Below are positions 1-64,000 of a DNA stretch of 64,000 nucleotides, piece after piece. Where the stretch lies: the IMG/VR virus record IMGVR_UViG_3300014541_000001, positions 9,504-73,503 of that record, one strand, 5' to 3'. Source of the DNA: a virus. The first letter of the stretch is position 1, and each line of letters starts with the position of its first letter. The notes beneath the pieces were generated by a model that worked only from the letters and a program-made list of their open reading frames with translations, did not search any database and was not told the DNA's origin. Both the position numbers and the translations under genes were made by a program.

Positions 1-774
1 TCTGAATGATTTGGTTGATTCATCATTGATTGATTCTTCTGATTGAGTCATAAACCTACTCATAAAAGCATCTTTATCTGATATATCTTTACCTGATTTA
101 TCTCTAAATACAAATCCCTTAGGTGCTACTATTGTAGCTTTTATTCCTAAACTTACAGCAGCTTTAATTCCTGCTTCATCTATACCAGTTTGTCCTCCAC
201 TTCTAACTTCACTAAAAGTTACTCCTTTCTTCTGAAGTTCAGATAATATATCTGTTAGTAAAGAATCATAATATTCTTGACTCTCTCTGAGAGAATAAAT
301 ACCATTACCTGCAACATTAAGCTTGATATCTGTTAGTTTCCCTTTAGATTGTAATTGCTTATATATGTCATCTGCAATAGTATCTGCATTTCCAGATGCT
401 TCATTATATGATGGAAGAGTAGTGTTTACGTACTTATTTCCAGCAGCTTTCTTAGTTAGTTTTTCCCCAGCTGTGTTAAAATTCTCTGCTAAGGCAAGTG
501 TGATATCAGACCATTCAGCATTAGCTCTGGTTCTAGCTGGATACCCAGAATTAGGAAACTCTTGTACTTCTATATTTAATGTAGAAGAAGTTAAACCTCT
601 CTGCTTAGCCCTGAAATCATTCAGTTCTTTAGCTGTGGGAAAAGTATCTATATCCTTGTTGTTCTTCTCCTGCCATAGTGCAATTAAAGCCTTGACAGAA
701 GCAACAGTTTCACCTTGAAGTTTTCTAGCTAGTTCTTCTACCTCTTTGGTAGTGGGAATACATCTTATAGCCAT
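1..774 (-). CDS. hypothetical protein, 5'-truncated by window (possible Rossmann/SLOG-like, motif GGQTGIDEAGIKAA)
   Basis: Manual translation of minus strand: ATG at 772-774 (MAIRCIPTTKEVEELARKLQGE...) stays open to the window start. Confidence 0.4.
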   Translation of the reverse strand, partial: MAIRCIPTTKEVEELARKLQGETVASVKALIALWQEKNNKDIDTFPTAKELNDFRAKQRGLTSSTLNIEVQEFPNSGYPARTRANAEWSDITLALAENFNTAGEKLTKKAAGNKYVNTTLPSYNEASGNADTIADDIYKQLQSKGKLTDIKLNVAGNGIYSLRESQEYYDSLLTDILSELQKKGVTFSEVRSGGQTGIDEAGIKAAVSLGIKATIVAPKGFVFRDKSGKDISDKDAFMSRFMTQSEESINDESTKSFR

Positions 775-925
775 ATTATTTCTTTAATTAAAATTATGTG
801 CAAATATAAGGGTTACTTTGTTAATATGCAAGTTATTAAGGATAAAAGTTCTATTTGGCATATCAATATACTTAAGGGTTAATAAACAAAGGGCATGATA
901 TTATACCATGCCCTTGCTTTATAGA

Positions 926-1558
926 TTAATTAACAATCTCAATCAATTCAGGTGGAATTCCAACTCCTTTACCTTCTGAAATGTCTTTTAGAGTCAGTTT
1001 AACCTTTTTAGGTTTAACCTTATGCACTCTTAACTCATCAATAGTATGACTGCTCATACCACTAGTAGTTACTTCCAAAGCCATTAATTTTTCAAGAAGA
1101 CTATCAGTAACACAGATATATATCTTTTCACCATTACCTTTTTCAATAATAGATATAACATTCTTGTATCTCACTTCTAACCTTTTTCTTGCTCTGTTAC
1201 CTCTATTAGAGAAATCTGCTATTACCTTACTGCCTACTTTGATTTCGTCAGATTGCTCTTGTTGCTCTACTGGTTTCTCAATAGTTTTTCTTGCCACTTC
1301 TTTGGTTACTTCAATCTTTGGTTTAGGGATAGCAATATCAAACTTGTGACCATTATGAATACTACTCCAGAACATAGGTCCTTTTACAGACTTGCCCCAA
1401 GTAAAGCCACCTTCAAAGTATCCAGCATCAGCCTTCTTTTGAAATACTGCCACATTTCTGGGATTACCTTGTCTTTCTTGTTCATCAAGCATAAGCTCAA
1501 CAACATGAGGTGGGTAACCCTCAATAGCTTCAATACAATCTTTTTCTGTTACCATCAC
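926..1558 (-). CDS. hypothetical protein
   Basis: 210-aa ORF co-oriented with neighbours. Confidence 0.45.
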   Translation of the reverse strand: MMVTEKDCIEAIEGYPPHVVELMLDEQERQGNPRNVAVFQKKADAGYFEGGFTWGKSVKGPMFWSSIHNGHKFDIAIPKPKIEVTKEVARKTIEKPVEQQEQSDEIKVGSKVIADFSNRGNRARKRLEVRYKNVISIIEKGNGEKIYICVTDSLLEKLMALEVTTSGMSSHTIDELRVHKVKPKKVKLTLKDISEGKGVGIPPELIEIVN

Positions 1559-2169
1559 TCAACAATATATTTAGTTCCACCAATCTGTAACCACTTTAAT
1601 GTGTTGATATTAACAGGTCTGATGTTATCTTCACCATCAATGTCCATATCAATACAGTTGTATCTTCCATCTCTTGATTCAAATTGAATCTTGAAACCTC
1701 TCAATATCCTATCTTCACCTTCTTCATAAGGAAGAATAGGCTCCTTAATGAGCTCTGTAATCAAAGTCTTAGCCCTATCAGCTACGCTTTTCTTACTGGA
1801 TTTAACCTTGTCAATATCAGTACAGAACTGATTCACCAAGTAATCAATCTCTGCCTGTAAAGCCTTCTTAGTCTTGGGTTTATCTTGCTTCTTGAAACAT
1901 ACTGTGAATACTTGAGGAGTGTGAATACCTTCAAAGATAGACCTAATACCTTTAGTACCATCTCTTTTATCTTCTTTGGTAACTTTGACTTCCTCAACTA
2001 CTTCATCAGCACTCTCAATATAGTTGCTGACATACTCCTTTCCAAGCCTTACCATATCACCACTTTCAAGGTGTTTGGCTTGTACTACACTTCCAGTTAT
2101 GGAGTTTACTACATAATGTGATGTTTCACTAAGCACATCACCTACTTTTAATTGTTTGATTTCTTTCAT
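1555..2169 (-). CDS. hypothetical protein
   Basis: 204-aa ORF; 4-nt overlap with the downstream gene (operon-like). Confidence 0.45.
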   Translation of the reverse strand: MKEIKQLKVGDVLSETSHYVVNSITGSVVQAKHLESGDMVRLGKEYVSNYIESADEVVEEVKVTKEDKRDGTKGIRSIFEGIHTPQVFTVCFKKQDKPKTKKALQAEIDYLVNQFCTDIDKVKSSKKSVADRAKTLITELIKEPILPYEEGEDRILRGFKIQFESRDGRYNCIDMDIDGEDNIRPVNINTLKWLQIGGTKYIVE

Positions 2170-2173
2170 AATG

Positions 2174-2566
2174 TTATTCTATTGGTTTGAATTTATAACC
2201 ATACTGTATGCCAGTCCTATCTGACTCCATTTCTGCCATATCAGGTAGAGCATACTGTTTACACCATTCTTCAGCCCTGAATACTTGCGCCCTTAAGTCA
2301 GGTAACCAGAATGAGCTACCATCAGGATTATTTTGAAGAGACCAGTAGTCAGCAACTCCGACTAAAATAGTGAAGCATATATGCAAGTCATTTACACCTC
2401 TAGGATGTAGCATTATTCCATAACAATCCCCTAGAATATAAGCTCTAGGGAAATTGCTTTGTGTATGACTTACAATATTATTATGTACTACTTCACCTTG
2501 AGGATGTCTATTCAAATCAGTTCCAATAAAATCCTCAAGATGCTTCTGTAAGTTAAAGACTTCCAT
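2174..2566 (-). CDS. hypothetical protein
   Basis: 130-aa ORF. Confidence 0.4.
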   Translation of the reverse strand: MEVFNLQKHLEDFIGTDLNRHPQGEVVHNNIVSHTQSNFPRAYILGDCYGIMLHPRGVNDLHICFTILVGVADYWSLQNNPDGSSFWLPDLRAQVFRAEEWCKQYALPDMAEMESDRTGIQYGYKFKPIE

Positions 2567-2808
2567 TAAATGAACTCTTTAAGTTTACTCATGTAAGTCT
2601 CTGTATTCTTCACAAGCTCACTGGTTTCAGCTATCCTAGTCTCAATAGTTTTGATAGTCTCTCTATCCTTTTCAATATCTTCCAACATTTCTTTTGATAA
2701 AGACTCTACCTCATTATATGCAGAAACAAACATTGATTTTACCTTACCCAATCTGTCAGCAAATGACAGTTTAGGCTCTACTGCTTTTGTTTTCTTACTT
2801 CCAATCAT
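2566..2808 (-). CDS. hypothetical coiled-coil protein
   Basis: 80-aa ORF rich in K/E. Confidence 0.35.
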   Translation of the reverse strand: MIGSKKTKAVEPKLSFADRLGKVKSMFVSAYNEVESLSKEMLEDIEKDRETIKTIETRIAETSELVKNTETYMSKLKEFI

Positions 2809-2888
2809 GTTATTTTAAATTAAATAGTTTAATCACTACAAATATGAGGAACATAATAGTTCCTACTATACCAAGTACTGCACCTAAA

Positions 2889-3854
2889 CTAAATAGCAAC
2901 ATATCCTCTTTTAATGAACTCTTCATGTAAAGGATGAGCTAATGTATAAGCATCAGGATGAGCATGTTGTTTATCATCTCTTAATACAAAGAAATGCTCC
3001 CAATCACTGATAAATGCAGTATGTACTAACTCTGAATTAGTATCCAAAGGCAATATAGTCCTAGCTTGCTGAGGTATCCAACCTAAGCCTATCATCTTAT
3101 GATAAGCCACTTCACAACATTGATTAGCCCATACCCACCAGTCAATAGCATTCCAATTATAAGTCTCTCTTTCATAAAGAGTTCCCCATTTATCATCAGC
3201 TATGATGTCTCTACCTACTAAACTATCTTCCACTTGTTGAACAGTAATCCAATCAGGGAGATTAATACCTACACCTTCAAACTTCTTACCATCAGTATAG
3301 TCACAATATCTTGTGGACTGCTCAGCCATAGAGTTTACCCTATGCCTGTTATACTCTCTGGTAATAGCTATCTGAGTAGTAAAGTGTACTGTGACTCTCT
3401 TAGCATGATGCTCTGTAAGTTCACATAGATACTGTAAATCATCAAGCCAATTCTTATCATAGTTATTAGCTTGAGCTTCATCCCATGTTTCATAATCACC
3501 TTGAAGTAATACCCTGTAATTAGTAGTGATATTATAAGTAGTATATGGAATACCTCTATTACTCAAGTCACTCTTATTCTCATAAACAACTACAGCAGAA
3601 TAACCATTCTTTTCATACTTATAAGTAGTTGGGAATGTATTACTCATAGTATTGTTTAGTTGCAAATAAACAGTACCATGTTCTAACACAGCACCATGAC
3701 CTAACTTAATCATTCTATCTACAAAGGTTTTAGCCTTTCCTTCAATAGGGTCACTAGCATAACAGATTCTACCTGCTTTCTCAATCTGTTTATAGATACC
3801 TTCAAGACCTTCCTCTTGATTCCATATCTCAAATGATGGTTTACACAATCTCAT
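2889..3854 (-). CDS. thyX: flavin-dependent thymidylate synthase ThyX
   Basis: ThyX signature YNRHRVNSMAEQSTRY (RHRx7S...RY) plus ICYAS/VLEHG N-terminal motifs. Confidence 0.85.
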   Translation of the reverse strand: MRLCKPSFEIWNQEEGLEGIYKQIEKAGRICYASDPIEGKAKTFVDRMIKLGHGAVLEHGTVYLQLNNTMSNTFPTTYKYEKNGYSAVVVYENKSDLSNRGIPYTTYNITTNYRVLLQGDYETWDEAQANNYDKNWLDDLQYLCELTEHHAKRVTVHFTTQIAITREYNRHRVNSMAEQSTRYCDYTDGKKFEGVGINLPDWITVQQVEDSLVGRDIIADDKWGTLYERETYNWNAIDWWVWANQCCEVAYHKMIGLGWIPQQARTILPLDTNSELVHTAFISDWEHFFVLRDDKQHAHPDAYTLAHPLHEEFIKRGYVAI

Positions 3855-3855
3855 A

Positions 3856-4113
3856 TTATTCCTCTATTACTTCGAACTCATCCTCTACCCATTGCATATG
3901 CTTAGCTAATTCAGGGAGGGATAATTGCTTTCTAGTCTCTCTTACTAAGTCCTCTTGGGTATACCCTTTAGGCATATTGACCTTAAGACTTATACTAACA
4001 GTAAGACTAGCAAGTACTTCAACCTCTTGATTGAGCTCCTGATTCCACGGAGCATCAGGAGTATCACTTCCAACTGGGTAATCATAATTATTCATAATTC
4101 CATATAAATCCAC
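3856..4113 (-). CDS. hypothetical protein
   Basis: 85-aa ORF. Confidence 0.35.
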   Translation of the reverse strand: MDLYGIMNNYDYPVGSDTPDAPWNQELNQEVEVLASLTVSISLKVNMPKGYTQEDLVRETRKQLSLPELAKHMQWVEDEFEVIEE

Positions 4114-4603
4114 CAGCAGTAGCTCGAACCCCTTTGCAACATCTACTAATATTAGAAGTTGGAATATTAAGTTCTTTTGAAGCTTCTGCTATACTGTTAA
4201 ACACTCTTATTAACTGCCCATTCTTAGAGAATTGCATGACTCTTTTCCCCAATGAATAGGTTAAATTATAACTATTTGTACACCATTCAAGATTACTAAC
4301 ATTATTATTTCGTTTGTTTTCATCTATATGATTAATGTACCTCAATTCATTAGGATTAGGTATGAAGGTCTCTGCTACTAATCTGTGAATACTCTTATCT
4401 TTTGCCTTACCATTCAAGTATAAGCCCACGTGCTCATAACCAGAAGTATCAATCATAGGAGATAGAATACCTCTTTTACAAGTATTATAAGTTCCTATAC
4501 TTTTGACTCTCCCAAAAGTACTAACTTCATATTTTCCCTCAAAACCATTAATAGGTTTCCATATCTCTTCCATAATATTATTGTACAATAACCTCTGGGT
4601 CAT
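4088..4603 (-). CDS. HNH homing endonuclease (NUMOD4 + HNH_3)
   Basis: WKPINGFEGKYEVSTFGRVKS (NUMOD4); HRLVAETFIPNPN...INHIDENKRNNNVSNLEW (HNH); C-terminal CCKG...GGFIW. Confidence 0.8.
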   Translation of the reverse strand: MTQRLLYNNIMEEIWKPINGFEGKYEVSTFGRVKSIGTYNTCKRGILSPMIDTSGYEHVGLYLNGKAKDKSIHRLVAETFIPNPNELRYINHIDENKRNNNVSNLEWCTNSYNLTYSLGKRVMQFSKNGQLIRVFNSIAEASKELNIPTSNISRCCKGVRATAGGFIWNYE

Positions 4604-4850
4604 CTTTAGCCCCTGCTGGTAAATTATCCATCTTCTTTAACTTCTTTATGTCTAATTCCAAGTCATTTTCCTTGATTAGCCTTTTAGCAATAACACTTTC
4701 AAGTTTAGCTGGTATACTTATATGCCTCCCTCTGTTATTAGTATAGATAGCATGGTCCCCACTATGTCTATTATAGTGGAAACCATTAGCTCTTACTATT
4801 CTAACAAACTCTTTATGTTTATACTGCTTCATTTGCTGTATCAATTTCAA
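4578..4850 (-). CDS. HicA-like (YcfA family) toxin-like protein
   Basis: ANGFHYNRHSGDHAIYTNNRGRHISIP matches the HicA core hGFxxxRxxGSHxxY...vtiP. Confidence 0.45.
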   Translation of the reverse strand: MKLIQQMKQYKHKEFVRIVRANGFHYNRHSGDHAIYTNNRGRHISIPAKLESVIAKRLIKENDLELDIKKLKKMDNLPAGAKDDPEVIVQ

Positions 4851-5133
4851 CTACTTGTTCTGCCAATAATCCAGCACATGGAGGTTCTATGATTTCTTCA
4901 ATCCTTGTAACCTTATATAGGTGCTGCATTCCATTAAATACTCCTTGAGCTTTAAGTATTCCCTCTGCTTGTTTAGGATTTCCAGCTTTAACAACTGCGC
5001 ATCCTTTACCAACTCCATGAACAATAAACTCAAGTACCCACAACCTCATAGGTACATTGCTAACAGGACAGACTTCTCTGTCTCTATTAGGTGATGTGTC
5101 TATTGGTCCACAATATATTCCTGTCTGACTCAT
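4819..5133 (-). CDS. hypothetical protein
   Basis: 104-aa ORF upstream of the HicA-like gene. Confidence 0.4.
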   Translation of the reverse strand: MSQTGIYCGPIDTSPNRDREVCPVSNVPMRLWVLEFIVHGVGKGCAVVKAGNPKQAEGILKAQGVFNGMQHLYKVTRIEEIIEPPCAGLLAEQVVEIDTANEAV

Positions 5134-5528
5134 AATGAATTATCACATTTCTTTTGATTGTCCATCCACATTACAGTCATTACACAATAGTTAGCCATAT
5201 CAAGTAATGTATCTCTAATAGATTCATCTTTAACTAAAGCTTCATCACCTTTGGACAACTTCTTGAATCTTAACCACTTATCACCTAACCTAATTCTTGC
5301 AGCAGCAAGACCTTCTTCATTACAAGAACTTTCAAAGGAATTACCATAGTCATGGTTCTTCCTTGCAAAGGTTTCAATCATGCCTTTGACTATTTCCTTA
5401 AAGTCATGTACTGGACTAGCTAATGCTACAATGTTTGCTTCCTCTGCTGCCTTTATCATTTCTTCCATTCCTCTTCCATTGTTTATATGTTTCAAACTTG
5501 ACCATAAAGTCATTTTCCTCTCTCGCAA
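5130..5528 (-). CDS. DUF1599-like (nucleotide-modification-associated domain 1) protein
   Basis: KNHDYGNSFE...GLAAARIRLGDKWLRF resembles the phage DUF1599 core; assignment from memory. Confidence 0.4.
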   Translation of the reverse strand: MRERKMTLWSSLKHINNGRGMEEMIKAAEEANIVALASPVHDFKEIVKGMIETFARKNHDYGNSFESSCNEEGLAAARIRLGDKWLRFKKLSKGDEALVKDESIRDTLLDMANYCVMTVMWMDNQKKCDNSL

Positions 5529-5736
5529 ATAGCTGACCTGACTTGAAGCTCATGTACATAATACCATCAACCCACATCTTACTTGTAGGGTCTTTGATTA
5601 AGCATTTACCTTTGTATAAATACCTATTACCTTTATATACATAAGTTTGATTCTTCTCAATCCTGTCAGCTACAAACCACATAAGAATAAGCCCTACTAT
5701 TAATAAGGTTATTACCATACCTGCTAATATAATCAT
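5416..5736 (-). CDS. small membrane protein (start uncertain, overlaps the previous ORF)
   Basis: N-terminal TM helix MIILAGMVITLLIVGLILMWF. Confidence 0.3.
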   Translation of the reverse strand: MIILAGMVITLLIVGLILMWFVADRIEKNQTYVYKGNRYLYKGKCLIKDPTSKMWVDGIMYMSFKSGQLFAREENDFMVKFETYKQWKRNGRNDKGSRGSKHCSIS

Positions 5737-6317
5737 ATTAATGAATCCAATTTCTTATTCAAATTTCTAACCAGCAATCTTAATTCTTCTAAGGTTGCAT
5801 CATTCTTTAGCCTATTTGCTCTATTACTAATAACCCAAACATTTCCTCTAACATATCCAAGTTCTGGTATGATTTTATCAATAGAAGGAGAATTGTCAGT
5901 TCCTGCTAGTTTGTTACCAACATGCTTAACTAATTTAATATTTAAAAGAGGACAATACTCCGGAATATTTATATCAGATAGAGTTATATCAAAAGGAACT
6001 TCTTGTCTTAGTGCCCTTTGCTTAGCACCTCTTAACAGGTACTTTTTGTAGGATTCCTCATTTGAAGTAATCCTTCTTAAATTAGCACTTTTTTCTCTCT
6101 CAATATATCCATCTTCGAACTTCCTTCTTTGTTCTCTTCTCAGTCTTCTTCTCTCCCTCTGTTCATCAGTATTATGTAATTCATGGTCACACTCCTTACA
6201 AATACTTCTTTTTCCATACATACCATTACCCTTACAATAAGATTCTAGAGGTAACTCTCTTCCACATCTTGGACATGTTTTCGTCTGATTTGGTCCTGCT
6301 ACTTTTTTTATTCTCAT
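5733..6317 (-). CDS. HNH endonuclease with N-terminal Zn-finger
   Basis: CPRCG...CKEC; SIDKIIPELGYVRGNVWVISNRANRLKND HNH_3-type core. Confidence 0.65.
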   Translation of the reverse strand: MRIKKVAGPNQTKTCPRCGRELPLESYCKGNGMYGKRSICKECDHELHNTDEQRERRRLRREQRRKFEDGYIEREKSANLRRITSNEESYKKYLLRGAKQRALRQEVPFDITLSDINIPEYCPLLNIKLVKHVGNKLAGTDNSPSIDKIIPELGYVRGNVWVISNRANRLKNDATLEELRLLVRNLNKKLDSLI

Positions 6318-6403
6318 ATCTTATAAATTTTATACAAAAATATAAAATATAATTATAAATAGCAAGACCCAAATCAAAATATTATGGATTCACTAATAAT
6401 TTT

Positions 6404-8794
6404 TTAATGCACCCAGTACTTGTTTATCTCTGCTTCAGCAGGAATAGGAAGTTTAGTACAAAATACACTTGCTGACTCTTCCATAAAGAACTTAAGTTTA
6501 TCTGCTATTTCAGGCATGGTTTCAGGATACTCAATACAAGCTTCATCATGTACTAAATTGACTATCTTTACTACTCCAAACAGGTTGTTTTCAACAATCC
6601 ATTTAAAGAAGTTAGTCATAGCATACTTTAATATACATATTCCTGTTCCCTGCGTCGGGGAATTGAGGCCTAATCTACCCCATTTACTAACAGCTTTGAA
6701 ATGAAGAGATACTCTTCTCTTCATCCAAGTCTTATGAAATTCATCACCAAGTTCCTCCTTCTTTCTTCTATATTCATCCCAGAAGTCACTGTCAAATTTA
6801 GCACCTTCAATTAACCAATATGAATGGTCACTCCAGTACACCTTATGTCCAGTTAAAGGATTAATAAGAATATATCCATTCTTCTTTACAGACTCTAAAG
6901 CCCTCTTACCAAAGGCAGTTACCCCCGGAAAACCCTTATCATAAGCATCACCAATCTTGTCAGCTTCTTCTATTGGGATACCCAAAGAATCTGCTATTGA
7001 AGAAGAGCCACCACCAAACTGTTTAGCAAACTCTGGTGCTTTGGCTTTCTTTCTTAAATCAGGTCTTTTCTTCTTGATGTCCTTAACTTCAATACCCTTA
7101 AGTTCTTCAGGAAAACATGCCTTGGCTACTAGTGAGTGCATATCACCTGAACCATGAACAAACTCATGAATCATTGACTTCTCATTATAAATGTCAGCCC
7201 CTAATCTTGATTCAAGTGCACTATAGTCACAACTACAGAACATGTTACCTTCTTCACATATAAAACAACTTCTTGTTCTATTGTTACCCGGCAAATTCTG
7301 TATTTGAGGATATGCACACTTTAGTTTATTGTTCTTGGTATTAAGTGGCAGCTTCTTTAACTTAGCCAAGTCAGTGTTAATCTGTTGAGAACCACATGCC
7401 ATTCTACCTGATGATGCTCCAAGCTGCTTGAATACAGTATGTATCCTTCCTGTCTTAGGATTAATAGCATTAAGGTATGATTGTCCATAAGTAGAACATA
7501 CCTTATCAGCTTCCTTATAGTCAAAGTAGACCTTAAGGAAAGCATCATTAATGCCCTTTTGCTTGGATAATACCTTTTCAAGTGCTGAATCAGCTTCCTC
7601 TCCTGTGCTCTTACTAATGACTGTAGTGTTGAACCCCAGTGTCTTAAGAATAGGCACAACTTGTCTTGAACTATCCCAGTTAATCACACATATTGGCTCA
7701 GTATTAAAGCCTGAAAACAAGTCACCTTGCCTGTTTATCATAACATATTTACTAGGGAGTCTCTTCTTAATCTTACATTTGTAAGCCTCAAATTGTGCTC
7801 CACATTCATCTGTTATATCAAGCTCTGGTGCTCTAAGTTCATTCTTAAATGACTTTCTTTCATCTTCTATATCATCTTCCTCTTTGTCAGACAATGATAT
7901 ATAGGCTGTGAAATACTCCTTGCCAGTACATGAGCTAACTATGAAGTCATTAAGTGAACTAAGAAATACCTTCTGAAGCACTTCATCAAATACCATCTTC
8001 TTCTTCCACTTAGCTTCATCAAGTTTAATACCACACCATTCAAGATAGGATATAACAGGAACAAATTCACATTCAAGTCTAGCTCCATTAAGTAAGCCTT
8101 TAGCTCTAAGGACCTCAACCTGTTTGTTCATTATAGCCCCAAGATACATGACATCTCCTGCTGCATACTTGATGACAGAAGTATCAATGCCTCTCCATAT
8201 AATCTCCCCTCTGACTGTCTTGTCAATATCTATTCCTAGATACCTGTAAGCAATAGCCTTTAAGGATGCTCCTGAATGGTTGTATATAAACTCTGCTACA
8301 TCAGGTACATTGTTATACAGTAATGCTTTCTTTGTATCAGGGTCAAGCTTGTCATATCCTTCATAGTTATAGGCAAAGTCACAATATTGGTTTATTGTTT
8401 CATTGTCCATACCTACTAGAAAGAATGGATAACCAAGATAGATTAACTGTTCTACAATCATGGTATCATAACACTGGGTTACAATTATGCCATAATTAAA
8501 TAGGAACTGTAAGTCAAACTTTAGATTCTGACCTATCATAAAGTGAGTCTCAATGTACTCCTTGTAGACCAAAGGAGAAATAGCGGTAACATCTACCACT
8601 ATTTGATTCTCCCCTTCAATATCTCCAAATTGCATCATCAAAACATCATTAATATGTGCATCCCTGCCATTAGTTTCAGTATCAAACTGAAACATATTCC
8701 AAGTAGACAGCATCCTTAATGATTCCTCTACACTTATCTTGGTATAGGCATCATCAGTGAATAGTTCAGATTGACCACTTACAAAATAAATCAT
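6404..8794 (-). CDS. DNA polymerase I family A with 3'-5' exonuclease domain
   Basis: Exo I FDTETNG; motif A DYSALESRL; motif B KAPEFAKQFGGG; motif C VHDEACIE. Confidence 0.9.
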   Translation of the reverse strand: MIYFVSGQSELFTDDAYTKISVEESLRMLSTWNMFQFDTETNGRDAHINDVLMMQFGDIEGENQIVVDVTAISPLVYKEYIETHFMIGQNLKFDLQFLFNYGIIVTQCYDTMIVEQLIYLGYPFFLVGMDNETINQYCDFAYNYEGYDKLDPDTKKALLYNNVPDVAEFIYNHSGASLKAIAYRYLGIDIDKTVRGEIIWRGIDTSVIKYAAGDVMYLGAIMNKQVEVLRAKGLLNGARLECEFVPVISYLEWCGIKLDEAKWKKKMVFDEVLQKVFLSSLNDFIVSSCTGKEYFTAYISLSDKEEDDIEDERKSFKNELRAPELDITDECGAQFEAYKCKIKKRLPSKYVMINRQGDLFSGFNTEPICVINWDSSRQVVPILKTLGFNTTVISKSTGEEADSALEKVLSKQKGINDAFLKVYFDYKEADKVCSTYGQSYLNAINPKTGRIHTVFKQLGASSGRMACGSQQINTDLAKLKKLPLNTKNNKLKCAYPQIQNLPGNNRTRSCFICEEGNMFCSCDYSALESRLGADIYNEKSMIHEFVHGSGDMHSLVAKACFPEELKGIEVKDIKKKRPDLRKKAKAPEFAKQFGGGSSSIADSLGIPIEEADKIGDAYDKGFPGVTAFGKRALESVKKNGYILINPLTGHKVYWSDHSYWLIEGAKFDSDFWDEYRRKKEELGDEFHKTWMKRRVSLHFKAVSKWGRLGLNSPTQGTGICILKYAMTNFFKWIVENNLFGVVKIVNLVHDEACIEYPETMPEIADKLKFFMEESASVFCTKLPIPAEAEINKYWVH

Positions 8795-9100
8795 TTATTC
8801 AAATGTTACACTATAACCCTTCCCCATGATATGAACAATAGACTTGACAACTGCATCAGCTTCTTCAAGTCTTTCACCTTCAACTATCATTGGTCCACCT
8901 GATGGGTCTATGAATTTCCTGCCACCTGTCATGCCAGACCTTATCATTTGGTCACTAGTCTTTAACAAGTAAGTCTTTGATTCTTCTCCATTAGGTTTCT
9001 TCAATAGTTTAAGGGTATTATTCTCACCATACCTTGAGTTAAGTTTGATTAATTCTTTCATACTTCCAAATATATCCTCCACAGGTCTTATTATACCCAT
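8795..9100 (-). CDS. hypothetical protein
   Basis: 101-aa ORF immediately upstream of the polymerase. Confidence 0.4.
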   Translation of the reverse strand: MGIIRPVEDIFGSMKELIKLNSRYGENNTLKLLKKPNGEESKTYLLKTSDQMIRSGMTGGRKFIDPSGGPMIVEGERLEEADAVVKSIVHIMGKGYSVTFE

Positions 9101-9695
9101 TTAAACAAGCTTTTAAAGCAAAGTAGCTAGCTATAGTAGAAGGTATAGAAGGAGTATTATCCCATCTTCTGATAAAATTACCATGTAAGTCATATTGGAT
9201 TACTGCCTTAAGGTTCTTTCTTCTACCTTCAGCTAACTTATTAATCTCATCCTTACTAAGATTTCTTTTACCTTTCATAGATTTACTCCTTTTCTCCCTA
9301 GTTTCTTTAGACTGCTTAATGCCTAGATGGGAATTTCTCATCTTAAGCTTTGATTCTTCTGTAAATTGTTTACCTTTCATATTTCCTCCACCTTCTCCTC
9401 CTGAACTTATATTGTATAAAGGATGATTTGATTTTAGAAACTTCTTTATGAAGAACCTCTCCAAGCTACATAATACAGTATCAATTCTGCTACTACTGAT
9501 ACCTCTAATAGTAAACAAGATAGAATAGTTAAAGGAATCAAGACCATATTTTCTTATAGCCCTATGAAAAGGAATATTACTTCCTTTTATAGCATCAAAT
9601 AAGTGTCTTTGTTTTCTTTTTCTTTCATGTAATGTTTTACCTATATAGCATCTTCCACTTGGAGATTCATAACAATATATAATTCCTGTGAACAT
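9039..9695 (-). CDS. GIY-YIG homing endonuclease
   Basis: GIIYCYESPSGRCYIGKT (GIY..YIG) N-terminus; basic C-terminal region. Confidence 0.75.
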   Translation of the reverse strand: MFTGIIYCYESPSGRCYIGKTLHERKRKQRHLFDAIKGSNIPFHRAIRKYGLDSFNYSILFTIRGISSSRIDTVLCSLERFFIKKFLKSNHPLYNISSGGEGGGNMKGKQFTEESKLKMRNSHLGIKQSKETREKRSKSMKGKRNLSKDEINKLAEGRRKNLKAVIQYDLHGNFIRRWDNTPSIPSTIASYFALKACLNGYNKTCGGYIWKYERINQT

Positions 9696-9698
9696 TTT

Positions 9699-10211
9699 TT
9701 AATCTATTACAGAATAAGCAACTAACTCTTGGAAGTCAATCACATATTTGTACTTCTGAAAGAAGCTATTACCAATAACTCCATGCAGATTTACACCATG
9801 TTCTTCCTTAAGCATACCAAAGGTTGGGCTTAAATCCATAGACTGAAATCTATCTGAATACTCAACCCCCTTATACTTCAACATAATATTAACATAACTG
9901 ACTTCTGACACAGTGCCACCAACTCCATATAATGAACCTGCTCCTTCAAGAGGTTCATGTTGAATACTATCAACAATGGAACTGTCAATAATACATTGGT
10001 CAGCACCAGTATCAAGTAAGAAATTAAGTTTCCTGTCTCCTACTTGAAAGGTAATAATTGGCAGGTCTACTAAGTCCATAGTCTCTCTGAAAGAAATCTT
10101 TCCTGCTGGGTCAATATTCTTTCTATGTCTAGCTTTATCAACAATGTATGCAATAGATGCAATTACTACAACCAGCAACAGTGTCAACAACAGTTTATAA
10201 ATAAACTCCAT
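9699..10211 (-). CDS. membrane-anchored retropepsin-like (clan AA) aspartic protease
   Basis: N-terminal TM helix; FLLDTGADQCIID (DTGA catalytic motif); GVIGNSFF flap-like motif. Confidence 0.6.
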   Translation of the reverse strand: MEFIYKLLLTLLLVVVIASIAYIVDKARHRKNIDPAGKISFRETMDLVDLPIITFQVGDRKLNFLLDTGADQCIIDSSIVDSIQHEPLEGAGSLYGVGGTVSEVSYVNIMLKYKGVEYSDRFQSMDLSPTFGMLKEEHGVNLHGVIGNSFFQKYKYVIDFQELVAYSVID

Positions 10212-10236
10212 GTTTTCAAATTCTTGTTTTTATGGT

Positions 10237-10728
10237 CTAATTAGTACTACCAATGCCACCTCTTGCCTTATTGCCAAGATTGTCCACCTGTACTAACTCT
10301 ACCTTATTACTAAATACCCATTTAAGCTTCTGCCATGCAGTTGCAAATTGGGAAGGAACAATCTCAAATTGACAAATCCTAGTACCTTTAGGTATAGTAG
10401 TTGCTTTGATAGCAAGTAATGGTGCCTTCCATTCATCTTCATCACCATTATAGGTGTTATCAATGATGCCAATACTATTGGCAATTTGCACACCACATTT
10501 ACTAGGTGTACTGCTTCTGCTATACACTTTAGCAATCATACCTTTAGGTAACTCCATTGCTACACCTAGTTTAGCTACATAGAGTTCACCTTTCTTCAAG
10601 GTTACATCTTCTGCTAATACTAGGTCAAAGCAATCAGATTTGTCTCCTTCTACTCGTATGGGCATACAGCCCAATGTTATCTCTTTAACTTTTACTTTCA
10701 TTTTTATATTTCCATTTATATCCAGCAT
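10237..10728 (-). CDS. dut: dUTP diphosphatase (trimeric dUTPase)
   Basis: RSSTPSK...GVQIANSIGIIDNTYNGDE (motif III) and C-terminal ARGGIGSTN (motif V RGxxGFGSTG). Confidence 0.8.
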   Translation of the reverse strand: MLDINGNIKMKVKVKEITLGCMPIRVEGDKSDCFDLVLAEDVTLKKGELYVAKLGVAMELPKGMIAKVYSRSSTPSKCGVQIANSIGIIDNTYNGDEDEWKAPLLAIKATTIPKGTRICQFEIVPSQFATAWQKLKWVFSNKVELVQVDNLGNKARGGIGSTN

Positions 10729-11704
10729 AAGAGTGTACTGGGACTCTTATACCATTTTTAACCCTATATCCATTCAAACAGTGTGATAAACTTCCCAAGT
10801 CTAAATCTAACTCCCTTGCCGCTTCTGTCTGGCTGCTCCATTCTTTTACAATAGTGCCATCTAAATTAAGTTGCACAATGGGTATGCTCCTTGAAGCAAT
10901 GAATCTGTCAGTTCTACCACCGTAATCTAGATTATATATTCTATCACACCATTCTAAATTAGAAACTTTGTTATTAGTTCCATCCTCATCTATGTGATTT
11001 ATCTCTGGCAGATTACTAGGATTTGGTATAAATGCCTGAGCTACAAGTCTGTGAACATTTCTTCTAATTACCTTATCCCTGACTTGCATACTGATGGATT
11101 TATATGTTCTATTTTTACCAGATAATGTAGGTTTTAAGTTCTGTATATTTCCAGTCCCATTATAATTGAGACTTCTTATATTACCTAAATTACTTACCTG
11201 ATATCCATCAAATCCATCAATATCTCTCCATACTTCAATTTCAGAGTTTTTCCAAAATAGATAAGTAAAGTCATACATCTCACCATCAATAATTCTATAA
11301 AACCTTTGGTTGGTAGTAGGACAGTTTAGAGGACCTAATTTCTCATCATATCTTCCTAACTTTACTATATCAAAATTACTAATGTAAATGTGTTCACTTA
11401 ACTCATCTCTTCCACTATACCATGCAACCTTTAATGATGGAAAACACTTTCTAACAAATTCTGCTAACCCATCTACCCTAACAGTATCATTATCTCCACC
11501 CATAAAAGAAACACAAGTAATGCCTTGATTCTTCTTAATGAGGTATTCCAGAACATCAAGTGTTAGGACTTTTCCAACATCCTCTGCCAAGTAAGAGCTA
11601 TGACAGCCCTTACAATGACATGGACAATTAGATAAATTGATTGCAAGAGAAACCTCATCAGGAACTTCCTGAAAGACTATCTTTGTATCAACATACTTTA
11701 TCAT
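10685..11704 (-). CDS. nrdG: anaerobic RNR activase NrdG fused in-frame to a NUMOD4/HNH homing endonuclease
   Basis: N-terminus CPCHCKGCHSS (Cx3Cx2C radical-SAM) and FMGGDNDTV; C-terminal half VWRDIDGFDGYQVSNLGNIRS, HRLVAQAFIPNP...INHIDEDGTNNKVSNLEW. Confidence 0.75.
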   Translation of the reverse strand: MIKYVDTKIVFQEVPDEVSLAINLSNCPCHCKGCHSSYLAEDVGKVLTLDVLEYLIKKNQGITCVSFMGGDNDTVRVDGLAEFVRKCFPSLKVAWYSGRDELSEHIYISNFDIVKLGRYDEKLGPLNCPTTNQRFYRIIDGEMYDFTYLFWKNSEIEVWRDIDGFDGYQVSNLGNIRSLNYNGTGNIQNLKPTLSGKNRTYKSISMQVRDKVIRRNVHRLVAQAFIPNPSNLPEINHIDEDGTNNKVSNLEWCDRIYNLDYGGRTDRFIASRSIPIVQLNLDGTIVKEWSSQTEAARELDLDLGSLSHCLNGYRVKNGIRVPVHSYAGYKWKYKNESKS

Positions 11705-13869
11705 ACATTATCTCCTTTAGAATAAACCCTTTGTGTTGCATCCCAATGTCTACCTTGGTCATAACCATCAATAGGTCTTAAGAATCCCACTACTCTAGTC
11801 CAAATTCTCATAGGATGTCCACACTTAGGGCAGGTATCCATAGGATATTTGGCTATAAAGTGACATTCCTCATTAGTACACTCACTGTTAGGGATATTAT
11901 AGGTGAAATATGAAGTACCTTTCTTAGCAGCATAGTCCATCAAACTAAGATATTGAGCCTTACTTAGATGTTCTTCAAGATTACAGTGAAGCCCTACACC
12001 ACCATCTAATAACTCTGTGAACTCTTTACCATGTAGCTTGAACCTGTCAAGTACACTAGTATTAGGGTCCCAAGCATTATAGAAATAACTGTTATAAATC
12101 TTAGTGTCTTCTGGTACCCAGTATCCATCTTCTTTATCCCAGTTATAGTTCTTGGAGCTTAAGCCTTCAGCAGGAACCAGTTCAGTATTAAACTTGAACT
12201 TCTTACTATTATGCAACTTGTTCTGTTCACTGATAGTACCTGTAATAAGTCTACAGAACTCCTTATATTCTTCATTATAACTTACCTTTATTCCAAGGTA
12301 TCTTGCTGCCTCATTGATACCATTAATACCAATAGTACAGAACAAGTCTCTCATACCAATATAACCAGCAGTTGAAGCATTGAACATACCTCTTTCCTCC
12401 CATTCATATAGAATAGTCTTATAAGCTGTATGATACTTATATACTCTTTCGAGAATCTTCACAAGATATTCTGATAATTCTGGATATATCTTAGTTGACA
12501 GGTGCATACCAGCGGTAGCGTCCTCGCCATACCTTTCCCTTATGAAATCTTGTACAATCCTGTTTAAATTGAGAGTAATTACATTGCAACTACCTGTCTT
12601 GACACCAGTAAGACCATTAGTAAAACTGAATACATTCTCTTCAATCTCATTCCTTAATCTGCAACATGATGCAAGACCATTGGGGTTATCACTTATATAG
12701 ACAAAGAATGAGTGCCCTTCACTATGCATTTCCGCTGTAAAGTCCTTATATTCTTCATCAAGATAATTACCTTCCTTATCAGTAAGAAGAGCCATAGTTT
12801 CAACAGGGAAAGTAAGCATAGCTTTAGTTCTTTCTCTATTAAACCACTTCATGAACTTCTTCTGTAGATAAGATACTCTCTCCCATGAAGGCTGTGTACC
12901 ATCAGGGAAGTAGAAGTCCTTGAACAGTGCTTCCCAGTACTTACTGTCATAATAAGAAATGTTGGTAAATGGTGATTGCCACCCTCTGTTTTGTGCAGGT
13001 TGATTGATGTAATATACAATTGTTTGAAAGGCAGCTTCAATCTTCTGACCTATTGTTTTTCTGTCTCTTACATGGTCTGAATCTGCATATACTTGTTCCT
13101 TCAGATGATAGTCCTCACCATAATCCTTGACACAATAATAGTCAAAGTAATTGAAGAACTCACCAAAAGCTACTGCACCCTTACATTGTGCTGATAAAAG
13201 GAAAACAAGATTGTTGAACTGACCACAGAAACTTGACAGATGATTAGCTATCTTGGGAGTTACTCCATCCATATCCTTGATACCATTACTTACTAATGGA
13301 TATAATGAAACAGCCTCACAGTAATTCTTAGGTACAGCTGAACTGGCTTCATCATGAATATAAATGATATGATGCTCTATATCCTTCTCATATTGTTTGG
13401 CTACTTCCGGGAACATAATATTGAGTTTCTCCTTCATTCTGGCTCTCTGTATGATTCTATTCTTAACCTTAGGTACTTCAGATTCAAGAGTTACTACATT
13501 CTTCATGGATATATTGGCATTGGCATCTGTCTCTGATGATGATGCTGCATTTTCAGTAGACTTGCTGTATTTCTCCATATAATCCAACCTGTCTTTAATC
13601 TCTCTTGCTTCCTTGTGTCTTTCCCTATAGATGATATAAGATTTAGCTGCCTCAAAATGATTGTCATTCATAAGAATCTGCTCAATCTTATCCTGTATCT
13701 CTTCAACATTGATATTATCTTTGTCTGTAAGACCCAAGATGTTAGGTATCATCAGGTTAAGATATTCAGGCATTAATTGCCCAACAGAGTTGAATCCCTT
13801 AGTTACTGCAATGAGTATCTTGTCAAGGTTAAACTCTTCAATTGTTCCATCTCTTTTTGTTACTAACAT
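11701..13869 (-). CDS. nrdD: anaerobic ribonucleoside-triphosphate reductase NrdD
   Basis: N-terminal ATP-cone (MLVTKRDGTIEEF); C-terminal Zn ribbon CPKCGH and glycyl-radical motif TRVVGFL. Confidence 0.9.
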   Translation of the reverse strand: MLVTKRDGTIEEFNLDKILIAVTKGFNSVGQLMPEYLNLMIPNILGLTDKDNINVEEIQDKIEQILMNDNHFEAAKSYIIYRERHKEAREIKDRLDYMEKYSKSTENAASSSETDANANISMKNVVTLESEVPKVKNRIIQRARMKEKLNIMFPEVAKQYEKDIEHHIIYIHDEASSAVPKNYCEAVSLYPLVSNGIKDMDGVTPKIANHLSSFCGQFNNLVFLLSAQCKGAVAFGEFFNYFDYYCVKDYGEDYHLKEQVYADSDHVRDRKTIGQKIEAAFQTIVYYINQPAQNRGWQSPFTNISYYDSKYWEALFKDFYFPDGTQPSWERVSYLQKKFMKWFNRERTKAMLTFPVETMALLTDKEGNYLDEEYKDFTAEMHSEGHSFFVYISDNPNGLASCCRLRNEIEENVFSFTNGLTGVKTGSCNVITLNLNRIVQDFIRERYGEDATAGMHLSTKIYPELSEYLVKILERVYKYHTAYKTILYEWEERGMFNASTAGYIGMRDLFCTIGINGINEAARYLGIKVSYNEEYKEFCRLITGTISEQNKLHNSKKFKFNTELVPAEGLSSKNYNWDKEDGYWVPEDTKIYNSYFYNAWDPNTSVLDRFKLHGKEFTELLDGGVGLHCNLEEHLSKAQYLSLMDYAAKKGTSYFTYNIPNSECTNEECHFIAKYPMDTCPKCGHPMRIWTRVVGFLRPIDGYDQGRHWDATQRVYSKGDNV

Positions 13870-14942
13870 GTCTCTAGTTTAATTTTCATTATACAACCAT
13901 TTGCAAGTGCTTCCTTACTGTACCTAGTGGAATTGTTCTGATAATATACCAAGTCTGTGAGTATCTTTCTCCAATCCCTTAGAACATTACCATTTTCATC
14001 CTTGAGGTCAACTTCACCAAAGTTTCCATCAAATTCCCATATCAATGGAGCCACAGTCCTTCTATTGATGACTATGAATTGATAGTAGGTTATCTTGAAG
14101 TCCTTGAAGTATTCATCCTGTGCTATACACTGTGCTAATATATAACTATATAACTTAGCCTGTATGTCATATCTCCATTGACTGAATGAACCATTAAACT
14201 CCTCTTCAGGATGTCCTGTAGTCTTTAGGTCTATAGGGTATATAACCTTATTCCTATGGTCTACAATGAGTTCATCAAACATACATCTTACAGGTATGCC
14301 ATTATAAGTAGCCTTAAACTTCAACTGAAAGACTTTCTCAATATCTTTTACAAAGGGATTCATGGTAAAGAATGAACTTGTGGCAACATTGTTCCTTAAT
14401 TCTTCAACACACCTGATAATATCTTGATAGTCATCAGTTGAGAGTACAGTCTTACCTTCTGCCAATGTAAGTAAGTTGTAATACTCATTACAGCTTTCCT
14501 TGACATTCTTGACCCTGTATGCTGCATACTTTGGATTAGCATAGTAATTATTAGCCAGAGCCACCATGTCTATATCTGAATCAGGTATTGTATCTACCTT
14601 CCTATGTGTCTCTTTAAACTTCCTATGCAGTTCCTTTGTAATAGCAATAAGACTATCAGACAAGCTTGGAAACTCACATACTACATAATTCTCATAGAAG
14701 GCATCTTCACCATCAGTTAACATGGTGTCAACTGCTGACCCAAACTGCAATGATGGAGTATCTATCTTATCATAAAGACTTGATAACTTTCTAAAACCCT
14801 CTCTTTCAAATCTGCTTAATGTAGAGTAACTTATTGCGGGGTCAGCTCTATATTCAGGTTCTGAAACATTCCATGCTATTTCTTTAATACTCTTCATATT
14901 CTTCCTCACTTGGCAGTTGTAGTTGTTCAACATAAACATCAA
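13863..14942 (-). CDS. hypothetical protein, possible PD-(D/E)XK nuclease
   Basis: IYPIDLKTTG resembles a D-x-K-T nuclease motif; weak. Confidence 0.35.
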   Translation of the reverse strand: MMFMLNNYNCQVRKNMKSIKEIAWNVSEPEYRADPAISYSTLSRFEREGFRKLSSLYDKIDTPSLQFGSAVDTMLTDGEDAFYENYVVCEFPSLSDSLIAITKELHRKFKETHRKVDTIPDSDIDMVALANNYYANPKYAAYRVKNVKESCNEYYNLLTLAEGKTVLSTDDYQDIIRCVEELRNNVATSSFFTMNPFVKDIEKVFQLKFKATYNGIPVRCMFDELIVDHRNKVIYPIDLKTTGHPEEEFNGSFSQWRYDIQAKLYSYILAQCIAQDEYFKDFKITYYQFIVINRRTVAPLIWEFDGNFGEVDLKDENGNVLRDWRKILTDLVYYQNNSTRYSKEALANGCIMKIKLETC

Positions 14943-15159
14943 CTTCTGCCTTTAATCTCTTCAACTCCCACAGGTCAACCTTAAGGTATTCTTCCTTTGG
15001 ATTATCCCCTCTGACATTCTTGTTTACTCTAAAGATTGCAGAGTCTACTAGTTCTTGCAAAGACTCAAATTGTCTTTCATTAATAAATCTCTCACCTAAA
15101 GGTATGTCACTCTTTGGTAATTGATTTATTAACTTTCTCATTCTCTCTACTGCTGCCAT
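14884..15159 (-). CDS. hypothetical protein
   Basis: 91-aa ORF. Confidence 0.35.
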   Translation of the reverse strand: MAAVERMRKLINQLPKSDIPLGERFINERQFESLQELVDSAIFRVNKNVRGDNPKEEYLKVDLWELKRLKAEVDVYVEQLQLPSEEEYEEY

Positions 15160-15607
15160 AACTTTTAATTACTTTAATTGCTTCCAACAACTGCCTTTTA
15201 CCAAATATTTCAAATATGAGATACTTGTCATGGTCAGGAAAGCTTTCAATAAGCTGTCTGAACATCTTGAATTTAACAGGAAAGACATCATTGACTTGTC
15301 CTTTAGCTTCAATAAATACCTTCATACCTTCATATTCAAGGTAAAAGTCTGGAGTGTAAGTAATATCACGTAACTTAGTAAGGTCTAGCTTTAGTAGTTC
15401 TTTCTTAGACTTTGTATAAAAAGGTACAGTAGGTTTACCTCCACTCCATAACACATACTTATGTGACTCATATTGTGGTTCAAGTCCATTATCAACTAAG
15501 GTCCTATAAACCATAGCCTCAATCTTGGACTTGAACTCAATATTAGCATATTGCGTTGGAGTAGCATTTTTAATCCTTCTGTTTTCCACTCTTTTTAGGT
15601 CTGGCAA
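15107..15607 (-). CDS. PD-(D/E)XK family nuclease (resolvase/endonuclease-like)
   Basis: TPDFYLEYEGMKVFIEAKG gives the canonical PD...E-x-K. Confidence 0.5.
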   Translation of the reverse strand: MPDLKRVENRRIKNATPTQYANIEFKSKIEAMVYRTLVDNGLEPQYESHKYVLWSGGKPTVPFYTKSKKELLKLDLTKLRDITYTPDFYLEYEGMKVFIEAKGQVNDVFPVKFKMFRQLIESFPDHDKYLIFEIFGKRQLLEAIKVIKSYGSSRENEKVNKSITKE

Positions 15608-16124
15608 ATAATTCTTTCATTGGAGTTTTCAGAATATGCTTAGCTGCCATGACATCATCCAATGTTCTGAAGGCAGCAAAGTTTCTGAAGTTCTTGATGA
15701 GATGTCTATTACTTTCGGGCATCTTGTGAATTTCGCCTGTTACAAGGCTGATACACCAGATTTCCTTACTTCTTTCAATATGGTCAGGATACTTCTGGTC
15801 AAGTACAATTGCAACCTCTCTCAACAGAATTTGGAATACTGCTGTAGGATAAATCTTATACAGGTTATCCAGATACTTCAACAGATTTTCATATTTCCAG
15901 CCAATTCTGTCAGCAAGATGCTTAACATAGAAGTCAATATCAAGATGAGTACCATCTTCTTTAACTGCTATAAGTACACCATCTTTGACTGCTTTCTCTA
16001 AGACTTCTTCTGTGGCAATCATAATTTCATGACTTCTTTCTCCTGTTTCAGAATTAAGCAGTGTACATACAAGAACTGCACCTACCTTAATCTCATTGCC
16101 ACGTTTGTCTAAATACTTTTTCAT
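15570..16124 (-). CDS. hypothetical protein
   Basis: 184-aa ORF. Confidence 0.45.
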   Translation of the reverse strand: MKKYLDKRGNEIKVGAVLVCTLLNSETGERSHEIMIATEEVLEKAVKDGVLIAVKEDGTHLDIDFYVKHLADRIGWKYENLLKYLDNLYKIYPTAVFQILLREVAIVLDQKYPDHIERSKEIWCISLVTGEIHKMPESNRHLIKNFRNFAAFRTLDDVMAAKHILKTPMKELFARPKKSGKQKD

Positions 16125-16142
16125 GTTACTTTTATTTATAAA

Positions 16143-16814
16143 TTAATGCTCTTGATACCACTTGATAGTAGTACCATACTTACTTTTTAATTCCCTGTTA
16201 ATATCAGTAAACAGTTCAGGGTTCATCTTAGTTTCTGTCCTTGCATTATATGCAGGATGAGGTACTTTAATCACTGTTCCTGTTTTAATATAAGGCTGAA
16301 ATGTACCAGCCTGACTTCCAAATAATACATATATCAGACCGGGATTAGTTTCTGATATGTTCTTCAACAAACTGCTGATAAATGGTCTCCATAACATAGT
16401 ATGACTACCAACCTTATTCATCTCTACAGTCAATGCTGAATTAATCATCAATATCCCTTGTCTTGCCCAACTTTCTAAGGTCTGGTCAAAGATAATGCTA
16501 TTATGTGGAACCTCAAAGTTAACTGCTGCTTCTTTAACAACTTTTAAAGAAGGAGACAACTCATCCTCTGGTACATCAGCTTTGTTACCAAATAGTATTC
16601 CTGTAGCCACATCTCTTTGTGGATATGGGTCTTGTCCTATAAATACTACTTTCAACTCATTATAAGGACATAAATCAAAGGCTCTGAATACATTTTCAGC
16701 TGCTGGACAGACTTTCTTTGAGCCATAAAGCCTGTTCATTGCATCAATAACTATATTCAGTTCCTTTTGATTTATAACTCTTATCCAATCACCAAAGTAT
16801 TCCTCTAGGCTCAT
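16143..16814 (-). CDS. ung: uracil-DNA glycosylase (family 1)
   Basis: VVFIGQDPYP (UNG water-activating loop GQDPY) and HPAYNA (His-loop, HPSPLS-like). Confidence 0.8.
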   Translation of the reverse strand: MSLEEYFGDWIRVINQKELNIVIDAMNRLYGSKKVCPAAENVFRAFDLCPYNELKVVFIGQDPYPQRDVATGILFGNKADVPEDELSPSLKVVKEAAVNFEVPHNSIIFDQTLESWARQGILMINSALTVEMNKVGSHTMLWRPFISSLLKNISETNPGLIYVLFGSQAGTFQPYIKTGTVIKVPHPAYNARTETKMNPELFTDINRELKSKYGTTIKWYQEH

Positions 16815-17614
16815 ATCTTCATGTATTCTCTCATAAGTCCAATGTTATCCTTTAGGAAACTATTGACTTCTTCATCATTGAAGTGAGATAAATCAGGCAT
16901 ATCAGGTTTATGAATGAACCTATCACTTACATCAGCTATGATGATTTCAGGCATCTTCTTTGTATATACTCTATTTCTATTTTCATCAGAAAAATTGAAC
17001 TTATTATGTACCATAGAAGTAGAAGTATTAAGAGATGCTCCTTCTGCTATCACAGTAGGAATAAGCTTCTTAAGGATATTCTTCTCAACTGGTCCATCAC
17101 CTGTAAACACCTTAGGACTGATATACATTATTGGCTTTAGAAGTTCAATGAATGGATTAGTCAAGTTGTACTTGACTACATTCAACATCAATAACTCCAT
17201 TCTGCTGTTAAATATGACACCAGCACCACCATAATACACAAGACCTGTATTAGTTGTTACCTTACTCAACTTGTAATGAGTAGAAGTTTCAAGCATGGTT
17301 CTTATCATAGAATCTGATGTTCTCTTGGTCTCTTCTTTGCCAACAGAGAGAGAAGTAATATAACATTCAATTATGTTATCCTTATACTCCTCAATGTTCC
17401 CAAAGTTCTTGTTATCAATAAGGATTGATTGAACTTCTCTCCTACAGAATATAGGAACCTCAACTTCAGGACCTCTTAGGTCTATTTCAAAGAACCTTTG
17501 AAACACATTGTTACTATTGAAGTTAACCAAATTAGTATCAATGTTCCTTGTGAATGAGTTACTTCTTGGAAAGTCAAGACTTCCTAATACTGTTCTTCCA
17601 TATATTCCTGCCAT
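16811..17614 (-). CDS. hypothetical protein
   Basis: 267-aa ORF abutting the E1-like gene stop. Confidence 0.45.
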   Translation of the reverse strand: MAGIYGRTVLGSLDFPRSNSFTRNIDTNLVNFNSNNVFQRFFEIDLRGPEVEVPIFCRREVQSILIDNKNFGNIEEYKDNIIECYITSLSVGKEETKRTSDSMIRTMLETSTHYKLSKVTTNTGLVYYGGAGVIFNSRMELLMLNVVKYNLTNPFIELLKPIMYISPKVFTGDGPVEKNILKKLIPTVIAEGASLNTSTSMVHNKFNFSDENRNRVYTKKMPEIIIADVSDRFIHKPDMPDLSHFNDEEVNSFLKDNIGLMREYMKI

Positions 17615-18942
17615 TACATTTCAACTTTAAAATACATTGTATCAGCTGCAAAGGAAGTATAGAATGGTACATCTCTTGGCATAATAGGATTACACTCATT
17701 TGCAACAAAGTTTACAAAGATGTTGACCATAAGTGATGCAATCATGTTAGCCATGAATGTAGTCTGTTTATAACTACATACAGTAGCATCAGCAATTTCA
17801 TCACTAAATAACCAGTCTCTTTGATATTGTTCTATTGCCCTTGTGTCATTACCTTGAATAGCCAGAACTTGTAGCTCTTCTGCTGCAAGTCTACCATCAA
17901 TAAGCAAGCATTTACCTCTCTCTTCTTCTGGTTTAGACATTACATGAGCATACCATTTTTTGAATACAAGCTTCCTTGCAGCCATGTTATCAAATCCACA
18001 AATCATGATGTCCTCAACAGCACTGTTCTCATTATACAGTCCATTCATAGCAACAGTACTATGATAGTCAGCATAATTAGCTACCATATCTGCAAGAGCA
18101 TCAACTTTTGGATGACTAATATCACTTCTGCCATACAACTGACCTGACATATTGACAGCTTCAACAATATCATTGTCAAATATGACAAGTCTTGCTGGTT
18201 TCATCCTTGCAAGAAGGAATCCAATATAACTACCAATACCTCCAACACCAGCTAAGATAATGTTCTTAGTCTGTAGTTGTTCATACCATATTGCACCACT
18301 GAACCTTGTAGTGGTTTCATCAACTGCCAAAGACCCTGAGTTAAGAGGAATCTCAATATGATTAGCTAATGCAAAGGCTCTACCTTTAGCATCTGCTTCA
18401 TCAAATCTTCCAGCCCAGTAGTTATTAACCCAAAACTCTTTCATGTTGTTACCTGCACCAGCGTTGTTCTCTTTAAGAACAATTCTCCATACACCATTAT
18501 TAGGTGCACTTGCATCACTTCTTTCACGACGATGGAGTGCTCTGTTTGCTTTTTGGATTATGTACCAAGTACCTGCTTCAATTCTCTTGATATATGTTTC
18601 AAGTTCTGTAGGTCTACCTTGTGGACTATAGCCACAACATACATAATCATTCTCATAACCTACAGGTGGTTCTGGCTCTGGTGGAACTGACAAAGGTTGT
18701 TCAGGCACAGCTACAGGTACAGGCTCAAGTTCAATTTCTCCATTAGCAGTCACTTCTTCCATAGCTGCTTGAAGTTGTTGCATTAACTCTATTGATTCAG
18801 GAGTTAATTCCATTTCAATATTAGTAGGAACACTAAGACTCTGTGCTATGGAAGACTCTGTGGATACTACTCCTTCAGTAATTTCACGAGTTATCGTTCT
18901 TCTTAGCTGTTCAACAGCAGCATCTCTTACTTCTTCATTCAT
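17614..18942 (-). CDS. E1-like ThiF/MoeB-family adenylyltransferase with ~230-aa N-terminal extension
   Basis: ILAGVGGIGSYIGFLL (GxGxxGS Rossmann); FDNDIVEAVNMSGQL (D.D.VE.SNL.RQ-like); SHPKVDALA; ICGFDNMAAR. Confidence 0.75.
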   Translation of the reverse strand: MNEEVRDAAVEQLRRTITREITEGVVSTESSIAQSLSVPTNIEMELTPESIELMQQLQAAMEEVTANGEIELEPVPVAVPEQPLSVPPEPEPPVGYENDYVCCGYSPQGRPTELETYIKRIEAGTWYIIQKANRALHRRERSDASAPNNGVWRIVLKENNAGAGNNMKEFWVNNYWAGRFDEADAKGRAFALANHIEIPLNSGSLAVDETTTRFSGAIWYEQLQTKNIILAGVGGIGSYIGFLLARMKPARLVIFDNDIVEAVNMSGQLYGRSDISHPKVDALADMVANYADYHSTVAMNGLYNENSAVEDIMICGFDNMAARKLVFKKWYAHVMSKPEEERGKCLLIDGRLAAEELQVLAIQGNDTRAIEQYQRDWLFSDEIADATVCSYKQTTFMANMIASLMVNIFVNFVANECNPIMPRDVPFYTSFAADTMYFKVEM

Positions 18943-18953
18943 GTTTAAATCTC

Positions 18954-20255
18954 CTATAAGATATAATCATCCAAACAACTAATATAAGACTTCATCCATA
19001 CATTTGATGGAAGTTCTTCAAGTGCAAGTCTTACTTCATAAGCAAGTATTGCAATCATCTCTGTGTCATCAAGTATATCAACCAATGTATCATCAGTTGT
19101 ATAATTGACTAAGAAATCAATGAAACCAACAGCAAAGTTTTCAAACTCCTTAACAGAATCAAATCTGTCTGAATACACCTTATCCATTGAGTTCATCCAC
19201 TTGTTGATGTCCACCTTGCTTTCAACTGGAAGAATAATACTACCAGTGATAATTTGTCTTACAAGCCAGTCAACAACCTTAGCATTTGCTCTTACTGTAC
19301 CATAAGGGATAGCATAATCATCATCAGGTTTTTCAAATGGAAGGTCTTTTTGAGTTGGTGCAGTATATGATGAACCCTGTGCAGGAAAGGAAGACTTATG
19401 TTCTTCAAACTCCTTCTTTGGCTGTCCATATTGACCTATGGGTACATAGTTACCACCTGCTGGTTTACCAGTGGCAGCACCTACCTGTAAGCCGGGGTAT
19501 CTACTTTGATAACCAGTGGTTCCATAGTTATTCCCATAACCATTGTAACCACCATAAGTAGCACCGGGTTTATATGCTTTCTTAGCTTTCTCTGCATCAA
19601 TTTCTTTCATGCGAGCAAGCATTTCCTTCTCAACTTCATCAACAGGAACAGTCTCTTTCTGAATCTCAAGAGGGAACCATTCAAGATATTCTTCTTCAGC
19701 TTCAAATTCATCAGTACCTGTGACTTCTCCTTCCTTCCAAGTAGGATAAGTGAACTCTTCTTTCACCTGTTGTTTGGCTTTATATCTCCTTGTAACTGCT
19801 GCACTATAAGTACCAGCATTGTTTACAATCAAAGACACAAAGTGTGCCATATCTTCACCCTCTTGACTTAATGTTCCTGTATCAGTTCCACTAAAGAAAG
19901 TAGCCATATTGTTATGACTATGAATAAGACCTTGAAACACATCTTCACTAAGCAATTCAGGATGGTCAATCATATAACTTACTATGTCAGGAGACACATT
20001 AAATTCTGTATAACCACCAGTTCCTTTATCCATCTGAAAGATGTCCACACACTTGATAGTCAAAGGATTGTCTTTATCATTAAAAGCACCTTCAACTTGA
20101 TAGAACAGTACTCCTGACCATTCTACTTGGCTAATGTGAGTACACAATAACCTGATTTTCTTTTCTACCTCTACAGGTATGATTATTTTATAGGGTAAAT
20201 CTGGTTTTCTTTTTATCAATTCCAGACTTGGCTTTTTTGCTGTTTCCATATTCAT
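18954..20255 (-). CDS. JAB/MPN+ (JAMM) metalloprotease with Gly/Tyr-rich low-complexity C-terminal region
   Basis: IHSHNNMATFFSGTD matches H-x-H-x7-S-x2-D; upstream Glu in QVEG. Confidence 0.7.
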   Translation of the reverse strand: MNMETAKKPSLELIKRKPDLPYKIIIPVEVEKKIRLLCTHISQVEWSGVLFYQVEGAFNDKDNPLTIKCVDIFQMDKGTGGYTEFNVSPDIVSYMIDHPELLSEDVFQGLIHSHNNMATFFSGTDTGTLSQEGEDMAHFVSLIVNNAGTYSAAVTRRYKAKQQVKEEFTYPTWKEGEVTGTDEFEAEEEYLEWFPLEIQKETVPVDEVEKEMLARMKEIDAEKAKKAYKPGATYGGYNGYGNNYGTTGYQSRYPGLQVGAATGKPAGGNYVPIGQYGQPKKEFEEHKSSFPAQGSSYTAPTQKDLPFEKPDDDYAIPYGTVRANAKVVDWLVRQIITGSIILPVESKVDINKWMNSMDKVYSDRFDSVKEFENFAVGFIDFLVNYTTDDTLVDILDDTEMIAILAYEVRLALEELPSNVWMKSYISCLDDYIL

Positions 20256-20952
20256 AATTTAATAATTCTAATATTGCACAAACATACTCTCTTACTATAT
20301 CTGTATTGAGTATTGTAGATACATTCCTTGCACCATTTGCTAATCCATTGATTACAAGATTAACATCCTTGCCTTTAAAGGTTAATACCTTCCTTCCTAC
20401 ATATTGACTGTAGTCCCTACTTGCATTTGAATTAGGGTCAAATATAGCACCATTAGCTATAATAGCCTGTTTAAGTACACCATCACCTTGAAGGTCATAT
20501 AAAGCTGGCATATTTGGTGCTTTTCTATACTCATCATTATACCAGTCAATGAAAGCATTACTTATGGTCAACACAGTATCAGTGAATGTATGAGCCAATC
20601 CATAGGAACCTTTTCTATAGTTGAACTTGAGTATGTTGTTGGTAAACAGGTAATCAAGGAACTTACTTGATAATTCCTTTGTGAAATATTCATTCGAGAT
20701 GTAATTATTCTGTTCTATAGGAAAGTTATCCCTCTTATTGCTGCCATTAGCACCAATATTCTCCATTCTTCTATAAGGACCACCACTAAGTGATTCTGTA
20801 CCCATATACCTTTCAAGTTCAAGACAGAATAACTGCCATATAGGTTCATCAAATCCTACTGTAAGACTACTCATAGTATTATTGATAGGACCACTACCAG
20901 TACACACACTTCTGAACTTAAAGTCAAAGTCAATACCACTTACATGACTCAT
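20188..20952 (-). CDS. hypothetical protein (start trimmed to MSHVSGIDFDF)
   Basis: The upstream part of the ORF overlaps the opposite-strand LAGLIDADG gene start. Confidence 0.4.
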   Translation of the reverse strand: MSHVSGIDFDFKFRSVCTGSGPINNTMSSLTVGFDEPIWQLFCLELERYMGTESLSGGPYRRMENIGANGSNKRDNFPIEQNNYISNEYFTKELSSKFLDYLFTNNILKFNYRKGSYGLAHTFTDTVLTISNAFIDWYNDEYRKAPNMPALYDLQGDGVLKQAIIANGAIFDPNSNASRDYSQYVGRKVLTFKGKDVNLVINGLANGARNVSTILNTDIVREYVCAILELLNYEYGNSKKAKSGIDKKKTRFTL

Positions 20953-21042
20953 TTTGTTATCTCTTAGGCTCTTTATCCTAAGAATCTTACTCTTCAGTTT
21001 TAAGTATTTTAATAAAGTTATTGTATCTCTCATGTATTTATC

Positions 21043-21053
21043 TTATATTTGCA
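21043..21053 (+). promoter_or_regulatory. Bacteroidetes-type -7 promoter box TTAtaTTTGCA
   Basis: Matches the recurring TTAnnTTTGCA motif; lies 17 nt upstream of the LAGLIDADG ATG. Confidence 0.45.
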
Positions 21054-21070
21054 GTCTAAATGCAAATATT

Positions 21071-21718
21071 ATGAGTAAATATTTAAGAAATAAAAATTAC
21101 TTTGATGTAATTGATACATATGCAAAAGCATATATTGTTGGATTTATTGCAGCTGATGGCTCTATAGTTAAATCATCAAGAGGCAATTCATATTACCTTA
21201 CTATAACTATCAGATATGAAGATAAAGATATATTAAACTTTATCAAACAGGAACTAGGTTCCTCACATAAACTAACAGAAATAAACAAGATAGGAGGTTT
21301 TGGCAAACCAATACATCATATTAGGTTAAGCATAGGTAGTACTAACTTAATAAGAGGATTAAACCAAGTAGGTCTATACTCTAATAAGAGTCTAACCATG
21401 GGTAATATAATAGAAAATATCCCTCAACAATATAGAGGAGCTTTCATCATAGGTTATATAGATGGTGATGGTTCTATAACCAGAGTATCTAATTCTCCAA
21501 ATAATAAAAGCCTCAATATACAAATAAGAGGGACAAGAGAATTTCTAAAAGGGATTACCTCAACCTTAGAAATGCCTGATACATATATATCACAATATGA
21601 CTCCATTCCTCAATTATCAATTACACACAAAAAATACCAAAGGACTCTATTTTCATATTATGAAAATCTTCCTTTCTACTACACTAGAAAATATAATAAA
21701 TTTCTAGGATACTTATAA
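21071..21718 (+). CDS. LAGLIDADG homing endonuclease (two-motif, monomeric type)
   Basis: YIVGFIAADGSIV and IIGYIDGDGSIT; the only plus-strand gene inside the 41-kb minus-strand block. Confidence 0.8.
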   Translation: MSKYLRNKNYFDVIDTYAKAYIVGFIAADGSIVKSSRGNSYYLTITIRYEDKDILNFIKQELGSSHKLTEINKIGGFGKPIHHIRLSIGSTNLIRGLNQVGLYSNKSLTMGNIIENIPQQYRGAFIIGYIDGDGSITRVSNSPNNKSLNIQIRGTREFLKGITSTLEMPDTYISQYDSIPQLSITHKKYQRTLFSYYENLPFYYTRKYNKFLGYL

Positions 21719-21908
21719 GTAAGTTCAGACTATATCATCACCTATAAATTATAGGGCTGGGCACTCGTGTCTCTATTATATTCTGCAATTAGCAGTTTCA
21801 AGAGTTAGTCGTTGAACCTTCAAAGAGCTTTTAAACTCTAAGCTTGGCTGCTGATTGTCCTGTACAAGGAGTTTCCAGCAATTCACCCAGTTTTTTATGC
21901 ACTGTCTT

Positions 21909-22439
21909 TTAATGCATATAATCAGACTGCATATGTACAACATCATACTCTGATCTGTTCATTTTGAACCAGCCTTTGCCTTTACCTTCCCATGTTACAG
22001 GAACCTTTGCCCACAGATTATCAACTTCTACAGTTCTATCATATTCATTCCTGATAGTTACATGAGGAAAATGTACTATAATAGGTATGTCTATGAACCA
22101 TCTATTCCCTATGAACTCTTTTATATAGTTAACATACCTGTCAAATATACTTTCATTAGTAACTAAGGACATACTTCCTGCTGCTACTCTGAAATTATTT
22201 AATAGGTTAGAATCAGCATGTCCTCTATAATATTGAGTGTTAGCAAAGTCACTTGTATTACCAACTATCTCATACAAGTTGTTAGTTTCAAGTAAGTTAA
22301 TAAAGTCTTCCAAGCTAATAGGCTGTAAATCCACTCTTTCCTCACCATAGAAGTCATTGAATATATCTGTGACTGCTCTTGGAAGTTCAAGCAACTCTCG
22401 ATAAAGAGCTTCTATCTTTTGTTTCAATTCTTCATTCAT
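21909..22439 (-). CDS. hypothetical protein
   Basis: 176-aa ORF. Confidence 0.45.
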   Translation of the reverse strand: MNEELKQKIEALYRELLELPRAVTDIFNDFYGEERVDLQPISLEDFINLLETNNLYEIVGNTSDFANTQYYRGHADSNLLNNFRVAAGSMSLVTNESIFDRYVNYIKEFIGNRWFIDIPIIVHFPHVTIRNEYDRTVEVDNLWAKVPVTWEGKGKGWFKMNRSEYDVVHMQSDYMH

Positions 22440-22453
22440 AACAATTTAGTTAC

Positions 22454-22488
22454 AAGAAAAAAAGAAGGAGAAAGTCATTGGACTCTCC
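22454..22488 (-). terminator. intrinsic terminator (minus strand)
   Basis: Hairpin GGAGAGTCCAATGACTTTCTCC followed by TTCTTTTTTTCTT on the minus strand. Confidence 0.5.
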
Positions 22489-22506
22489 CCTTCATCTCAT
22501 TCAGCC

Positions 22507-23208
22507 TTATTTTGCAAAGGCAAACATTTCATCAATATCTCTCTTGGACATCTTTTCAGATGCAGGAGCTTCTGATGCACCACCATTCAGAAGACCCATA
22601 ACTTTGTCATAAGTATCTTCTTCAATGGTATCATTACCATACAAGTCTTCAACAAGAGCTTTCAAAGCTTCTTCACAGTTGCCTGATGCTGGTGCTGCCG
22701 GAGCCACAGGAGCTGTTTCCTCTTTCTTAGCTTCTGCAACATGTTTCTTTGCAGCTTTCTTTGCTACAGGAGCAGGAGCCGGAGCTTCAACTTTTGCTTC
22801 TTTTTTACCCTGTGATTCAATTAAGTCAATCAAGTCTTGAGTCTTACACATGGTGAAGTTCTTACCAAACTTTACTACACAAGCAGCTTGCAAGCCATTA
22901 GCCTTGATTGCATCATAGGCTTCACTTCTTGTCATAGCACCTGACTTGATTTTCTTTTCAGGAGCAGTCAACAGGAATGTCAAATCATTGACAATCTGAC
23001 CTTTGTAAGGGATATTGGTAGGCAGTGGAGCTGCATCATCTTTCAATTCAGCTCTCATGTGACCTTCAAAGAAAGTCATACCTTCATAGTTGATACCAAG
23101 TTCTCTCATTTCAGCCTTTAATTCACCAAGGTTTGTAGCACTGGATGCCTGAATAACTGATTGTTTCTGAGTCTTGTTATTGATAATTGTTACTTTACGA
23201 GTTTCCAT
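22507..23208 (-). CDS. hypothetical protein with Ala/Pro/Lys-rich linker (possible DNA-binding)
   Basis: EAPAPAPVAKKAAKKHVAEAKKEETAPVAPAAP. Confidence 0.45.
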   Translation of the reverse strand: METRKVTIINNKTQKQSVIQASSATNLGELKAEMRELGINYEGMTFFEGHMRAELKDDAAPLPTNIPYKGQIVNDLTFLLTAPEKKIKSGAMTRSEAYDAIKANGLQAACVVKFGKNFTMCKTQDLIDLIESQGKKEAKVEAPAPAPVAKKAAKKHVAEAKKEETAPVAPAAPASGNCEEALKALVEDLYGNDTIEEDTYDKVMGLLNGGASEAPASEKMSKRDIDEMFAFAK

Positions 23209-23229
23209 AATGTTTTCTGTTTTAAAATG

Positions 23230-24240
23230 TTACTTGAATAGACCTAAAATTATTTCTTTGAACAACTCTTTGTTCTGGAGCTGCTTGTAGAGGTCTGCTA
23301 CATCTTTTGCCCCATTTATATTAGGTAAGATTAAGTTAGTGAATCCAGTAGACTCTGATAGTTTCTCTCCATCTTTGAGACCAGCTTCATCATTATCCAG
23401 TAGTATATAGACCTCTCTATATCTCCTTCTTAATTCACTAACTGCTGTTTCACTCATGCCATAGCCCTCACCTTGTATAGCTATAGCTGGAATGCCTGTA
23501 TTAGCCCACAGGCAGAGGGCATCCTTCATACTTGAACAAATACAGATTCTTGCACCAAACTCTGGTACTTTAGTCCATAAACTTATAACAGACCTGTCAT
23601 GTCTGTTACTCCATTTATATCCCTTAGTATTGAATGGTTGGTATATCTTAAGTGTGATATTGCCTTCTTTTCTTTCAACATAGGCATAGGCATATTTGTC
23701 TGCTCCGAACACATACTCTTGACCATTCTTTATCACTATCTTATGACTTATAGGATATATATCAGCATAATCTAGCCATTCTAAGGTTATCCCAAAGGAT
23801 TCCCAGAACTCTATGTCATGCTTAGCCCAAGGTCTTACCTTGCACTTCAAGTCTATTGACTTTGGTTGTTTATGAAGTACCTTATCTGAATACTCTGTAG
23901 TTTTAACATTGAACACTGGATTGGTACTGGAGAAATTAGGTAAGTCCTCCCATACTCTGGTTAATACCTGTATGTAACTCACCCCCCAATATAAGCCAAG
24001 TAGGTCCCATAGACCCCCTCTATCTCTTGTTGCATAGTCTACAAAGTGAACTCTTTTTCCATCAGATGAATATAGACCAAAAGAAGGTTTTCTATCTTGC
24101 CTTAATGGAGAGTTTATTATCACAGGTAGTTCACTAACACCAAAATAGTGATTGAGTACATCAAATTCACTTACTTTATTGAGCAATTCTTCCAAGGTTA
24201 CACTTGCACTTGTTCTTCCAATCATAGCTTGTATCTCCAA
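23230..24240 (-). CDS. DnaG-like primase (TOPRIM domain)
   Basis: TOPRIM acidic motifs: ...QGEGYG...EVYILLDNDEAG. Confidence 0.6.
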   Translation of the reverse strand: MEIQAMIGRTSASVTLEELLNKVSEFDVLNHYFGVSELPVIINSPLRQDRKPSFGLYSSDGKRVHFVDYATRDRGGLWDLLGLYWGVSYIQVLTRVWEDLPNFSSTNPVFNVKTTEYSDKVLHKQPKSIDLKCKVRPWAKHDIEFWESFGITLEWLDYADIYPISHKIVIKNGQEYVFGADKYAYAYVERKEGNITLKIYQPFNTKGYKWSNRHDRSVISLWTKVPEFGARICICSSMKDALCLWANTGIPAIAIQGEGYGMSETAVSELRRRYREVYILLDNDEAGLKDGEKLSESTGFTNLILPNINGAKDVADLYKQLQNKELFKEIILGLFK

Positions 24241-24734
24241 ATAAATCCGTATGCAGTTTTAGTTCTACCCTTACAACAAGTTGTAATATTAGAGTGATTA
24301 AACCCTAATACATCTTCTACTTCTTTTGCAGAAGACCACTCATTGACAAGTATATTATCCAAATCATATTGCAGAATGGGTCTAACAATTCTTATTGAAT
24401 CACATACATTTTTCAATTTAATCCTTGTTATAGGATTATTTTGATTCTGTGTATGTGTAACCCATCTCAAATTATTAGAATTATTATTTTCCACAATAGT
24501 ATCTATATGGTCAACCTCTGTATAACCATTAGGATTTGATATAAAGTTAACAGCAACAAGCTTATGGACTTTCAATACCTTACTAATAGGATTATTATGT
24601 AGATGTACTTGTAAATATCCACTTTTATCTCTCCCATATTTCAGTATTCTTCCTGTCTTATTTCTTTTAACTCTTCCAAAATTACTTACAGAGTAGTTAG
24701 GGAACTGCTCTATGATTTTCCAAACTTCATCCAT
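24222..24734 (-). CDS. HNH homing endonuclease (NUMOD4 + HNH)
   Basis: WKIIEQFPNYSVSNFGRVKRN; HKLVAVNFISNPNGYTEVDHID...NNSNNLRWVT. Confidence 0.75.
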   Translation of the reverse strand: MDEVWKIIEQFPNYSVSNFGRVKRNKTGRILKYGRDKSGYLQVHLHNNPISKVLKVHKLVAVNFISNPNGYTEVDHIDTIVENNNSNNLRWVTHTQNQNNPITRIKLKNVCDSIRIVRPILQYDLDNILVNEWSSAKEVEDVLGFNHSNITTCCKGRTKTAYGFIWRYKL

Positions 24735-24758
24735 ACCAGTTCAGTGTTCAATGTTGTT

Positions 24759-25688
24759 TTACTTATTCCAAGCAGCCCAAGGTGCATTAGCAGGAGCTGA
24801 TTTAGCACCAAGAGGGTCATTTGCAGGTGATGAAAAGTCTGTACTTTCAACTGTGTATTCCTTGATTGGTTCAGCAAGGAATTCTACAGAAGGATATGCA
24901 CCAGCATTCTTTCTTGCCTGCAAATCTTCATCAAGTTTTGAGTAATCATTGACCATGTTCTTCAAGAACTTCTTAGTATAAACTGCTTGATACTGATTAT
25001 TATCATCAGTAGTTCTTACACCAAACATAACCTTTACTCTGTTGTTTGGTTGTAGACCAATTACACTCTTAAGTTCACTGACATCACCTCTGAAATAAGA
25101 CTCAATTTTGTCAAGTTTTGCTTCTGCATCAGCCAGATTCTTGATAAAGACTACTTCATTTCCTTTCCTATATGACTTACTAGGAATGTTAAGGAATGCT
25201 TTAATGAAGGCAGTCAGGTCAGCTTCACCAATATAAGTTGGTCTCATACCTGATGTATCATACCATTTCATGTTATCAGGAATTGGTTCTGTACCTTCAA
25301 CACATGCAATAGGCAAATAGGTTGATTCACCATATTTATTGATTACTTCTACCTTGCTTCTATCCCTGTTGAAGTTCATTGCTTTGCTTAGGAAGAATGT
25401 AATCCTATCAGTCAATTCAACTCCACATTTTTCAGCATCAGTCTTAACAATAAAGTCAATCCTGATTTGAGGTACTTTAACTCTGTCTCCTTCAGGACCT
25501 ACTTCACCTTCACCTATATAGACAGGAGCATCATCAAGTGTTCTATTGAACAGTTTTTCATACTCTGCCTTGTTAGGATTGACACCAACAATGAATACCG
25601 GTGCTACACCAATATATAGTTTCTTTACTCTGTCTTTGCTTTCTGAACCAGAAGCAAATGCCATCATGGCTACACTTTTATTCTTCAT
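24759..25688 (-). CDS. hypothetical protein (possible ssDNA-binding protein)
   Basis: Position between primase and helicase genes; no diagnostic motif. Confidence 0.35.
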   Translation of the reverse strand: MKNKSVAMMAFASGSESKDRVKKLYIGVAPVFIVGVNPNKAEYEKLFNRTLDDAPVYIGEGEVGPEGDRVKVPQIRIDFIVKTDAEKCGVELTDRITFFLSKAMNFNRDRSKVEVINKYGESTYLPIACVEGTEPIPDNMKWYDTSGMRPTYIGEADLTAFIKAFLNIPSKSYRKGNEVVFIKNLADAEAKLDKIESYFRGDVSELKSVIGLQPNNRVKVMFGVRTTDDNNQYQAVYTKKFLKNMVNDYSKLDEDLQARKNAGAYPSVEFLAEPIKEYTVESTDFSSPANDPLGAKSAPANAPWAAWNK

Positions 25689-25711
25689 TTCTTATTATGA
25701 TTTAAATGATT

Positions 25712-26083
25712 TTACAAATAAGGAATAGGCTCATCACCTACAGGTGCAAGAGGAGACTCTACAGTAGGGTCAATAGTACCTGCTTCTTCAGCAGGTACTT
25801 CAACTTCTTCTACTACAGCGCCTTCATCAACAGTACCTTCAGGTGCAGCTTCTGTTGCTTCTGCCACAGCCATTGCTCCATTCAGAATTTCTTCTGATGT
25901 GAAGCCACCTGACATCTTGATGATAGGAGCTTCAAAGCTGTCAATTACCACGTTTACTGTATCAAGTTCTGCTTGAAGCTCGGCTATCTTGGTCTCAAGT
26001 TTAGCTTTCTTTCTCCTTTGCATACTAACATTCTGAGCAGTTCTTTTAACTGCTGCAAGTTCGAATTTACTAAGTTCTTTCAT
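25712..26083 (-). CDS. hypothetical protein with acidic C-terminus
   Basis: 123-aa ORF. Confidence 0.4.
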   Translation of the reverse strand: MKELSKFELAAVKRTAQNVSMQRRKKAKLETKIAELQAELDTVNVVIDSFEAPIIKMSGGFTSEEILNGAMAVAEATEAAPEGTVDEGAVVEEVEVPAEEAGTIDPTVESPLAPVGDEPIPYL

Positions 26084-26088
26084 AATGT

Positions 26089-26376
26089 TTAAAATATTTG
26101 CAACAACCTTCTGCTACCTTGAGGTTCAAGCATATTTTGTGCTGCATATAATTTGTTTATCGAAAATTCTTTCTCTGCCATCTCTAATGCATCAAGATAC
26201 AAGTTAAGTAAGAATCCCATTCGAGTTGCTGTCATGACTAACAACTTAGTTGAATCTGGATTCTTACCATTATGCAAGCACCAGTTGGCTATGAATGATT
26301 GTGCCAGTACAACATTAATTGAAGCACCCTGTGAATTTACTCTTATGGATTCTTGTAAAACTTCTTCTCGTGTCAT
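26089..26376 (-). CDS. hypothetical protein
   Basis: 95-aa ORF. Confidence 0.4.
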   Translation of the reverse strand: MTREEVLQESIRVNSQGASINVVLAQSFIANWCLHNGKNPDSTKLLVMTATRMGFLLNLYLDALEMAEKEFSINKLYAAQNMLEPQGSRRLLQIF

Positions 26377-27095
26377 TATATCTTATAATATTTTCTGACA
26401 GCATCATCTACAAGTTTCAAACTGTTAGGTATTTCAAACTTGTCAAACATACCAAGAGGAGTCTTTGCACTTGAGTGATTAGCTTTAGTCTGAAACCAAT
26501 ACTTGTTGTCACCATTATCACCAAATTCAACCCTAGTCATTATGACTATAGGATAGAATCCTTCAGGTGGAGTCTTGGTCAGTTTCTTACCAATTACAGA
26601 GAACACAATCTTCTCTGTTCCATCAGGTTGAGTCTGCAACATAGTATGACCCATGATATATACTATCTGGTCTTCCCTAAGCAATGTATTACAGAGCATA
26701 TTCAGCTCAATAACATCATTTGCAGCATCTCTCCATTGGTCAAAGGTCATCTTCTTCCTGTCATTGAACTCCTTCATTGCAAGATAGATATTGATAGTAT
26801 CAATACTGACAGACTTAATGTGTTGCTGCTCTGCAATCCACTTAAGTATCTCTCTTATCTCTGCAAATGAAGTAGGTTCAGCATAATTACCCTTCTCCAA
26901 TTCCCACATACCTGCTGGTATTGGTAAATCCTTCCTGTCAAGATTCATAATGAAATGACTCTTTGGGTCCATACCTTGATAGTCCTCAAGGTTAAAGCTT
27001 CCATCAGGATTAATTACAGTTGAAGTGGTTTTACCATCACCACTTTGTCCTAAAATTGCTACTATTTTTGCCATTCTTAAATTATTTACCTGCAA
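26376..27095 (-). CDS. P-loop ATPase (AAA_24 / Sak4-like)
   Basis: Walker A AILGQSGDGKTT near the N-terminus; Walker B-like IVYIMGH. Confidence 0.55.
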   Translation of the reverse strand: MQVNNLRMAKIVAILGQSGDGKTTSTVINPDGSFNLEDYQGMDPKSHFIMNLDRKDLPIPAGMWELEKGNYAEPTSFAEIREILKWIAEQQHIKSVSIDTINIYLAMKEFNDRKKMTFDQWRDAANDVIELNMLCNTLLREDQIVYIMGHTMLQTQPDGTEKIVFSVIGKKLTKTPPEGFYPIVIMTRVEFGDNGDNKYWFQTKANHSSAKTPLGMFDKFEIPNSLKLVDDAVRKYYKI

Positions 27096-28326
27096 AGGTA
27101 AGGAATTTCTTCCACCTGTGCAAACTTACTTTCACTTTTCTAATTCCTCGCTGTCTACCAAAGGCTAACATTGCTACACTTGGCTTTCTCCTGACTACAG
27201 TGTCAATATACTCCATCACCTGCTTTAGCTGGTCTTTCTGTTCAGGTAAAGGCAATTCAGCAAATGAACTGACTGCACCATCAAAGAATAATGGACATAT
27301 TTGACCTGCTGAACCATTATCCCTGTCCTCAATAACATAAAGAAATCTTATATTATTTCTGAACTTGGTAATGTCATACTTCTCATGTTCTTGAAGACCA
27401 TACTTGAATGGACTATATAGACCTAATACTAAGTTAGCATCCCTAGTAGTTGTCTTACAGTCAGCTAATCCATCTGATGAAGGATATAGCTTGTTCAACT
27501 TCTGGTTCTCAATACCTTCCTGTGCCTGAGCCTGATGCTGAATAGCTATGAAGTTAAGGTCAAATGTGTCCCTTAATTCTATTGCATATTTACTCATCTT
27601 TTCAATGGTTTGCATCTTATTCATCCCACTCTCTTGCATAAGATTGGAATAATTATCAAGCACACAAAGAATGTATTCATTCTCATCCTTATATTGAAAG
27701 TAATCAATTACCTTTCCCTGCTCCATTTCACCAGTAAACTCATTCCTCTTTAGTCCAATCTTATACTGAAATGCTCCTCTGGTCAACATGTGATTCCTGA
27801 TATACTTATATATACCAGTAGGATTCCTTTCAGTATCAATATAGGACACCATTTCCTTGAACTTATTGATATACTCCTGATACTTATCAGATGCAATCAA
27901 GTCAAGGATTTCTTGAGGTACTGGCTTATCAGCTGAAGTACTCTTGAGGTCAGTAGGAGAGATTCTTATACCATCCAGCCTGAATAACAAGTGACAGAGA
28001 AACTCATAGAATTTCTCCTTTTTGCCCATTTCCAGAGTGAAATAAAGAACCTTTAACCTTAGTTGGTTAGGATGTTCTATGGTATAAAAGAAAGCCTCAT
28101 ACACAAATGTATAATCCACCAATTTGGATTTACCAACCTTCTGATTGGCTGTTACAATAGTGTATCTTCTCTTTTCTATGCCCGGGAGCCAGTTCCTAAG
28201 TCTGGGATAACATAATGGGATACAGTTAATTAACCCATGAAGTATCCTGTTCCTTCTAGTCACTAGTTCTTCTAGTGCCCTGTCAAAACTGTCTCCTGTA
28301 TCAGTTGATGCTACTTGTCCAGTCAT
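27082..28326 (-). CDS. DnaB-like replicative helicase
   Basis: YTIVTANQKVGKSKL (H1 Walker A); CVLDNYSNLMQ (H2); NFIAIQHQAQ (H3-like); DANLVLGLY (H4). Confidence 0.6.
   Translation of the reverse strand: MTGQVASTDTGDSFDRALEELVTRRNRILHGLINCIPLCYPRLRNWLPGIEKRRYTIVTANQKVGKSKLVDYTFVYEAFFYTIEHPNQLRLKVLYFTLEMGKKEKFYEFLCHLLFRLDGIRISPTDLKSTSADKPVPQEILDLIASDKYQEYINKFKEMVSYIDTERNPTGIYKYIRNHMLTRGAFQYKIGLKRNEFTGEMEQGKVIDYFQYKDENEYILCVLDNYSNLMQESGMNKMQTIEKMSKYAIELRDTFDLNFIAIQHQAQAQEGIENQKLNKLYPSSDGLADCKTTTRDANLVLGLYSPFKYGLQEHEKYDITKFRNNIRFLYVIEDRDNGSAGQICPLFFDGAVSSFAELPLPEQKDQLKQVMEYIDTVVRRKPSVAMLAFGRQRGIRKVKVSLHRWKKFLTFAGK
27091..27101 (-). promoter_or_regulatory. Bacteroidetes-type -7 promoter box (minus strand TTAccTTTGCA)
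   Basis: The reverse complement of tgcaaaggtaa is TTACCTTTGCA, 17 nt upstream of the ATPase ATG. Confidence 0.45.
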
Positions 28327-28897
28327 AACTATTTGGATTTACTTGGTCAGCATTCTCTATCCATTCAGCTAATTGAGAGACTTGAACTACTTCACCATCT
28401 CTATTTTCATCCTTCCAAATGAAGTACTTAAGTAACCTCAAGTACAGGTAACTACCATTGAATGATTCAACATATCTCTTGGTTGCATCCAAGATTTGTT
28501 CATCACTATAGTTATCACCATATCTTTTGAAGAATGATACCAGCTTCTTCTTGATGTCAGGGGTATTTCCCCTATAATAATAACTGGTTCCTTGCATCTT
28601 TCCTTCAGGATAAATCTCCCTTAGTTTGACTGCTAAATCAGCTATTCTATCCTGTGCAGACTGTGTAGGTCTGTCACTCTCAAGTACTACATCACTGAAT
28701 AGACTAATACCTCTATGAGTAATGGTGTATTTCTTGTCAAGTTCAAACATGGAACCATTAGCTCTAGTAATGTATCCCTTGTTGATTAGACCTTGATAAA
28801 CATCATCATTCCCATATTGTATAGCTCCTAATACTAGAACTTCCTCTTTGGTAACATTGTGCTTAGAACAGATTTCATCATCAATTCTCACAATCAT
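28301..28897 (-). CDS. hypothetical protein (possible helicase loader by position)
   Basis: 198-aa ORF overlapping the helicase start. Confidence 0.4.
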   Translation of the reverse strand: MIVRIDDEICSKHNVTKEEVLVLGAIQYGNDDVYQGLINKGYITRANGSMFELDKKYTITHRGISLFSDVVLESDRPTQSAQDRIADLAVKLREIYPEGKMQGTSYYYRGNTPDIKKKLVSFFKRYGDNYSDEQILDATKRYVESFNGSYLYLRLLKYFIWKDENRDGEVVQVSQLAEWIENADQVNPNSYDWTSSIN

Positions 28898-29005
28898 GTA
28901 TCAAAACCCCCATTTCTTGTGAAATAAAATATGGCTGCTAATACTACAGCAGCTACTATATACTGTGCAGTACTATGATGTGCTGCTAATAATATGATTG
29001 CCATC

Positions 29006-30256
29006 TTAAAATTCCGTTAGGTTATTTACTACTGTTATATACTCTGGGTCAATACCTTCAAGTGCCTTATTCAGATATTCTTCATCTCTTGTACCTTTAT
29101 AGTACATGATGTATATCTCTGGTTCATCAGCTCTCATGGCTCTACCAGATTTCTGAACAAAGGCTCTCTCCTGACCATCAAGTTGAATGATAACACCTGC
29201 CTCAATATCAGTTAGATTCTGTCCTTCTTGAATCATTCCAACAGCATAAAGGCTATTTATTTCCTTATTGTTGAACTTATCAATTATAGCTAAGGACTCT
29301 TTCTTCTTCTCTGAATGAATGGCATTTTCTCCACCTAGTTCATTTGCTTGCTCTATACTGGAACAGAAGCACACATATCTTTTACCGGCTAATTTAGCGA
29401 GTAGATAAGCAGCCTGACCCTTCTTTAGTTCTCCAAGGTATCTTTTCCTTTGTGAACCATATTGAAGCCATTTGTTCTTGATTGCTGTGCTCCTGTTTCT
29501 CATGAACAGGTTTCTCCAGTAATCAATCTTGGCATCAAACCAGTCATATTTCTGCTGCTCGGTGCATTGAATCTCCAGTCTCAAATTAGGATAATGGAAC
29601 TTATCTTTAAGATAATTCCACCTGTCCTTCATACTGCATTGAACTCTTCTCTTTAAGATGTCTTTGCCCCTCTCTTCAATGATTACCTGATTGGGGTAGG
29701 TGTTATCCAACTTCAAAGGAATGAGATAAATCTTTGGTTTAGGAAGTATGCCCCAGTCAATTGCTTGTTGCATACTGACTTTGAAGCTTACAAACTTGCC
29801 AAATATTCTGTTCAATTCAAGGATTGTATTAGTAGGTAATGTAGCTGAAAGTACAAGAACATTGTCACAGGTTATATCCTCAAGTATATCAAGCCTTAGG
29901 TCTGAATTTGAGTGATGACCTTCATCCAATATGATTAGGTCATAATGTTCATGCCTATGATTCTTAAGTGAAGCATAAGTGTCTACTGAAACCATTCTAT
30001 CCCATATATAATCCTCAACTTTCCACTTAGTAAACTCATCCTTCCAGTTCTTCTTATGTGCTGTTTCAGCTACAATAAGGAGTACTTTGAATGGAGTTCC
30101 CTGTCTGGTTTCAAGACTAATATATTCAAGGAATAAGTGCTTCAATATATCAATTGCTGCCTTACTTTTACCTAAACCAGTTGCCCATTGTAGAATCACT
30201 CTACCATGTTCTTTCATCAACTCAACTGCCTCATTTTGAATTTCTTGCTTATTCAT
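29006..30256 (-). CDS. SF2 DEAD/DEAH-box helicase
   Basis: Motif I ATGLGKSKAA; motif II LIILDEGHH; motif VI QKSGRAMR. Confidence 0.75.
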   Translation of the reverse strand: MNKQEIQNEAVELMKEHGRVILQWATGLGKSKAAIDILKHLFLEYISLETRQGTPFKVLLIVAETAHKKNWKDEFTKWKVEDYIWDRMVSVDTYASLKNHRHEHYDLIILDEGHHSNSDLRLDILEDITCDNVLVLSATLPTNTILELNRIFGKFVSFKVSMQQAIDWGILPKPKIYLIPLKLDNTYPNQVIIEERGKDILKRRVQCSMKDRWNYLKDKFHYPNLRLEIQCTEQQKYDWFDAKIDYWRNLFMRNRSTAIKNKWLQYGSQRKRYLGELKKGQAAYLLAKLAGKRYVCFCSSIEQANELGGENAIHSEKKKESLAIIDKFNNKEINSLYAVGMIQEGQNLTDIEAGVIIQLDGQERAFVQKSGRAMRADEPEIYIMYYKGTRDEEYLNKALEGIDPEYITVVNNLTEF

Positions 30257-30749
30257 TTACAAATCTCCAAATAAATCCTTTAACTGTCTTATTCCTAATA
30301 CCTCTACAACACCTAGAAATATCACTTACATCTCCATTTACTGATTTAGCAGCATCTGAAATTGATAAGTGTTTCTTAATAGGTATCATATCTAAACTAT
30401 ATTGCATAACTGGTAAACATGGATTGGTAGGAGTGTTAATGTTACATTGAGAGTTTTCAAAAGCATTAACCCATCTAAGATTACTAACTTTATTATTAGT
30501 AGTATTACCATCTATATGGTCAACATATGGATGATTATTAGTGTTAGGTATAAACTCTTGTGCTACCAGTCTATGTACATAAAGGTCCTCTTTTTTTCCA
30601 TTTAGGGATAGATGTACAGTCTGATATCTGCCTGATGAGCCTATTCTTAACTTAAGTATTTTATTGCTACGACAGCTCAATACCCTACCCGAGGATGATA
30701 CTGAATATATACCCTCATATCCCGTTATAGGTCTCCATTCCTCATTCAT
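30249..30749 (-). CDS. HNH homing endonuclease (NUMOD4 + HNH)
   Basis: WRPITGYEGIYSVSSSGRVLS; HRLVAQEFIPNTNNHPYVDHIDGNTTNNKVSNLRW. Confidence 0.75.
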   Translation of the reverse strand: MNEEWRPITGYEGIYSVSSSGRVLSCRSNKILKLRIGSSGRYQTVHLSLNGKKEDLYVHRLVAQEFIPNTNNHPYVDHIDGNTTNNKVSNLRWVNAFENSQCNINTPTNPCLPVMQYSLDMIPIKKHLSISDAAKSVNGDVSDISRCCRGIRNKTVKGFIWRFVNE

Positions 30750-31221
30750 ATCTATTTACCAATGTTTTAACTTTACTAATATAGTTTGGGTCCTCTGCAT
30801 ACCCTATCTCTTCAAGGAATTGATAGTAGTTATTCGGGGGCTTATATCTATATTGTATGCAGTTAAGATAAGCAACCACACTCTCTGTCCAATGATTGAA
30901 CTTAAAGTAGTCCTTATTCTTACTGTCATATAAACCAAACAGGTTATTATATTCCTTGAACACTTTGGACCTAAAGTGCCCTGTTTCAAGAATAGCCTGT
31001 GCTCTCACTATGTCTGGGTACATGACACCATAATAATTAAGAACTTTAGGTAAATCCTTTTCAGGATTATCTGACATTAAGAACTCTGGTTGCTCTAACT
31101 TAATGCACTCCACTTTTGGTGGATGCTCCAGCTGTGCTATCTTCTTGTGAATCACCCATGAACAATAGACATTCACTGAAAGAAGAATAGCACAAGCCAG
31201 ACATGTTATAATATGTTTCAT
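30742..31221 (-). CDS. secreted GH73 N-acetylglucosaminidase (endolysin candidate)
   Basis: Signal-peptide-like N-terminus; RAQAILETGHFRSKVFKEYNNLFGLY matches the GH73 AQAxLESGWG...NNLFGIK core. Confidence 0.7.
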   Translation of the reverse strand: MKHIITCLACAILLSVNVYCSWVIHKKIAQLEHPPKVECIKLEQPEFLMSDNPEKDLPKVLNYYGVMYPDIVRAQAILETGHFRSKVFKEYNNLFGLYDSKNKDYFKFNHWTESVVAYLNCIQYRYKPPNNYYQFLEEIGYAEDPNYISKVKTLVNRYE

Positions 31222-31236
31222 CTCACTTGTTTTAAA

Positions 31237-31587
31237 TTAGATTTCTTTATTTAACCATTTAAACCACATTAAGTAAGGTGCTCTTAGCACAATCCTAGTG
31301 TCTACTTTCTCCCAGCCATTGTTGCTACATTCTCCACTATATTGTATATGATAAGCTATAATTGCTATTATACTGACTACAATATTTATAACAGGAATAA
31401 AGCATATAATCATAGCTATAATGACTATCCATAAAGGTACTTTCACTCTCTCATTTCCATCATTAACCCAAGGATAGTGGTCCCAATGTTCAGTAACATT
31501 TTCTCTAACTCTTTTCTGTGGATATGAGAAGAACATCAGTGTGCCCAATATGAACACACTGATGATAAAAGAAATAAACCAAAACAT
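31237..31587 (-). CDS. membrane protein (holin candidate)
   Basis: Two to three predicted TM helices; adjacent to the lysin. Confidence 0.4.
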   Translation of the reverse strand: MFWFISFIISVFILGTLMFFSYPQKRVRENVTEHWDHYPWVNDGNERVKVPLWIVIIAMIICFIPVINIVVSIIAIIAYHIQYSGECSNNGWEKVDTRIVLRAPYLMWFKWLNKEI

Positions 31588-31592
31588 AATTA

Positions 31593-32381
31593 CTATCCTA
31601 TATTCTTAAACAATGTAGGAACCTGACCATAAACAGGAAGCTTTCCATCCCATTTGTCAATCCACATCTGCTCAAGAATAGCAGGAGTAAGAGCTTTAGT
31701 CTTAAGCTCATTAGCTTTATATTCAGCTTCAGCAGCTACAATAAGCTTCTTGGCTTGTGCTTCTGCTACTCTGATCTCATTCTCTACTTTCATTGCATCC
31801 TGTACAGCCTTATTCTTGGCATTTACAGCATCTACAATAGTTTGAGGATATTTAAGTCCGGAAGTTAATTGTTCAAGCTGGAAGTTTTCCTTAAGTAATG
31901 CTGCTGATAAATGAGTTTCAATTGCTCTCTCTATACTATCCCTATTACTTACAATATAATCAGTGGTGAAGTTGTTCAATTGTATCCTAAAGGCATCCCT
32001 TACATAGTTGAATAGAGTTCCTTCAATAACTTCACTCAGTTCCTTTCTATATTTCTTGAATACCTCCGGGGACTTCCCATCAACTAATTTCAATGATATA
32101 GTAGGGTCTACAGTGAACTCTGAACCATCTTTGGCATTGATTGTAAACGGTGGATAATCTACAGTTTTCACATAAGTTTCATACTCATAGATAGCTGTAG
32201 TAACAGGATTGTAGAATACTCTACCTGTAACCAGTGCAACATCTCCGACACCTTTGTCATCACCATAAAGGTTCACTTTGATACCTTCACAACCAGCATC
32301 AATTCTCTCACAAGATGATAGCAACACTGTTGTCATCACCATAAAGGCTGTAAGCAAGCCTTTTACAAATTTACTCTTCAT
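31593..32381 (-). CDS. SPFH/band-7-like lipoprotein
   Basis: Lipobox VLLSSC; Ala/Glu-rich coiled region EIRVAEAQAKKLIVAAEAEYKANE. Confidence 0.5.
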   Translation of the reverse strand: MKSKFVKGLLTAFMVMTTVLLSSCERIDAGCEGIKVNLYGDDKGVGDVALVTGRVFYNPVTTAIYEYETYVKTVDYPPFTINAKDGSEFTVDPTISLKLVDGKSPEVFKKYRKELSEVIEGTLFNYVRDAFRIQLNNFTTDYIVSNRDSIERAIETHLSAALLKENFQLEQLTSGLKYPQTIVDAVNAKNKAVQDAMKVENEIRVAEAQAKKLIVAAEAEYKANELKTKALTPAILEQMWIDKWDGKLPVYGQVPTLFKNIG

Positions 32382-32565
32382 GTTTTCTTTTAAATTTAAT
32401 TGTTGTTAAAAACCTTGTATTTATTGTCACAGCTATAGTATATACCATGATAATAAATCCAATAATATTCTCTATGGTATTAGCTGCATTCAACATGCTA
32501 AAACCAACTGAGCTTACTACTATAAATAGTATGAACCATACTGATACTTTAATAAAGTTACTCAT
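32371..32565 (-). CDS. small membrane protein
   Basis: 64 aa with two TM helices. Confidence 0.3.
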   Translation of the reverse strand: MSNFIKVSVWFILFIVVSSVGFSMLNAANTIENIIGFIIMVYTIAVTINTRFLTTIKFKRKHEE

Positions 32566-33305
32566 GCTTTCTTAGTTATGAATAAATAGTTACTTCTTGA
32601 ATCTTTTGAGGCATCTACACACCATGAATGATGAGGACTGTATGCAATAGCATTAGGCTTATTCAGCCTACTATATACACTTTTGATTACTGAATCTCCA
32701 ATACCGGAAATAGTACATGGTTTGTATTTGAGTGAGACTCTATTACCAATATCAAACCAGTCTTCTTTCCTTATAAGATATACTAGCTTTGGTCCTCTAC
32801 TATAATTATGGTATAATGTACCCACTAGTTGCTTCTTGTGTGTTTCATCAGCAAGTTCACATATAGGTTTCAATACAGGCATATTATTCCTGTTATATTC
32901 CTCTGTGTTGATGTATCCTGATAGTGGTTCACAAGACTTAGGTCTTGAGGTTCTCTTCTTGTAGTTGAGTATTCCATTTGTCACATAGAATCCACCATAC
33001 CAAGTGATGTCTTCCTTCTCTTTTATGTGGTCATAGAATATCTTCTTCAAGTTATAAGACTTTGTTGATTTATCACATCTCTCAAGGAACTCTGAAAAAA
33101 CTTTGTTTACAGGTCTGCCAATGTTGACCTTAAGGAATCTTTCAATACCATTAAATGCCCATTTAGCCCTGTCATCTTCCCAGTTGTTCTTGAACCAATT
33201 AGCCTCTTTGTATGCCACTCTGTCACCACCTAGTCTATTAATTCTAGCTCTAGGGGTTCTGTGATGCCATTTAGTGCCTCTACCTCTTTCTTTGAACTCT
33301 ATCAT
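32562..33305 (-). CDS. hypothetical protein
   Basis: 247-aa ORF. Confidence 0.45.
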   Translation of the reverse strand: MIEFKERGRGTKWHHRTPRARINRLGGDRVAYKEANWFKNNWEDDRAKWAFNGIERFLKVNIGRPVNKVFSEFLERCDKSTKSYNLKKIFYDHIKEKEDITWYGGFYVTNGILNYKKRTSRPKSCEPLSGYINTEEYNRNNMPVLKPICELADETHKKQLVGTLYHNYSRGPKLVYLIRKEDWFDIGNRVSLKYKPCTISGIGDSVIKSVYSRLNKPNAIAYSPHHSWCVDASKDSRSNYLFITKKA

Positions 33306-33499
33306 ATGCTGAATAATTTAATGTACACTCTTTCTTGGAATGTATTATCCCAATGGTACTTATTATACCATAACAATACTAAGTATCTATTGTATGATTT
33401 AACAATACTGATACTGGGGTGATACCTGATGTAGGTGATGATTAGCCATATAATGACTAACACACCTACTATAGCTCTAATATATAATGTACTTAGCAT
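33302..33499 (-). CDS. small membrane protein
   Basis: 65 aa with one TM helix. Confidence 0.3.
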   Translation of the reverse strand: MLSTLYIRAIVGVLVIIWLIITYIRYHPSISIVKSYNRYLVLLWYNKYHWDNTFQERVYIKLFSI

Positions 33500-33515
33500 A
33501 ACACAACTGATTTAG

Positions 33516-33875
33516 TTAGTCCTCTAATACATTATAAGTAAAGCCTTGACCACCAAGGTGTTCTGTGATTCTCCTTAAATGAGCTTCAAGTCTCATTTTG
33601 GCATTCATTGCCTTCCATTGACTGCCTCTAACCTTTACATCAACATTGCTTCTGTCATCTATCATCCATAGATAAGCATCCTTTGTAAGGTTAATAGACT
33701 GTTTGATGTTCTGCATTTGCCTGACACTCACAGTGATTACCTCTTTGTTTTTGCCTTTTGCATCAGATACCTCAACATTGAAGTTATCATATGCATTTTG
33801 AGCCTTGGCATCCTGCTCACTAAGCATTACTCTACCTTTGAGAATAATGCTTAGGTTCACCTTTATTTCACTCAT
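33516..33875 (-). CDS. hypothetical protein
   Basis: 119-aa ORF. Confidence 0.4.
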   Translation of the reverse strand: MSEIKVNLSIILKGRVMLSEQDAKAQNAYDNFNVEVSDAKGKNKEVITVSVRQMQNIKQSINLTKDAYLWMIDDRSNVDVKVRGSQWKAMNAKMRLEAHLRRITEHLGGQGFTYNVLED

Positions 33876-33877
33876 AG

Positions 33878-34258
33878 TTATTCTTTACCACTTCCTGCCT
33901 TAAGAGCTATCATAGTCAGTTTGGCAATAGGATTATCACTCTTTGAAAGTTTATCAAGGGTGTACATTGTCATGAACTCCTTCTCCTGCTCAATGATTTG
34001 AGGAACTTCATCAACATGAAGACACTTGTGCATCAAGGCAATAAGGATTAATCCTTGTGCTTCTTGAGGTACTTTCATTATCTCAATCAGGACATTGGTA
34101 TATGCTTCCTTAGTACCTTTGAATTTAGAGTCACTTTCTTCCATGATGTCAAGAGACTTTTCAAAGGCATCAATGACTTCATCTTCAAAGTGTTTACCAA
34201 CTCCTAGTGCATCCTCCATCTCTCTAAAGATATCCAGACCATCATCTTTCTTTTCCAT
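33878..34258 (-). CDS. hypothetical acidic protein
   Basis: 126-aa ORF. Confidence 0.4.
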   Translation of the reverse strand: MEKKDDGLDIFREMEDALGVGKHFEDEVIDAFEKSLDIMEESDSKFKGTKEAYTNVLIEIMKVPQEAQGLILIALMHKCLHVDEVPQIIEQEKEFMTMYTLDKLSKSDNPIAKLTMIALKAGSGKE

Positions 34259-34289
34259 TACTATTTATATTAAGTTAAACAATGTGTAC

Positions 34290-34327
34290 AAAAAAAAAAG
34301 GCTACCACTCATTGCTGAATGATAGCC
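34290..34327 (-). terminator. intrinsic terminator (minus strand) downstream of the tRNA-like RNAs
   Basis: Hairpin GGCTATCATTCAGCAATGAGTGGTAGCC followed by T10 on the minus strand. Confidence 0.6.
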
Positions 34328-34455
34328 TTATAGAAGTAGAACAGTTATAGTGGGTATTAACCTGTCAGTCAGTCTGTTAATCCGACAGGCACAAATTAAA
34401 TATATAGGCATTTTCATTTTATGAAGTAACCACTATATACACTAACTTCCATTTG

Positions 34456-34590
34456 TGGGGGTGAAAGGACTCGAACCTTTATAAGATAGTTTTACAAGAC
34501 TATTGTGTCAACCGAAGTAACTCTTACTAACCACTACTGTTTTACCAGAGAACATTTGTAAGAGTGTTGTGTTTATTGCACCACACCCCC
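34456..34590 (-). ncRNA. tRNA-like RNA 2 with ~60-nt conserved insert (candidate YrlA-type Y RNA)
   Basis: Ends pair as a 7-bp acceptor (GGGGGTG/CACCCCC); T-arm AAAGG-TTCGAGT-CCTTT; internal conserved block ACTCT..AAATGTTCTCT-hairpin-AGTAGTG..AGAGTTACTTCGG. Confidence 0.55.
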
Positions 34591-34621
34591 TTGTTTTTTG
34601 CTGTCTTTCCAGCTGTCATTG

Positions 34622-34757
34622 TGGGGATAATAGGATTTGAACCTATGACCATGAGCTTAAAAGGCTGAAGTAACTCTATTTATCACTACTTGTGTATGAC
34701 ACAAGAGAACATTTAACAGAGTATAATACGTGCTCTACCTGACTGAGCTATATCCCC
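34622..34757 (-). ncRNA. tRNA-like RNA 1 with ~60-nt conserved insert (candidate YrlA-type Y RNA)
   Basis: Acceptor GGGGATA/TATCCCC; D-arm GCTC..GAGC; T-arm ATAGG-TTCAAAT-CCTAT; Lys-like CTTTTAA loop in the 3' part; same internal conserved block as RNA 2. Confidence 0.55.
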
Positions 34758-34800
34758 GAATAAGTACCATAGAACAGATAACAGAGTGTTATTACAAAAC

Positions 34801-34866
34801 CCATATTGAAGTAACTCTGTTGCACACTAATGGTACTATATTTTAAAGGAACTTGGGAACATTTAT
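34801..34866 (-). repeat. third copy of the conserved Y-RNA insert element (AAATGTTCC...TAGTG...GAGTTACTTCAA)
   Basis: Minus-strand sequence ATAAATGTTCCCAAG...CATTAGTGTGCAACAGAGTTACTTCAATATGG aligns to the inserts of RNA 1 and RNA 2. Confidence 0.4.
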
Positions 34867-35007
34867 CAGACTGATTTTGGTAAACTGATTCCACATATTA
34901 GTTTGAAGTAAGTCTGAAACTCACCACAAGCTCCTATATAATATGTATAAGCTTTTAGTATGTACTCTAGCTTTAGAGAGTCTCATTTCATCACTTTTGC
35001 TTATACT

Positions 35008-36417
35008 TTATTGTTCATCAAACTTATTCTCAATGCCCTCAAGAGCAGCAATATAAGTTAGGAAATGTTCCGAAAAACCACTGATTTCAGCTGTCCACTT
35101 ACCCCTGTAGTTTACCCCCTTTGTGTTAGCACTTACATCACAAATGTAATTGTATGTACCATAAGGTTCAGGTATTCTAAGGTTAGGGAAATCACAATCC
35201 TGTGAGTCACTGAATACAATGATTCTATCAAACTCTTTGCCTACATGAAACTTACACCAATTAAGGCATTGTCTGGTGAATATACCACCACCACCAATTC
35301 TTTTATTAGTGTCTCTGATTTGCTTGATGATACCAAATCCCTTTTGAGGATATTTGATATGTTCATGTGCTCCTTCTCTTCTGCCATCATTACCAGCTGT
35401 AGCTACTATTTCATAGTCCTCACACTGATTGACTGTCAACATAGCCATTGCACAAGCAGCATCATATCTTGTAAAGTCTGATTTACTTGACATTGGTGCA
35501 CCCATTGAGCCTGATACATCAACAATGAATAAAGTTTTGCCGGGTAACTTAGGCAAATTAGCATAAGATGCCAGCATACTATCTTCAATATCTCTCTCAA
35601 ATTCAGGATTCATCCTTGCTGTCTTAAGGAAATCAAGAGGTAATAACATACTTGACTTGAGGTTCTGTAAGCCTTGTTGAATAATTCTTCTGTCAACATC
35701 AGCTCTCTTCATATTTGCTATGTTCCTCAACATTGCAAGTCCACCAATCTTTTGATTCTCAATCAGCATTTGCCAAGTCTGTTTCTTGTCTTTGCCTGTT
35801 GAAAGCAATACTTCCCATGTTTCAGGTGGTGTAAGAGTTCTTGTAGCTACCTTTTCAAATAGCTTGGTCTCATACTCATTTCTTGCTTTAGCATGAGTCA
35901 GGAATAACACATCTCTTAATTTAATGGCACTATCTCTGTCATATTTAGCCAGTTTGTACTCATTGAAATTATGAAATGCTTCTGCCAGACCCTTCTTAGC
36001 TTGATTACAGATTGGTTTCTTTCCTTCCTTCCAATATAATGCAAGGAAATCAGTCAACATATCTGCCCTAGTTATAATTCTAGGCAACAAGTCTTTGACA
36101 AACATCTTGTGTTCAGGATACTTACACATCTCAACTGCAATGAACAGAGGAGTATGTCTTAGTTTGCTTACCAATCTTGCTTCAAGTGCTATGTTATACA
36201 CATCTTGAGCATTACATAATGGTATCAATCTCTTGATTTCTTCTGCTACTCTGGCACCATCAACATATGCTACATCTTCCCATAAGAGATTAGCTAATAC
36301 AGCTCTCCTAAGTAAAGCAATGTTTGACTGTCTTGCAGCAAATGAACCTGAACCACCAGCCAATCTTTCATCTACAACTTTAGGTGTAGGTTTAAGCGAC
36401 GGATTTAATTTTGACAT
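35008..36417 (-). CDS. Ro60-like (TROVE domain + C-terminal vWA) RNA-binding protein
   Basis: About 290-aa helical N-terminus then vWA MIDAS LFIVDVSGSMG; domain order as in Ro60/Rsr; tRNA-like RNAs immediately downstream on the same strand. Confidence 0.55.
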   Translation of the reverse strand: MSKLNPSLKPTPKVVDERLAGGSGSFAARQSNIALLRRAVLANLLWEDVAYVDGARVAEEIKRLIPLCNAQDVYNIALEARLVSKLRHTPLFIAVEMCKYPEHKMFVKDLLPRIITRADMLTDFLALYWKEGKKPICNQAKKGLAEAFHNFNEYKLAKYDRDSAIKLRDVLFLTHAKARNEYETKLFEKVATRTLTPPETWEVLLSTGKDKKQTWQMLIENQKIGGLAMLRNIANMKRADVDRRIIQQGLQNLKSSMLLPLDFLKTARMNPEFERDIEDSMLASYANLPKLPGKTLFIVDVSGSMGAPMSSKSDFTRYDAACAMAMLTVNQCEDYEIVATAGNDGRREGAHEHIKYPQKGFGIIKQIRDTNKRIGGGGIFTRQCLNWCKFHVGKEFDRIIVFSDSQDCDFPNLRIPEPYGTYNYICDVSANTKGVNYRGKWTAEISGFSEHFLTYIAALEGIENKFDEQ

Positions 36418-36444
36418 AAATTTTATGTTTTAAAAGTTTAACGA

Positions 36445-36455
36445 TGCAAAGATAA
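36445..36455 (-). promoter_or_regulatory. Bacteroidetes-type -7 promoter box (minus strand TTAtcTTTGCA) for the Ro60-like gene
   Basis: The reverse complement of tgcaaagataa is TTATCTTTGCA, about 28 nt upstream of the ATG; a TTTG -33-like element lies about 20 nt further upstream. Confidence 0.45.
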
Positions 36456-36674
36456 GTTATTTATTTGACATATGCAAATGTGAAAATAACTTTAACTTCA
36501 CTTAACTATACCACACTTCAGGTGGAAATTCATCAATTTCTTCTTTCTCTTTCATATTATATCTTTGACATTACAAAGGCTGTTAAACAAGTAACTACAC
36601 ATACTACAATTACAGCACATATAATCATACATACTGCTGTTCCAAGTAGAGTATCTTCTGGCTTTACTTTCATA

Positions 36675-37091
36675 TTATAAATGGTCTGGATGATTATGTA
36701 TAATCCATTTACATGAGCATACTATAATAAGATGCTGTATGCCTGTGGCTAATAATACACCTATTACTATAATCTGCCAATTAGGTAATGACTCCCAACT
36801 TGACAAGTATATAGCACATAAGAAGAATGTAATCCATGTAGTACTACAATAGATACAATAACCTAAAGGATATGCAATGAATGCTAAGAGGCTTCTACCA
36901 AATGATTTCTCAATGATGTAACCTTTCTCTTCCATATCCTCATAATATTTAGCCCAAGGTTTGAGTATTCCATAGTACAACCAGTTGAATATCATACCTC
37001 TAGGCTTAAGGCAATTCCTGTAGAATATACCTAATAGTCCACCTGCTATACCTAACAGGATAAACTCAATTAATACAGTTATCAGTTCCAT
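36675..37091 (-). CDS. integral membrane protein (4 TM)
   Basis: Hydrophobic segments throughout the 138-aa ORF. Confidence 0.45.
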   Translation of the reverse strand: MELITVLIEFILLGIAGGLLGIFYRNCLKPRGMIFNWLYYGILKPWAKYYEDMEEKGYIIEKSFGRSLLAFIAYPLGYCIYCSTTWITFFLCAIYLSSWESLPNWQIIVIGVLLATGIQHLIIVCSCKWIIHNHPDHL

Positions 37092-37177
37092 TTATTTCCA
37101 CATTTTAAGTTTGCTACCTTTGCATTCAGCTATCAGCATGAACACAACTCCTTTTCTTTTCTGTAATACTTTCATAA

Positions 37178-37426
37178 TTATATGATTTCAATAGTTCTTC
37201 TTCCAAATGCCTTAGGTATTGCTCCTTCAATATCCATAGTTACTGTGGATGTATTAGGTACACCATTAACCAGCACCTTATCCTCATCAGTAAGTGGTGT
37301 GTATGATAGATTTCTAAATAGATAACCACATCTTACACACCAACATACTCCATATTTATTCTGTCTTACCTTATGGTGACCATAAGTACACAGTCTTATT
37401 GCTTTAAGGTATTCATCTTTTGTCAT
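37178..37426 (-). CDS. hypothetical protein
   Basis: 82-aa ORF with CWCVRCG Zn-ribbon-like motif. Confidence 0.35.
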   Translation of the reverse strand: MTKDEYLKAIRLCTYGHHKVRQNKYGVCWCVRCGYLFRNLSYTPLTDEDKVLVNGVPNTSTVTMDIEGAIPKAFGRRTIEII

Positions 37427-37431
37427 TAAAT

Positions 37432-37740
37432 CTATTCTATATTGAATATGATTCTAATTATTCTCTTCCACTTAGATTCTTTATTAGGAATAGGATTAGT
37501 CTTAGTAGCTCTGGCTCCTCCTCTGGTTATTTTTCTGTTAATTAAATGAGAGTCAGACCCAATAGATACAAAACATACTCCTTTGAGATGTCTGTAATAT
37601 CTCTTTTGAATAGATACAGCAGGATGTGTACCTAATTCTTCAGCTATTTCCTCAAATCTTGCTTTAAGATTATAAGGATTTCTTCTGATTCTGTCAACAA
37701 TCAGATTATCTTCCTCTGATGTAAATTTGTTTCTAGTCAT
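37432..37740 (-). CDS. hypothetical protein (Myb/SANT-like HTH?)
   Basis: FTSEEDNLIVDRIRRNP... Confidence 0.35.
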   Translation of the reverse strand: MTRNKFTSEEDNLIVDRIRRNPYNLKARFEEIAEELGTHPAVSIQKRYYRHLKGVCFVSIGSDSHLINRKITRGGARATKTNPIPNKESKWKRIIRIIFNIE

Positions 37741-37772
37741 GATGATTAATGTATTAAAGGATTAATAATAGT

Positions 37773-37813
37773 ATCCCCAACTGGACTCGAACCAGTGTCT
37801 AAGGTAGTAATTG
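37773..37813 (-). pseudogene. 3'-half tRNA fragment
   Basis: ACTGG-TTCGAGT-CCAGT T-arm plus TGGGGAT acceptor 3' strand, with no matching 5' half. Confidence 0.3.
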
Positions 37814-37886
37814 TGGCTCAAATGAGGGTCCAACTCATAACCTTCTCCTTAGGACGGAGCTGCTCTATGCATTGAGCTATTGAGCC
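37814..37886 (-). tRNA. tRNA-Arg(CCU)-like with atypical T-loop
   Basis: Manual cloverleaf: GGCTCAA/TTGAGCC acceptor; D-arm GCTC..GAGC; loop GTCCTAA; T-loop TTGGACC is non-canonical. Confidence 0.5.
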
Positions 37887-38488
37887 TTCAATCTACCAAA
37901 GTATTCACTTTTGCCTTGTGGAGCATTTTTATTTCTGCTACCAAAGTTATCAGTTAAGGAATGACAATTAGGACAAAGTAACTGCAAGTTGTCTTCTTTA
38001 TTGTTAGTAGAATCTCCATCTATATGATGTATCTGTAGTGGTATTAATCCAGTATGAGGGTTAATCTCTGACCATCCACATACTTGACATTTATTATTAT
38101 ACTTCTCCATCATATATCTCCTTATGAATGAGCTGTATGTATATCCTGAAGTACCAGATATTTCTCCATTCTTCCACTTCATTATATTACTCTCATATTT
38201 GTGCCTTGATGCACATTCTATGCTGCAATAATCATGAGGTCTTGATGGTGCACATACAAATTCTCTTCCACAATAGACACAGATTGCTTTATTGGCTGTA
38301 CCTCTGTTGAAGTTTTCATTAGGATTAATAATTCTCCTACTAACAATAGGTATGCCTAGCCTAATAGCAGCTTTCTTTACTCCAGCACCTGTACAGTTGT
38401 ATATTCTACCTATTTGCTCATAACTTAACTTATCCTCAAGTATATACTTGGTTAAGTTCTCTTTTTCATTATTCCATCTCATATTCAA
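37877..38488 (-). CDS. HNH endonuclease with N-terminal sigma-70 region-4-like HTH
   Basis: CQVCGWSE...IHHIDGDSTNNKEDNLQLLCPNCH. Confidence 0.7.
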   Translation of the reverse strand: MNMRWNNEKENLTKYILEDKLSYEQIGRIYNCTGAGVKKAAIRLGIPIVSRRIINPNENFNRGTANKAICVYCGREFVCAPSRPHDYCSIECASRHKYESNIMKWKNGEISGTSGYTYSSFIRRYMMEKYNNKCQVCGWSEINPHTGLIPLQIHHIDGDSTNNKEDNLQLLCPNCHSLTDNFGSRNKNAPQGKSEYFGRLKAQ

Positions 38489-38655
38489 ACTTGTTTTTAA
38501 TTTGTATAAAGATACAAATAATAGTTTGAATATGCAATGGTCTAACTTAACTACTTACCTCCATTCTATCCCTTGACTTATGAGAGCATTTAGTAGTACT
38601 ATCTTCACAGACTATACTACTTAAAACCATTAAAATACAAGTTCTTTATATTTAA

Positions 38656-39114
38656 TTAACCGAAAAGAATCTCTTTATCAAGTTCTGTCAACATCTTGAA
38701 TGCCTTGATAGCACTTTCTTCATCCTTGAAGTACACAATACCTGCATATATTACAGTCTCATGCACGCAGATGCCAAGACTGTTACCCATATCTCTACTT
38801 GTGGTAAATCCTTGTTTTGATTGACCAATGAAGTAGCCTTTGTTATATGGAGTTCTCTTCCAATTCCCATTGAAGTATTTAGCCATTAAACATAATTTGG
38901 CATTAACATCAAATTTATCATGTTCTTCATAAGGAACTGTAACACAAGTAGTAGTGAGATTATTATCACCTAACTGCAACTTAATAGACTCATAAGAGAG
39001 TGCTAACTCCTGCTCTGAATATACTGTCAATGCCAGTTCTTTCAGCGCTTTGTTATTACCATTGAACCAGCATCTTGCTTGCTCAATAGATACTTTGACT
39101 GTTCTTGTTTCCAT
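38656..39114 (-). CDS. hypothetical protein
   Basis: 152-aa ORF. Confidence 0.45.
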   Translation of the reverse strand: METRTVKVSIEQARCWFNGNNKALKELALTVYSEQELALSYESIKLQLGDNNLTTTCVTVPYEEHDKFDVNAKLCLMAKYFNGNWKRTPYNKGYFIGQSKQGFTTSRDMGNSLGICVHETVIYAGIVYFKDEESAIKAFKMLTELDKEILFG

Positions 39115-39147
39115 TATATATTGTTATTAGTTAATTAATAAATATAA

Positions 39148-39177
39148 GGATAGACTATATTCACATACTGTCTATCC
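39148..39177 (-). terminator. perfect 8-bp inverted repeat (GGATAGAC..GTCTATCC), possible terminator
   Basis: Seen directly; the downstream tract is A/T-rich but not a clean U-run. Confidence 0.3.
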
Positions 39178-39203
39178 TATCCCCTTAATATTAACCACAT
39201 AAT

Positions 39204-39620
39204 TCAATCTTTATCACTTAATAATAGGACTGCTGTACCATTGTTGTTATAGATGATTGGTTCATAATTCTCCATCATCCTTAGAAGGTCAGCATTATAT
39301 TGGTTAGCATAATGTGAATTGCATCTCATGGATGTCTTCCACATATCATGTATTATATGATATGTTTCTTCATCCATTGATACAACTTCATTGTCAAAGC
39401 CTGCATCAAGGTCATCATAAATGAGCCAGTAGCAAGATTCACCAAGACTGTTGTGTGATTCCTTCATAGTGATAATATAGTATGGGAAGAATGATGCACT
39501 CTCCCATACTAAACTATCTTGTTTGTCTTCTTGCTGTGATTGAACCTTGCATGATACTATTGTTGTCATCATGGCAACACCTATCAGTGATAACCATAAC
39601 ATTAATCTTATTGCTTTCAT
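39204..39620 (-). CDS. secreted hypothetical protein
   Basis: N-terminal signal-peptide-like hydrophobic segment. Confidence 0.45.
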   Translation of the reverse strand: MKAIRLMLWLSLIGVAMMTTIVSCKVQSQQEDKQDSLVWESASFFPYYIITMKESHNSLGESCYWLIYDDLDAGFDNEVVSMDEETYHIIHDMWKTSMRCNSHYANQYNADLLRMMENYEPIIYNNNGTAVLLLSDKD

Positions 39621-39807
39621 TTGTTATTGGGTTTAAAGAACTAACAGGAGCAATGATGTGCTGATTATCAATCAAGATTATACTTCAATTTTTGCCTATG
39701 ATAAATGCTCCCGTTAGTATGTTATTTACTTAGTTTTCCTTTGAGTAATCCTTTGAGTTTAGCATACTCTTTGGTAAGATGTTCTTGCTTGAAGTCTTTC
39801 GTTGTCT

Positions 39808-40023
39808 TCATGCCTGTCTCCTTTCTCTAAAGGATTTAATCTCTTGCTGTATGTATGACTCAAACTGTTGTAAGTCATCAATTACTCTTGGTTTACTTGT
39901 AATAGCAAGTAATGCAACACTGTTATTGTTGTGTTGCTCTGTCAGGTAATTAATGTGTGCTCTTCTTGATGATGAGTAGTTGCTGCTACTAGCAACAGCT
40001 ACTCTGTTTAATCTCTTTCTCAT
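39808..40023 (-). CDS. hypothetical protein
   Basis: 71-aa ORF. Confidence 0.3.
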   Translation of the reverse strand: MRKRLNRVAVASSSNYSSSRRAHINYLTEQHNNNSVALLAITSKPRVIDDLQQFESYIQQEIKSFRERRQA

Positions 40024-40214
40024 ACTACATTTGTAATGTATCAGGGACTGCCACTATCACTACATTGTTGTAGTTTTCTTTGCATTTCTTTGCCACATCT
40101 TTGGCTTCTTCTTCTGTTGAACACAGATAGAAAGTCTTGTGCCCAAACCTCTTGTTGTCTGAGCATAATACTAGTCTTTTTCTCATGTGATTATGTATTA
40201 ATGGGTTAATGTTT

Positions 40215-40291
40215 TGAGGCTAATAGGAGACTTGAACTCCTAACCTTCCTTTACTCTGCAAGGATGCTCTAACCAATTGAGCTAATTAGCC
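40215..40291 (-). tRNA. tRNA-like gene with apparent 8-nt anticodon loop (GCAGAGTA), anticodon unassigned
   Basis: Acceptor GGCTAAT/ATTAGCC; D-arm GCTC-AATTGGTTA-GAGC; T-arm AGGAG-TTCAAGT-CTCCT; the only 5-bp anticodon stem (TCCTT/AAGGA) leaves 8 loop nt. Confidence 0.45.
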
Positions 40292-40695
40292 TATAGTTTA
40301 TATAAAGACTTGTTGCAATGCTATATGTCACATCAGGTATCTTCTCAATCAAATTAGCTTGATGCTGCTTTCTACTTTTTGATGTATCAGACGGTTCACC
40401 TCACATACTAACTTTGATGTTTAACACACCATAAACTAATACACATTTTTCGGATAGCTTGATACTATTGTCAACCACTATTTGTACATATTTAGCTGGT
40501 CAAAAGCCTTTATTATCTTATTTTATTGGTATACTAGTTCTTGTTTAACACAATTTAATGGCTTGTGTTCAATGACAAATGACTACTATTGTTCATCAGT
40601 TGTCTACCTAAGTGGTACATTGGAGTAAATACTAAAGGGTAAATAATGTTATTATCTAGTGTATTCTTAGTGAGTGGTACTTCAACTGTGAGGAG

Positions 40696-40730
40696 TAAAA
40701 AAGGTAGGAAGGGACATAAGCCCCTTCCCT
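40696..40730 (-). terminator. intrinsic terminator (minus strand)
   Basis: Minus strand: GGGAAGGGGCTTATGTCCCTTCC then TACCTTTTTTAC. Confidence 0.55.
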
Positions 40731-40737
40731 CATTACC

Positions 40738-41052
40738 CTAGAATGCAGCAATCACATTACTGTTAGTCCCTTGCTCATGCAATGTCAGCAAAGTCTTGCC
40801 CTCTTTGGTTCTCACTTCACTGACAACAACAGTCTCAAATGGCTGCTTGGCTACCATTTTAGCAGCCAACTTGTCAGCCACATAGCCAACAATGTTGCCA
40901 CATGCAAAGAAGAACTTGCCCTGTTTATTAGGGGAAGGAATAACTCGCAAAGGTTGGTTACCTTGAGAAGCCTTAACTTCTTCTACAGTCACTGTGTTCA
41001 AGAAATTGGAATCACTGTTGCTAGTAGCAACATACTTTGAAAAATCAATCAT
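40738..41052 (-). CDS. hypothetical protein
   Basis: 104-aa ORF; last gene of the minus-strand block. Confidence 0.45.
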   Translation of the reverse strand: MIDFSKYVATSNSDSNFLNTVTVEEVKASQGNQPLRVIPSPNKQGKFFFACGNIVGYVADKLAAKMVAKQPFETVVVSEVRTKEGKTLLTLHEQGTNSNVIAAF

Positions 41053-41243
41053 GATAGTATGGTTTAATAATTGTGCCGGGGGAATATCCCAAGGCTAAGG
41101 TAAGGGGGAGGAGGAAGAGTGACTTATGCCCCACTCACGTAAATATCACAAATAAAAAATTAAAAAAAAAATTAAAAATAATATGGATACAACACTAATA
41201 AGTTAAACTTTCATAAAAGATTTGGATATGTTATTTATTTTAC

Positions 41244-41254
41244 TTACCTTTGTA
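41244..41254 (+). promoter_or_regulatory. Bacteroidetes-type -7 promoter box TTAccTTTGtA with TTTG about 20 nt upstream
   Basis: First plus-strand promoter motif after the strand switch; about 290-nt leader before the first plus ORF. Confidence 0.4.
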
Positions 41255-41546
41255 CCATGGCGTAGGTCCTCATAGCCTACATCCCCTGTGATATATAACA
41301 AAAAGGAGTTAGCAGGGCAGACAGAGGATTGATAATCTCAAATAGAGATGAAGTTTTCTCCTCTAGCCATAATTAGGGTAAGAATATGAAGATGTCAGTG
41401 ATGCACCAATATGAGTGAGAAAAGGTTGAGGGTAAAGCATCCTAGGGGTAAACCGCCTGACTATAAGTATCTTACTAAAACAGAATAGCCATATTAACAA
41501 CTTAGGGTTTGGCTCCTAGGGATAACTATATAAAAGAAAAAACAAT

Positions 41547-41927
41547 ATGAAGAAGTTTATATTATGGTTGTGGCAATTACCACAGAATATATGTGGTGTA
41601 GTTTATAGAAAAATTATAAAGGATGATATAATAGCTCAAGTCAATACTGACTCAGGATATAACATATATCTGACTGAAACTAATAGAGGTGGAGTCACTC
41701 TTGGGGAGTACATATTTGTGTACCAGAAGTACACAAATATATCAGGAGTTATTCAACATGAGACAGGTCATGTAAAGCAATCAAGAATACTAGGACCATT
41801 GTACTTGTTAGTGATTGGATTACCCTCTATTGTACATGCAACACTACACAGAGTATTATGTAGAAATAATAACTATTATCACTTCTATACAGAGAAATGG
41901 GCTAATAAACTAGCAGGATTAGAATAA
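41547..41927 (+). CDS. small HExxH-motif protein (putative zinc metallopeptidase)
   Basis: VIQHETGHVKQS carries an HExxH motif; 126 aa. Confidence 0.4.
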   Translation: MKKFILWLWQLPQNICGVVYRKIIKDDIIAQVNTDSGYNIYLTETNRGGVTLGEYIFVYQKYTNISGVIQHETGHVKQSRILGPLYLLVIGLPSIVHATLHRVLCRNNNYYHFYTEKWANKLAGLE

Positions 41928-41931
41928 TAAT

Positions 41932-42552
41932 ATGAGAAAAGACTTTATTACAGTTACCCCTGATGGGGGGGAGGTAGGCACTACTGATATTCAAGTAACT
42001 GCTGATGCCAATATAGGAACAGCTCCAAGAAGCACTATTTTAAATCTCACTACTTCAGGTCAAAGTTCAGAACAAGTAGAGATAAATCAGTTGGGAAATT
42101 CATTTCAATTGTTTGTTTTTCCCCATTTTACTTTAGCTACATCTTCTTCATCCATAACACCCTCTTTAACTATAATTTTAGATAGGCTGGATTATGATGA
42201 AGTAGAATTTAGAGGACAAACATTTAATACACCATTTTATGGTGTTCAAACAGTAAGGGGTACAGGTTTAACTATATATGACTTATACCTTGATTTTACA
42301 CTATTATTCTCCATTGATGTTATTAATAAGTTGAAAATAACTAAGTTTTCAGGTCATGTTATCTCTGGTACTGGTAATGCTTTTGATGTAGATTTTCAAC
42401 GACAACAGAGTGAAACTAATTTAGGAGTTAGAGAATTTAGTTTAAGAACAGGTGATATAAGTACATTAAATACTCTACATGAAGTGACCATTTATGCTCA
42501 TATTCAAGGAGGAGAAGTAGTGCAGATATGTAGGATAGAAAATGCTTATTAA
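41932..42552 (+). CDS. hypothetical protein
   Basis: 206-aa ORF. Confidence 0.45.
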   Translation: MRKDFITVTPDGGEVGTTDIQVTADANIGTAPRSTILNLTTSGQSSEQVEINQLGNSFQLFVFPHFTLATSSSSITPSLTIILDRLDYDEVEFRGQTFNTPFYGVQTVRGTGLTIYDLYLDFTLLFSIDVINKLKITKFSGHVISGTGNAFDVDFQRQQSETNLGVREFSLRTGDISTLNTLHEVTIYAHIQGGEVVQICRIENAY

Positions 42553-42605
42553 AACATTATTAACATAATAAATAAGATAAGATTTGCATATCTCAATTAT
42601 TTTAC

Positions 42606-42616
42606 TTACCTTTGCA
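42606..42616 (+). promoter_or_regulatory. Bacteroidetes-type -7 promoter box TTAccTTTGCA for the tRNA array
   Basis: 24 nt upstream of the first tRNA. Confidence 0.5.
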
Positions 42617-42640
42617 GCATCATTCAATTGATGAGTTTAT

Positions 42641-42714
42641 TGCCCCTTGGTGTAATTGGTTAGTCACATAGGATTTTGATTCCTATAGTATCAGTTCAAG
42701 TCTGGTAGGGGTAA
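42641..42714 (+). tRNA. tRNA-Gln(UUG)
   Basis: Manual cloverleaf; loop TTTTGAT; T-arm ATCAG-TTCAAGT-CTGGT. Confidence 0.55.
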
Positions 42715-42720
42715 CATAAT

Positions 42721-42794
42721 GCTCCCTTAGTTCAATGGATTAGAACATTGCTCTTCTAAGGCAAGTGTTAGGGGTTCGAGTCCCTTAGGGAGTA
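42721..42794 (+). tRNA. tRNA-Arg(UCU)
   Basis: Loop CTTCTAA; T-arm AGGGG-TTCGAGT-CCCTT. Confidence 0.65.
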
Positions 42795-42875
42795 CATGAC
42801 TTTGGAATGGATATAAATTGTTTTTGTAATAAAATGAATAGACTAATTGGTCTGTGAAGATAAACTAATCAAAAT

Positions 42876-42949
42876 GGTGGGTTGGACAAATTGGTTAAGT
42901 CACTGCCCTTTCAAGGCAGTCATTAGGGGTTCAAATCCCCTACCCATTA
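42876..42949 (+). tRNA. tRNA-Glu(UUC)
   Basis: Anticodon arm CTGCC-CTTTCAA-GGCAG; T-arm AGGGG-TTCAAAT-CCCCT. Confidence 0.6.
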
Positions 42950-42957
42950 CAAATTTA

Positions 42958-43028
42958 GTCTATGTAGCTTAATGGTTAAAGTGCTGCACTGTCAATGCAG
43001 AGAACAGGGTTCAATTCCCTCATAGACT
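42958..43028 (+). tRNA. tRNA-Asp(GUC)
   Basis: Anticodon arm CTGCA-CTGTCAA-TGCAG; acceptor GTCTATG/CATAGAC. Confidence 0.6.
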
Positions 43029-43083
43029 GCGAGTTTCTACGCCATGAAACAAGTCCTATATTAAGCGTAATATAGGCAGGAAT

Positions 43084-43174
43084 GGAAGAATAAGCCTAAT
43101 GGTAAGGCAGTAGTCTTGAAAACTACTAGTAATCATGTAAAAGTGATGTGTCAGTTCGAGTCTGACTTCTTCCT
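43084..43174 (+). tRNA. tRNA-Ser(UGA), class II long variable arm
   Basis: Anticodon arm GTAGT-CTTGAAA-ACTAC; long variable arm; T-arm GTCAG-TTCGAGT-CTGAC; acceptor GGAAGAA/TTCTTCC. Confidence 0.7.
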
Positions 43175-43176
43175 CT

Positions 43177-43374
43177 ATGATACAGATACTAAGAAAAGAA
43201 GGTTGGATATTAAATCCTAATGATAAGGTAGTAAATGCTATCCTTAAGAGATGTGAGATTAATGATGGTGAATGTCCTTGCCATAATGAAGGAGAAGACA
43301 AACACTGTCCATGTAGTGATTACAGAGAAAAGGATGAATGTCATTGTGGGTTATATGTCAAATTGGAGAGTTAA
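43177..43374 (+). CDS. small Cys-rich protein (CPC..CPC..CHC)
   Basis: 65-aa ORF with ECPCHNEGEDKHCPCSDYREKDECHCG, located between tRNAs. Confidence 0.35.
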   Translation: MIQILRKEGWILNPNDKVVNAILKRCEINDGECPCHNEGEDKHCPCSDYREKDECHCGLYVKLES

Positions 43375-43457
43375 CCTAAGAGGTCTTAGGGACTGCCTGC
43401 TAAGCAGATTGTACCAGTAATTGGTATATGTTTCAAGTACATAGCTCTCCGCATAAT

Positions 43458-43530
43458 ATAGGTGTAATTCAGTTGGTAGAATGCTGGCTTTGGGAGCCAG
43501 TTGCCCTAGGTTCGAGTCCTAGTACCTATA
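43458..43530 (+). tRNA. tRNA-Pro(UGG)
   Basis: Anticodon arm CTGGC-TTTGGGA-GCCAG; T-arm CTAGG-TTCGAGT-CCTAG. Confidence 0.65.
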
Positions 43531-43537
43531 CTTAATG

Positions 43538-43610
43538 GGTCATGTAGTGTAAATGGCTAACACACCATCCTTGCAAGATGGAATTGGGGTTCAAGTCCCA
43601 CATGTATCCA
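43538..43610 (+). pseudogene. tRNA-Ala(UGC)-like gene with non-pairing acceptor/T stems
   Basis: Good D-arm and anticodon arm CCATC-CTTGCAA-GATGG, but the acceptor strands (GGTCATG vs CATGTAT) and T-stem do not pair. Confidence 0.3.
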
Positions 43611-43672
43611 CTTTGTTTTCATGTTTTCATAATGTTTTAGATAGGTTGCCAGTAGCCTTAATACTGGCTAAT

Positions 43673-43746
43673 TGCTTCTTAGTTCAGTGGTTAAGAACAG
43701 CTCTCTTACACAGAGAAGGTCATAGGTTCAATTCCTATAGAAGCAA
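43673..43746 (+). tRNA. tRNA-Val(UAC)
   Basis: Loop CTTACAC; T-arm ATAGG-TTCAATT-CCTAT; acceptor TGCTTCT/AGAAGCA. Confidence 0.6.
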
Positions 43747-43821
43747 CATTTAGACACTACTACAGTTAGCAGTAAATCAGTACATACTGTAGATGTATTG
43801 GTTGAATGGTGTCTATCTAAT

Positions 43822-43896
43822 GGGTTTGAAGCTTAAGTGGTATAAAGCAAAAGACTGTTAATCTTGAGACAGTAGGTTCGAGTCCTACCAAGCCCG
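43822..43896 (+). tRNA. tRNA-Asn(GUU)
   Basis: Loop CTGTTAA; T-arm GTAGG-TTCGAGT-CCTAC; acceptor GGGTTTG/CAAGCCC. Confidence 0.6.
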
Positions 43897-43915
43897 CAGT
43901 TAAATTGGAAGAGTT

Positions 43916-44236
43916 ATGATTGTACAAGTAGAAGATAGAAGTAAGATTAAGAAGGTACACTTTAAACATCCTTACCTCTTTGGTCCAGATGCTGAACAGC
44001 ATGTTATCAATATGTACAAGGATATATTGGAGACAGATGACCAGTTGACCTTAGCAAGGCAATTAGTAAGAGACCTAGAGAAAGAGTTAAAGGAAAAGAA
44101 GGATAAATTCACTGAAATTGAAGCAATGTGTACTATGGAATTTGAGCAAAAGGAAGTGGAACATGTTGATGTAGTTAAGTCTAACATGGCAGTGATTAAT
44201 CCAACAGATGCTAGTAATAGAAACTATACTGGGTAG
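43916..44236 (+). CDS. hypothetical protein
   Basis: 106-aa ORF in the tRNA array. Confidence 0.35.
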   Translation: MIVQVEDRSKIKKVHFKHPYLFGPDAEQHVINMYKDILETDDQLTLARQLVRDLEKELKEKKDKFTEIEAMCTMEFEQKEVEHVDVVKSNMAVINPTDASNRNYTG

Positions 44237-44300
44237 TAGTTTAATGGTAAAACCTTAGTCTCCAAAACTAAATTTAGAGGTTCGATTCCTTTCTACTCAG
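44230..44300 (+). tRNA. tRNA-Trp(CCA)
   Basis: Anticodon arm TTAGT-CTCCAAA-ACTAA; T-arm AGAGG-TTCGATT-CCTTT. Confidence 0.6.
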
Positions 44301-44337
44301 CATTATGTGCATGTCTTCTAATTGGTTAGAAGAATAT

Positions 44338-44414
44338 AGGGACTTATCCCCTCTGTCTGATAAGCAGTTGAAAGGGTAGTTGGTTACAGTTGAGTTCAAT
44401 TCTCAAAGTCCCTA
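44338..44414 (+). ncRNA. tRNA-like element with unresolved cloverleaf
   Basis: Acceptor AGGGACT/AGTCCCT pairs; T-arm TTGAG-TTCAATT-CTCAA; the central 39 nt does not fold as canonical D/anticodon arms. Confidence 0.3.
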
Positions 44415-44416
44415 CT

Positions 44417-45001
44417 ATGATAGATGAAGAAATAAGAAATAACATATTGAACTTATATAGTTCAGGAAAAACTTTGCCTTATATATGCAAGGCTTTAAAA
44501 GTGTCCAAAGCTACAGTATCATATCAGATTAACAAGGCTGGAATCTCAAGATATAGAAACTCTGTGAAGATTACAGAAAAAATACTTGAGGATATGCAAA
44601 GTAGATATGACGAATGTAAAGACTTAAGGATAGTTAGTAAGGAGTTTGGAGTATCAATTAACAGACTAAAGCTTTTAAAGAGAAGACCTTCTCAAACCAA
44701 TTATGAGATATTAAGAAATAGAAGATATAGAATTAAGCAAGAGCTTGTTGAATATAAGGGAGGAAAATGTCAAGTATGTGGATATGATAGATGTCTATCA
44801 GCTCTTGAGTTTCATCATTTAGACCCAGCAAGGAAAGATTTCACTATATCTTCTAATATGAAATATGCTAGTTTAGAGGACTTAAAAGATGAGACAAATA
44901 AGTGTATTTTGGTGTGTTCAAACTGTCATAGAGAAATACATGCAGGAATAGTAAATATAGAAGATATTTCTTACAAAGGTAAGCATGGTTTAGAATCATG
45001 A
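44417..45001 (+). CDS. HNH endonuclease with N-terminal HTH (start set to ATG at 44417)
   Basis: KCQVCGYDRCLSALEFHHLDPARKDF...ILVCSNCHREIH. Confidence 0.65.
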   Translation: MIDEEIRNNILNLYSSGKTLPYICKALKVSKATVSYQINKAGISRYRNSVKITEKILEDMQSRYDECKDLRIVSKEFGVSINRLKLLKRRPSQTNYEILRNRRYRIKQELVEYKGGKCQVCGYDRCLSALEFHHLDPARKDFTISSNMKYASLEDLKDETNKCILVCSNCHREIHAGIVNIEDISYKGKHGLES

Positions 45002-45007
45002 AAGATT

Positions 45008-45080
45008 GTGTAGTTAGCTTAAATGGAATAGAGCACTGGATTGTGACTCCAGAGGATAGGGTTCAACTCCCTGCTACACC
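45008..45080 (+). tRNA. tRNA-His(GUG)
   Basis: Anticodon arm CTGGA-TTGTGAC-TCCAG; T-arm TAGGG-TTCAACT-CCCTG. Confidence 0.6.
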
Positions 45081-45086
45081 CTTTAT

Positions 45087-45160
45087 ACTCACATAGCTCA
45101 GCAGGTTAGAGCAGGAATCTTATACATTCAAGGTCAGGGGTTCAAATCCCTTTGTGAGTA
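45087..45160 (+). tRNA. tRNA-Ile(UAU)
   Basis: Acceptor ACTCACA/TGTGAGT; D-arm GCTC-AGCAGGTTA-GAGC; loop CTTATAC. Confidence 0.55.
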
Positions 45161-45164
45161 CTAT

Positions 45165-45237
45165 CTCCAGTTGTCTGAATGGTTTAGGTCCTAGTCTGCA
45201 AAACTATGGTATGTTGGTTCAAATCCAATACTGGAGT
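45165..45237 (+). tRNA. tRNA-Cys(GCA)
   Basis: Loop CTGCAAA; T-arm GTTGG-TTCAAAT-CCAAT; acceptor CTCCAGT/ACTGGAG. Confidence 0.55.
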
Positions 45238-45239
45238 CT

Positions 45240-45449
45240 ATGGAAGATAAATTAGATAAGATACTGAAGAATCAAGAGATAATTAATAGGAACCAAGTTA
45301 CAATATACAGAGAGTTACTATTAGTTGAATCAAGACTCTTTAAGAGTGAAAGCAAAGAGTTCCTTAGAAACTATTTGGCAGATATAGCAGGTACTATTAC
45401 TGCTGAGTTAGGTCTTGTGGACCTTCTTAATGCTATAAAGAAAGCATAA
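45240..45449 (+). CDS. hypothetical protein
   Basis: 69-aa ORF in the tRNA array. Confidence 0.35.
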   Translation: MEDKLDKILKNQEIINRNQVTIYRELLLVESRLFKSESKEFLRNYLADIAGTITAELGLVDLLNAIKKA

Positions 45450-45523
45450 GTTCCTATAGCTGAATTGGTTAAAGCACCTGTCTCTTAAACAGGGGACTCA
45501 AGGTTCAAGTCCTTGTGGGAACA
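45450..45523 (+). tRNA. tRNA-Lys(CUU)
   Basis: Anticodon arm CCTGT-CTCTTAA-ACAGG; T-arm CAAGG-TTCAAGT-CCTTG. Confidence 0.65.
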
Positions 45524-45543
45524 CATTAACCTTGGCAGGTTTA

Positions 45544-45616
45544 TTCCCCTATAGCAGACAGGTGTAGGCAATTGACTTTTAATCAATGAGGTGAGGTTCG
45601 ATTCCTCATGGGGGAA
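45544..45616 (+). tRNA. tRNA-Lys(UUU)
   Basis: Anticodon arm ATTGA-CTTTTAA-TCAAT; T-arm TGAGG-TTCGATT-CCTCA. Confidence 0.6.
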
Positions 45617-45620
45617 CACA

Positions 45621-45705
45621 TTGAAGTATAACCGGTAATTGGTAGCCGCAAAGACTGTAAATCTTTTCCCTATGGGACTGGGGGTTCGATTCCCTCTACT
45701 TCAAC
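45621..45705 (+). tRNA. tRNA-Tyr(GUA), class II
   Basis: Anticodon arm AAAGA-CTGTAAA-TCTTT; long variable arm hairpin TCCCTATGGGA. Confidence 0.65.
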
Positions 45706-45713
45706 ATTTTAAT

Positions 45714-45788
45714 GGGTACTTGGTGTAGGTGGTTATTGCACGTGGGTCTGAAAAACCCAAGGCTCTGATTCGATTTCAGAAGTTCCCA
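45714..45788 (+). tRNA. tRNA-Phe(GAA)
   Basis: Anticodon arm TGGGT-CTGAAAA-ACCCA; T-arm TCTGA-TTCGATT-TCAGA. Confidence 0.6.
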
Positions 45789-45805
45789 CTTTAAAAATAC
45801 TAAAC

Positions 45806-46252
45806 ATGAAAGAATGTAAGAGATGTCATGTAATAAAGGAAGATAGTGAATTTGCTTTCAGAAACAAAGCAAAGGGTACATTACAACCTTACTGCAAAGA
45901 ATGCAAAAGAGAAATAGATAAGGAACTTTATGACTCAAATCACTCAGATAGAAGAAGAAAAATAAGAGATAGGCAGAATGAAGTTCAGACTAATCTAAAG
46001 GAGCTTTTGACTAATATTAAAAAGAACTCAAAGTGTGCTATATGTGGTGAAAGTAGATGGTGGGTTCTTGACTTTCATCATTTGAGAGATAAAAGATTTG
46101 AGGTATCTTCTTTAGCAAGAAGAGGATGCTCCTTAGAAACTTTCAAGGAAGAGATAAATAAGTGCATAGTAATTTGTGCTAATTGTCATAGAGATTTGCA
46201 CTTCAAAGAGAGTGAGGAATACAATAAATGGGGTAATGAAAAGAGAGCTTAA
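45806..46252 (+). CDS. HNH endonuclease
   Basis: CKRCH...CKEC; KCAICGESRWWVLDFHHLRDK...IVICANCHRDLH. Confidence 0.7.
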   Translation: MKECKRCHVIKEDSEFAFRNKAKGTLQPYCKECKREIDKELYDSNHSDRRRKIRDRQNEVQTNLKELLTNIKKNSKCAICGESRWWVLDFHHLRDKRFEVSSLARRGCSLETFKEEINKCIVICANCHRDLHFKESEEYNKWGNEKRA

Positions 46253-46279
46253 GTTCAATTCTTAGAGTTCCCACATTAT

Positions 46280-46354
46280 GCCCTCTTGGCGGAATGGTTA
46301 AGACGCACTGGATTTAGGCTCCAGATATTATAGGTTCGACTCCTATAGAGGGTA
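46280..46354 (+). tRNA. type-I (short variable arm) tRNA with anticodon UAG
   Basis: Anticodon arm CTGGA-TTTAGGC-TCCAG; 5-nt variable region ATATT; T-arm ATAGG-TTCGACT-CCTAT. Confidence 0.55.
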
Positions 46355-46404
46355 CAATTAACATATTTTATTTGAATAAGTTTGCATAGTTCAGCTATTA
46401 TACA

Positions 46405-46414
46405 TACCTTTGCA
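46405..46414 (+). promoter_or_regulatory. Bacteroidetes-type promoter (-33 TTTG at 46381, -7 TAccTTTGCA)
   Basis: 20-nt spacing between the boxes; 21 nt upstream of ATG 46435. Confidence 0.5.
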
Positions 46415-46434
46415 AACATAATAATAATGACAAC

Positions 46435-46902
46435 ATGGAACCTTTTTTAAGAGGGGGTTTGCTGACACCATTAGATGATGTAAATGTAGTAGCCCCAGCA
46501 AGTAATGAGTTCAATATCTTCCTTCACTTTGTGAATGTACTTGAAGGTATTAAGACACAGATAAAGAATGTACATTGGGCATCACTCAAGTTACCTAATA
46601 GGGACAAGAGAGGAGCACACTTATACCTTGATGACTTTGTAGATATAGTAGGAGACTTTCAAGACACAGTAGCAGAAAGTGCCACTGGTATTACAGGTGT
46701 TTCCTTTGACTTTAATACAGTAAGTGCTATTCCTTTTAATGCTTCATCAACATCAGAATTGATGGAATATGTCAAGAATAAAACTACTGAGTTCTATAAT
46801 AGTTTACCAACAAGTCCTATATATGCTGGTATTAAGTCTGAAACAGAGACTTTTATCAATAATATAGTGATTTATATCTATAGGTTTAGGCTAACTGAAT
46901 AA
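46435..46902 (+). CDS. Dps/ferritin-like protein
   Basis: NVHWASLKL...HLYLDDFVDIVGDFQDTVAESATG resembles the Dps HW..G..F..lH...D...D..AER core. Confidence 0.4.
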   Translation: MEPFLRGGLLTPLDDVNVVAPASNEFNIFLHFVNVLEGIKTQIKNVHWASLKLPNRDKRGAHLYLDDFVDIVGDFQDTVAESATGITGVSFDFNTVSAIPFNASSTSELMEYVKNKTTEFYNSLPTSPIYAGIKSETETFINNIVIYIYRFRLTE

Positions 46903-46903
46903 T

Positions 46904-46980
46904 GGCTCAGTGGTGCAACTGGTGAAGACACAACACTCTTAAACAGTGTAAAGTAAGGGTTCGAGTCCCTTCTGAGTCAC
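46904..46980 (+). tRNA. type-I (short variable arm) tRNA with anticodon UAA; CCA encoded
   Basis: Anticodon arm ACACT-CTTAAAC-AGTGT; 5-nt variable AAAGT; T-arm AAGGG-TTCGAGT-CCCTT; 3' ...CTGAGTCACCA. Confidence 0.55.
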
Positions 46981-46988
46981 CAGCTAAT

Positions 46989-47059
46989 GGATTGGTAGTT
47001 TAATGGTAAAATATCTCTCTTGTAAAGAGCAGTTCACAGTTCGATTCTGTGCCTTTCCT
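46989..47059 (+). tRNA. tRNA-Thr(UGU)-like, weak acceptor stem
   Basis: Loop CTTGTAA; T-arm CACAG-TTCGATT-CTGTG; acceptor GGATTGG/CCTTTCC has two central mismatches. Confidence 0.4.
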
Positions 47060-47255
47060 CAACAAGTTAGTAACTGTCACTCTATTCAGTGAGGCTAACA
47101 CTCCTTGGCTTATAGAGTCTATTTGGTGAGCTGCCACCCACTAGTCCTGCGGAGACTAAATGAAAAAGAGCTATATTAAGATAGAGGCATGAAGGAGAGT
47201 TCCAGCAAAGGGTAAACTGGAAAGGAGTGGTACTACAATCCAAATCCACTCAAAT

Positions 47256-47328
47256 GTAGGTATGGTGTTAGTGGTCAGCATATGACATTGCCAATGTCAA
47301 GGGGTCAGTTCAAGTCTGATTATCTACT
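47256..47328 (+). tRNA. tRNA-Gly(GCC)
   Basis: Anticodon arm TGACA-TTGCCAA-TGTCA; T-arm GTCAG-TTCAAGT-CTGAT. Confidence 0.6.
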
Positions 47329-47332
47329 CAAT

Positions 47333-47403
47333 GCAGTATTGGTGTAATGGTAACATGTCACCCTTCCAAGGTGAATTTGACAGTTCGAATCTGTTATACT
47401 GCT
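47333..47403 (+). tRNA. tRNA-Gly(UCC)
   Basis: Anticodon arm TCACC-CTTCCAA-GGTGA; acceptor GCAGTAT/ATACTGC. Confidence 0.6.
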
Positions 47404-47453
47404 CATTATTGTGGGGAGATTAGGTAATCCAATTAGTCTCATAAGCTAATTAA

Positions 47454-47645
47454 GTGGGGTCGGTACCCACCCCCGCAACACTAATAGAAGAAAATATGAA
47501 GGGAGAAAACAAAATGATGCTACTAATCACTGGTGTAACCATGAGGAGTGTAGTCAATCAAGCAAATGAACTTGGAGTTCAAAAGGAAGATATAGTACAG
47601 TTGTTCCACATAGCAGGGCAAATATATCTGATTTATTACAAATAA
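47454..47645 (+). CDS. small hypothetical protein (true start probably internal, MKGENK or MMLLITG)
   Basis: 63-aa ORF after the GTGGG..CCCAC hairpin. Confidence 0.3.
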   Translation: MGSVPTPATLIEENMKGENKMMLLITGVTMRSVVNQANELGVQKEDIVQLFHIAGQIYLIYYK

Positions 47646-47654
47646 TTTGGCAAT

Positions 47655-47912
47655 ATGGAAGAGAAAATTATTAGAGCAACAGTAAAGGCAGAGCCTAAAT
47701 ACAATGTGGGCAGAACAATTAACCTTGCATCCTATGAAGCTGTTAAAGTATTCAAGAGTGTAAGGAGAGCACAAAGTAGGGGTCATGTAACCCCTTGGGG
47801 AACAATAGCACCTAAGAGACCTTTCAATAATAGAAAGAGAACAGCAGGTAGGGAAGAACAACTTCTAAGAGAAAGAATTTATGGACAAGTTAGAGCAAGA
47901 TACTCAGCATAA
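47655..47912 (+). CDS. hypothetical basic protein
   Basis: 85-aa ORF. Confidence 0.4.
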   Translation: MEEKIIRATVKAEPKYNVGRTINLASYEAVKVFKSVRRAQSRGHVTPWGTIAPKRPFNNRKRTAGREEQLLRERIYGQVRARYSA

Positions 47913-48090
47913 TGAGTATAACAATGAACCAGTAGTTTACTGTAAGAGATGCTTGTCACTTGCCATAAGGACAGAAGATGGTACTGAATATTGTGATAAG
48001 TGTGGTAGTACTGAAATAGAGAGTGCCAATATCTTTGATTGGGAGAAGATGTATGGACAGAAGTATGGTGGTAGTTATTTAAACAAATAA
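47881..48090 (+). CDS. Zn-ribbon protein
   Basis: CKRC...CDKCG. Confidence 0.4.
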   Translation: MDKLEQDTQHNEYNNEPVVYCKRCLSLAIRTEDGTEYCDKCGSTEIESANIFDWEKMYGQKYGGSYLNK

Positions 48091-48095
48091 AGGCA

Positions 48096-48407
48096 ATGGA
48101 AAAAGAAATGAAAGTTGATGCTAATGCACAACATACTGCATGTGATAGTAAAGGATGTAATCAAGAAATGGATTATGGTCAATTGAGAAATGTAGCTATT
48201 CAATTATCAGCTCAGAATCAAGAACTTAGGAAACAAGTTCAAGAGCTTGATATGGCTAACTTCTTTAAGAGACTGGATTACTTATGGGATATTATCCATA
48301 GTACTTCTCCTTATTTATCTGAGGAATTTAAAGTAAAATCGGGTAGAGAATATATGGAAATGATGGCTAAGCCTGAAGTTCCTGAAGAAACAACTGATAA
48401 AGAATAG
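48096..48407 (+). CDS. hypothetical protein
   Basis: 103-aa ORF. Confidence 0.4.
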   Translation: MEKEMKVDANAQHTACDSKGCNQEMDYGQLRNVAIQLSAQNQELRKQVQELDMANFFKRLDYLWDIIHSTSPYLSEEFKVKSGREYMEMMAKPEVPEETTDKE

Positions 48408-48411
48408 AATT

Positions 48412-48795
48412 ATGAGCAAAGGAATTAATAACGTAGTTAGAATTCCTTGCAAGCTAGATAGTAAATTCTTTAGGTATTGGTTTGAGTTCCTACAACCTTT
48501 TCATCATCTTACTGAAAGAGAGATGGATGTGATTACCTCTCTGGTAAAATATAGATATGAACTTAGCAAAGTTATATCTGATAATGAGATACTGGACAAA
48601 GTAACAATGGGAGATGATACTAAGAGAAAAGTAATGGAAGAGTGTGGTATAACTCTTCCTTACCTTCAGGTAATCTTAGGTAAGTTAAAGAAGAACAGGG
48701 TAATAATTGATGGAAAGATTAACCCTAGGTACATACCTAATATTATAGAAGAAAATAATTCATTCAAGTTAATGCTGTTATTTGATTTCTCATGA
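48412..48795 (+). CDS. hypothetical protein
   Basis: 127-aa ORF. Confidence 0.4.
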   Translation: MSKGINNVVRIPCKLDSKFFRYWFEFLQPFHHLTEREMDVITSLVKYRYELSKVISDNEILDKVTMGDDTKRKVMEECGITLPYLQVILGKLKKNRVIIDGKINPRYIPNIIEENNSFKLMLLFDFS

Positions 48796-49091
48796 CCTAT
48801 CAAGATGCAATCAAACAAATATCTGCTGAATTGAATTTACCTCTTGAGGTAGTTAAGAGAGCCTATGAATCCTATTGGGAGTTTATTAGGACTACTATTC
48901 AAAGCTTGCCTTTGAAGGAAGACTTGACTGAAGAACAATTTAAGAAGTTAAGGACTAATTTTAATATTCCATCAATAGGAAAGATGAGCTGTACCTACGA
49001 TAGATATGTAGGTATGAAGAAACATTATCATCACATACAGAAATTAAGAGCAAATGATAACAACAATAAAGAAAGTCAAACCTCTGTTTAA
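48792..49091 (+). CDS. hypothetical protein
   Basis: 99-aa ORF. Confidence 0.4.
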   Translation: MTYQDAIKQISAELNLPLEVVKRAYESYWEFIRTTIQSLPLKEDLTEEQFKKLRTNFNIPSIGKMSCTYDRYVGMKKHYHHIQKLRANDNNNKESQTSV

Positions 49092-49473
49092 TGGTGTAAT
49101 TACCACCATGAACAAATATGGAACTGAGTATTTAAAAGGTACTACTATAATAGATACTAGTATTAGTGATACTGTAAAAGAATATCAGACAGTAGTAGCT
49201 GTAGGACCACAAGTGAAAGGTGTAGAAGTAGGAGATGTAGTATATATTAATCCTAAAAGATATGCTGTTATGAAGCATAAGGAAGGTACTCTACAAGATG
49301 GTACTATTAAGGATAATCCTGTAATAGGATACAAGTTTGATATAATTGAAATTGACAATGTTCCCCATCTATATATCTTTGATAACGACATTAAGTTTGT
49401 AGCAGAGATTGAGGAATTTGATGAAAATCCTACTCTGGTTATGCCAGAGTCACCAAAAATAGAGTTAAACTAA
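49054..49473 (+). CDS. GroES/Cpn10-like co-chaperonin (gp31-like)
   Basis: VKPLFNGVITTM...QTVVAVGPQVKGVEVGDVVYI parallels GroES IRPLHDRVIVKR...GEVLAVGNGR..VKVGDIVIF. Confidence 0.45.
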   Translation: MITTIKKVKPLFNGVITTMNKYGTEYLKGTTIIDTSISDTVKEYQTVVAVGPQVKGVEVGDVVYINPKRYAVMKHKEGTLQDGTIKDNPVIGYKFDIIEIDNVPHLYIFDNDIKFVAEIEEFDENPTLVMPESPKIELN

Positions 49474-49479
49474 AATAGA

Positions 49480-49514
49480 CCCTGCCTGCATTAAGCAGGT
49501 GGGGTTTTTCTTTT
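49480..49514 (+). terminator. intrinsic terminator (plus strand)
   Basis: CCTGCCTGCATTAAGCAGGTGGGG followed by TTTTTCTTTT. Confidence 0.55.
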
Positions 49515-49521
49515 ATGAACT

Positions 49522-50079
49522 ATGAAACTTATAAAATATGAGAACTACCAGATAGTAATAGCAGATGAGCTATTACTTATAAGACAAGCAAGACAGCTTC
49601 TTAATGCTGATAGAACAGCTACTAAGGAAAACTTCCTTAGACAGATAAGCTATATGTACTTCATGTATGACCCTGAAAGTACTTACGGTTATCTAACTGA
49701 TGAAGCTGAAAGAGCTAAAGCTGTTATAGAACAAGAAGGTTTAGGTAAAGACTTTAAACCTGATAAGAAGCTAAATGAGCTAATAGAGATATATAAGCAA
49801 CATGTAATAACTACATCCTATCTTCTATTGCAGGATAATAGAGTTGCTATTGATAAGATTAGGGAGTTTCTTAGGAATGTAGACCTTACACAAGTTGATG
49901 ATAAAGGTAAGCCTATTTATCCCATTAATCAGGTAACAGCTACTATTAAACTTGTACCTGATTTAGCTGCTGCCAATAGGAAAGCAGAAAGAGACCTTGC
50001 TAAGGAAATTGAGGAGAACTCAAGGGCTAGAGGTATACAGGAGAAGAAGTTATTTGAAGATGGATTAGATATAAATTAA
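49522..50079 (+). CDS. hypothetical protein
   Basis: 185-aa ORF. Confidence 0.45.
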   Translation: MKLIKYENYQIVIADELLLIRQARQLLNADRTATKENFLRQISYMYFMYDPESTYGYLTDEAERAKAVIEQEGLGKDFKPDKKLNELIEIYKQHVITTSYLLLQDNRVAIDKIREFLRNVDLTQVDDKGKPIYPINQVTATIKLVPDLAAANRKAERDLAKEIEENSRARGIQEKKLFEDGLDIN

Positions 50080-50081
50080 TT

Positions 50082-50399
50082 ATGGAAGCAGTAGATATAG
50101 TAGAAGCATTAAATCAATTTCATGAGAAATTAGCAGGTAAAGTAGGTGGACAGTTTGTACTACAAAAGAGCCTGTTACCTGATGAAAGTTTCAAGGCTTA
50201 TAAGAAGTTAAGTCTTATTGTATGGTATGTGAATGGTTCCAATAAGCTTAGAGCACTTCAGGTCAACAAAGTAGCTAGAATGATAAGTGACAAGGAGATT
50301 GCTATTGCTCACAAGGAAGCTTGTACTGAATTAACTAAGACAATGCTTGACTTTGTAGCAGGCAATGATTATGTAAGTTTGGTTTATGGAGCTAAATAA
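50082..50399 (+). CDS. hypothetical protein
   Basis: 105-aa ORF. Confidence 0.4.
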   Translation: MEAVDIVEALNQFHEKLAGKVGGQFVLQKSLLPDESFKAYKKLSLIVWYVNGSNKLRALQVNKVARMISDKEIAIAHKEACTELTKTMLDFVAGNDYVSLVYGAK

Positions 50400-52635
50400 A
50401 TACCAGTCCACTTTTGAGGATTTACAACTGGATAGTTATCCTCAAGAGGTACAGGATGAATTTATGGATGCTATCAATTCAGTTCCTTTAATTCAACATC
50501 TTATTAGTCCTAATAGACCTCTAGCTAAGGACTGTCCTAGGGATGAAAAGGGTAGAATTATAGTAGATTTAACTAATCCACCAATAATTGAGGATACTGA
50601 TTACTTTAGACCTGTTGCTCTGTTCTATAAAGAACATGGTAAAATGACTAACTTAAGACCTAATGCTAACCCAAACAGTGAGTTTGGCAAATGGATTAGG
50701 GAAGAAATCAGAAGAATATGGTATGGTTATGTCAGGGAATCTGATGGAGCATGGGTAACTGGAGATATGTATTTCTATTTGAATTATTGTCCTATCATTC
50801 AATCTAAGATTAGAAAAGGTACTAAGATTGCAGATAGAATTGTTGATACTCCAGAGTTCTGGGAAGGAATATGGTGGAGGTCTAATTATATAGAACAAGC
50901 AAGAAATCTAGGACATCACTGTGCTGAAATTGCAAAAAGAGGGGCTTCGAAGTCGTACTTTGTAGCCTCAATTCTTGCTAAGTTATTCATACTTGGAGAG
51001 AATGAAGATACCAGTAAGTCAGTTAGGGCAATGGTTACTGCATACCAAAAGGAGTACTTAGTTAAAGATGGTACTTTGAATAAGTTTGTAGAGATGATAG
51101 ACTATATAGCTCAAAACACAGAATTTCCTTCAAAGAGACTTAGGTCTTCCTTGCAGGATATGCAATGGAAAATGGGTTATGTAGACCTTGATACAGGTAC
51201 ACAGAGAGGTACACTTAATGAGATTATAGGTGTTTCATCTAAGGATGACCCTGATAAGTTAAGGGGTAAGAGGTCCTCAAGAATAATAATTGAAGAGTTT
51301 GGTAATTTCCCCAAGGTAACAGATACATATAGGGTTATTCTTCCTTCAGTACAGGAAGGTAATATTGTCTTTGGGCAGATGATTCTTATTGGTACAGGTG
51401 GTTCTGAAGGTGCAGACTTTGCTGGTGCTAATGAAATTATCTACAATCCTTTAGGCTTTAATATATATGCCATACCTAATGTGTATGACAGGTCAGCACA
51501 AGGTAAGAATAACACTATCTTCTTCTTTGGTGCCTATGTGAATAGGAAAGGATGCTATAACCATGATGGAGTATCTGATGTAACCAAGGCACTACTTGAA
51601 CTGTGTTATGATAGGTATCTTGTCAAGTATAACACAACAGATTCAATGGCTTTAACAAGAACTAAGGCAGAGAATCCTATTACACTTCAAGAGGCTATCA
51701 TGAGAAGAGATAGTACCTTATTCCCAGTAGCTACTATCATGGATAGAATACATCAGATAGATGGTAATCCTAATGAGTATGATGATGTATATGTTGGTGA
51801 ACTTGAACTAAAGAAAGATGGTAAAGTAGAATTTAAGCCTACCAGTGCACAGCCCATAAGACATTTCCCACACAAAGATAATAAACTTGAAGGAGCTGTT
51901 GAGATATTCAAGATGCCTGAACTTGATAGGGATGGCAAACCATTCAATGGTAGATATATTGCATCTCAAGACCCTTATGATGATGATAGTGCAGAGACAA
52001 TGTCTTTAGGCTCTACTTTCATACTTGACTTGTGGACTGACAAGATTGTTGCAGAATATACAGGCAGACCAATGTTTGCTGATGATTATTATGAAACATC
52101 CAGAAGAATGTGCTTATTCTATAATGCAAGGATGAATTATGAGAATAACAAGAAGGGATTATTTGCCTATTTCTCAAAGATGAATTGCCTGTATCTTCTT
52201 ACAGATGTATTGGAGTTCCTTAAGGATAAAGATATGGTTAAAGGGCAATTATATGGCAATAAGGCTAAGGGTACTAACGCTACTACTCCTATTAATGCTT
52301 ATGCAAGAACTCTTATAAGAAACTGGCTGCTTAAACCAGTAGTAACTGTACAGGTTGTTGATGGGGAAGAACAAGAAGTAACAGTACCTAATCTGATGTT
52401 CATCAAGTCTAAAGCTCTACTTCAAGAACTTGCTCAATGGAATCCTGATGGTAACTTTGATAGGGTTTCATCCTTAGGTATGTTGATGCTTTTAAGGGAA
52501 GATAAGATGATTACTTTAGGAGGTGATGTCTCAAAGGCTATTGAACACAATAATGAAAGTGACCTTAGTAACGATAAATTCTTCAAGAAGAACTATGATT
52601 TAAGATTCAAGAAAACAGTAAATTTAGTAAAATAG
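50386..52635 (+). CDS. terminase large subunit (ATPase + RNase-H-like nuclease)
   Basis: Walker A-like AEIAKRGASKSY; Walker B IIIEEFGNFP; nuclease acidic motif IASQDPYDDD; 749 aa. Confidence 0.7.
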   Translation: MELNKYQSTFEDLQLDSYPQEVQDEFMDAINSVPLIQHLISPNRPLAKDCPRDEKGRIIVDLTNPPIIEDTDYFRPVALFYKEHGKMTNLRPNANPNSEFGKWIREEIRRIWYGYVRESDGAWVTGDMYFYLNYCPIIQSKIRKGTKIADRIVDTPEFWEGIWWRSNYIEQARNLGHHCAEIAKRGASKSYFVASILAKLFILGENEDTSKSVRAMVTAYQKEYLVKDGTLNKFVEMIDYIAQNTEFPSKRLRSSLQDMQWKMGYVDLDTGTQRGTLNEIIGVSSKDDPDKLRGKRSSRIIIEEFGNFPKVTDTYRVILPSVQEGNIVFGQMILIGTGGSEGADFAGANEIIYNPLGFNIYAIPNVYDRSAQGKNNTIFFFGAYVNRKGCYNHDGVSDVTKALLELCYDRYLVKYNTTDSMALTRTKAENPITLQEAIMRRDSTLFPVATIMDRIHQIDGNPNEYDDVYVGELELKKDGKVEFKPTSAQPIRHFPHKDNKLEGAVEIFKMPELDRDGKPFNGRYIASQDPYDDDSAETMSLGSTFILDLWTDKIVAEYTGRPMFADDYYETSRRMCLFYNARMNYENNKKGLFAYFSKMNCLYLLTDVLEFLKDKDMVKGQLYGNKAKGTNATTPINAYARTLIRNWLLKPVVTVQVVDGEEQEVTVPNLMFIKSKALLQELAQWNPDGNFDRVSSLGMLMLLREDKMITLGGDVSKAIEHNNESDLSNDKFFKKNYDLRFKKTVNLVK

Positions 52636-52719
52636 TATGAAAGTCTTAGTAAATTCATTATCCTATTGTATTAGTAACCTGTTTGATATACTTTTGTATC
52701 AAATTAATAATGGAGGACT

Positions 52720-55158
52720 ATGGCAGATAACATAAACTTTCCCAGACAGATGCTTCCATTCTCTAAGAAAACAAAGCACTGGAGAAAGCAGTGTCTGTTA
52801 TGGGCAAATAATAAAACCTTTTTTAACTATAGTCTGGTAAGGAAGTCAGTTATTCATAAGAAGATTAACTATGATTTACTTAATGGCAGGTTGCATATAA
52901 ATGATATGCAATTAGTACTTAACCCAGATAATATAGAAGCAGGTTATATTCCTGATAACATACAACATTATCCTATAATTAATAGTAAGCTTAATGTTCT
53001 TAGAGGAGAAGAATCTAAAAGGGTATTCGATTTTAAGGTAGTAGTAACTAATCCTACTGCAATTTCAGAAATTGAGGATAACAAGAAGGCTGAACTCCTA
53101 CAAAGAGTGCAGGAAATAATACAGGATAATTCAATTTCAGAAGAGGAATTTAACCAAAAACTAGAGAAGCTTAATGATTATTATACTTATGAATGGCAAG
53201 ACCTTAAGGAAGTAAGAGCTAATCAGCTTTTAAATCATTATATAAAAGAGCTAAATATGCCTCTTATATTCAATAATGGATTTATGGATGCAATGACTTG
53301 TGGAGAGGAAATCTACCAATGTGATATTGTAGGTGGAGAACCAGTGATTGAGAGAATAAATCCATTGAAAATTAGGGTATTCAAGTCAGGATATAGTAAT
53401 AAAATTGAAGATGCTGACATCATTATTCTTGAGGACTATTGGTCTCCGGGTAGGATAATAGATACATACTATGATGTTCTAACTAAGAAAGACATAGAGT
53501 ATATAGAAAATATGCCTGATTTTGTTGGACAAGGTGCTACTGATAGTGCTGATAACATAGATGAGAGATATGGATTCATTAATGCTAGTATGGTTAGTGA
53601 TGAAATAACTACATCAAATGGTAACTATTATTTTGACCCTGCTAATCTATTTGGTGGTGAAGGAATAGCAAACTCACTTATGCCTTATGATTTAGCAGGT
53701 AATATTAGGGTTCTTAGACTATTCTGGAAATCAAAGAAAGCTATCCTTAAGGTTAAATCTTATGACCCTGAAACTGGAGAAGAGATATATGACTTCTATC
53801 CAGAGAATTATATTATAGATGAGGATAATGGAGAAGAAGCACAAAGATTCTGGATTAATGAGGCTTGGGAAGGTACTCTTATAGGAGATGCAAAAGATGG
53901 CATCTTTGTTAATATGAGACCAAGACCTATTCAATATAACAGATTAAGTAATCCATCAAGATGCCACTTTGGTATTATAGGTTCTATATATAATCTTAAT
54001 GATAGCAGACCATTCTCAATGGTAGATATGATGAAGTCATATAATTATTTATATGATGCTATTCATGATAGACTTAACAAGGCAATAGCTAACAATTGGG
54101 GTTCTATATTAGAACTTGACCTTGCTAAGGTTCCTAGAGACTGGGATATTGAAAAGTGGATTTACTTTGCTAAGGTTAATCATCTTGCTATTACAGATAG
54201 CTTTAAGGAAGGAACAATAGGGGCATCTACAGGAAAACTTGCTGGAGGACTTAATAATGCAAGCAGAGGTATGATAGAGACCAATGTTGGTAACTACATA
54301 CAACAACTTATAAATCTGCTTGAGTTTATTAAGATGGAGATGTCTGAAGTAGTAGGTATCTCAAAACAGAGAGAAGGACAAATAAGTAATAGAGAAACTG
54401 TAGGTGGAGTAGAAAGAGCTACTTTACAATCAAGTCATATTACTGAATGGATGTTCACAATACATGATGATGTTAAAAAGAGAGCACTTGAATGCTTCTT
54501 GGAGACTTCAAAGATTGCACTTAAAGGCAGGAATAAGAAGTTTCAGTACATACTATCAGATACCTCAATGAGAGTTATGGATATTGATGGAGATGAATTT
54601 GCAGAAGCTGATTATGGTCTTGTAGTTGATAATAGTAATGGTACTCAAGAATTGCAATCAAAACTTGATACTCTTGCACAGGCAGCTCTTCAAACACAGA
54701 CCCTTTCATTCTCTACTATTACTAAGCTCTATACCTCAAGTAGCCTAGCTGAAAAGCAAAGACTTATTGAGAGAGATGAGAAGGCTATTCAAGAAAGACA
54801 AGCTCAGGCTCAACAGCAACAGTTACAGGCTCAGCAACAACAAGCAGAAATGCAAATTGAACAGAAGAGAATGGAACTTGAACAGAAGGATGCACAGAAT
54901 ATCAGAGATAATCAGACCAAGATACAGGTAGCACTTATAGGTGCTCAAAGTAAAGCAACTGATATTGAAGGTGACGGTATTGCTCCTGATGAGTTTAGTG
55001 CTGAAGCTAAGGCTAATCTTGAAGAGAAGATTAGAGAATTTGATGATAAACTTAAACTTGAAAGGGATAAGTTGAACCATCAAAAGAAGAAAGATGAGGA
55101 AGATGCAGAAATCAAGAGAGCTGCTCTTAGAAAGAGAACTAATACAACAAGTAAATAA
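52720..55158 (+). CDS. putative portal protein
   Basis: 812-aa ORF immediately after TerL; Gln-rich coiled-coil C-terminus. Confidence 0.5.
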   Translation: MADNINFPRQMLPFSKKTKHWRKQCLLWANNKTFFNYSLVRKSVIHKKINYDLLNGRLHINDMQLVLNPDNIEAGYIPDNIQHYPIINSKLNVLRGEESKRVFDFKVVVTNPTAISEIEDNKKAELLQRVQEIIQDNSISEEEFNQKLEKLNDYYTYEWQDLKEVRANQLLNHYIKELNMPLIFNNGFMDAMTCGEEIYQCDIVGGEPVIERINPLKIRVFKSGYSNKIEDADIIILEDYWSPGRIIDTYYDVLTKKDIEYIENMPDFVGQGATDSADNIDERYGFINASMVSDEITTSNGNYYFDPANLFGGEGIANSLMPYDLAGNIRVLRLFWKSKKAILKVKSYDPETGEEIYDFYPENYIIDEDNGEEAQRFWINEAWEGTLIGDAKDGIFVNMRPRPIQYNRLSNPSRCHFGIIGSIYNLNDSRPFSMVDMMKSYNYLYDAIHDRLNKAIANNWGSILELDLAKVPRDWDIEKWIYFAKVNHLAITDSFKEGTIGASTGKLAGGLNNASRGMIETNVGNYIQQLINLLEFIKMEMSEVVGISKQREGQISNRETVGGVERATLQSSHITEWMFTIHDDVKKRALECFLETSKIALKGRNKKFQYILSDTSMRVMDIDGDEFAEADYGLVVDNSNGTQELQSKLDTLAQAALQTQTLSFSTITKLYTSSSLAEKQRLIERDEKAIQERQAQAQQQQLQAQQQQAEMQIEQKRMELEQKDAQNIRDNQTKIQVALIGAQSKATDIEGDGIAPDEFSAEAKANLEEKIREFDDKLKLERDKLNHQKKKDEEDAEIKRAALRKRTNTTSK

Positions 55159-55160
55159 CT

Positions 55161-55574
55161 ATGAGACACTTTAATACGATTATAGAACAATCTACTCCCC
55201 CTGCAACCAATGCTATTTGGTTGTCAGGTGGTAGTATGAAATACTTCACTAACGGTAAATGGACTCCTGTAGGAGAAAGTGAGGAAGTATCATGGGATGA
55301 TATTAAGGATAAACCTGATAATCTTGCTACTACTGACCTTGCTACTACAACAACTGCGGGACTTATGTCACAGAGTGACAAGTCTAAGTTGGATAGTATT
55401 GCTAATAATGCTAATGCTTATGTACTACCAGCTGCTACTACAAAGACCAGAGGTGGTATTAATGCAACAGCTCCTATAGCTGACCTAGCATCAGATGCTG
55501 ATGCAGCAACAATTACAACTAAGTTAAATAGCCTATTAGCTGCTCTTAGAACAGCAGGCGTAATATCAGTATAA
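55161..55574 (+). CDS. small tail-fibre-like protein sharing an N-terminal module with the next gene
   Basis: MRHFNTIIEQSTPPATNAIW...KYFTNGKW vs MRRFNTIIESANPPGRNQLW...RYFSEDRW. Confidence 0.45.
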   Translation: MRHFNTIIEQSTPPATNAIWLSGGSMKYFTNGKWTPVGESEEVSWDDIKDKPDNLATTDLATTTTAGLMSQSDKSKLDSIANNANAYVLPAATTKTRGGINATAPIADLASDADAATITTKLNSLLAALRTAGVISV

Positions 55575-55578
55575 GAAC

Positions 55579-58500
55579 ATGAGAAGGTTTAACACAATAA
55601 TAGAGTCCGCTAATCCTCCCGGTAGAAACCAGCTGTGGATAGACCATAAGAAGCTGAGATACTTCTCTGAAGACAGGTGGCAGTTACTTGGTGGAGGTGA
55701 AATTAATCCACCTGAAATCAGTGACCATGATACTTGGATTATAGAAGGGGTCGATACTGGTAAACCTTCAAGAGGAGAGAAAGGACAAACTGGTGAAGCA
55801 GGTCCAACACCTTTATTCAGAACTACAGATACAGCTGTTGAATACAGTTATGATGGTATTGAATGGGAACAACTTGTTCCATTAACTGACTTTCAGATAC
55901 ACAATAATCCTGATGAGGAGGATATTACAACTGTTGATGGTAAGCTGAAACTAAAGGATAAGGCTTATTTAACCTCACAATTTAGTGGCTTAGGTAGAGT
56001 GTACCTTAGAAAGAACATACAAGGTGGCAAGAACATTCTTACACAAGAGATGATTAATGCTGAGAATACCTTGTATTCTATTCAATATGACTATGACCTT
56101 AATGGTGCTACTATCACTATACCTAATAACTCTATGTTATATTTCTTTGGTGGTAGTTTAAAGAATGGTACTTTATCATTACCTTTTAGTCCTACTGTAT
56201 TAGAAGGTAGGGTTAAGATGACTCAAGTAACAGTCAACTATACAGCAGGTAATTACTCATTGAATGATAATAATACCTTATGTCTTAACTGCCTTGATTT
56301 ACCTAGCCATCTATCAAAGTATAACCTTCCTACTGATGGTGTTACAGACTGTGCACCTTATTTGAATGGTCTATTTGAGGAGCTGGCAAAGAATAACTAT
56401 AATAACCAAAGGAGAAATATAATAGTCATTATCCCTGAAATTACTAAGGGGCTTGTTGCTAAGAGTACTATAGAATGTAGATGTAAATATATTGAGGTTA
56501 GACTGAGTTCTAATATAAGGTTTGACTTCTCTGATATAGTACTGACTGATAACTCTTCTGTAACAAGACATTGTTTCTACTTTAATGGGGGAGTTATTAA
56601 GTTTGTTGGTATGCCTAATGCAGGTGTATATCCAACAATAGATGGTGGTATTGATACAGTTCAGGGGATTAAAGAAGCTAATGCATCTGCTAACTTCCAT
56701 AGTAACACTGTATATATTATAGGTCAGATAAGTGCTGAACTACAAGGTGTGAAAGTTACTAATGGATTTAATAATGTACAGGTAGCAAGTCCTAATAATG
56801 TTCAAGTTAACAATGTATATAGTACCTTAGCTAAATATGATAATGGTATTCATGTATCTGCTATAGAGTCCTCAAGTGGTAAGATTACAACAAGGGCTAT
56901 AGTATCTAACTGTTTAGTTGAGGGAGCAAAGGATATTGGTATTGATGTATCAACTCCTAGTGCTATTGTACAGAACTGTGTGTGTAGGAACTGTGGTAAT
57001 AATGATGGTTATAATGCTGGTGGTGGATTTGGAGTAGAATTTCTTCAAACAGTGCCAGAGGTTATCAATATTATGTTCCTTAACTGTACTGCTAAGGACT
57101 GTAATAACTATGGTTTCTATACAGCCTGTGGAGGTATCACTTATAATGGTTGTACAGTAGATGGTGTAATTGCTACTACATCAGCTTATCCTAATAATGT
57201 ATATCAGCTAAGAACTGGTACAGCCTTCTTGAATGAAGGTAAGGAGAACCTCAATGCTGATACTCTTATTAGAGTTGATAACTGTAATATTAAAGGTGCA
57301 CAGCATGTTGTTCATTTAAGGGAAAGTAAAGCTTCTGCCAATATATATAATAGTATATGTAACACTGTTAACTTTGCATTAGCAGAGAGTGATGCTAATA
57401 AAGTATATTTAAGTGAGGATAGTAGTGCTACATATCAGACATTATATCTTACTTCATTTAATAATAATGGTATAGCATATAAGAAGTGTATTCTATGGGT
57501 ACCAAAAGGTATTAGCTTAGATAGGCCTTCCTCTCCTGAAGTTGGTATGCAATTCTTTGACACTACTATAGGTAAGCCTGTATGGTGGACTGGTACTCAA
57601 TGGATGGAAGCATCATCAGGTTCTACTGGAGCCACTGGTAATAGTACTAAAGTTATGTATGCAAAGACCAGTAGTCCAAATGTTACTCCCGTAGTTATAA
57701 GTGATAATATTAATCCCGGTAGTATCTGGGGTACTGCTATACCAAGTAGAACAAGTACAGAGGCTATATGGGGCATACAAGCTAGTGTAACTGCTGATAA
57801 TCAGTTAGCTAGTCCTTGGGAAGGACCTTACCTTATGACAGGTATCAATGGTGAAGATGGTAAAGACGGGACTAACGGTACAGATGGTAAGGATGCAGTT
57901 ACTCCTAACTGGTACACTTATGTATTCAAGCTAAGTGATAGTAAGCCTTCAGGACCTACTAGTAATGACCCTAATAATCCGGGCAATGGGTGGCTTGACT
58001 ATCCTAATGCTAATGGTAATTGGTGGCAATGTATTGGTACTGTTAATGGAGTTACAGGTAAAGTAACTGAATGGAGTGAAGTTATTCCTTTAAATGGTAG
58101 AGATGGACAAGACGGTCAAGATGGACAAGATGGTACTGCCCAAGATGGTAGATATACAGAGTTCAGATTTGCTAAGACTACAGGTTCTACTCCTTCTTTA
58201 AATAAGACATTAAGAGACCCTAGTGGATGGACTGTTGCTTTCCCTACTATAAGTGAGGGAGAAATCCTATGGATGATTAAAGCAGTCATCAATCCTGATG
58301 ATACTCTATATACTAATTGGGATGGTCCTATTAGAATAAGTGGAGAAAGAGGTCCTCAAGGAAATACTGGTCCAGCAGGTAAGGATGGTGCAACAGGTAG
58401 TCAAGGTATTGCAGGTATTCCCGGTGTAGATATAGAATTAAGATATAGTTTAGGAACTTCTACTACTTATGATGCATCTTGGAACTCAAGGATACAATCT

Positions 58501-59802
58501 GATAGAAGTCTTCCTGCATCTAATGGATGGTCTCTTAATGTTCCTGATGTTACAGAAAGCAAACCTTATATATGGTTAATCCAAGCAAGAATAAGTCATA
58601 TAGAAAATGGTGACCAAGGATATCTTGAAGGAGAATGGTCATCTCCTATAAGACTTAATGGTATTAATGGTCTTAATGGTACTCAGGGTAAAAAGGGACA
58701 AGTTGTATATCCAGCAGGTGTATATGGCACTGAAATAAGTTATACTACTACAGATACCAAAGCTCCTTATGTATATGACCCAAGTGATGGCAATTTCTAT
58801 GTACTTAATGCCGTAATGACTTGGAAGGGAAGTGAACAGAATAATAAGACTCCATCACAGAGTTATGCAGAATCTCAAGGTTCATATTGGCTAAGGTTTG
58901 ATGCCTATGAAGCTGTCTATGCTAAGATTGGTATTATAGCTAATGGTCTTATAGGTTCAGCAGTATTCAATGGTAACTATATGTTCAGTCAACAAGGAAC
59001 AGATGCTAATGGCAATCCTTCAAGTAATTATGAAGATTTCACTGGGGATGATAATTCACCATTTAAGCCTAACTTACTTATTGATTTCAATACTGGAGAT
59101 TTAACATATAAAGGGGTATCACAGATACTAGCTTATCATATGGAAGAGAATGAGAGGTTAGATATTAATAATGAGTTTCCATATAATAAGATTATAGCAG
59201 CTGAAGGTTGCACTATTGGATTTAAGAATAGTAATAGATATAACCCACGTAGAATAGAAGTAGAAGGAGCATGTACTTATAGCTATGCGTTAACAGGAAC
59301 GTATGTTAATAATGTTAAACTTGATACCTCTCTAGAATATGTAAAAATAATGGAGAGTATAACTATTGAGTATCCAGAGGATGGTCAAATATATGCTTAT
59401 AACACACCAGATTTATTTACTAAAACTGGTAGATTTGGTGAATTTAGTATAGTAGCTAACAACATGGTTGGTGTAATAACTGCCAATACTATATTTGGAA
59501 GTCAAAATGTTGCTCAGATAATGTTTTCAAATAATACAGCAGGTATAGTTGTTCTAAAGAATGATAAAAGAAGAGTGTTATATCCCTTTGATATCAGTAC
59601 TGTTTTGCCTGTAAGATTATCAAGAGCTAGTTTAGATTATGCAAAAGGAAAATGGTGGGATGTTCAAGCTCAACTTCAGATAAGACGTAATACTTCTAAT
59701 ACTGCAAATGAAGTTTCATTTGTAGTACAATACCCAAGTGAAGTCAGAAATCTTGAAGACGATGTTATATCATGCTCTGGGCAACTATTAGTAGCAGGAT
59801 AA
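55579..59802 (+). CDS. large tail fibre/tailspike with beta-helix region and collagen-like G-X-Y repeats
   Basis: GEDGKDGTNGTDGKDA, GRDGQDGQDGQDGTAQDG, GERGPQGNTGPAGKDGATGSQGIAGIPG; 1407 aa. Confidence 0.6.
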   Translation: MRRFNTIIESANPPGRNQLWIDHKKLRYFSEDRWQLLGGGEINPPEISDHDTWIIEGVDTGKPSRGEKGQTGEAGPTPLFRTTDTAVEYSYDGIEWEQLVPLTDFQIHNNPDEEDITTVDGKLKLKDKAYLTSQFSGLGRVYLRKNIQGGKNILTQEMINAENTLYSIQYDYDLNGATITIPNNSMLYFFGGSLKNGTLSLPFSPTVLEGRVKMTQVTVNYTAGNYSLNDNNTLCLNCLDLPSHLSKYNLPTDGVTDCAPYLNGLFEELAKNNYNNQRRNIIVIIPEITKGLVAKSTIECRCKYIEVRLSSNIRFDFSDIVLTDNSSVTRHCFYFNGGVIKFVGMPNAGVYPTIDGGIDTVQGIKEANASANFHSNTVYIIGQISAELQGVKVTNGFNNVQVASPNNVQVNNVYSTLAKYDNGIHVSAIESSSGKITTRAIVSNCLVEGAKDIGIDVSTPSAIVQNCVCRNCGNNDGYNAGGGFGVEFLQTVPEVINIMFLNCTAKDCNNYGFYTACGGITYNGCTVDGVIATTSAYPNNVYQLRTGTAFLNEGKENLNADTLIRVDNCNIKGAQHVVHLRESKASANIYNSICNTVNFALAESDANKVYLSEDSSATYQTLYLTSFNNNGIAYKKCILWVPKGISLDRPSSPEVGMQFFDTTIGKPVWWTGTQWMEASSGSTGATGNSTKVMYAKTSSPNVTPVVISDNINPGSIWGTAIPSRTSTEAIWGIQASVTADNQLASPWEGPYLMTGINGEDGKDGTNGTDGKDAVTPNWYTYVFKLSDSKPSGPTSNDPNNPGNGWLDYPNANGNWWQCIGTVNGVTGKVTEWSEVIPLNGRDGQDGQDGQDGTAQDGRYTEFRFAKTTGSTPSLNKTLRDPSGWTVAFPTISEGEILWMIKAVINPDDTLYTNWDGPIRISGERGPQGNTGPAGKDGATGSQGIAGIPGVDIELRYSLGTSTTYDASWNSRIQSDRSLPASNGWSLNVPDVTESKPYIWLIQARISHIENGDQGYLEGEWSSPIRLNGINGLNGTQGKKGQVVYPAGVYGTEISYTTTDTKAPYVYDPSDGNFYVLNAVMTWKGSEQNNKTPSQSYAESQGSYWLRFDAYEAVYAKIGIIANGLIGSAVFNGNYMFSQQGTDANGNPSSNYEDFTGDDNSPFKPNLLIDFNTGDLTYKGVSQILAYHMEENERLDINNEFPYNKIIAAEGCTIGFKNSNRYNPRRIEVEGACTYSYALTGTYVNNVKLDTSLEYVKIMESITIEYPEDGQIYAYNTPDLFTKTGRFGEFSIVANNMVGVITANTIFGSQNVAQIMFSNNTAGIVVLKNDKRRVLYPFDISTVLPVRLSRASLDYAKGKWWDVQAQLQIRRNTSNTANEVSFVVQYPSEVRNLEDDVISCSGQLLVAG

Positions 59803-60338
59803 ATCATATGTTAACACAGGAAGAATTAAAAAGAATACAGTCATATCTTTTACAAAATGCTATAAAGGATACTCAACTTAAGGAGGCTGCATTGCCTCTG
59901 AAAGGTGATGAAATTTTAGCTATTGTACAAGATAATAAGAATGTTAAGATTACCATATCTGACCTAGGTTCAGTGTCAAATAGTGGTAATGCAGGTTCAA
60001 GACCTGATAATCCAATCATAGGTACTCAATACTTTGATACAACTCTACAGAAGCTGATTGTATTTAATGGGGAGATATGGATGGATACTATGGGTAATCC
60101 AGCAGATGCACCAAATATTGGAACAACAAATGACAAACCACAAGATGTACAGGTAGGATTCATATTCTACGATATAGAGGAAGAACACTTTGTAATTTGG
60201 AATGGTCAAGATTGGGTTCCTGTTTGTTGTGGAGGTGGAAGTATATTAATGGTTACTCCTCCAAATTTGGATTATCCTGATAAAGGGAGTACAAAAGAAA
60301 TCACTATCAAGACAGACGATAAGTGGAGTATAACATAA
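59772..60338 (+). CDS. hypothetical tail-associated protein ending in a BACON-like start (..TDDKWSIT)
   Basis: 188-aa ORF. Confidence 0.4.
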   Translation: MLWATISSRINHMLTQEELKRIQSYLLQNAIKDTQLKEAALPLKGDEILAIVQDNKNVKITISDLGSVSNSGNAGSRPDNPIIGTQYFDTTLQKLIVFNGEIWMDTMGNPADAPNIGTTNDKPQDVQVGFIFYDIEEEHFVIWNGQDWVPVCCGGGSILMVTPPNLDYPDKGSTKEITIKTDDKWSIT

Positions 60339-60357
60339 CAATTATTAGTAAAAGAAA

Positions 60358-60960
60358 ATGGCAAAACCAGCATGGATAACAGCTAGTCCTACATCGGGTA
60401 CAGGTAATGGTACATCAAGCATAACTGCACCAGCATATACAGGTAGGAATCAAAGAACAGGAACAATTACTGTTACTACAAATGGGGGACAAACAGCTAC
60501 AGTAGCTGTCACTCAATCAGCTTTGGCTGCATTTGTTACAGCAGGAGGAAATCAAAGTATTTCAGCTACAGCTACAACAGCCACTGTCACATTTACATCA
60601 AATGTACAAGCATTTAAGGTTACACCAACAGGAGGAGCTTCTATTACTTCTGTTAAGGTAAATGGTACAACAGTTACTGCTTCAGGTGGTGTATATACAC
60701 CATCAGGAGACCCCGGTGGAAGTGCTCAGTATATTGTTGCAATAGCAGTATCAGTACCAGCTAACACAACAATAACTGCAAAAACTTTCACAGTTAAACT
60801 TGAACATAGTACTACTGCAAGCATAAGTGGAACAGTTACTATTAACCAGTCAGCAGGAAGTTCTTCAATATCAGTAAACCCAACAAGGTTAACATTTGCA
60901 GCTGGAGGTGAAACTAAGACAATTAACATTACTTCTAATGATAGTTGGACTATTTCATAA
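60358..60960 (+). CDS. tandem BACON-domain protein
   Basis: AWITASPTSGTGNGTSSITAPAYTGRNQRTGTITV...; repeats end ..TSNDSWTIS. Confidence 0.55.
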   Translation: MAKPAWITASPTSGTGNGTSSITAPAYTGRNQRTGTITVTTNGGQTATVAVTQSALAAFVTAGGNQSISATATTATVTFTSNVQAFKVTPTGGASITSVKVNGTTVTASGGVYTPSGDPGGSAQYIVAIAVSVPANTTITAKTFTVKLEHSTTASISGTVTINQSAGSSSISVNPTRLTFAAGGETKTINITSNDSWTIS

Positions 60961-60980
60961 TTATTAGGGTAATTAAAAGT

Positions 60981-61016
60981 AAATGACTTTTGCTATTGCA
61001 GAAGTCATTTTTCTTA
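60981..61016 (+). terminator. intrinsic terminator (plus strand)
   Basis: AAATGACTTTTGC-TATT-GCAGAAGTCATTT followed by TTTTCTT. Confidence 0.55.
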
Positions 61017-61018
61017 TA
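61007..61018 (+). promoter_or_regulatory. Bacteroidetes-type -7 promoter box TATAccTTTGCA
   Basis: 33 nt upstream of ATG 61051. Confidence 0.45.
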
Positions 61019-61050
61019 TACCTTTGCATAAATAACTAATACTTTATATC

Positions 61051-61311
61051 ATGAAAGAGAATATTATAATTAACCAAGATATGAAGGTGCAATCCCTTCA
61101 AGTATCTAAGATAAAGAATATACCAGCAGGCAACTTTGCACCCGGATTAATGTTTCTATTAAAGAACATTACAGAGGATAATATCTCTATTGAGATAAGA
61201 CCTGCTGGACAAGAGGAATTCATTACTACAGTTTTATATCCCGGATGGAATGTAGAACTAGTTAGTGCTGTTAACAATGTAACTGAAAACACATTACAAT
61301 ATGGTTTCTAG
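61051..61311 (+). CDS. hypothetical protein
   Basis: 86-aa ORF. Confidence 0.4.
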   Translation: MKENIIINQDMKVQSLQVSKIKNIPAGNFAPGLMFLLKNITEDNISIEIRPAGQEEFITTVLYPGWNVELVSAVNNVTENTLQYGF

Positions 61312-61777
61312 AACAGGTATAGGAGCAGGTATTGGTATTCCTTTTAAGAATAATGCCTTAAAGGGGGATAAACCTTATCTTCCTCCTGAAATTAAAGATA
61401 GTCTAAAAGCAGTAGTGATTGCTTATGGAAAGACTAATAATGATTCTGATAGAGCTATAGTTAAGAACTTGGTAGACCCCGACAACCCGTTCATCATTAG
61501 CAACGCAGTTTTCAAGCTCAACAGCGGATTTGGAGGTTTTGTAGAAGATTTTACTTCATGGGATAGAATAGATAGTAGTACTGTCGAAATTTCCAATGAT
61601 GGTAGTAAGATAAAATGTATAAATACTACACTTAATGTTCAGTATCTTTTTAATTCTATTAATAGGGATATCCCATCTTTTAAAGTTAAGATTTCAAATT
61701 TTACAAAAGGCGATATTACTTATTACTATCGTAAAGAGGACGGAATAGAAGCATTTTTTAAAATTACCCCCCCTTAG
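61301..61777 (+). CDS. hypothetical protein; ends 2 nt after a C7 tract (N-terminal part of a possibly frameshifted fibre gene)
   Basis: ..FFKITPP* with ccccccc at 61767-61773. Confidence 0.45.
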   Translation: MVSRTGIGAGIGIPFKNNALKGDKPYLPPEIKDSLKAVVIAYGKTNNDSDRAIVKNLVDPDNPFIISNAVFKLNSGFGGFVEDFTSWDRIDSSTVEISNDGSKIKCINTTLNVQYLFNSINRDIPSFKVKISNFTKGDITYYYRKEDGIEAFFKITPP

Positions 61778-64000
61778 TGTAGTTAATTCTGATAAAGTAA
61801 TAGAATTACCTAAGTCATATAATACTGTTGAAAATGGAACAGGTGGTAGGGGAGGATTTTATTCTTCTAATATAAATATTGGAGTAACTATCGAGCAAAT
61901 CCCCTCTTTTGAAGGAGCATTCGTCACCGACGGAGTTAACGACCTGATTACTTCCACCAAGACCGTACAGGAGATGGGTATTACTAATGAGGTTACAGTC
62001 GTTAGTATGATTCATCAAATTAATGCTAATAAAAATTTTACTACTACAAATAATCTTAGAAGTGAAAGTAGAGTTATAGGTAGAAATACAGTTACCAATA
62101 TAGGTAAAACTGGAATATATGGATGGTACAAAGAAGACCTTAAAGGAACAACTGCAACTCTAATAAGTAATATATTAGGAGATAAGAATGACTATACAGG
62201 GCATTATATAGAAAGCACTAATCCAATCACTAATTCTAAGTTTTATGTAACGGGTTATGCTGTTGAAAATGGTTTTACTGAATTATCTTCCGTTGCTTGG
62301 TACTGGACAATCATCGCCAACAAGGTACTGACTTCCGACCAAATCAATCAGGTTATCGCCTACTTTAACTTGGATAGATGCGTTGAGCCTACTGTACTGT
62401 ATGATGTTAAGAGACAGGGGTTATCTAACGATACTCCGGATTCTGATTGGTATCTGAAAGACTATTCCGGTAATGGGTATGATATGACATTATACAACTA
62501 TGCCAAAACCCCAGAAAGCGGAATTAATGAAGATGGAGGATTGCAATCTGACGGAGTAGAGGACTATGGTAAAGTAACAGGGCTGCCGATTTACAAGGAT
62601 TATACAGTGGTTGCTGACTACGAAAGATTTAATATAGAAAACATTGAAGGCATTGGTACTCCCCCTGTATTATCTAAATCTTATACTGCTGGACAAGGTT
62701 CTTTCATTATGAACTTTATTGCTAGTACTGAAAATAGCATTCGTTCATATTCTTTTGGAGCAGAAAATACTAGAAATTTTAGTGACTTAGCTAGACAGAT
62801 TTTTTATCAATCTAAGTACAAGAGTCAAGGATTTGACATAACTGCTGGTACAGGTATTGATGGTGATTCTTTGTGGTTAGGCACAGTAAGAGATAACGAT
62901 AGCCGTTTCTTTAACGGAGCTATCTACTCTCTCATGACTTTCCCCTATAGTATGTCTGAGTTCCTCATCGAACGTCAGCTAAAGAAGCACAAGCTGGGTA
63001 CGCTGTATCCTAATATGGTTGAATTTAGACCTGTTATTAAGAGTAATGCTTCGTATGACAATATCGTATTTTATTATAAAAATGAGAAAGTAGAAAATGG
63101 GACTTATCTTACGGTTGGTTCTTCTATTGGTATGCACATACGTTTAAGTAGTAATTCTGTTAATGAAATAAAATCTATTACTATTAATGGAATTCCAGCT
63201 ACTTTTAATTTTCATGATGTTAATAATAACATATATCAATATGATTTCAATCTAACTTCCAAGTCCCCTCAAAAGATAAACATCACAATTGACGAGTACA
63301 TCAGATACGAGGACATTGTTCAGCCATATCCAGTTCTATTGAGATTCAAGGATGAGAATGGTAATGAAGTATCTTGGGGAGGTAAATTCAAAGTTGGTTC
63401 TACTATTACTAGAATAGGTAGTATTGCTGACCCTGAAAGCAATCTATTAAATGGTTTATATTCTATTTCAGGATTGTCTTTAAATGGTAAAGGTGTTACT
63501 AGTACTACTAGTATCGTTGAAAAGCAAATGGTATTTAAAACTATTGCAACTTATCTTCTTGACAATAATGAACCTAAATGTATTCTTTCTCCTAGACTAT
63601 TGAGAATACCTAACCCTAGTTATAAGATATTAGGTTACATTCCCGATATATCCGGTCATGGTAATCATGGAGTTATTCATAACTCGGCTTATGCAGAAGG
63701 AAGTGGAGTAAATGAAGATGGTTCATACCAGTTGGATGGTGTAGATGACCATATTACTATTCCTACTTTGTCTAGTGGAGGTAAGCAGGTGTTAATGAAA
63801 GTGAATTTGCCAAGATTAAATGAGAGTATCTATGACCAAAGAAAAGAAACAAACACTTACACTTTTGCTATTCTAACAACACCGTCCCAATTTGCTTATG
63901 ATCAAAGGAATAGTGAAAGAATTACGTATATTGATGGCATCTTAAACACAAATATTATAGCAGAACAACTAATGGGTGTAACTCACAATATTGTAGTTAT
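61749..64000 (+). CDS. 3'-partial tail fibre protein with two LamG/ConA-like lectin domains; no in-frame start near its 5' end
   Basis: Manual translation in frame 0 from 61749 is stop-free to the window end (>740 aa); motifs NEDGGLQSDGVEDYGKVTGLP and NEDGSYQLDGVDDHITIPTL. Confidence 0.55.

What the first reader, a model, noticed from the sequence alone, without database searches (positions are those of the whole stretch)
17614..20255. Phage-encoded E1-like (ThiF/MoeB) enzyme and JAB/JAMM metalloprotease as an adjacent gene pair, with no obvious Ubl or E2
ORF 17614..18942 has all ThiF/E1 adenylation-domain hallmarks (GVGGIGS, FDNDIVEAVNMSGQL, HPKVDALA, ICGFDNMAAR) after a ~230-aa N-terminal extension of unknown fold. 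The extension is Pro/Glu-rich and contains VCCGYSP. The gene immediately upstream (18954..20255) has a complete JAMM motif, IHSHNNMATFFSGTD, followed by a Gly/Tyr-rich low-complexity tail. JAB followed by E1 is the gene order of ubiquitin-like conjugation/deconjugation operons such as Bil-type and Cap2/Cap3-type systems, and also of sulfur-carrier systems (MoaD/CysO with Mec+). Here the pair sits inside a phage nucleotide-metabolism/replication module between UDG and a LAGLIDADG gene. Possible roles are a phage Ubl-like conjugation system, a counter-defence deubiquitinase/E1 module, or a sulfur-transfer step in nucleotide/base modification. No small beta-grasp ORF ending in GG was spotted nearby, and the N-terminal extension might be a degenerate E2.
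Basis: partly seen in the sequence, partly recalled or inferred. Interest (0 to 1): 0.8.

Follow-up and report, generated by a model that had tools for sequence, protein, structure and literature searches.

The report
Phage-encoded ubiquitin-like conjugation gene cassette
The E1 and JAB genes are real, and they belong to a conserved crAss-like phage cassette that also encodes a ubiquitin-like protein and a probable E2; until now such machinery has been described only as a bacterial defence against phages.

The parts
22939..23208 (-). Ubiquitin-like β-grasp domain (aa 1-90) of the Gp79-like protein. The fold spans aa 1-82. The flexible tail K85-K-I-K-S-G90 (22939-22956) ends in the candidate activated or processed Gly.
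   Evidence: AF2 pLDDT is 79-92 per block for aa 1-80 with β-β-α-β-β-β-β-β order, and the tail is below 50. Foldseek PDB top hits are ubiquitin, UBX, DIX, SUMO and ISG15, with probability ~1.0, E 1e-3 to 1e-2 and TM(target) 0.5-0.67. K85, S89 and G90 are invariant in 79 distinct sequences, and [K/R/D]-S-G is kept in all diverged lineages. Stand-alone versions end G+3 (L106) and G+2 (L009).
22507..22938 (-). C-terminal part of the Gp79-like protein (aa 91-233 plus stop): a three-helix unit, a disordered Ala/Pro/Lys linker, a helical domain and a conserved S..EIDxMF tail. Function unknown. It is dispensable in cis.
   Evidence: AF2 secondary structure. Alignments. It is absent in L106 and encoded as a separate ORF in L009.
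21912..22439 (-). Exon 1 of X (crAss001 Gp78-like, candidate E2-like protein), aa 1-176, ending …DYMH.
   Evidence: BLASTP to Gp78 aa 1-180. Sequence at the splice junction.
20950..21911 (-). Group I intron interrupting X inside its most conserved motif (YMH|SH). It is mobile and polymorphic.
   Evidence: Rfam RF00028 scores 75.9 bits, E=5.6e-19, at 21707-21921. There is a U before the 5' splice site and a terminal G at 20950. Intron-free alleles occur in L005-L008 and P0361. Related intron copies sit in the JAB genes of other phages.
20954..21718 (+). LAGLIDADG homing endonuclease ORF, encoded antisense within the intron.
   Evidence: Pfam LAGLIDADG_3 and LAGLIDADG_1. It is 57% and 39% identical to the endonucleases that split the JAB gene in L087 and L106.
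20188..20949 (-). Exon 2 of X (aa 177-429 of the spliced protein), beginning SHVSG. It contains the invariant candidate catalytic Cys (codon 20902-20904; C193 in P0361 numbering) and C219-x-E221.
18954..20255 (-). JAB/JAMM metallopeptidase (crAss001 Gp77-like). JAMM domain aa ~1-180, HxHx7SxxD at 19881-19922, a G/Y-rich linker, and a conserved C-terminal domain at aa ~310-433.
17614..18342 (-). E1 adenylation core (aa ~201-442; crAss001 Gp76-like). It has R213 (Arg finger), the G232/234/235 loop, D256, K279, D318 and the crossover-loop C389 (17776-17778). The canonical Arg73 position is Gly (G267). There are no CxxC zinc sites.
   Evidence: Pfam ThiF. Invariant residues. hhalign to MoeB/ThiF at 96% (local) and 94% (global) probability, with residue equivalences. 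PDB profile ranking: UBA5, MccB, PaaA, TcdA, UBA6, ThiF, UBA3, Cap2.
18343..18942 (-). Variable N-terminal extension of the E1 (aa 1-200). It is acidic and Pro-rich, is not conserved, and is not an E2.
   Evidence: Alignment A2. The E1 is 228-284 aa in Fpv3 and bajarodcaudo virus.
16811..17614 (-). Y (crAss001 Gp75-like, 267 aa): a probable fifth conserved component of unknown function. Its start overlaps the E1 stop.
   Evidence: Conserved downstream of E1. hhalign links it to the gene downstream of E1 in Fpv-type phages, at 87% probability and E=3.6e-6. No family hits.

Best explanation
The E1/JAB pair is half of a five-gene, co-directional and tightly packed cassette in the replication module of a Steigviridae-type crAss-like phage. 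The cassette is: Ubl precursor (Gp79-like), E2-like protein X (Gp78-like, intron-interrupted here), JAMM peptidase (Gp77-like), minimal E1 (Gp76-like), and Y (Gp75-like).

Proposed mechanism:
1. The JAMM peptidase cleaves the precursor after the invariant Ser-Gly90. In the stand-alone forms it trims the 2-3 residues that follow. This exposes a C-terminal Gly. [inferred]
2. The ThiF-sized E1, probably a homodimer, adenylates Gly90 and takes it as a thioester on the crossover-loop Cys389. [The domain and residues are shown. The chemistry is inferred.]
3. The Ubl is passed to the invariant Cys of X, which acts as the E2. [The fold similarity is moderate. The transfer is inferred.]
4. The Ubl is conjugated to lysines of so far unknown phage or host proteins, and the JAMM enzyme can also reverse this. 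[inferred]

Y may be an adaptor, an E3-like factor or the substrate.

In architecture and logic this is a Bil-like ubiquitination pathway, but it is encoded by the virus and built from different protein families.
For: E1 domain: Pfam ThiF 61 bits. The catalytic set is conserved and maps onto MoeB/ThiF as R213=R14, K279=K86, D318=D130 and C389=C187/C184.

JAMM: the motif is invariant, and there is a PADLOC JAB hit for the Fpv3 orthologue.

Ubl:
- Confident β-grasp model and a ubiquitin/SUMO/UBX-dominated fold search.
- Invariant S-G at the end of a flexible tail in 79 distinct sequences and in all diverged lineages.
- Natural stand-alone Ubls end G+3 (L106) and G+2 (L009; split by a free-standing HNH endonuclease, with no intron).
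- This parallels BilA, which has a conserved Gly followed by 2-9 non-conserved residues and is cleaved by BilC between Gly97 and Ala98 (PMC10557695; bioRxiv 10.1101/2023.09.04.556158).

X:
- High-confidence model.
- The invariant Y-x-H-S-H…C193 resembles E2 'YHPN…C' and sits after a four-strand meander.

Gene order: Ubl, E2-like, JAB, E1 is identical to Bil operons.

Linkage:
- The four genes stay contiguous and ordered in about 170 loci spanning crAss-type and Flavobacterium-phage-type lineages, while the flanks change (UDG before, after or absent).
- They co-occur in exactly the same 45 annotated phage records.
- Overlaps or short gaps (-68, 11, -1, -4 nt) suggest co-translation.
- Homing introns and endonucleases repeatedly target the active-site codons of X and JAB, which implies strongly constrained sequence.
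Against: No biochemical data exist.

The E2 assignment for X is the weak link:
- Foldseek against the PDB found nothing (best E=0.087).
- hhalign against four canonical E2s gave 0.09% probability.
- There are no Pfam, NCBIfam or PADLOC hits, including the Prok-E2 families.
- I could not verify that Cys193 superimposes on an E2 catalytic Cys, because no coordinates were available.

The E1 lacks the near-universal Arg of the NxxRQ motif (G267; Asn in L106), so its adenylation chemistry may be altered.

The Ubl model rests on a shallow alignment (20 sequences, ≥64% identity), and its Foldseek E-values are modest.

The whole replication module is syntenic between these phages, so part of the linkage signal is phylogenetic.

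The conserved S-G could simply be an inter-domain linker.
Confidence: 0.6

Rival explanations
1. Sulfur-carrier system. The β-grasp protein is a ThiS/MoaD/TtuB-like carrier. The JAMM enzyme exposes its C-terminal Gly (as in QbsD or Mec+). The ThiF-like E1 adenylates it for thiocarboxylate formation. The sulfur is then used to thiolate phage tRNAs, a nucleotide or a cofactor.
For: The best NCBIfam matches of the E1 are ThiF equivalogs, although they are partial and far below cut-off (58 vs 159 bits). C389 aligns with ThiF C184, which forms the ThiS acyl-disulfide. The phage carries 24 tRNA genes, including Gln-UUG, Glu-UUC and Lys-UUU, which are normally 2-thiolated (the thiolation point is from established knowledge). 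The cassette sits among nucleotide-metabolism genes.
Against: No rhodanese, cysteine desulfurase, PP-loop thiolase or other sulfur enzyme was detected next to the cassette in any lineage. The β-grasp model matches ubiquitin, SUMO and UBX, and neither ThiS nor MoaD appears in the top 50. An E2/RWD-like protein with an invariant Cys is always present between the Ubl and JAB genes. No equivalog threshold is met.
Confidence: 0.12
2. The genes are not a conjugation cascade. JAMM is simply a maturation protease that separates the two halves of Gp79-like (or other phage proteins). The E1-like enzyme adenylates a non-Ubl substrate, such as a peptide or nucleotide (as MccB, PaaA and TcdA do). X is an RWD-like scaffold in the replisome.
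Against: X keeps an invariant Cys preceded by an HxH motif in 62 representatives at ≤50% identity. The Ubl's terminal Gly is invariant and lies 2-3 residues from the stop codon in two lineages, which is unnecessary for a mere linker. UBA5, a true Ubl E1, ties with MccB as the best hit. The gene order equals Bil.
Confidence: 0.13
3. Counter-defence module. The cassette exists mainly to neutralise host Ubl-based immunity (Bil, or CBASS Cap2/Cap3). For example, the JAMM enzyme would strip host Ubl from phage proteins, or the phage E1/E2/Ubl would compete with or mis-modify host defence proteins.
For: Every characterised prokaryotic Ubl-conjugation system found in my literature searches is an anti-phage system. 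The E1 hits PADLOC Cap2 E1-E2 models, and the Fpv3 JAB hits a PADLOC JAB model. Phages commonly capture and repurpose defence components (general knowledge).
Against: A deconjugating protease alone would be enough for that purpose, yet the full set is strictly conserved and embedded in the core replication module rather than in a variable accessory region. The family is essentially restricted to phages, and no close bacterial donor was found (3 MAG contigs only). There is no sequence membership in the Bil families. This rival concerns biological role and is compatible with the mechanism proposed in the best explanation.
Confidence: 0.1

Closest known systems
BilABCD (Type I and Type II) bacterial ubiquitination-like anti-phage systems
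   Same: Both have four components in the same order: Ubl, E2, JAB/JAMM DUB, E1 (PMC10557695). The Ubl has a ubiquitin-like rather than ThiS-like β-grasp. It carries a conserved Gly followed by a few non-conserved residues and is pre-processed by the operon's JAMM enzyme; BilC cleaves Gly97|Ala98, and here the invariant sequence is Gly90|Ala91.
   Different: The cassette is encoded by a lytic phage inside its replication module, not in a bacterial defence island. The E1 is a single ~230-aa ThiF-like adenylation domain with a crossover-loop Cys and no zinc site, rather than IAD-AAD-CYS. X is about 430 aa with its HxH before the Cys, which is not the CEHH order. There is no detectable sequence match to Bil or PADLOC models. 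The Ubl is usually fused to a ~140-aa C-terminal region. There is an extra conserved gene, Y.
Archaeal SAMP / UbaA / HvJAMM1 and Thermus TtuB / TtuC systems (minimal E1 plus Ubl plus JAMM)
   Same: A single-domain MoeB/ThiF-like E1, a β-grasp modifier with a C-terminal Gly, and a JAMM peptidase. Archaeal JAMM1 is the best PDB sequence hit of the JAB profile. The E1 weakly hits the UbaA model.
   Different: According to established knowledge, those systems have no E2 and double as sulfur carriers. Here an E2/RWD-like protein is always present. The UbaA equivalog score is 27.7 against a cut-off of 450.
Bub (6E/DUF6527) operons
   Different: In Bub the Ubl is fused to the E2, and according to that paper the peptidase is not a JAMM. 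There is no sequence similarity, and the Bub systems are host-encoded.
Lambdoid/T1 phage tail-assembly TAPI (Ubl) plus TAPK (JAB-NlpC/P60)
   Same: It is a phage-encoded Ubl domain with a conserved terminal Gly, joined by a linker to a C-terminal domain, and it is predicted to be cleaved by an adjacent JAB peptidase (Iyer et al. 2006, PMC1779556).
   Different: It has no E1 or E2 and lies in the tail-assembly module rather than the replication module. No conjugation is expected.
CBASS Cap2 (E1-E2 fusion) / Cap3 (JAB)
   Same: An E1 and JAB pairing. The phage E1 hits PADLOC Cap2 models over the nucleotide-binding half (2e-10).
   Different: The hits cover only the E1 Rossmann region. There is no CD-NTase or effector. 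The E2 is a separate and unrelated protein, and a true Ubl is present.

Membership tests
E1-like superfamily (ThiF/MoeB/UBA, PF00899) | Rossmann-type adenylation domain with a GxGxxG loop, scoring above the Pfam gathering score | tested here: met
   61 bits vs 28.1, E=1.2e-16. hhalign to MoeB/ThiF gives 96% probability.
E1-like superfamily (ThiF/MoeB/UBA, PF00899) | Catalytic residues: Arg finger (MoeB R14), Lys86 and the Mg-binding Asp130 | tested here: met
   R213, K279 and D318 are invariant and align to these positions.
E1-like superfamily (ThiF/MoeB/UBA, PF00899) | Conserved Arg of the S-N-L-x-R-Q motif (MoeB R73) | tested here: not met
   The aligned residue is G267, invariant in 17 sequences; it is Asn in L106.
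E1-like superfamily (ThiF/MoeB/UBA, PF00899) | Crossover-loop cysteine used for thioester or acyl-disulfide formation | tested here: met
   The invariant C389 aligns with MoeB C187 / ThiF C184 in the global hhalign. Per-column confidence there is low.
ThiF / MoeB / UbaA / PRTRC-ThiF equivalogs (NCBIfam) | Score above the curated equivalog cut-off | tested here: not met
   Best scores are 58 bits vs 159 (ThiF PRK08644), 27.7 vs 450 (UbaA) and 28.2 vs 144.75 (PRTRC_ThiF).
JAB/JAMM (MPN+) metallopeptidases | E…H-x-H-x7-S-x2-D zinc-binding catalytic motif | tested here: met
   E45, H112, H114, S122 and D125 are invariant or nearly so.
JAB/JAMM (MPN+) metallopeptidases | Profile match above the Pfam gathering score, or the JAB fold | tested here: inconclusive
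   The window protein scores 16.3 bits vs 25. Homologues carry PF14464 hits, some of them weak. The Fpv3 orthologue hits PADLOC JAB at 4.5e-6.
Ubiquitin-like β-grasp modifiers | β-grasp fold resembling ubiquitin | tested here: met
   AF2 pLDDT is 79-92 for aa 1-80. Foldseek top hits are ubiquitin, UBX, DIX, SUMO and ISG15 with probability ~1.0, but E is only 1e-3 to 1e-2.
Ubiquitin-like β-grasp modifiers | Conserved Gly at the end of a flexible C-terminal tail, at or near the C-terminus | tested here: met
   G90 is invariant. The stand-alone forms end G+3 and G+2. Cleavage and activation cannot be tested here.
E2 / UBC superfamily | UBC fold (α1, four-strand meander, active-site loop, helices) | tested here: inconclusive
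E2 / UBC superfamily | Catalytic Cys downstream of an HPN-like motif, positioned at the E2 active site | not testable with these tools
   The sequence shows an invariant Y175-x-H177-S-H179 followed 14 residues later by C193. The superposition could not be checked because no coordinates were available.
E2 / UBC superfamily | Match to Pfam UQ_con or Prok-E2 families | tested here: not met
   No such hit in 62 diverse members at E≤0.1.
BilABCD systems | Operon encodes Ubl, E2, JAB DUB and E1 in that order | tested here: met
   The order is conserved in ~170 loci and matches PMC10557695. This depends on the moderate E2 call for X.
BilABCD systems | E1 with IAD-AAD-CYS multidomain architecture and a four-Cys zinc site | tested here: not met
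   A single adenylation domain is the only conserved part (228 aa in Fpv3). There are no CxxC pairs.
BilABCD systems | Sequence homology of the components to Bil families, and the CEHH motif order in Type II BilB | tested here: not met
   No PADLOC hit for X, the Ubl or the window JAB. X has its HxH before the Cys, whereas CEHH has the Cys first. BilD is absent from the E1 profile's PDB hits.
BilABCD systems | Host-encoded, in defence islands | tested here: not met
   All loci are ~90-105 kb phage genomes or contigs. Only 3 MAG contigs were found among 185,579 species genomes.
Ubl sulfur-carrier pathways (ThiS-ThiF, MoaD-MoeB, CysO-Mec+, QbsCDE) | Linked sulfurtransferase, rhodanese or biosynthetic enzymes that use the thiocarboxylate | tested here: not met
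   None was detected among the cassette's neighbours in several lineages. The whole genome was not scanned exhaustively.

The most novel reading that the evidence does not exclude
Steigviridae-type crAss-like phages and related Flavobacterium and environmental phages encode their own complete, self-contained ubiquitin-like protein-conjugation pathway: a Ubl precursor, a new E2-like family, a JAMM peptidase, a minimal E1, and an unknown fifth factor. They use it offensively during infection, to modify host or phage replication-associated proteins. That would be the first virus-of-bacteria ubiquitination system. It would be a minimal, experimentally tractable relative of both Bil-type immunity and eukaryotic Ub signalling, and would raise the possibility that such cascades were exchanged between phages and hosts.
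Probability: 0.45. Interest if true: 0.9.

Novelty: new variant of a known kind. Interest (0 to 1): 0.8.

Why it matters
In the literature I could search, prokaryotic ubiquitin-like conjugation (Bil, Bub, Cap2/Cap3) is described only as bacterial immunity against phages. Here the same four-part logic, in the same gene order, is a strictly conserved core feature of an abundant group of human-gut phages (relatives of crAss001 and DAC15) and of distant aquatic phages. It sits next to the primase in the replication module. If it is active, phages also use Ubl conjugation, and this raises new questions about what they modify: host defence, the host replication or proteolysis machinery, or their own replisome.

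The system is minimal. It has a ~230-aa E1 core, a Ubl of 83-92 aa in its stand-alone forms, and a new E2-like family with more than 1,000 diverged representatives and no Pfam model. It occurs in culturable phage-host pairs (crAss001 with B. intestinalis, DAC15 with B. thetaiotaomicron, Fpv phages with F. psychrophilum), so the hypothesis can be tested directly. It also assigns putative functions to four or five 'hypothetical' core genes of crAss-like phages.

Tried and rejected
- **E2 hidden in the E1 N-terminal extension.** Rejected. The extension and its VCCGYSP motif are not conserved, and the extension is missing in several orthologues.
- **Membership in ThiF/MoeB/UbaA/PRTRC equivalogs.** All scores are far below cut-off.
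- **Membership in Bil or Cap families.** PADLOC hits only the generic E1 half of the Cap2 models. It finds nothing for X, the Ubl, the window JAB or Y.
- **X as a CEHH-type BilB.** Rejected because the motif order differs.
- **X as a gene broken by a free-standing endonuclease.** Rejected. It is a group I intron with proper boundaries.
- **An intron in the L009 Ubl gene split.** None was found.
- **A bacterial origin for X.** The genome-contig scan gave only 3 phage-like MAG contigs.
- **Literature searches** for crAss plus ThiF, ubiquitin, JAB or metalloprotease, and for phage-encoded Bil-like systems, found no prior description. The library is incomplete, so this is not proof of absence.

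Full report
**1. The observation**

The window is a ~35% GC crAss-like phage. Its nearest annotated relatives are Bacteroides phages DAC15 and DAC17, Kolpuevirus, bajarodcaudo virus 1 and crAss001 (family Steigviridae).

The 442-aa protein matches Pfam ThiF over residues 220-416 (E=1.2e-16, 61 bits against a cut-off of 28.1). The 433-aa protein reaches only 16.3 bits on Prok-JAB (cut-off 25). Even so, its H112-x-H114-x7-S122-x2-D125 motif and the upstream E45 are invariant or nearly invariant in the homologues I aligned, down to 34% identity, out of more than 3,500 detected. Other support:
- Some homologues carry a precomputed PF14464 hit.
- The Flavobacterium-phage orthologue hits a PADLOC JAB model at 4.5e-6.
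- The top PDB sequence hits of the family profile, although not significant, are archaeal JAMM1, Rpn11 and CSN5.

The pair is not new as an annotation. crAss001 Gp76 is deposited as 'thiamine biosynthesis protein ThiF' and Gp77 as 'metalloprotease domain containing protein'. NCBI also names some orthologues 'E1 enzyme family protein'.

**2. The E1**

Across 17 diverse homologues, the C-terminal ~240 residues are 50-70% identical. The N-terminal extension is hypervariable and is absent from bajarodcaudo virus (284 aa), Fpv3 (228 aa) and P0231. The 'VCCGYSP' cysteines are not conserved. The extension is therefore not a degenerate E2.

Profile-profile alignment to E. coli MoeB and ThiF gives 96% probability in local mode and 94% in global mode. 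The reference sequences were verified against 1jw9_B and 1zfn_A. The alignment gives these equivalences:

| Phage E1 | MoeB / ThiF | Role |
|---|---|---|
| R213 | R14 | Arg finger |
| Gly loop | Gly loop | nucleotide binding |
| N264 | N70 | |
| K279 | K86 | |
| D318 | D130 | Mg binding |
| C389 (invariant) | MoeB C187 / ThiF C184 | crossover-loop cysteine |

Two features are atypical. The near-universal Arg of the S-N-L-x-R-Q motif is Gly in all 17 aligned homologues (G267), and it is Asn in L106. The CxxC zinc sites are also missing.

The family fits no curated equivalog. Its nearest solved relatives are UBA5, MccB, PaaA, TcdA, UBA6, ThiF, UBA3 and Cap2, and BilD does not appear.

**3. The missing Ubl**

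Two genes upstream of JAB is a 233-aa protein (22507-23208, crAss001 Gp79-like). An AlphaFold2 model gives a confident N-terminal domain. The mean pLDDT per 10-residue block is 79-92 over residues 1-80, and the element order is β-β-α-β-β-β-β-β. It is followed by a low-confidence flexible segment that coincides exactly with K85-K-I-K-S-G90. After that come a small helical unit, a disordered linker and a helical C-terminal domain.

Foldseek against the PDB returns almost only ubiquitin, UBX, DIX, SUMO and ISG15 domains, with probability ~1.0 and target TM-score 0.5-0.67. The E-values are modest (1e-3 to 1e-2), and neither ThiS nor MoaD is in the top 50.

K85, S89 and G90 are invariant in 79 distinct sequences. 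[K/R/D]-S-G is kept in every diverged lineage, including Fpv3 at 25% identity.

Two natural variants are especially informative:
- In L106 the gene is a stand-alone 83-aa ORF ending …KVKSG-NKN-stop.
- In L009 (uncultured phage cr106_1) a free-standing HNH endonuclease is inserted exactly after the motif. This gives a 92-aa Ubl ending …KSG-KF-stop and a separately initiated C-terminal protein. No intron is detectable, and there is no room for one.

The same pattern is published for BilA:
- In Type II BilA, a universally conserved Gly is followed by up to nine non-conserved residues.
- A subset of Type I BilA homologues carries 2-9-aa overhangs after the conserved C-terminal Gly.
- The JAMM enzyme BilC cleaves between Gly97 and Ala98.

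In the phage protein the corresponding sequence is Gly90-Ala91.

**4. The candidate E2**

Between the Ubl gene and JAB lies X (crAss001 Gp78-like). In this window it appears as two ORFs. The 176-aa ORF matches Gp78 residues 1-180, and the 281-aa ORF matches residues 181-433. The gap is a group I intron:
- Rfam RF00028 scores 75.9 bits (E=5.6e-19) over the full-length model.
- There is a U before the 5' splice site and a terminal G at the 3' end.
- The spliced reading frame restores the family's most conserved motif, Y-M-H|S-H.

The insertion is polymorphic. Relatives with 94-98% identical JAB proteins, and P0361 (98% identical to X exon 2), have an intact 429-430-aa X.

X belongs to a large family. 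There are 1,017 representatives at the 50% clustering level. No Pfam, NCBIfam, PHROG or PADLOC match was found. Its invariant residues include H179 (H177 nearly), C193, C219-x-E221 and E229-S230.

The order of elements in X fits an E2 core: helix 97-115, a four-strand meander at 119-167, a loop carrying Y-x-H-S-H, Cys193, and then helices.

The support comes from one method only. Foldseek finds nothing, and a profile comparison with canonical E2s is null. I could not check the superposition of Cys193. I therefore rate 'X is the E2' at about 0.55-0.6.

**5. Linkage of the genes**

The order is primase, Ubl, X, JAB, E1, Y, UDG in essentially all 80 Steigviridae-type loci. The whole replication module is syntenic, so this alone is weak evidence.

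A second scan was led by the Fpv3 E1 and reached diverged environmental lineages. HMM mapping of those loci shows that Ubl, X, JAB and E1 remain contiguous and in the same order while the flanks change:
- UDG moves upstream of the block or disappears.
- The genes that follow E1 differ.
- Other genes intervene between the primase and the Ubl.

In the annotated phage collection, the Ubl protein, X and JAB are each found in the same 45 non-Flavobacterium records. Distant X homologues at 31-33% identity have the same context. Gene junctions in the window are -68, +11, -1 and -4 nt.

The gene after E1 (Y, 16811-17614) is linked by hhalign to its positional counterpart in Fpv-type phages (87% probability, E=3.6e-6). 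It is probably a fifth component, with no recognisable fold or motif.

X is essentially restricted to phages. Only three MAG contigs that look like phage were found among 185,579 species genomes.

Homing elements repeatedly hit the active-site codons of this cassette:
- X at YMH|SH in this window.
- JAB inside the HxH…SxxD motif in L106.
- A group I intron in the JAB gene of L132.
- A related intron and endonuclease in the JAB gene of L087.
- JAB and E1 are also split in L110.

This is typical of highly constrained, functionally important sequence.

**6. Mechanism**

The most economical reading is a Bil-like cascade, in four steps:
1. JAMM exposes Gly90.
2. The minimal E1, presumably a homodimer like MoeB, ThiF and UBA5, adenylates Gly90 and thioesterifies it on Cys389.
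3. The Ubl is passed to Cys193 of X.
4. The Ubl is conjugated to lysines of unknown targets, and JAMM can reverse this.

Three rivals remain, each at about 0.10-0.13:
- a sulfur-carrier pathway;
- a maturation protease plus an unrelated adenylating enzyme;
- a dedicated counter-defence role.

Arguments against the sulfur-carrier rival are the ubiquitin-like (not ThiS-like) fold, the always-present E2/RWD-like protein, and the absence of any sulfur enzyme nearby. Arguments in its favour are the ThiF-like E1, the C184-equivalent Cys, and the phage's 24 tRNA genes.

**7. Comparison with known systems, and novelty**

The cassette works like BilABCD. It has the same four parts, the same order and the same Gly-plus-overhang Ubl with JAMM pre-processing. 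It fails Bil membership on four counts:
- The E1 is a single domain rather than IAD-AAD-CYS.
- X is not CEHH-type.
- No Bil or PADLOC model matches any component.
- The genes are viral rather than located in a defence island.

It also resembles the minimal archaeal SAMP/UbaA/JAMM1 system, with an E2-like protein added. It shares with Bub the release of the Ubl from a fusion protein. It shares with lambdoid TAPI/TAPK the phage Ubl-linker-domain architecture next to a JAB peptidase.

I found no description of a phage-encoded Ubl/E2/JAMM/E1 cassette in the searchable literature. That library is incomplete.

I class the finding as a new variant of a known kind. Interest is 0.8. Confidence in the conjugation-cascade explanation is 0.6.

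Noticed in passing
window 20950-21911 (-), with ORF 20954-21718 (+): A group I intron sits in gene X, and its LAGLIDADG homing endonuclease is encoded on the antisense strand. The insertion is polymorphic: close relatives lack it. Copies about 68% identical at the nucleotide level sit in the JAB gene of other phages (L087, L106, L110, L131/L132). The same intron family therefore appears to have moved between different genes of the cassette.
   Followed up: partly
L009 3468-4671 (uncultured phage cr106_1): A free-standing HNH endonuclease gene (3748-4263) splits the Ubl-fusion gene exactly after the conserved K-S-G. The result is a 92-aa Ubl and a separately initiated 130-aa C-terminal protein. 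No intron was detected.
   Followed up: yes
L106 3048-3299, and L106 4636-6951: There is a stand-alone 83-aa Ubl ending KVKSG-NKN. In the same locus the JAB gene is split inside its JAMM motif (…GGIHTH / …NCFFSGTD) by an opposite-strand LAGLIDADG gene.
   Followed up: partly
window 42641-47404 (+), 37813-37886 (-), 40216-40291 (-): The window holds 24 tRNA genes, mostly in one array. The one at 40216-40291 is predicted with an 8-nt anticodon loop ('agag'), which could be a frameshift-suppressor-like tRNA or an artefact.
   Followed up: no
window 34456-34590 (-) and 34622-34687 (-): Rfam calls two further tRNA-like elements that ARAGORN did not report. One is 135 nt long and may contain an intron or insertion.
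   Followed up: no
window ~40000-41000: GC skew changes sign here (negative to the left, positive to the right). This coincides with a switch of coding strand and marks a module boundary or a replication or transcription divergence point.
   Followed up: no
window 22507-22560 (C-terminus of the Gp79-like protein): A conserved acidic/aromatic C-terminal tail (S..EIDxMF) is kept from crAss-type to distant lineages. It is reminiscent of the protein-recruiting tails of single-stranded-DNA-binding proteins. Its function is unknown.
   Followed up: no
window 18954-19325 (JAB aa ~310-433): The JAB protein has a conserved C-terminal domain of unknown fold after its Gly/Tyr-rich linker. It is detectable only in crAss-type lineages (JABc HMM).
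   Followed up: no
window 18360-18640 (E1 aa ~100-195): Part of the E1 N-terminal extension (GTWYI…GAWRI…FWVNNYW..RF.EA) is conserved within a sub-lineage but absent from crAss001-like, DAC15, bajarodcaudo and Fpv3 orthologues. It may be a lineage-specific accessory domain.
   Followed up: partly
window 20188-20255: The JAB start codon lies 68 nt inside the 3' end of X. A similar overlap (62 nt) is annotated in crAss001 (Gp78/Gp77), which suggests conserved translational coupling or an alternative downstream start.
   Followed up: no

What the first reader, a model, noticed from the sequence alone, without database searches (positions are those of the whole stretch)
34456..34866. Three copies of a conserved ~55-nt element (AAATGTTCYC...TAGTG...GAGTTACTTC); two are embedded in tRNA-like genes and a third stands free just upstream
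Besides the two embedded copies, the minus strand at 34801..34866 carries ATAAATGTTCCCAAG...CATTAGTGTGCAACAGAGTTACTTCAATATGG, which is not flanked by tRNA-like ends. The element is therefore a repeated module: a Ro-binding or other protein-binding helix, a ribozyme-like or processing element, or a decayed third Y-RNA gene. The shared GAGTTACTTC core resembles nothing in the canonical tRNA framework.
Basis: seen in the sequence. Interest (0 to 1): 0.6.

Follow-up and report, generated by a model that had tools for sequence, protein, structure and literature searches.

The report
Ro60-binding Y RNA modules in phage
The repeated ~55-nt element is the protein-binding stem of bacterial-type Y RNAs (YrlA class), present five times just downstream of a crAss-like phage's Ro60 gene, twice built into tRNA-shaped RNAs in a previously undescribed "un-permuted" arrangement.

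Summary
The minus strand from 34933 to 34331, between a phage Ro60 (TROVE+vWA) gene and an intrinsic terminator, carries five copies of one RNA module, not three.

The module has two helices (P1, P2) around a conserved asymmetric internal loop. One strand reads U(A/G)GUG and the other GUUC(U/C), and UACUUC follows P1.

- Two copies sit inside tRNA-shaped RNAs.
- Three stand alone, with P2 formed by the two ends of the unit.

Covariation is strong: 96-99% of cells paired, and 15 of 16 pairs show compensatory changes in 82 distinct sequences. The motif follows Ro60 genes in divergent phages and in bacterial chromosomes, strand-specifically (357 hits on the Ro60 strand, 3 on the other). In bacteria it encloses the tRNA-like core of canonical YrlA Y RNAs (Rfam RF02553).

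I conclude it is the YrlA-type Ro60-binding stem. This is a known kind. The new points are its presence in crAss-like phages, the five-module array, and two tRNA-shaped variants with open acceptor stems. Binding to Ro60 is inferred, not shown.

The parts
35008..36417 (-). Phage Ro60 orthologue (469 aa, TROVE + Ro60-type vWA domain), immediately upstream of the RNA array on the same strand
   Evidence: Pfam TROVE E 4e-13 and vWA_Ro60 E 4e-5 (the latter 24.0 bits, below its curated cut-off of 27.7). Best solved-structure match is Thermus phage phiLo Ro60, 9KOP/9L5Y, E 3.8e-13. It is 77% identical to crAss001 gp96, annotated 'TROVE domain-containing protein'.
34849..34933 (-). Stand-alone module M1, with P2 formed by the two ends of the unit: P2b GAGCUUG 34933-34927; UGGUGAGUU 34926-34918; P1b UCAGACU 34917-34911; UACUUC 34910-34905; 32-nt loop; P1a AGUCUGA 34872-34866; UAAAUGUUCC 34865-34856; P2a CAAGUUC 34855-34849
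   Evidence: R2 80.5 bits, E 1.4e-13; all 14 helix positions pair.
34764..34836 (-). Stand-alone module M2: P2b GUACCAU 34836-34830; UAGUGUGCA; P1b ACAGAGU 34820-34814; UACUUC 34813-34808; 20-nt loop; P1a ACUCUGU 34787-34781; UAUCUGUUCU; P2a AUGGUAC 34770-34764
   Evidence: R2 76.9 bits, E 8e-13. P2 covaries with crAss001 (AUGCCAU/AUGGCAU).
34801..34866 (-).
   Evidence: R1 gives only 22.9 bits, E 0.076, for 34808-34872. P2 cannot form between CAAGUUC and GUACCAU.
34622..34757 (-). tRNA-shaped Y RNA 'A': acceptor stem GGGGAUA/UAUCCCC, D arm, linker, Ro60-binding module in place of the anticodon arm, UUAC-initiated variable arm, T arm. It is a circular permutation of canonical YrlA, with an open acceptor stem and a hairpin-closed Ro stem.
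   Evidence: RNAalifold on 14 homologues: acceptor 7/7 pairs, each with compensatory changes; D arm, module and T arm also predicted. Computationally permuted A aligns end to end with Pricia antarctica YrlA: score 98 against 43 +/- 6 for shuffles and 56 un-permuted. Rfam tRNA gives a partial match at 30.6 bits; ARAGORN finds nothing.
34667..34722 (-). Module M3 inside A: P1 ACUCUGUU/AAUAGAGU, UAAAUGUUCU, P2 hairpin CUUGUGU-CAU-ACACAAG, UAGUGAUAA, UACUUC
   Evidence: R1 58.8 bits, E 8e-9; alignment A1 and pair counts.
34456..34590 (-). tRNA-shaped Y RNA 'B': complete cloverleaf (acceptor GGGGGUG/CACCCCC, 3-bp D stem GUG/CAC, anticodon-like arm AUAGU-CUUGUAAA-ACUAU with an 8-nt loop, T arm), with the module inserted in the D loop
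   Evidence: Rfam tRNA 40.8 bits with a 66-nt insertion in the D loop. RNAalifold on 13 homologues predicts acceptor, module, anticodon-like arm and T arm, with compensatory changes in each of these four helices.
34514..34565 (-). Module M4 inside B: P1 ACUCUUAC/GUAAGAGU, AAAUGUUCU, P2 CUG-GUAAAA-CAG, UAGUGGUUA, UACUUC
   Evidence: R1 71.9 bits, E 2e-11.
34331..34451 (-). Stand-alone module M5 with a 68-nt loop: P2b UGGAAGU, UAGUGUAUA, P1b UAGUGGU, UACUUC (34428-34423), loop, P1a CCCACUA, UAACUGUUCU, P2a ACUUCUA
   Evidence: R2 42.3 bits, E 1.4e-5; halves listed.
34298..34329 (-). Intrinsic terminator (14-bp stem followed by a U run) that closes the Ro60-plus-RNA-array unit, two bases after M5
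   Evidence: The only terminator-like site in 34100-36700.

Best explanation
The element is the Ro60 (Rsr)-binding stem module of YrlA-class bacterial Y RNAs, carried by a crAss-like phage next to its own Ro60 gene.

Anatomy (shown). Helix P1 is 7-9 bp. Next comes a purine-purine mismatch. Then an asymmetric internal loop: 5 nt ending in the invariant UU on one strand, and the invariant U-G followed by one variable nucleotide on the other. Two conserved Watson-Crick pairs follow, beside a bulged U. Then comes helix P2, of variable sequence. UACUUC follows P1 on the 3' side.

The strand U(A/G)GUG(AAG) corresponds to the GNCGAA(N)G motif on the 5' strand of YrlA. The UUAC after P1 corresponds to YrlA's YUAY, which opens the variable loop.

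Because recognition needs only the two-helix junction, the module works in either topology:
- ends in P2 and a loop, or a whole tRNA-like domain, closing P1 (the classical Y RNA arrangement; M1, M2, M5);
- P2 closed by a hairpin and P1 opening into a tRNA body (A and B).

Mechanism (inferred). Ro60 and the five-module array are transcribed as one early unit ending at the terminator at 34298-34329. RNase P and RNase Z release the two tRNA-shaped RNAs, leaving the flanking stem-loops. Each module binds one phage Ro60 ring on its outer surface. The tRNA-like bodies serve as the effector-tethering domains, as proposed for YrlA and shown for Yrn1-PNPase. The result would redirect or gate RNA decay and quality control early in infection.
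For: Position
- The element lies 75-680 nt downstream of a Ro60 gene on the same strand and ends at a terminator.

Structure supported by covariation
- Embedded form: 96.0% of cells paired against 28-48% for slid controls.
- End-paired form: 98.8%. Across 82 distinct sequences, 97.8% paired, with 15 of 16 pairs changed on both sides.
- The core pair switches UAGUG/GUUCU to UGGUG/GUUCC with no exception in the alignments: UA 27 and CG 8; AU 75 and GC 7. A Bacteroides locus has UGCUG/GUUGC.

Association with Ro60
- 50 of 52 viral Ro60 loci and 54 of 80 genome Ro60 loci carry the motif. There are 227 + 130 hits on the Ro60 strand against 2 + 1 on the other.
- In an unbiased pattern scan of viral contigs, all 30 loci that hold a Ro60 homologue (35-97% identity) have the match adjacent to it.

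Homology to YrlA
- In Acidobacteria, Bradyrhizobium and Pricia, the same stem encloses V loop, T arm, acceptor-like hairpin and D arm.
- Rfam RF02553 YrlA matches those RNAs at E 4e-7 to 1e-3.
- Permuted A is colinear with Pricia YrlA, about 9 sd above shuffles.
- L169 has the canonical GGCGA in the same place.

Literature
- YrlA RNAs are encoded within 4 kb of Ro60 on the same strand, carry GNCGAA(N)G near the 5' end and YUAY at the start of the V loop, and occur in phages (PMC4201824).
- A phage Ro60 binds phage Y-like RNAs and host PNPase (PMC12135203).
Against: - No binding, expression or processing data exist for these RNAs. Ro60 binding rests on synteny and homology.
- In this window the motif strand has lost the AAG part. 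It reads UAGUGAUAA, UAGUGGUUA, UGGUGAGUU, UAGUGUGCA and UAGUGUAUA, and there is no CGAA.
- Rfam's YrlA model finds nothing here even at E<=10.
- 26 of 80 genome Ro60 loci lack the exact motif. At least one of them (L187) has a variant that my pattern missed.
- Seven viral loci with model-supported modules showed no Ro60 within the stretch held. That may reflect short loci, or real independence from Ro60.
- The role of the invariant UACUUC, and of stand-alone modules without an effector domain, is unexplained.
Confidence: 0.8

Rival explanations
1. The module binds a protein other than Ro60 (host PNPase, an RNA-modification or processing enzyme, or another phage early protein). Linkage to Ro60 would then reflect a shared pathway rather than direct contact.
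For: Binding was not tested. The invariant single-stranded UACUUC has no described role in Ro60 recognition. Seven model-positive viral loci had no Ro60 in the stretch held.
Against: The module occupies exactly the position of the Rsr-binding stem of YrlA, with a motif strand related to GNCGAA(N)G (PMC4201824). Strand-specific linkage to Ro60 holds across phages and several bacterial phyla.
Confidence: 0.1
2. A and B are real decoding tRNAs interrupted by an intron-like insert that is removed to give functional tRNAs.
For: Rfam's tRNA model passes its gathering score for both. B has a full cloverleaf with acceptor, anticodon-like arm and T arm, all with compensatory changes. Relatives have true tRNAs nested inside modules (L019 tRNA-Arg, L040 tRNA-His).
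Against: A has no anticodon arm; the module replaces it. B's anticodon-like loop varies among close relatives (loop sequences CUUGUAAA, UUAGGGA, UUUGGGU, CAGUAAA) and has 8 nt here. The insert is a conserved structured module that also occurs alone. From general knowledge, no bacterial splicing system for such inserts is known. A is colinear with YrlA.
Confidence: 0.05
3. The module is a small self-cleaving ribozyme or an RNase recognition signal that cuts the polycistronic RNA into units.
For: It sits at regular positions in a multi-RNA transcript and has about 15 invariant nucleotides in an internal loop.
Against: No match to any Rfam ribozyme at E<=10. It is homologous to a stem known to bind protein. 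Modules inside A and B would destroy those RNAs if cleaved.
Confidence: 0.03
4. The repeats act at the DNA level (recombination sites, promoter or operator repeats, or recent duplications) and have no RNA function.
For: Five similar copies lie within 600 bp.
Against: Helices are kept through changes on both sides while their sequence diverges. The motif is almost exclusively on the Ro60 strand, 357 against 3. It is conserved from AT-rich phages to GC-rich Acidobacteria.
Confidence: 0.02

Closest known systems
YrlA (Rfam RF02553, 'Y RNA-like'), the bacterial and phage Y RNAs of Chen et al. 2014
   Same: It is encoded next to Ro60 on the same strand. It has a long stem with a conserved internal loop whose motif strand relates to GNCGAA(N)G (GGUGAAG in relatives, GGCGA in L169). 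UUAC (= YUAY) follows the stem. D arm and T arm form a tRNA-like body. Permuted A aligns end to end with a flavobacterial YrlA.
   Different: In A and B the acceptor stem is open (true 5' and 3' ends) and the Ro stem is closed by a hairpin, the reverse of YrlA. In B the module sits in the D loop of an otherwise complete cloverleaf. The helix positions that are C-G and G-C in the Rfam consensus are U-U and G-U here. The Rfam model does not detect the window copies.
YrlB of Salmonella and Yrl1/Yrl2 of Thermus phage phiLo (short Y RNAs: a stem plus internal loop)
   Same: M1, M2 and M5 are short stem / internal-loop / stem RNAs with no full tRNA-like domain. They are encoded beside Ro60 and occur in multiple copies per locus.
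   Different: They carry U(A/G)GUG...GUUC(U/C) rather than the CGAA motif. There are three of them plus two tRNA-shaped ones in a single terminator-bounded unit.
Metazoan Y RNAs and D. radiodurans Yrn1
   Same: The principle is the same: Ro60 recognises a bulged helix with conserved bases, mostly on one strand, and a second domain tethers an effector.
   Different: There is no detectable sequence homology with the metazoan stem, and the effector domains differ.
Circularly permuted tRNA genes of red algae and an archaeon
   Same: The tRNA body and the extended anticodon-side stem occur in both circular orders (discussed for YrlA in bioRxiv 10.1101/312249).
   Different: Here both orders are separate genes for stable non-coding RNAs. 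There is no evidence for circularisation or splicing.

Membership tests
YrlA-class Y RNA (RF02553) | Encoded within about 4 kb of a Ro60 orthologue, on the same strand | tested here: met
   The Ro60 ORF is at 35008-36417(-). The modules span 34933-34331(-).
YrlA-class Y RNA (RF02553) | A stem containing the Ro60-binding site, with the conserved 5'-strand motif GNCGAA(N)G | tested here: inconclusive
   The stem and internal loop are present and covary. The motif here is U(A/G)GUG plus variable bases. Relatives have GGUGAAG and L169 has GGCGA, so the position is homologous but the literal motif is not met in the window.
YrlA-class Y RNA (RF02553) | tRNA-like domain with D and T arms, and a V loop beginning with YUAY | tested here: met
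   For A, the D arm, T arm and UUAC after P1b are present, and A is colinear with Pricia YrlA. M1, M2 and M5 lack this domain.
YrlA-class Y RNA (RF02553) | Permuted topology: RNA ends in the Ro-binding stem, acceptor-like stem closed by a loop | tested here: not met
   A and B have open 7-bp acceptor stems with compensatory changes, and a hairpin-closed Ro stem. M1, M2 and M5 do have their ends in the stem.
YrlA-class Y RNA (RF02553) | Reaches the Rfam gathering score (69 bits) | tested here: not met
   No RF02553 match in 34200-35100 even at E<=10. Bacterial relatives carrying the same module score 33-45 bits.
YrlA-class Y RNA (RF02553) | Bound by Ro60/Rsr in vivo | not testable with these tools
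   Needs immunoprecipitation or EMSA.
tRNA (RF00005) | Cloverleaf with a 5-bp anticodon stem and a 7-nt loop carrying a conserved anticodon | tested here: not met
   In A the module replaces the anticodon arm. B has an 8-nt loop here, and the loop differs among close relatives. ARAGORN calls neither. Rfam tRNA scores are 40.8 and 30.6 bits, with large insertions.
Small self-cleaving ribozymes (hammerhead, twister, hairpin, pistol, hatchet, HDV-like) | Match to the family's covariance model | tested here: not met
   No such family appears at E<=10 in 34200-35100.

The most novel reading that the evidence does not exclude
crAss-like phages encode 'un-permuted' Y RNAs: tRNA scaffolds with genuine acceptor ends that carry the Ro60-binding helix either in place of the anticodon arm (A) or inside the D loop of a full cloverleaf with a fast-changing anticodon loop (B). 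Such RNAs could be cut by RNase P and RNase Z, receive CCA, and perhaps be recognised by tRNA-binding factors. They would then tether phage Ro60 to the tRNA or translation machinery, or act as Ro60-loaded decoys for host anticodon nucleases. They would also be the missing intermediate between tRNAs and permuted YrlA.
Probability: 0.3. Interest if true: 0.75.

Novelty: new variant of a known kind. Interest (0 to 1): 0.55.

Why it matters
- Ro60 and Y RNAs are conserved from bacteria to humans, yet how bacterial Y RNAs arose from tRNA, and what their tRNA-like domain does, is still open.
- This locus shows the same Ro60-binding module in both circular orders relative to a tRNA body, plus free-standing copies, in a cultivable phage lineage (crAss001 on Bacteroides intestinalis). 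The TROVE gene of crAss001 is known to be expressed early.
- That makes three questions directly testable: the origin of YrlA, the minimal Ro60 recognition element, and the role of phage Ro60 ribonucleoproteins in infection.
- It also gives a compact sequence-structure signature.

Tried and rejected
- Rfam at the gathering threshold and at E<=10 over the region gave only tRNA matches and noise.
- I considered a group I or archaeal-type tRNA intron, a ribozyme, a kink-turn or C/D-box-like motif, and a triplex role for UACUUC. None fits the conserved bases or the strand polarity (my own reasoning from the sequences).
- My first reading took the cmscan 'anticodon arm' of A (UCAGC-CUUUUAA-GCUCA) at face value. 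Comparison with YrlA shows it is the variable arm.
- My acceptor-stem finder produced false 'tRNA-like' calls in GC-rich bacterial loci. I did not use those.
- Supplementary alignments of Chen et al. 2014 and the Sim et al. 2020 review were not available.
- Literature searches for Y RNAs in crAss-like phages, or for un-permuted YrlA, found nothing. This shows absence from the searchable library only.

Full report
**Context.** The window comes from a crAss-like phage. The intergenic DNA around the finding is about 68% identical to Bacteroides phage crAss001 and the PhiCrAssBcn phages (genus Kehishuvirus), where the matching stretch has no annotation. The 469-aa ORF at 35008-36417(-) is a Ro60 orthologue:
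- Pfam TROVE, E 4e-13, plus Ro60-type vWA, E 4e-5 (24.0 bits, below its curated cut-off of 27.7).
- Its best solved relative is the Ro60 of Thermus phage phiLo, 9KOP/9L5Y, E 3.8e-13.
- Its crAss001 counterpart gp96 is annotated 'TROVE domain-containing protein' and is an early gene (PMC8375218).

The finding lies directly downstream of this gene on the same strand. A strong intrinsic terminator at 34329-34298(-) closes the region.

**Checking the observation.** The three stretches are there. Reading the minus strand against crAss001 and PhiCrAssBcn4 shows what the repeated unit is. It has two halves:
- H5: P1a (7-8 nt), then N3-5-(G/U)UUC(U/C), then P2a.
- H3: P2b, then U(A/G)GUG-N3-5, then P1b, then UACUUC.

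P1a pairs with P1b, and P2a pairs with P2b. In the two tRNA-like genes the order is H5, a small hairpin loop, H3. Upstream and downstream of them the order is H3, loop, H5, so P2 is formed by the two ends of the unit.

The window therefore holds five modules:
- M1, 34849-34933
- M2, 34764-34836
- M3, 34667-34722, inside tRNA-like A (34622-34757)
- M4, 34514-34565, inside tRNA-like B (34456-34590)
- M5, 34331-34451

Two covariance models confirm this.
- R1 (embedded order) scores M4 at 71.9 bits and M3 at 58.8 bits, but the chimera at only 22.9 bits (E 0.076).
- R2 (end-paired order) scores M1 at 80.5, M2 at 76.9 and M5 at 42.3 bits.
- Apart from one weak R2 chimera at 34542-34695 inside the array (26.1 bits, E 0.034), neither model hits anywhere else in the 64 kb.

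**Is the structure real?** I fetched 52 viral loci through the Ro60 protein (68-97% identity). In almost all, the motif TTAC[AT]TC recurs 4-7 times just downstream of Ro60.
- On a 35-sequence alignment of embedded modules, 96.0% of cells form standard pairs. Controls with the 3' partner slid by 1-3 columns give 28-48%.
- On 16 end-paired modules the figure is 98.8%, and 13 of 16 pairs change on both sides.
- On 122 R2 matches (82 distinct) it is 97.8%, with 15 of 16 pairs compensatory.

I chose the seed sequences by requiring pairing, which inflates the seed figures. The R2-derived alignment and the independent RNAalifold runs do not depend on that choice.

A diagnostic pair links the two loop strands:
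- UAGUG goes with GUUCU and UGGUG with GUUCC, with no exception in the alignments (UA 27 / CG 8; AU 75 / GC 7).
- A Bacteroides chromosome has UGCUG with GUUGC.

The first U of U(A/G)GUG is therefore a bulge next to two Watson-Crick pairs. Across 149 distinct modules, P1 extends by one or two further covarying pairs. The next position is mostly purine opposite purine. What remains is a 5-by-3 internal loop with invariant UU opposite UG.

**What is it?** Three lines of evidence converge.

(a) Linkage to Ro60.
- A pattern scan of the viral collection returned 119 loci, many of them chance matches. Every one of the 30 loci that contains a Ro60 homologue (down to 35% identity) has the match next to that gene. 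These include GC-rich phages with arrays of four or five stand-alone modules.
- A scan of one genome per prokaryotic species, using a Ro60 alignment, gave 80 loci. The best matches include phage-like contigs binned into MAGs, and most of the rest are bacterial contigs, some megabase-sized: Acidobacteriota, Bradyrhizobium, Pricia, Bacteroides.
- The H3 motif occurs 130 times on the Ro60 strand of those loci and once on the other. In the viral Ro60 loci the counts are 227 and 2.

(b) In bacteria the same stem encloses a canonical YrlA core. Pricia antarctica L218 838-990 reads: P2b, UGGUGAAGA, AUAGAGU, UACUUC, V region, T arm, closed acceptor-like hairpin, D arm, ACUCUGU, UCGCCUGUUCC, P2a. Rfam RF02553 (YrlA, 'Y RNA-like') matches such RNAs at E 4e-7 to 1e-3, below its gathering score.

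(c) Motif correspondence. Chen et al. 2014 describe YrlA as having GNCGAA(N)G near the 5' end and a conserved YUAY that opens the V loop. Here GGUGAAG (relatives) or GGCGA (L169) sits at that place, and UUAC follows P1b. In the Rfam consensus the stem reads GGCGA/UCGCC. In this class the same positions read GGUG/UUCC, so U-U and G-U replace C-G and G-C (my comparison).

**The two tRNA-shaped RNAs.**
- *A* has a 7-bp acceptor stem, a D arm, a 6-17-nt linker, the module, a UUAC-initiated variable arm, and a T arm. RNAalifold on 14 homologues recovers the acceptor, D arm, module and T arm. Every acceptor pair is kept through changes on both sides. When A is cut in the P2 loop and re-joined at the acceptor ends, it aligns colinearly with the Pricia YrlA. 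The score is 98, against 43 +/- 6 for shuffles and 56 for the native order. A is thus YrlA in the un-permuted, tRNA-like order.
- *B* is different. It is a full cloverleaf with the module inserted in the D loop (cmscan alignment; relatives show GCUA...[module]...GGUUAUAGC). It has a 5-bp anticodon-like arm that covaries. The loop of that arm differs among close relatives and has 8 nt here.

Strong embedded-form matches (above 42 bits) came from crAss-like viral contigs and from two MAG contigs, L174 and L175, whose Ro60 is 69-71% identical to this phage's. Matches on clearly bacterial contigs were weak, 28-39 bits.

**Other arrangements in relatives.** In L019 and L040 a complete tRNA (Arg-UCU, His-GUG) sits inside the loop of a stand-alone module, overlapping UACUUC by 3-5 nt. 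A Bacteroides chromosome interleaves variant modules with tRNA genes upstream of its own Ro60, which is 61% identical to the phage protein.

**Mechanism.**
- Shown: the fold, its conservation, its linkage to Ro60, and its homology with the YrlA stem.
- Inferred: each module binds a phage Ro60 ring, the array is co-transcribed with Ro60, RNase P and RNase Z release A and B, and the tRNA-like bodies tether an effector.

The precedent is the phiLo phage Ro60, which binds two phage Y-like RNAs and forms complexes with host PNPase (PMC12135203).

**Rivals and literature.** The rivals are another protein ligand, spliced tRNAs, a ribozyme, and DNA-level repeats. Each is listed with its evidence, and none fits as well. 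Searches for crAss, Ro60, Y RNA and YrlA found no description of these RNAs or of open-acceptor YrlA.

**Verdict.** This is a real, strongly supported structured RNA module of a known family, the YrlA-type Ro60-binding stem. Two things are new: it is present as a five-module array in crAss-like phages, and it appears in two topological variants.

Noticed in passing
window 21707-21921 (-): Group I catalytic intron, Rfam RF00028, 75.9 bits, E 1.7e-17. The host gene was not examined.
   Followed up: no
window 40216-40291 (-): A tRNA that ARAGORN reads with a four-base anticodon (agag), that is an 8-nt anticodon loop. Rfam tRNA scores it at 53.5 bits. It may be a frameshift-suppressor-like tRNA.
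   Followed up: no
window 42641-47404 (+), 37813-37886 (-): A large phage tRNA set: 24 ARAGORN genes in all, 22 of them in one + strand cluster. In other phages too, the Ro60-plus-module loci sit inside or beside big tRNA arrays (for example L074, L158, L076, L068).
   Followed up: partly
L019 1741-2059: A related crAss-like contig encodes a tmRNA (70.5 bits; tag peptide DNTYRVAA) about 450 nt upstream of its Ro60 gene.
   Followed up: no
L019 3920-4051; L040 6272-6400: Complete tRNA genes (Arg-UCU, His-GUG) are nested in the loop of a stand-alone Ro60-binding module. The tRNA's 5' acceptor strand begins inside the conserved UACUUC. This would be a pre-tRNA whose leader and trailer form a Ro60 site.
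   Followed up: partly
L187 2240-2970 (uncultured Bacteroides sp. contig CAZJKZ010000006.1): A host-type chromosomal Ro60 locus. Variant modules (UGCUGAAGA...UACUUC...UCGCUUGUUGC) alternate with tRNA genes upstream of a Ro60 that is 61% identical to the phage protein. The core pair has changed to C-G. My motif pattern missed these.
   Followed up: partly
L031 3008-3146, L035 4332-4470, L049 4261-4399: In this lineage the B-type RNAs have D-loop-like sequence on both sides of the module (GCUAAAUGGUUAAAGC before it, GGUUAUAGCA after it). This looks like a footprint of the insertion or duplication that put the module in the D loop.
   Followed up: no
B-type RNAs across L001-L054 (for example L001 3415-3553, L002 3350-3488, L010 4212-4351): The anticodon-like loop of B changes among otherwise nearly identical phages (UUAGGGA, UUUGGGU, CAGUAAA; CUUGUAAA in the window), while its stem is kept. 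The cause is unknown: drift, or diversifying selection.
   Followed up: no
window 37877-38488 (-), 37432-37740 (-), 31593-32381 (-): Neighbouring ORFs: an HNH endonuclease, a Myb-like DNA-binding protein, and an SPFH/Band 7 protein. In crAss001 the neighbours of the TROVE gene are an HNH endonuclease, a DUF1360 protein and an SPFH/band-7 protein.
   Followed up: no
L061, L079, L085, L101, L113, L141, L160: Viral loci with model-supported modules (L141 has five) but no Ro60 homologue within the stretch held. Ro60 may lie outside the fetched DNA, or modules may sometimes occur without it.
   Followed up: partly

Follow-up and report, generated by a model that had tools for sequence, protein, structure and literature searches.

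Two tRNA-Leu genes with short variable arms in the tRNA array of a crAss-like phage

The tRNA array and its two leucine genes

The window analysed here is a stretch of 64,000 nucleotides of viral DNA, and it comes from a crAss-like gut phage related to crAss001. ARAGORN and Rfam place an array of 22 tRNA genes on its plus strand at 42641..47404, including two short-arm (class I) tRNA-Leu genes. The first, tRNA-Leu(UAG), lies at 46280..46354 on the plus strand (the ARAGORN call runs 46280-46355), measures 75 nt to A73 and has no encoded CCA. The second, tRNA-Leu(UAA), occupies 46904..46982 on the same strand and measures 76 nt to A73, after which an encoded CCA fills 46980-46982. Both assignments draw on ARAGORN, Rfam, identity positions, covariation and a leucine isotype profile. 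An initial annotation of the sequence had described two tRNAs with short variable arms, the anticodons UAG and UAA, and a CCA encoded only with UAA; ARAGORN and Rfam agree with this description and return the same loops.

In tRNA-Leu(UAG), the acceptor stem GCCCTCT/AGAGGGT includes a G1:U72 pair, and the D stem has three pairs (GCG/CGC), with G13 and A22 unpaired. The D loop reads AATGGTTAAG, the anticodon loop TTTAGGC with G37, the variable loop ATATT (5 nt, ending in U48), and the T loop TTCGACT. tRNA-Leu(UAA) combines the acceptor stem GGCTCAG/CTGAGTC, which includes G2:U71, with the D stem GTG/CAC, the D loop AACTGGTGAAG, the anticodon loop CTTAAAC with A37, the variable loop AAAGT (5 nt, again ending in U48), and the T loop TTCGAGT. 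A class II tRNA has a variable region of more than 10 nt that forms a stem-loop, and the 5 nt of each gene place both outside that class. A leucine anticodon combined with a short variable loop defines type I tRNA-Leu (PMC6614811), and both genes have this combination.

Against the Rfam tRNA model RF00005, which has a gathering score of 29 bits, tRNA-Leu(UAG) scores 60.4 bits (E = 2.4e-11) and tRNA-Leu(UAA) 54.5 bits (E = 1.1e-9), each matching the full model, which excludes a chance match for either. When folded as a single sequence, tRNA-Leu(UAG) takes the cloverleaf and tRNA-Leu(UAA) an alternative D/anticodon pairing, with weak z-scores of -1.1 and -1.2; support for the cloverleaf therefore comes from sequence comparison. 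Among 24 distinct homologues, 98.8% of stem cells are paired, and 14 of the 20 pairs show changes on both sides. This level of covariation is reached by none of 500 shuffles, and pairing falls to 55% or less when the register is shifted. The anticodon stem of tRNA-Leu(UAA) reads ACACT/AGTGT where relatives have ACAGG/CCTGT, and the differences are compensated. As far as sequence comparison can tell, the cloverleaf is under purifying selection.

Elsewhere in the array, the Ser (92 nt) and Tyr (84 nt) tRNAs keep their long arms. ARAGORN and Rfam call neither a long-arm Leu tRNA nor a Met tRNA in the 64-kb window, in line with the earlier remark that the array has no class II tRNA-Leu and no tRNA-Met. 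That remark needs qualifying for Met, because a tRNA-Met(CAT)-like sequence at 47410..47478 (plus strand) sits in the slot of a 70-72-nt tRNA-Met in relatives. It has an intact acceptor stem and an intact CTCATAA loop, its T loop is aberrant (GTCGGTA), and it is not called by the tRNA detectors.

The space between the two Leu tRNAs holds a 155-aa ORF (46435..46902, plus strand) whose crAss001 homologue, Gp7, is annotated as 'putative DpsA protein'; the ORF has no Pfam match. Just upstream of tRNA-Leu(UAG), a 148-aa ORF (45806..46252, plus strand) carries CxxC...HH...CxxCH motifs and weak Pfam matches below the cut-offs, and it probably encodes an HNH / His-Me finger endonuclease; another candidate of this kind lies at 44390-45001. 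Homing endonucleases accompany tRNA arrays, according to one array paper (PMC8421152). Long tRNA arrays of bacteria, plasmids and phages are likewise dense and accessory, with homing endonucleases nearby and divergent tRNAs (PMC4758250, PMC8421152, PMC12803027). Considered as a structured RNA, a 195-nt insert at 47061-47255 gives no fold signal (z = -0.18) and no Rfam match, and other Rfam families yield only sub-threshold chance matches within 37000-48500.

Short and long forms among relatives

Relatives were gathered with the DpsA-like ORF as anchor, independently of the tRNAs. Among them, gene order is maintained as Phe, Leu(UAG), DpsA-like ORF, Leu(UAA), Thr, and the anticodon is constant within each Leu slot in at least 30 contigs. 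In these ORF-chosen relatives, 52 of 59 Leu tRNAs are short, and the Ser and Tyr tRNAs are long in 15 of 15 and 14 of 14 cases. Across all loci collected, the long form is kept by 146 of 147 Ser and 102 of 107 Tyr tRNAs. The short form also makes up the majority of Leu tRNAs in this whole subfamily of abundant phages of the human gut, including cultured crAss001, DAC15/17 and 'tikkala'; in DAC15/17, the UAG and UAA genes are both short.

The two Leu slots behave differently in these genomes. Leu(UAA) is short in all relatives but one. In the UAG slot, crAss001, cr126_1 and four IMG/VR contigs have a long-arm copy of 85-90 nt; elsewhere the copy is short, and long and short alleles stand side by side among close relatives without a visible correlate. 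A long-arm UAG and a short-arm UAA tRNA-Leu (t19) occur together in the crAss001 genome. Its long-arm gene, t18 (90 nt), agrees with the window UAG gene in slot, anticodon, and acceptor-stem and anticodon-arm sequences; 64 of 75 positions are common to both, and the anticodon arm is identical. Long-arm phage tRNA-Leu, as in crAss001 t18 and T5, has a 13-19-nt variable arm, in contrast to the 5 nt of the window genes. Phage T5 was considered as a model for short tRNA-Leu and rejected, since its tRNA-Leu(UAG) of 85 nt has a 13-nt variable region and is class II; it likewise sits in a tRNA array, beside HNH endonuclease genes. A BLAST search with the UAG gene for a characterised comparator gave no match in 5,426 E. 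coli genomes.

The UAG slot also contains chimeric copies with broken stem pairs, found in cr112_1, L023, L025 and L028 and in L024, where the anticodon has additionally changed to TAA. In those relatives, the UAG gene can evidently decay without loss of the phage. Together with the defective T loop of the window's neighbouring Met-like gene and the rejection of one type I tRNA-Leu by E. coli LeuRS (discussed below), these copies raise the question of whether the short genes are poor or dead substrates. They might be relics nearing loss, or tRNA-shaped decoys, primers or regulators with no translational role. This is very unlikely, given the fully paired stems of both window genes, the compensatory changes in their homologues, the near-universal short form in the UAA slot and the constant anticodons of both slots. 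Moreover, a decoy would need neither a conserved discriminator base and anticodon nor an encoded CCA. The identity positions point the same way, being invariant across the family, with the D-loop GG missing in one copy only.

Leucine identity and decoding

Both Leu tRNAs keep A73, A14, A15:U48, G18G19 and a standard T loop. With TTCGA in the T loop and GG in the D loop, each is able to form G18:U55, G19:C56 and U54:A58. All 27 distinct short Leu tRNAs of the phage family share U8, A14, A15:U48, A22 and A73, and the D-loop GG is present in each except the UAA copy of L006. The spacing at this GG varies, with 1-3 nt before it and 3 or 5 after, unlike some long-arm copies. A15:U48 also occurs in 125 of 126 other viral short Leu tRNAs among the matches listed, and the search pattern that found them did not require U48. 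The determinants described for E. coli LeuRS are A73, A14, A15:U48 and the D/T-loop contacts, with anticodon and long arm unneeded (PMC9976931; PMC6614811). Engineered E. coli tRNA-Leu without the long arm has the same architecture as the window genes, and in it A73 and the D/T-loop tertiary contacts suffice for leucylation (review PMC9976931). Those variants are laboratory constructs tested with E. coli LeuRS, whereas the phage genes are natural and conserved.

Isotype profiles provide a separate view of identity. Twenty home-made profiles were applied to sequences stripped of their variable region and with a masked anticodon, and the Leu profile was trained only on long-arm Leu tRNAs from outside the phage family. 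It ranks first for both genes, with 32.9 bits for tRNA-Leu(UAG) (next best 25.2) and 26.5 bits for tRNA-Leu(UAA) (next best 23.8, a small margin of 2.7 bits). It also comes out best for the short Leu tRNAs from the phage family, in all 24 distinct sequences tested. None of 162 non-Leu controls is called Leu, and the profiles name the correct isotype for 109 of the 162 (67%). The initial annotation had conceded that isotype models might assign both tRNAs to non-Leu identities if its loop phasing was wrong. Instead, ARAGORN, Rfam and the masked-anticodon profiles rule out wrong phasing and a non-Leu identity.

Three fates had been proposed for the pair: they might receive a different amino acid, serve outside translation, or be charged by the host LeuRS even without the long arm. 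The third is favoured over the other two by the Leu-type bodies, the slots shared with long-arm Leu tRNAs of relatives and the retention of all the LeuRS determinants listed above. Missense decoding, in which another synthetase charges both tRNAs and CUR or UUR codons receive another amino acid, is extremely improbable. Losing a class-defining arm could in general alter recognition, and nematode long-arm tRNAs with Gly or Ile anticodons are charged with leucine, so that body and anticodon can disagree (PMC3333845). However, according to PMC11028032, only the synthetases for alanine, leucine, serine and pyrrolysine disregard the anticodon. The alanine mark G3:U70 is absent, both genes reading C3:G70, which rules out alanine. 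Serine features (long arm, G73) are absent as well, and the short loop and A73 argue against serine; changing A73 to G73 shifts leucine identity towards serine (PMC9976931). With neither the alanine mark nor the serine arm present, there is no visible route to missense charging. The bodies score as Leu, the long ORFs are ordinary and their Leu codon use is unremarkable.

The codon usage of the window can be set beside these anticodons. Among 1081 Leu codons in 44 long ORFs, UUA and UUG together account for 44%, and CUA and CUG for 21%. The GC content of the window is 35.4%, and that of the crAss001 host is 42.5% (PMC6235969). The long ORFs end in TAA 27 times, TGA 9 times and TAG 8 times, which fits the earlier view that no stop-codon recoding is evident. 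Suppressor tRNAs were considered and ruled out, because the anticodons 5'-UAG-3' and 5'-UAA-3' pair with CUA/CUG and UUA/UUG, not with stop codons.

Taken from sequence comparison, both genes of this crAss-like Bacteroides phage likely specify genuine and functional leucine tRNAs, derived from class II tRNA-Leu by loss of the long arm and presumably charged by the host LeuRS. Transcription would take in the whole array, host enzymes would trim the products, and the UAG species would gain the CCA that the UAA gene already encodes. The host leucyl-tRNA synthetase would then charge both by recognising A73 and the elbow of D loop and T loop, with the A15:U48 pair typical of Leu, while reading neither anticodon nor long arm. 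Once charged, the tRNAs would read UUA/UUG and CUA/CUG, and perhaps every CUN codon; such codons are frequent in the AT-rich phage genome. Leu alone would be able to lose its arm in this way. SerRS and bacterial TyrRS depend on the long arm, and its dispensability for E. coli LeuRS would explain why the Ser and Tyr tRNAs stay long.

Known short-arm leucine tRNAs offer partial parallels. Animal mitochondrial tRNA-Leu(UUR) and tRNA-Leu(CUN) share the short variable loop, and their anticodons are likewise UAA and UAG. These organellar tRNAs, often loose in structure, rely on a mitochondrial LeuRS that evolved along with them, whereas the phage short Leu tRNAs have a canonical elbow (G18G19, TTCGA) and require a bacterial host enzyme. 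In human mt-tRNA-Leu(UUR), A73 and A14 confer identity, and charging proceeds although there is no long arm (PMC9976931). In a bacterial lineage, Streptomyces coelicolor has a type I tRNA-Leu(CAA) with a short variable loop like that of the window genes (Fan et al. 2019, PMC6614811). It exists alongside long-arm Leu tRNAs, and the cell's single LeuRS charges both types (PMC6614811). That gene is a chromosomal housekeeping gene with anticodon CAA, whereas the window genes are phage-borne and read UAG and UAA. Furthermore, A73 is no identity element in the Streptomyces tRNA, which needs a special leucine-specific domain of LeuRS, but A73 is invariant in the phage short Leu tRNAs. E. coli LeuRS failed to charge the type I tRNA-Leu(CAA) of Streptomyces, and the leucine-specific domain of this E. 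coli enzyme reportedly favours a large variable loop (PMC6614811), so acceptance of short tRNA-Leu is enzyme-specific.

Short tRNA-Leu beyond the subfamily and the loss of the arm

By pattern scan, at least 120 viral loci and at least 120 bacterial loci carry short Leu tRNAs, mostly within tRNA arrays; the pattern demanded a TGGCG-NAA D arm, and its counts are thus not an unbiased measure of short against long forms. Flavobacteriales are among the bacteria with short Leu tRNAs in arrays. The viral contigs are diverse, with at least 93 sequence clusters among at least 126 distinct sequences. Short and long copies with the same anticodon share single loci in L042, L044, L102, L169 and L271. In a genome scan, three Streptomyces assemblies among the matches listed each add one short Leu(UAA) gene. 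The statement that bacterial tRNA-Leu is always class II was therefore too strong in view of Streptomyces and the bacterial arrays. The implied rarity also gives way, because short tRNA-Leu is the rule in the phage subfamily and widespread in other phages and bacterial tRNA arrays.

Short-arm tRNA-Leu is thus already known from Streptomyces and mitochondria. No description of it in phages or arrays was found in the openly accessible full-text literature. A keyword search of two array papers (PMC8421152 and PMC12803027) likewise found no mention of it.

Why the arm was lost is a separate matter from whether the tRNAs translate. One proposal, compatible with their role as working leucine tRNAs and on balance rather unlikely, is that arm loss was selected as counter-defence. 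Short Leu tRNAs would still translate, evade host effectors that sense the class II long arm, and sustain leucine decoding once host tRNA-Leu had been disabled. The recurrence of short tRNA-Leu in diverse viral contigs and accessory bacterial arrays, set against the long-armed cellular tRNA-Leu of reviews, agrees with this proposal, as do the loci that combine short and long copies of one anticodon. Phage tRNAs are also documented as resisting tRNA-targeting defences, and PMC12803027 discusses tRNA array units as putative anti-defence elements. On the other side, a neutral account based on a dispensable arm, mutational loss and compact genes explains the difference between Leu and Ser/Tyr equally well. 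The coexistence of long and short UAG alleles in close relatives, with no visible correlate, also counts against selection. To our knowledge, no Bacteroides effector targets tRNA-Leu through its arm, which weakens the proposal further. Bacterial Schlafen nuclease was considered as an arm-specific threat and set aside; its reported cleavage falls in the anticodon arm of tRNAs for Lys, Ala, Met and others and shows no bias towards class II.

A broader version of the same idea would make arm loss a recurrent, selected hallmark of phage and mobile-element arrays. Such tRNAs would be immune to arm-reading effectors, for example nucleotidyltransferase toxins of the AbiEii/MenT3 type, and only Leu could use the trick, because LeuRS is arm-independent. 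This generalisation is unlikely.

For the phage itself, the two odd-looking genes are best understood as ordinary leucine decoders for an AT-rich genome, and they are not evidence of recoding. A standard review gives tRNA-Leu a long arm everywhere except in animal mitochondria (PMC9976931), and short tRNA-Leu in the phage subfamily, other viral contigs and bacterial arrays contrasts with that rule. With both forms in one culturable phage, crAss001 offers a natural experiment on the purpose of the long arm. It could show whether a Bacteroidota LeuRS takes both forms, and could help to separate neutral streamlining from escape from defence. If arm loss was indeed selected, cells would keep the arm of tRNA-Leu for reasons other than charging.

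Two short-arm leucine tRNA genes in one array

ARAGORN finds 24 tRNA genes in the window, 22 of which form one plus-strand array (42641-47404). Among these are a tRNA-Leu with anticodon TAG (46280-46355, +) and a tRNA-Leu with anticodon TAA (46904-46982, +). The drawn structures show anticodon loops TTTAGGC and CTTAAAC and variable loops of just 5 nt, ATATT and AAAGT, respectively. Discriminator A73 is present in both, while a CCA is encoded 3' of the UAA gene (46980-46982) and not of the UAG gene. The Rfam tRNA model scores them at 60.4 and 54.5 bits (gathering score 29), and the Ser (92 nt) and Tyr (84 nt) tRNAs of the same array keep their long arms. Given these structures, scores and array context, the two short-arm genes are real and a chance match is excluded. 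Their structures agree with the description in the initial annotation.

Single-sequence folding is weakly informative (z = -1.1 for UAG and -1.2 for UAA), and the minimum-energy fold of the UAA gene is not the cloverleaf, so the cloverleaf rests on comparative data. Across 24 distinct short Leu tRNAs of the crAss family, aligned with three chimeric copies left out, standard pairs fill 98.8% of stem cells and 14 of 20 pairs show both-sided changes, figures that none of 500 shuffles attains; in shifted registers, pairing stays at or below 55%. The anticodon stem is ACACT/AGTGT in the window UAA gene versus ACAGG/CCTGT in relatives.

The array had also been described as lacking class II tRNA-Leu and tRNA-Met. 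Neither is called in the window, but the second point is qualified by a Met(CAT)-like sequence at 47410-47478 (+), where DAC17 and two crAss-family loci (L007, L008) carry a 70-72-nt tRNA-Met after Gly(UCC). Its acceptor stem (TGTGGGG/CCCCGCA) and loop (CTCATAA) are intact, its T loop reads GTCGGTA, and neither ARAGORN nor Rfam calls it; the gene is either in decay or an unusual Met tRNA. Between tRNA-Thr and tRNA-Gly(GCC) lies a 195-nt insert (47061-47255, +) that is 99% identical in the family loci L006 and L008, far above the 88-90% amino-acid identity of the ORF next to it. L007 lacks the insert and has a Thr-Gly gap of 5 nt. The insert has no Rfam match and no fold signal (z = -0.18). Outside the array and on the opposite strand, a tRNA at 40216-40291 (-) scores 53.5 bits with Rfam, has an 8-nt anticodon loop, GCAGAGTA, and is labelled 'tRNA-?(Ser|Leu)(agag)' by ARAGORN. 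Cultured phages yielded no close relative of this tRNA, which may decode four bases or be defective.

Probable leucine identity and codon demand

Isotype models, proposed in the initial annotation as a way to predict identity, place leucine first for both genes. Twenty profiles were built from tRNAs of unrelated viral and bacterial loci, with anticodons masked and variable regions deleted, and the Leu profile was trained on long-arm Leu tRNAs only. Leu leads with 32.9 versus 25.2 bits for the UAG gene and with 26.5 versus 23.8 bits for the UAA gene, the latter a small margin. The profiles are crude and classify 109 of 162 controls correctly. Leu also ranks first in all 24 distinct family members (median margin 12.4 bits), and none of the 162 non-Leu controls is called Leu.

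Leucine determinants in E. coli comprise A73, A14, A15:U48, G18G19 and D/T-loop contacts (PMC9976931). The anticodon and the long arm are both dispensable, and armless variants remain active (PMC9976931; likewise PMC6614811). All 27 distinct short Leu tRNAs of the crAss family have U8, G9, A14, A15:U48, A22 and A73; all but one (the UAA gene of locus L006) have GG in the D loop, and all but one have TTCGA or TTCAA in the T loop. Both window genes carry C3:G70, so the alanine determinant is absent, and two features speak against serine identity: the missing long arm and A73 in place of G73. A G1:U72 wobble tops the acceptor stem of the UAG gene (46280/46353) and is common in phage tRNA-Leu (homologues in L001-L153, the crAss-family and other viral loci). 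Not imposed by the search pattern, it occurs in 17 of 27 crAss-family short forms, in 59 of 126 other viral short forms among the matches listed, and in long-arm phage copies.

Codon use was taken from 44 long ORFs (14,075 codons, GC 35.4%), where leucine is encoded by CUU (31.1%), UUA (28.3%), UUG (15.5%), CUA (12.4%), CUG (8.5%) and CUC (4.2%). Phage crAss001 has a GC content of 34.7% versus 42.5% in its host (PMC6235969). This leucine codon use and the lower phage GC agree with what phage tRNAs usually do, namely provide decoders for codons that end in A or U. Stop codon use in the 44 ORFs is ordinary, in line with the earlier view that no recoding is evident.

Relatives, gene order and allele exchange

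The array region matches Bacteroides crAss-like phages of the family Steigviridae, subfamily Asinivirinae: crAss001 and its PhiCrAssBcn relatives, DAC15/17, 'tikkala', cr112_1 and cr126_1. GenBank annotates the homologous genes in these relatives plainly as 'tRNA-Leu'. The relatives share the order Phe, Leu(UAG), DpsA-like ORF, Leu(UAA), Thr, Gly. Using the ORF that separates the two Leu genes (46435-46902) as an anchor independent of the tRNAs, 28 IMG/VR contigs were gathered, 25 of them with tRNAs. Across these and the cultured relatives, the UAA gene has the short form (75-79 nt) with one exception, and the UAG gene is mostly short (74-76 nt) and long (85-90 nt) in six family loci (L001, L005, L006, L020, L026, L029). 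Both are short in DAC17, tikkala and the window, and crAss001 pairs a long-arm UAG gene (90 nt) with a short-arm UAA gene (79 nt).

The crAss001 long-arm copy and the window UAG gene agree at 64 of 75 positions and differ in the variable region and T arm; the match takes in the acceptor stem, G1:U72 included, and the entire anticodon arm. The window UAA gene shares its D and T arms with the long-arm UAG genes of cr126_1 and L006. A chimeric gene occupies the UAG slot in cr112_1 (L004 5006-5081) and in four IMG/VR contigs (L023 151-226; L025; L028; L024 2268-2343). In it, the 5' half of the crAss001 long-arm allele joins the 3' half of the 'tikkala' short allele within the anticodon loop. Two anticodon-stem and two acceptor pairs are broken, and the L024 anticodon is now TAA; these copies look like a recombination scar and a dying gene. 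Two ORFs inside the array (44390-45001 and 45806-46252, +) show weak HNH/His-Me finger endonuclease signatures below Pfam cut-offs. Homing endonucleases could drive allele swapping among relatives, and PMC8421152 describes them as accompanying tRNA arrays.

Spread and likely function of short-arm tRNA-Leu

The initial premise that bacterial tRNA-Leu is always class II goes too far. One review has tRNA-Leu bearing the long arm in all settings but animal mitochondria (PMC9976931). Almost all bacterial tRNA-Leu are type II, but Streptomyces coelicolor has a type I tRNA-Leu(CAA) charged by its single LeuRS (Fan et al. 2019, PMC6614811). Public collections were scanned for a Leu-like D arm, a TAR anticodon and class I anticodon-to-T-loop spacing; at least 120 viral and at least 120 bacterial and archaeal loci matched. 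Sampling was biased, and the counts are lower bounds rather than frequencies. Among the metagenome assemblies, part of the 'bacterial' contigs may belong to phages, and part of the 'viral' contigs may be bacterial.

Among the viral matches listed, ARAGORN confirms Leu tRNAs of 73-78 nt in nearly all loci, isoacceptors outside the pattern (CAA, GAG, CAG, AAG) are likewise short, and every Leu isoacceptor is short in some arrays of 30-42 tRNAs. The 126 distinct sequences listed form 93 clusters at 82% identity, with A73 in 113 and A15:U48 in 125. Arm loss varies by isoacceptor among the listed L034-L153 viral contigs (UAG 95 short/4 long, UAA 31/36), and in many of these phages a short UAG gene occurs together with a long UAA gene, in a sample biased by the pattern. 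Short forms also occur in cultured phages beyond the crAss group: the loop measures 7 nt in a Leu(UAG) of Gordonia phage Fryberger and 5 nt in a Leu(CAG) of Xanthomonas phage X1, the latter gene adjoining a long-arm UAG gene. T5 has no short-arm tRNA-Leu. Bacterial matches include many cultured Flavobacteriales (Chryseobacterium, Flavobacterium, Zobellia, Tenacibaculum and a complete Pontimicrobium chromosome), Acidobacteriota, Planctomycetota, three Streptomyces assemblies and others. Most of those listed sit in dense tRNA arrays (median 8 tRNAs per 8-kb locus; 50 loci with at least 10). Many listed cultured Flavobacteriales (within the bacterial assemblies L154-L273) pack 10-19 tRNAs into about 2 kb, short Leu(UAG) and Leu(UAA) included, as on the Pontimicrobium chromosome (L252, 1,304,001-1,312,000).

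SerRS and bacterial TyrRS use the long arm, and known identity rules predict the sharp contrast between short Leu and the long Ser and Tyr found beside it in the arrays. In the anchor-collected contigs and cultured relatives, 52 of 59 Leu tRNAs are short and all Ser (15/15) and Tyr (14/14) long; over all loci, listed matches included, 146 of 147 Ser and 102 of 107 Tyr are long. Both window genes are most likely working leucine tRNAs that have shed an arm which bacterial LeuRS ignores, and they are probably charged by Bacteroides LeuRS. The Streptomyces type I tRNA-Leu was not charged by E. coli LeuRS (PMC6614811), whose leucine-specific domain is reported to favour a large variable loop.

A speculative and rather unlikely idea is that phages and arrays shed the arm, which cells retain, to escape effectors that select class II tRNAs. 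The AbiEii abortive-infection toxin probably prefers long-arm class II tRNAs, like MenT3 (2026 preprint). Phage tRNAs are documented as evading defences that target tRNAs, and tRNA arrays are discussed as putative anti-defence elements in PMC12803027.

Type I tRNA-Leu is already a known kind, and homologues of both genes have stood in GenBank as 'tRNA-Leu' since the crAss001 record. Short-arm tRNA-Leu in phages or in tRNA arrays is described nowhere in the full-text literature searched, which covers few subscription journals. The two genes are ordinary in likely function and part of a broad, apparently unremarked pattern, for which crAss001 offers a culturable test system.
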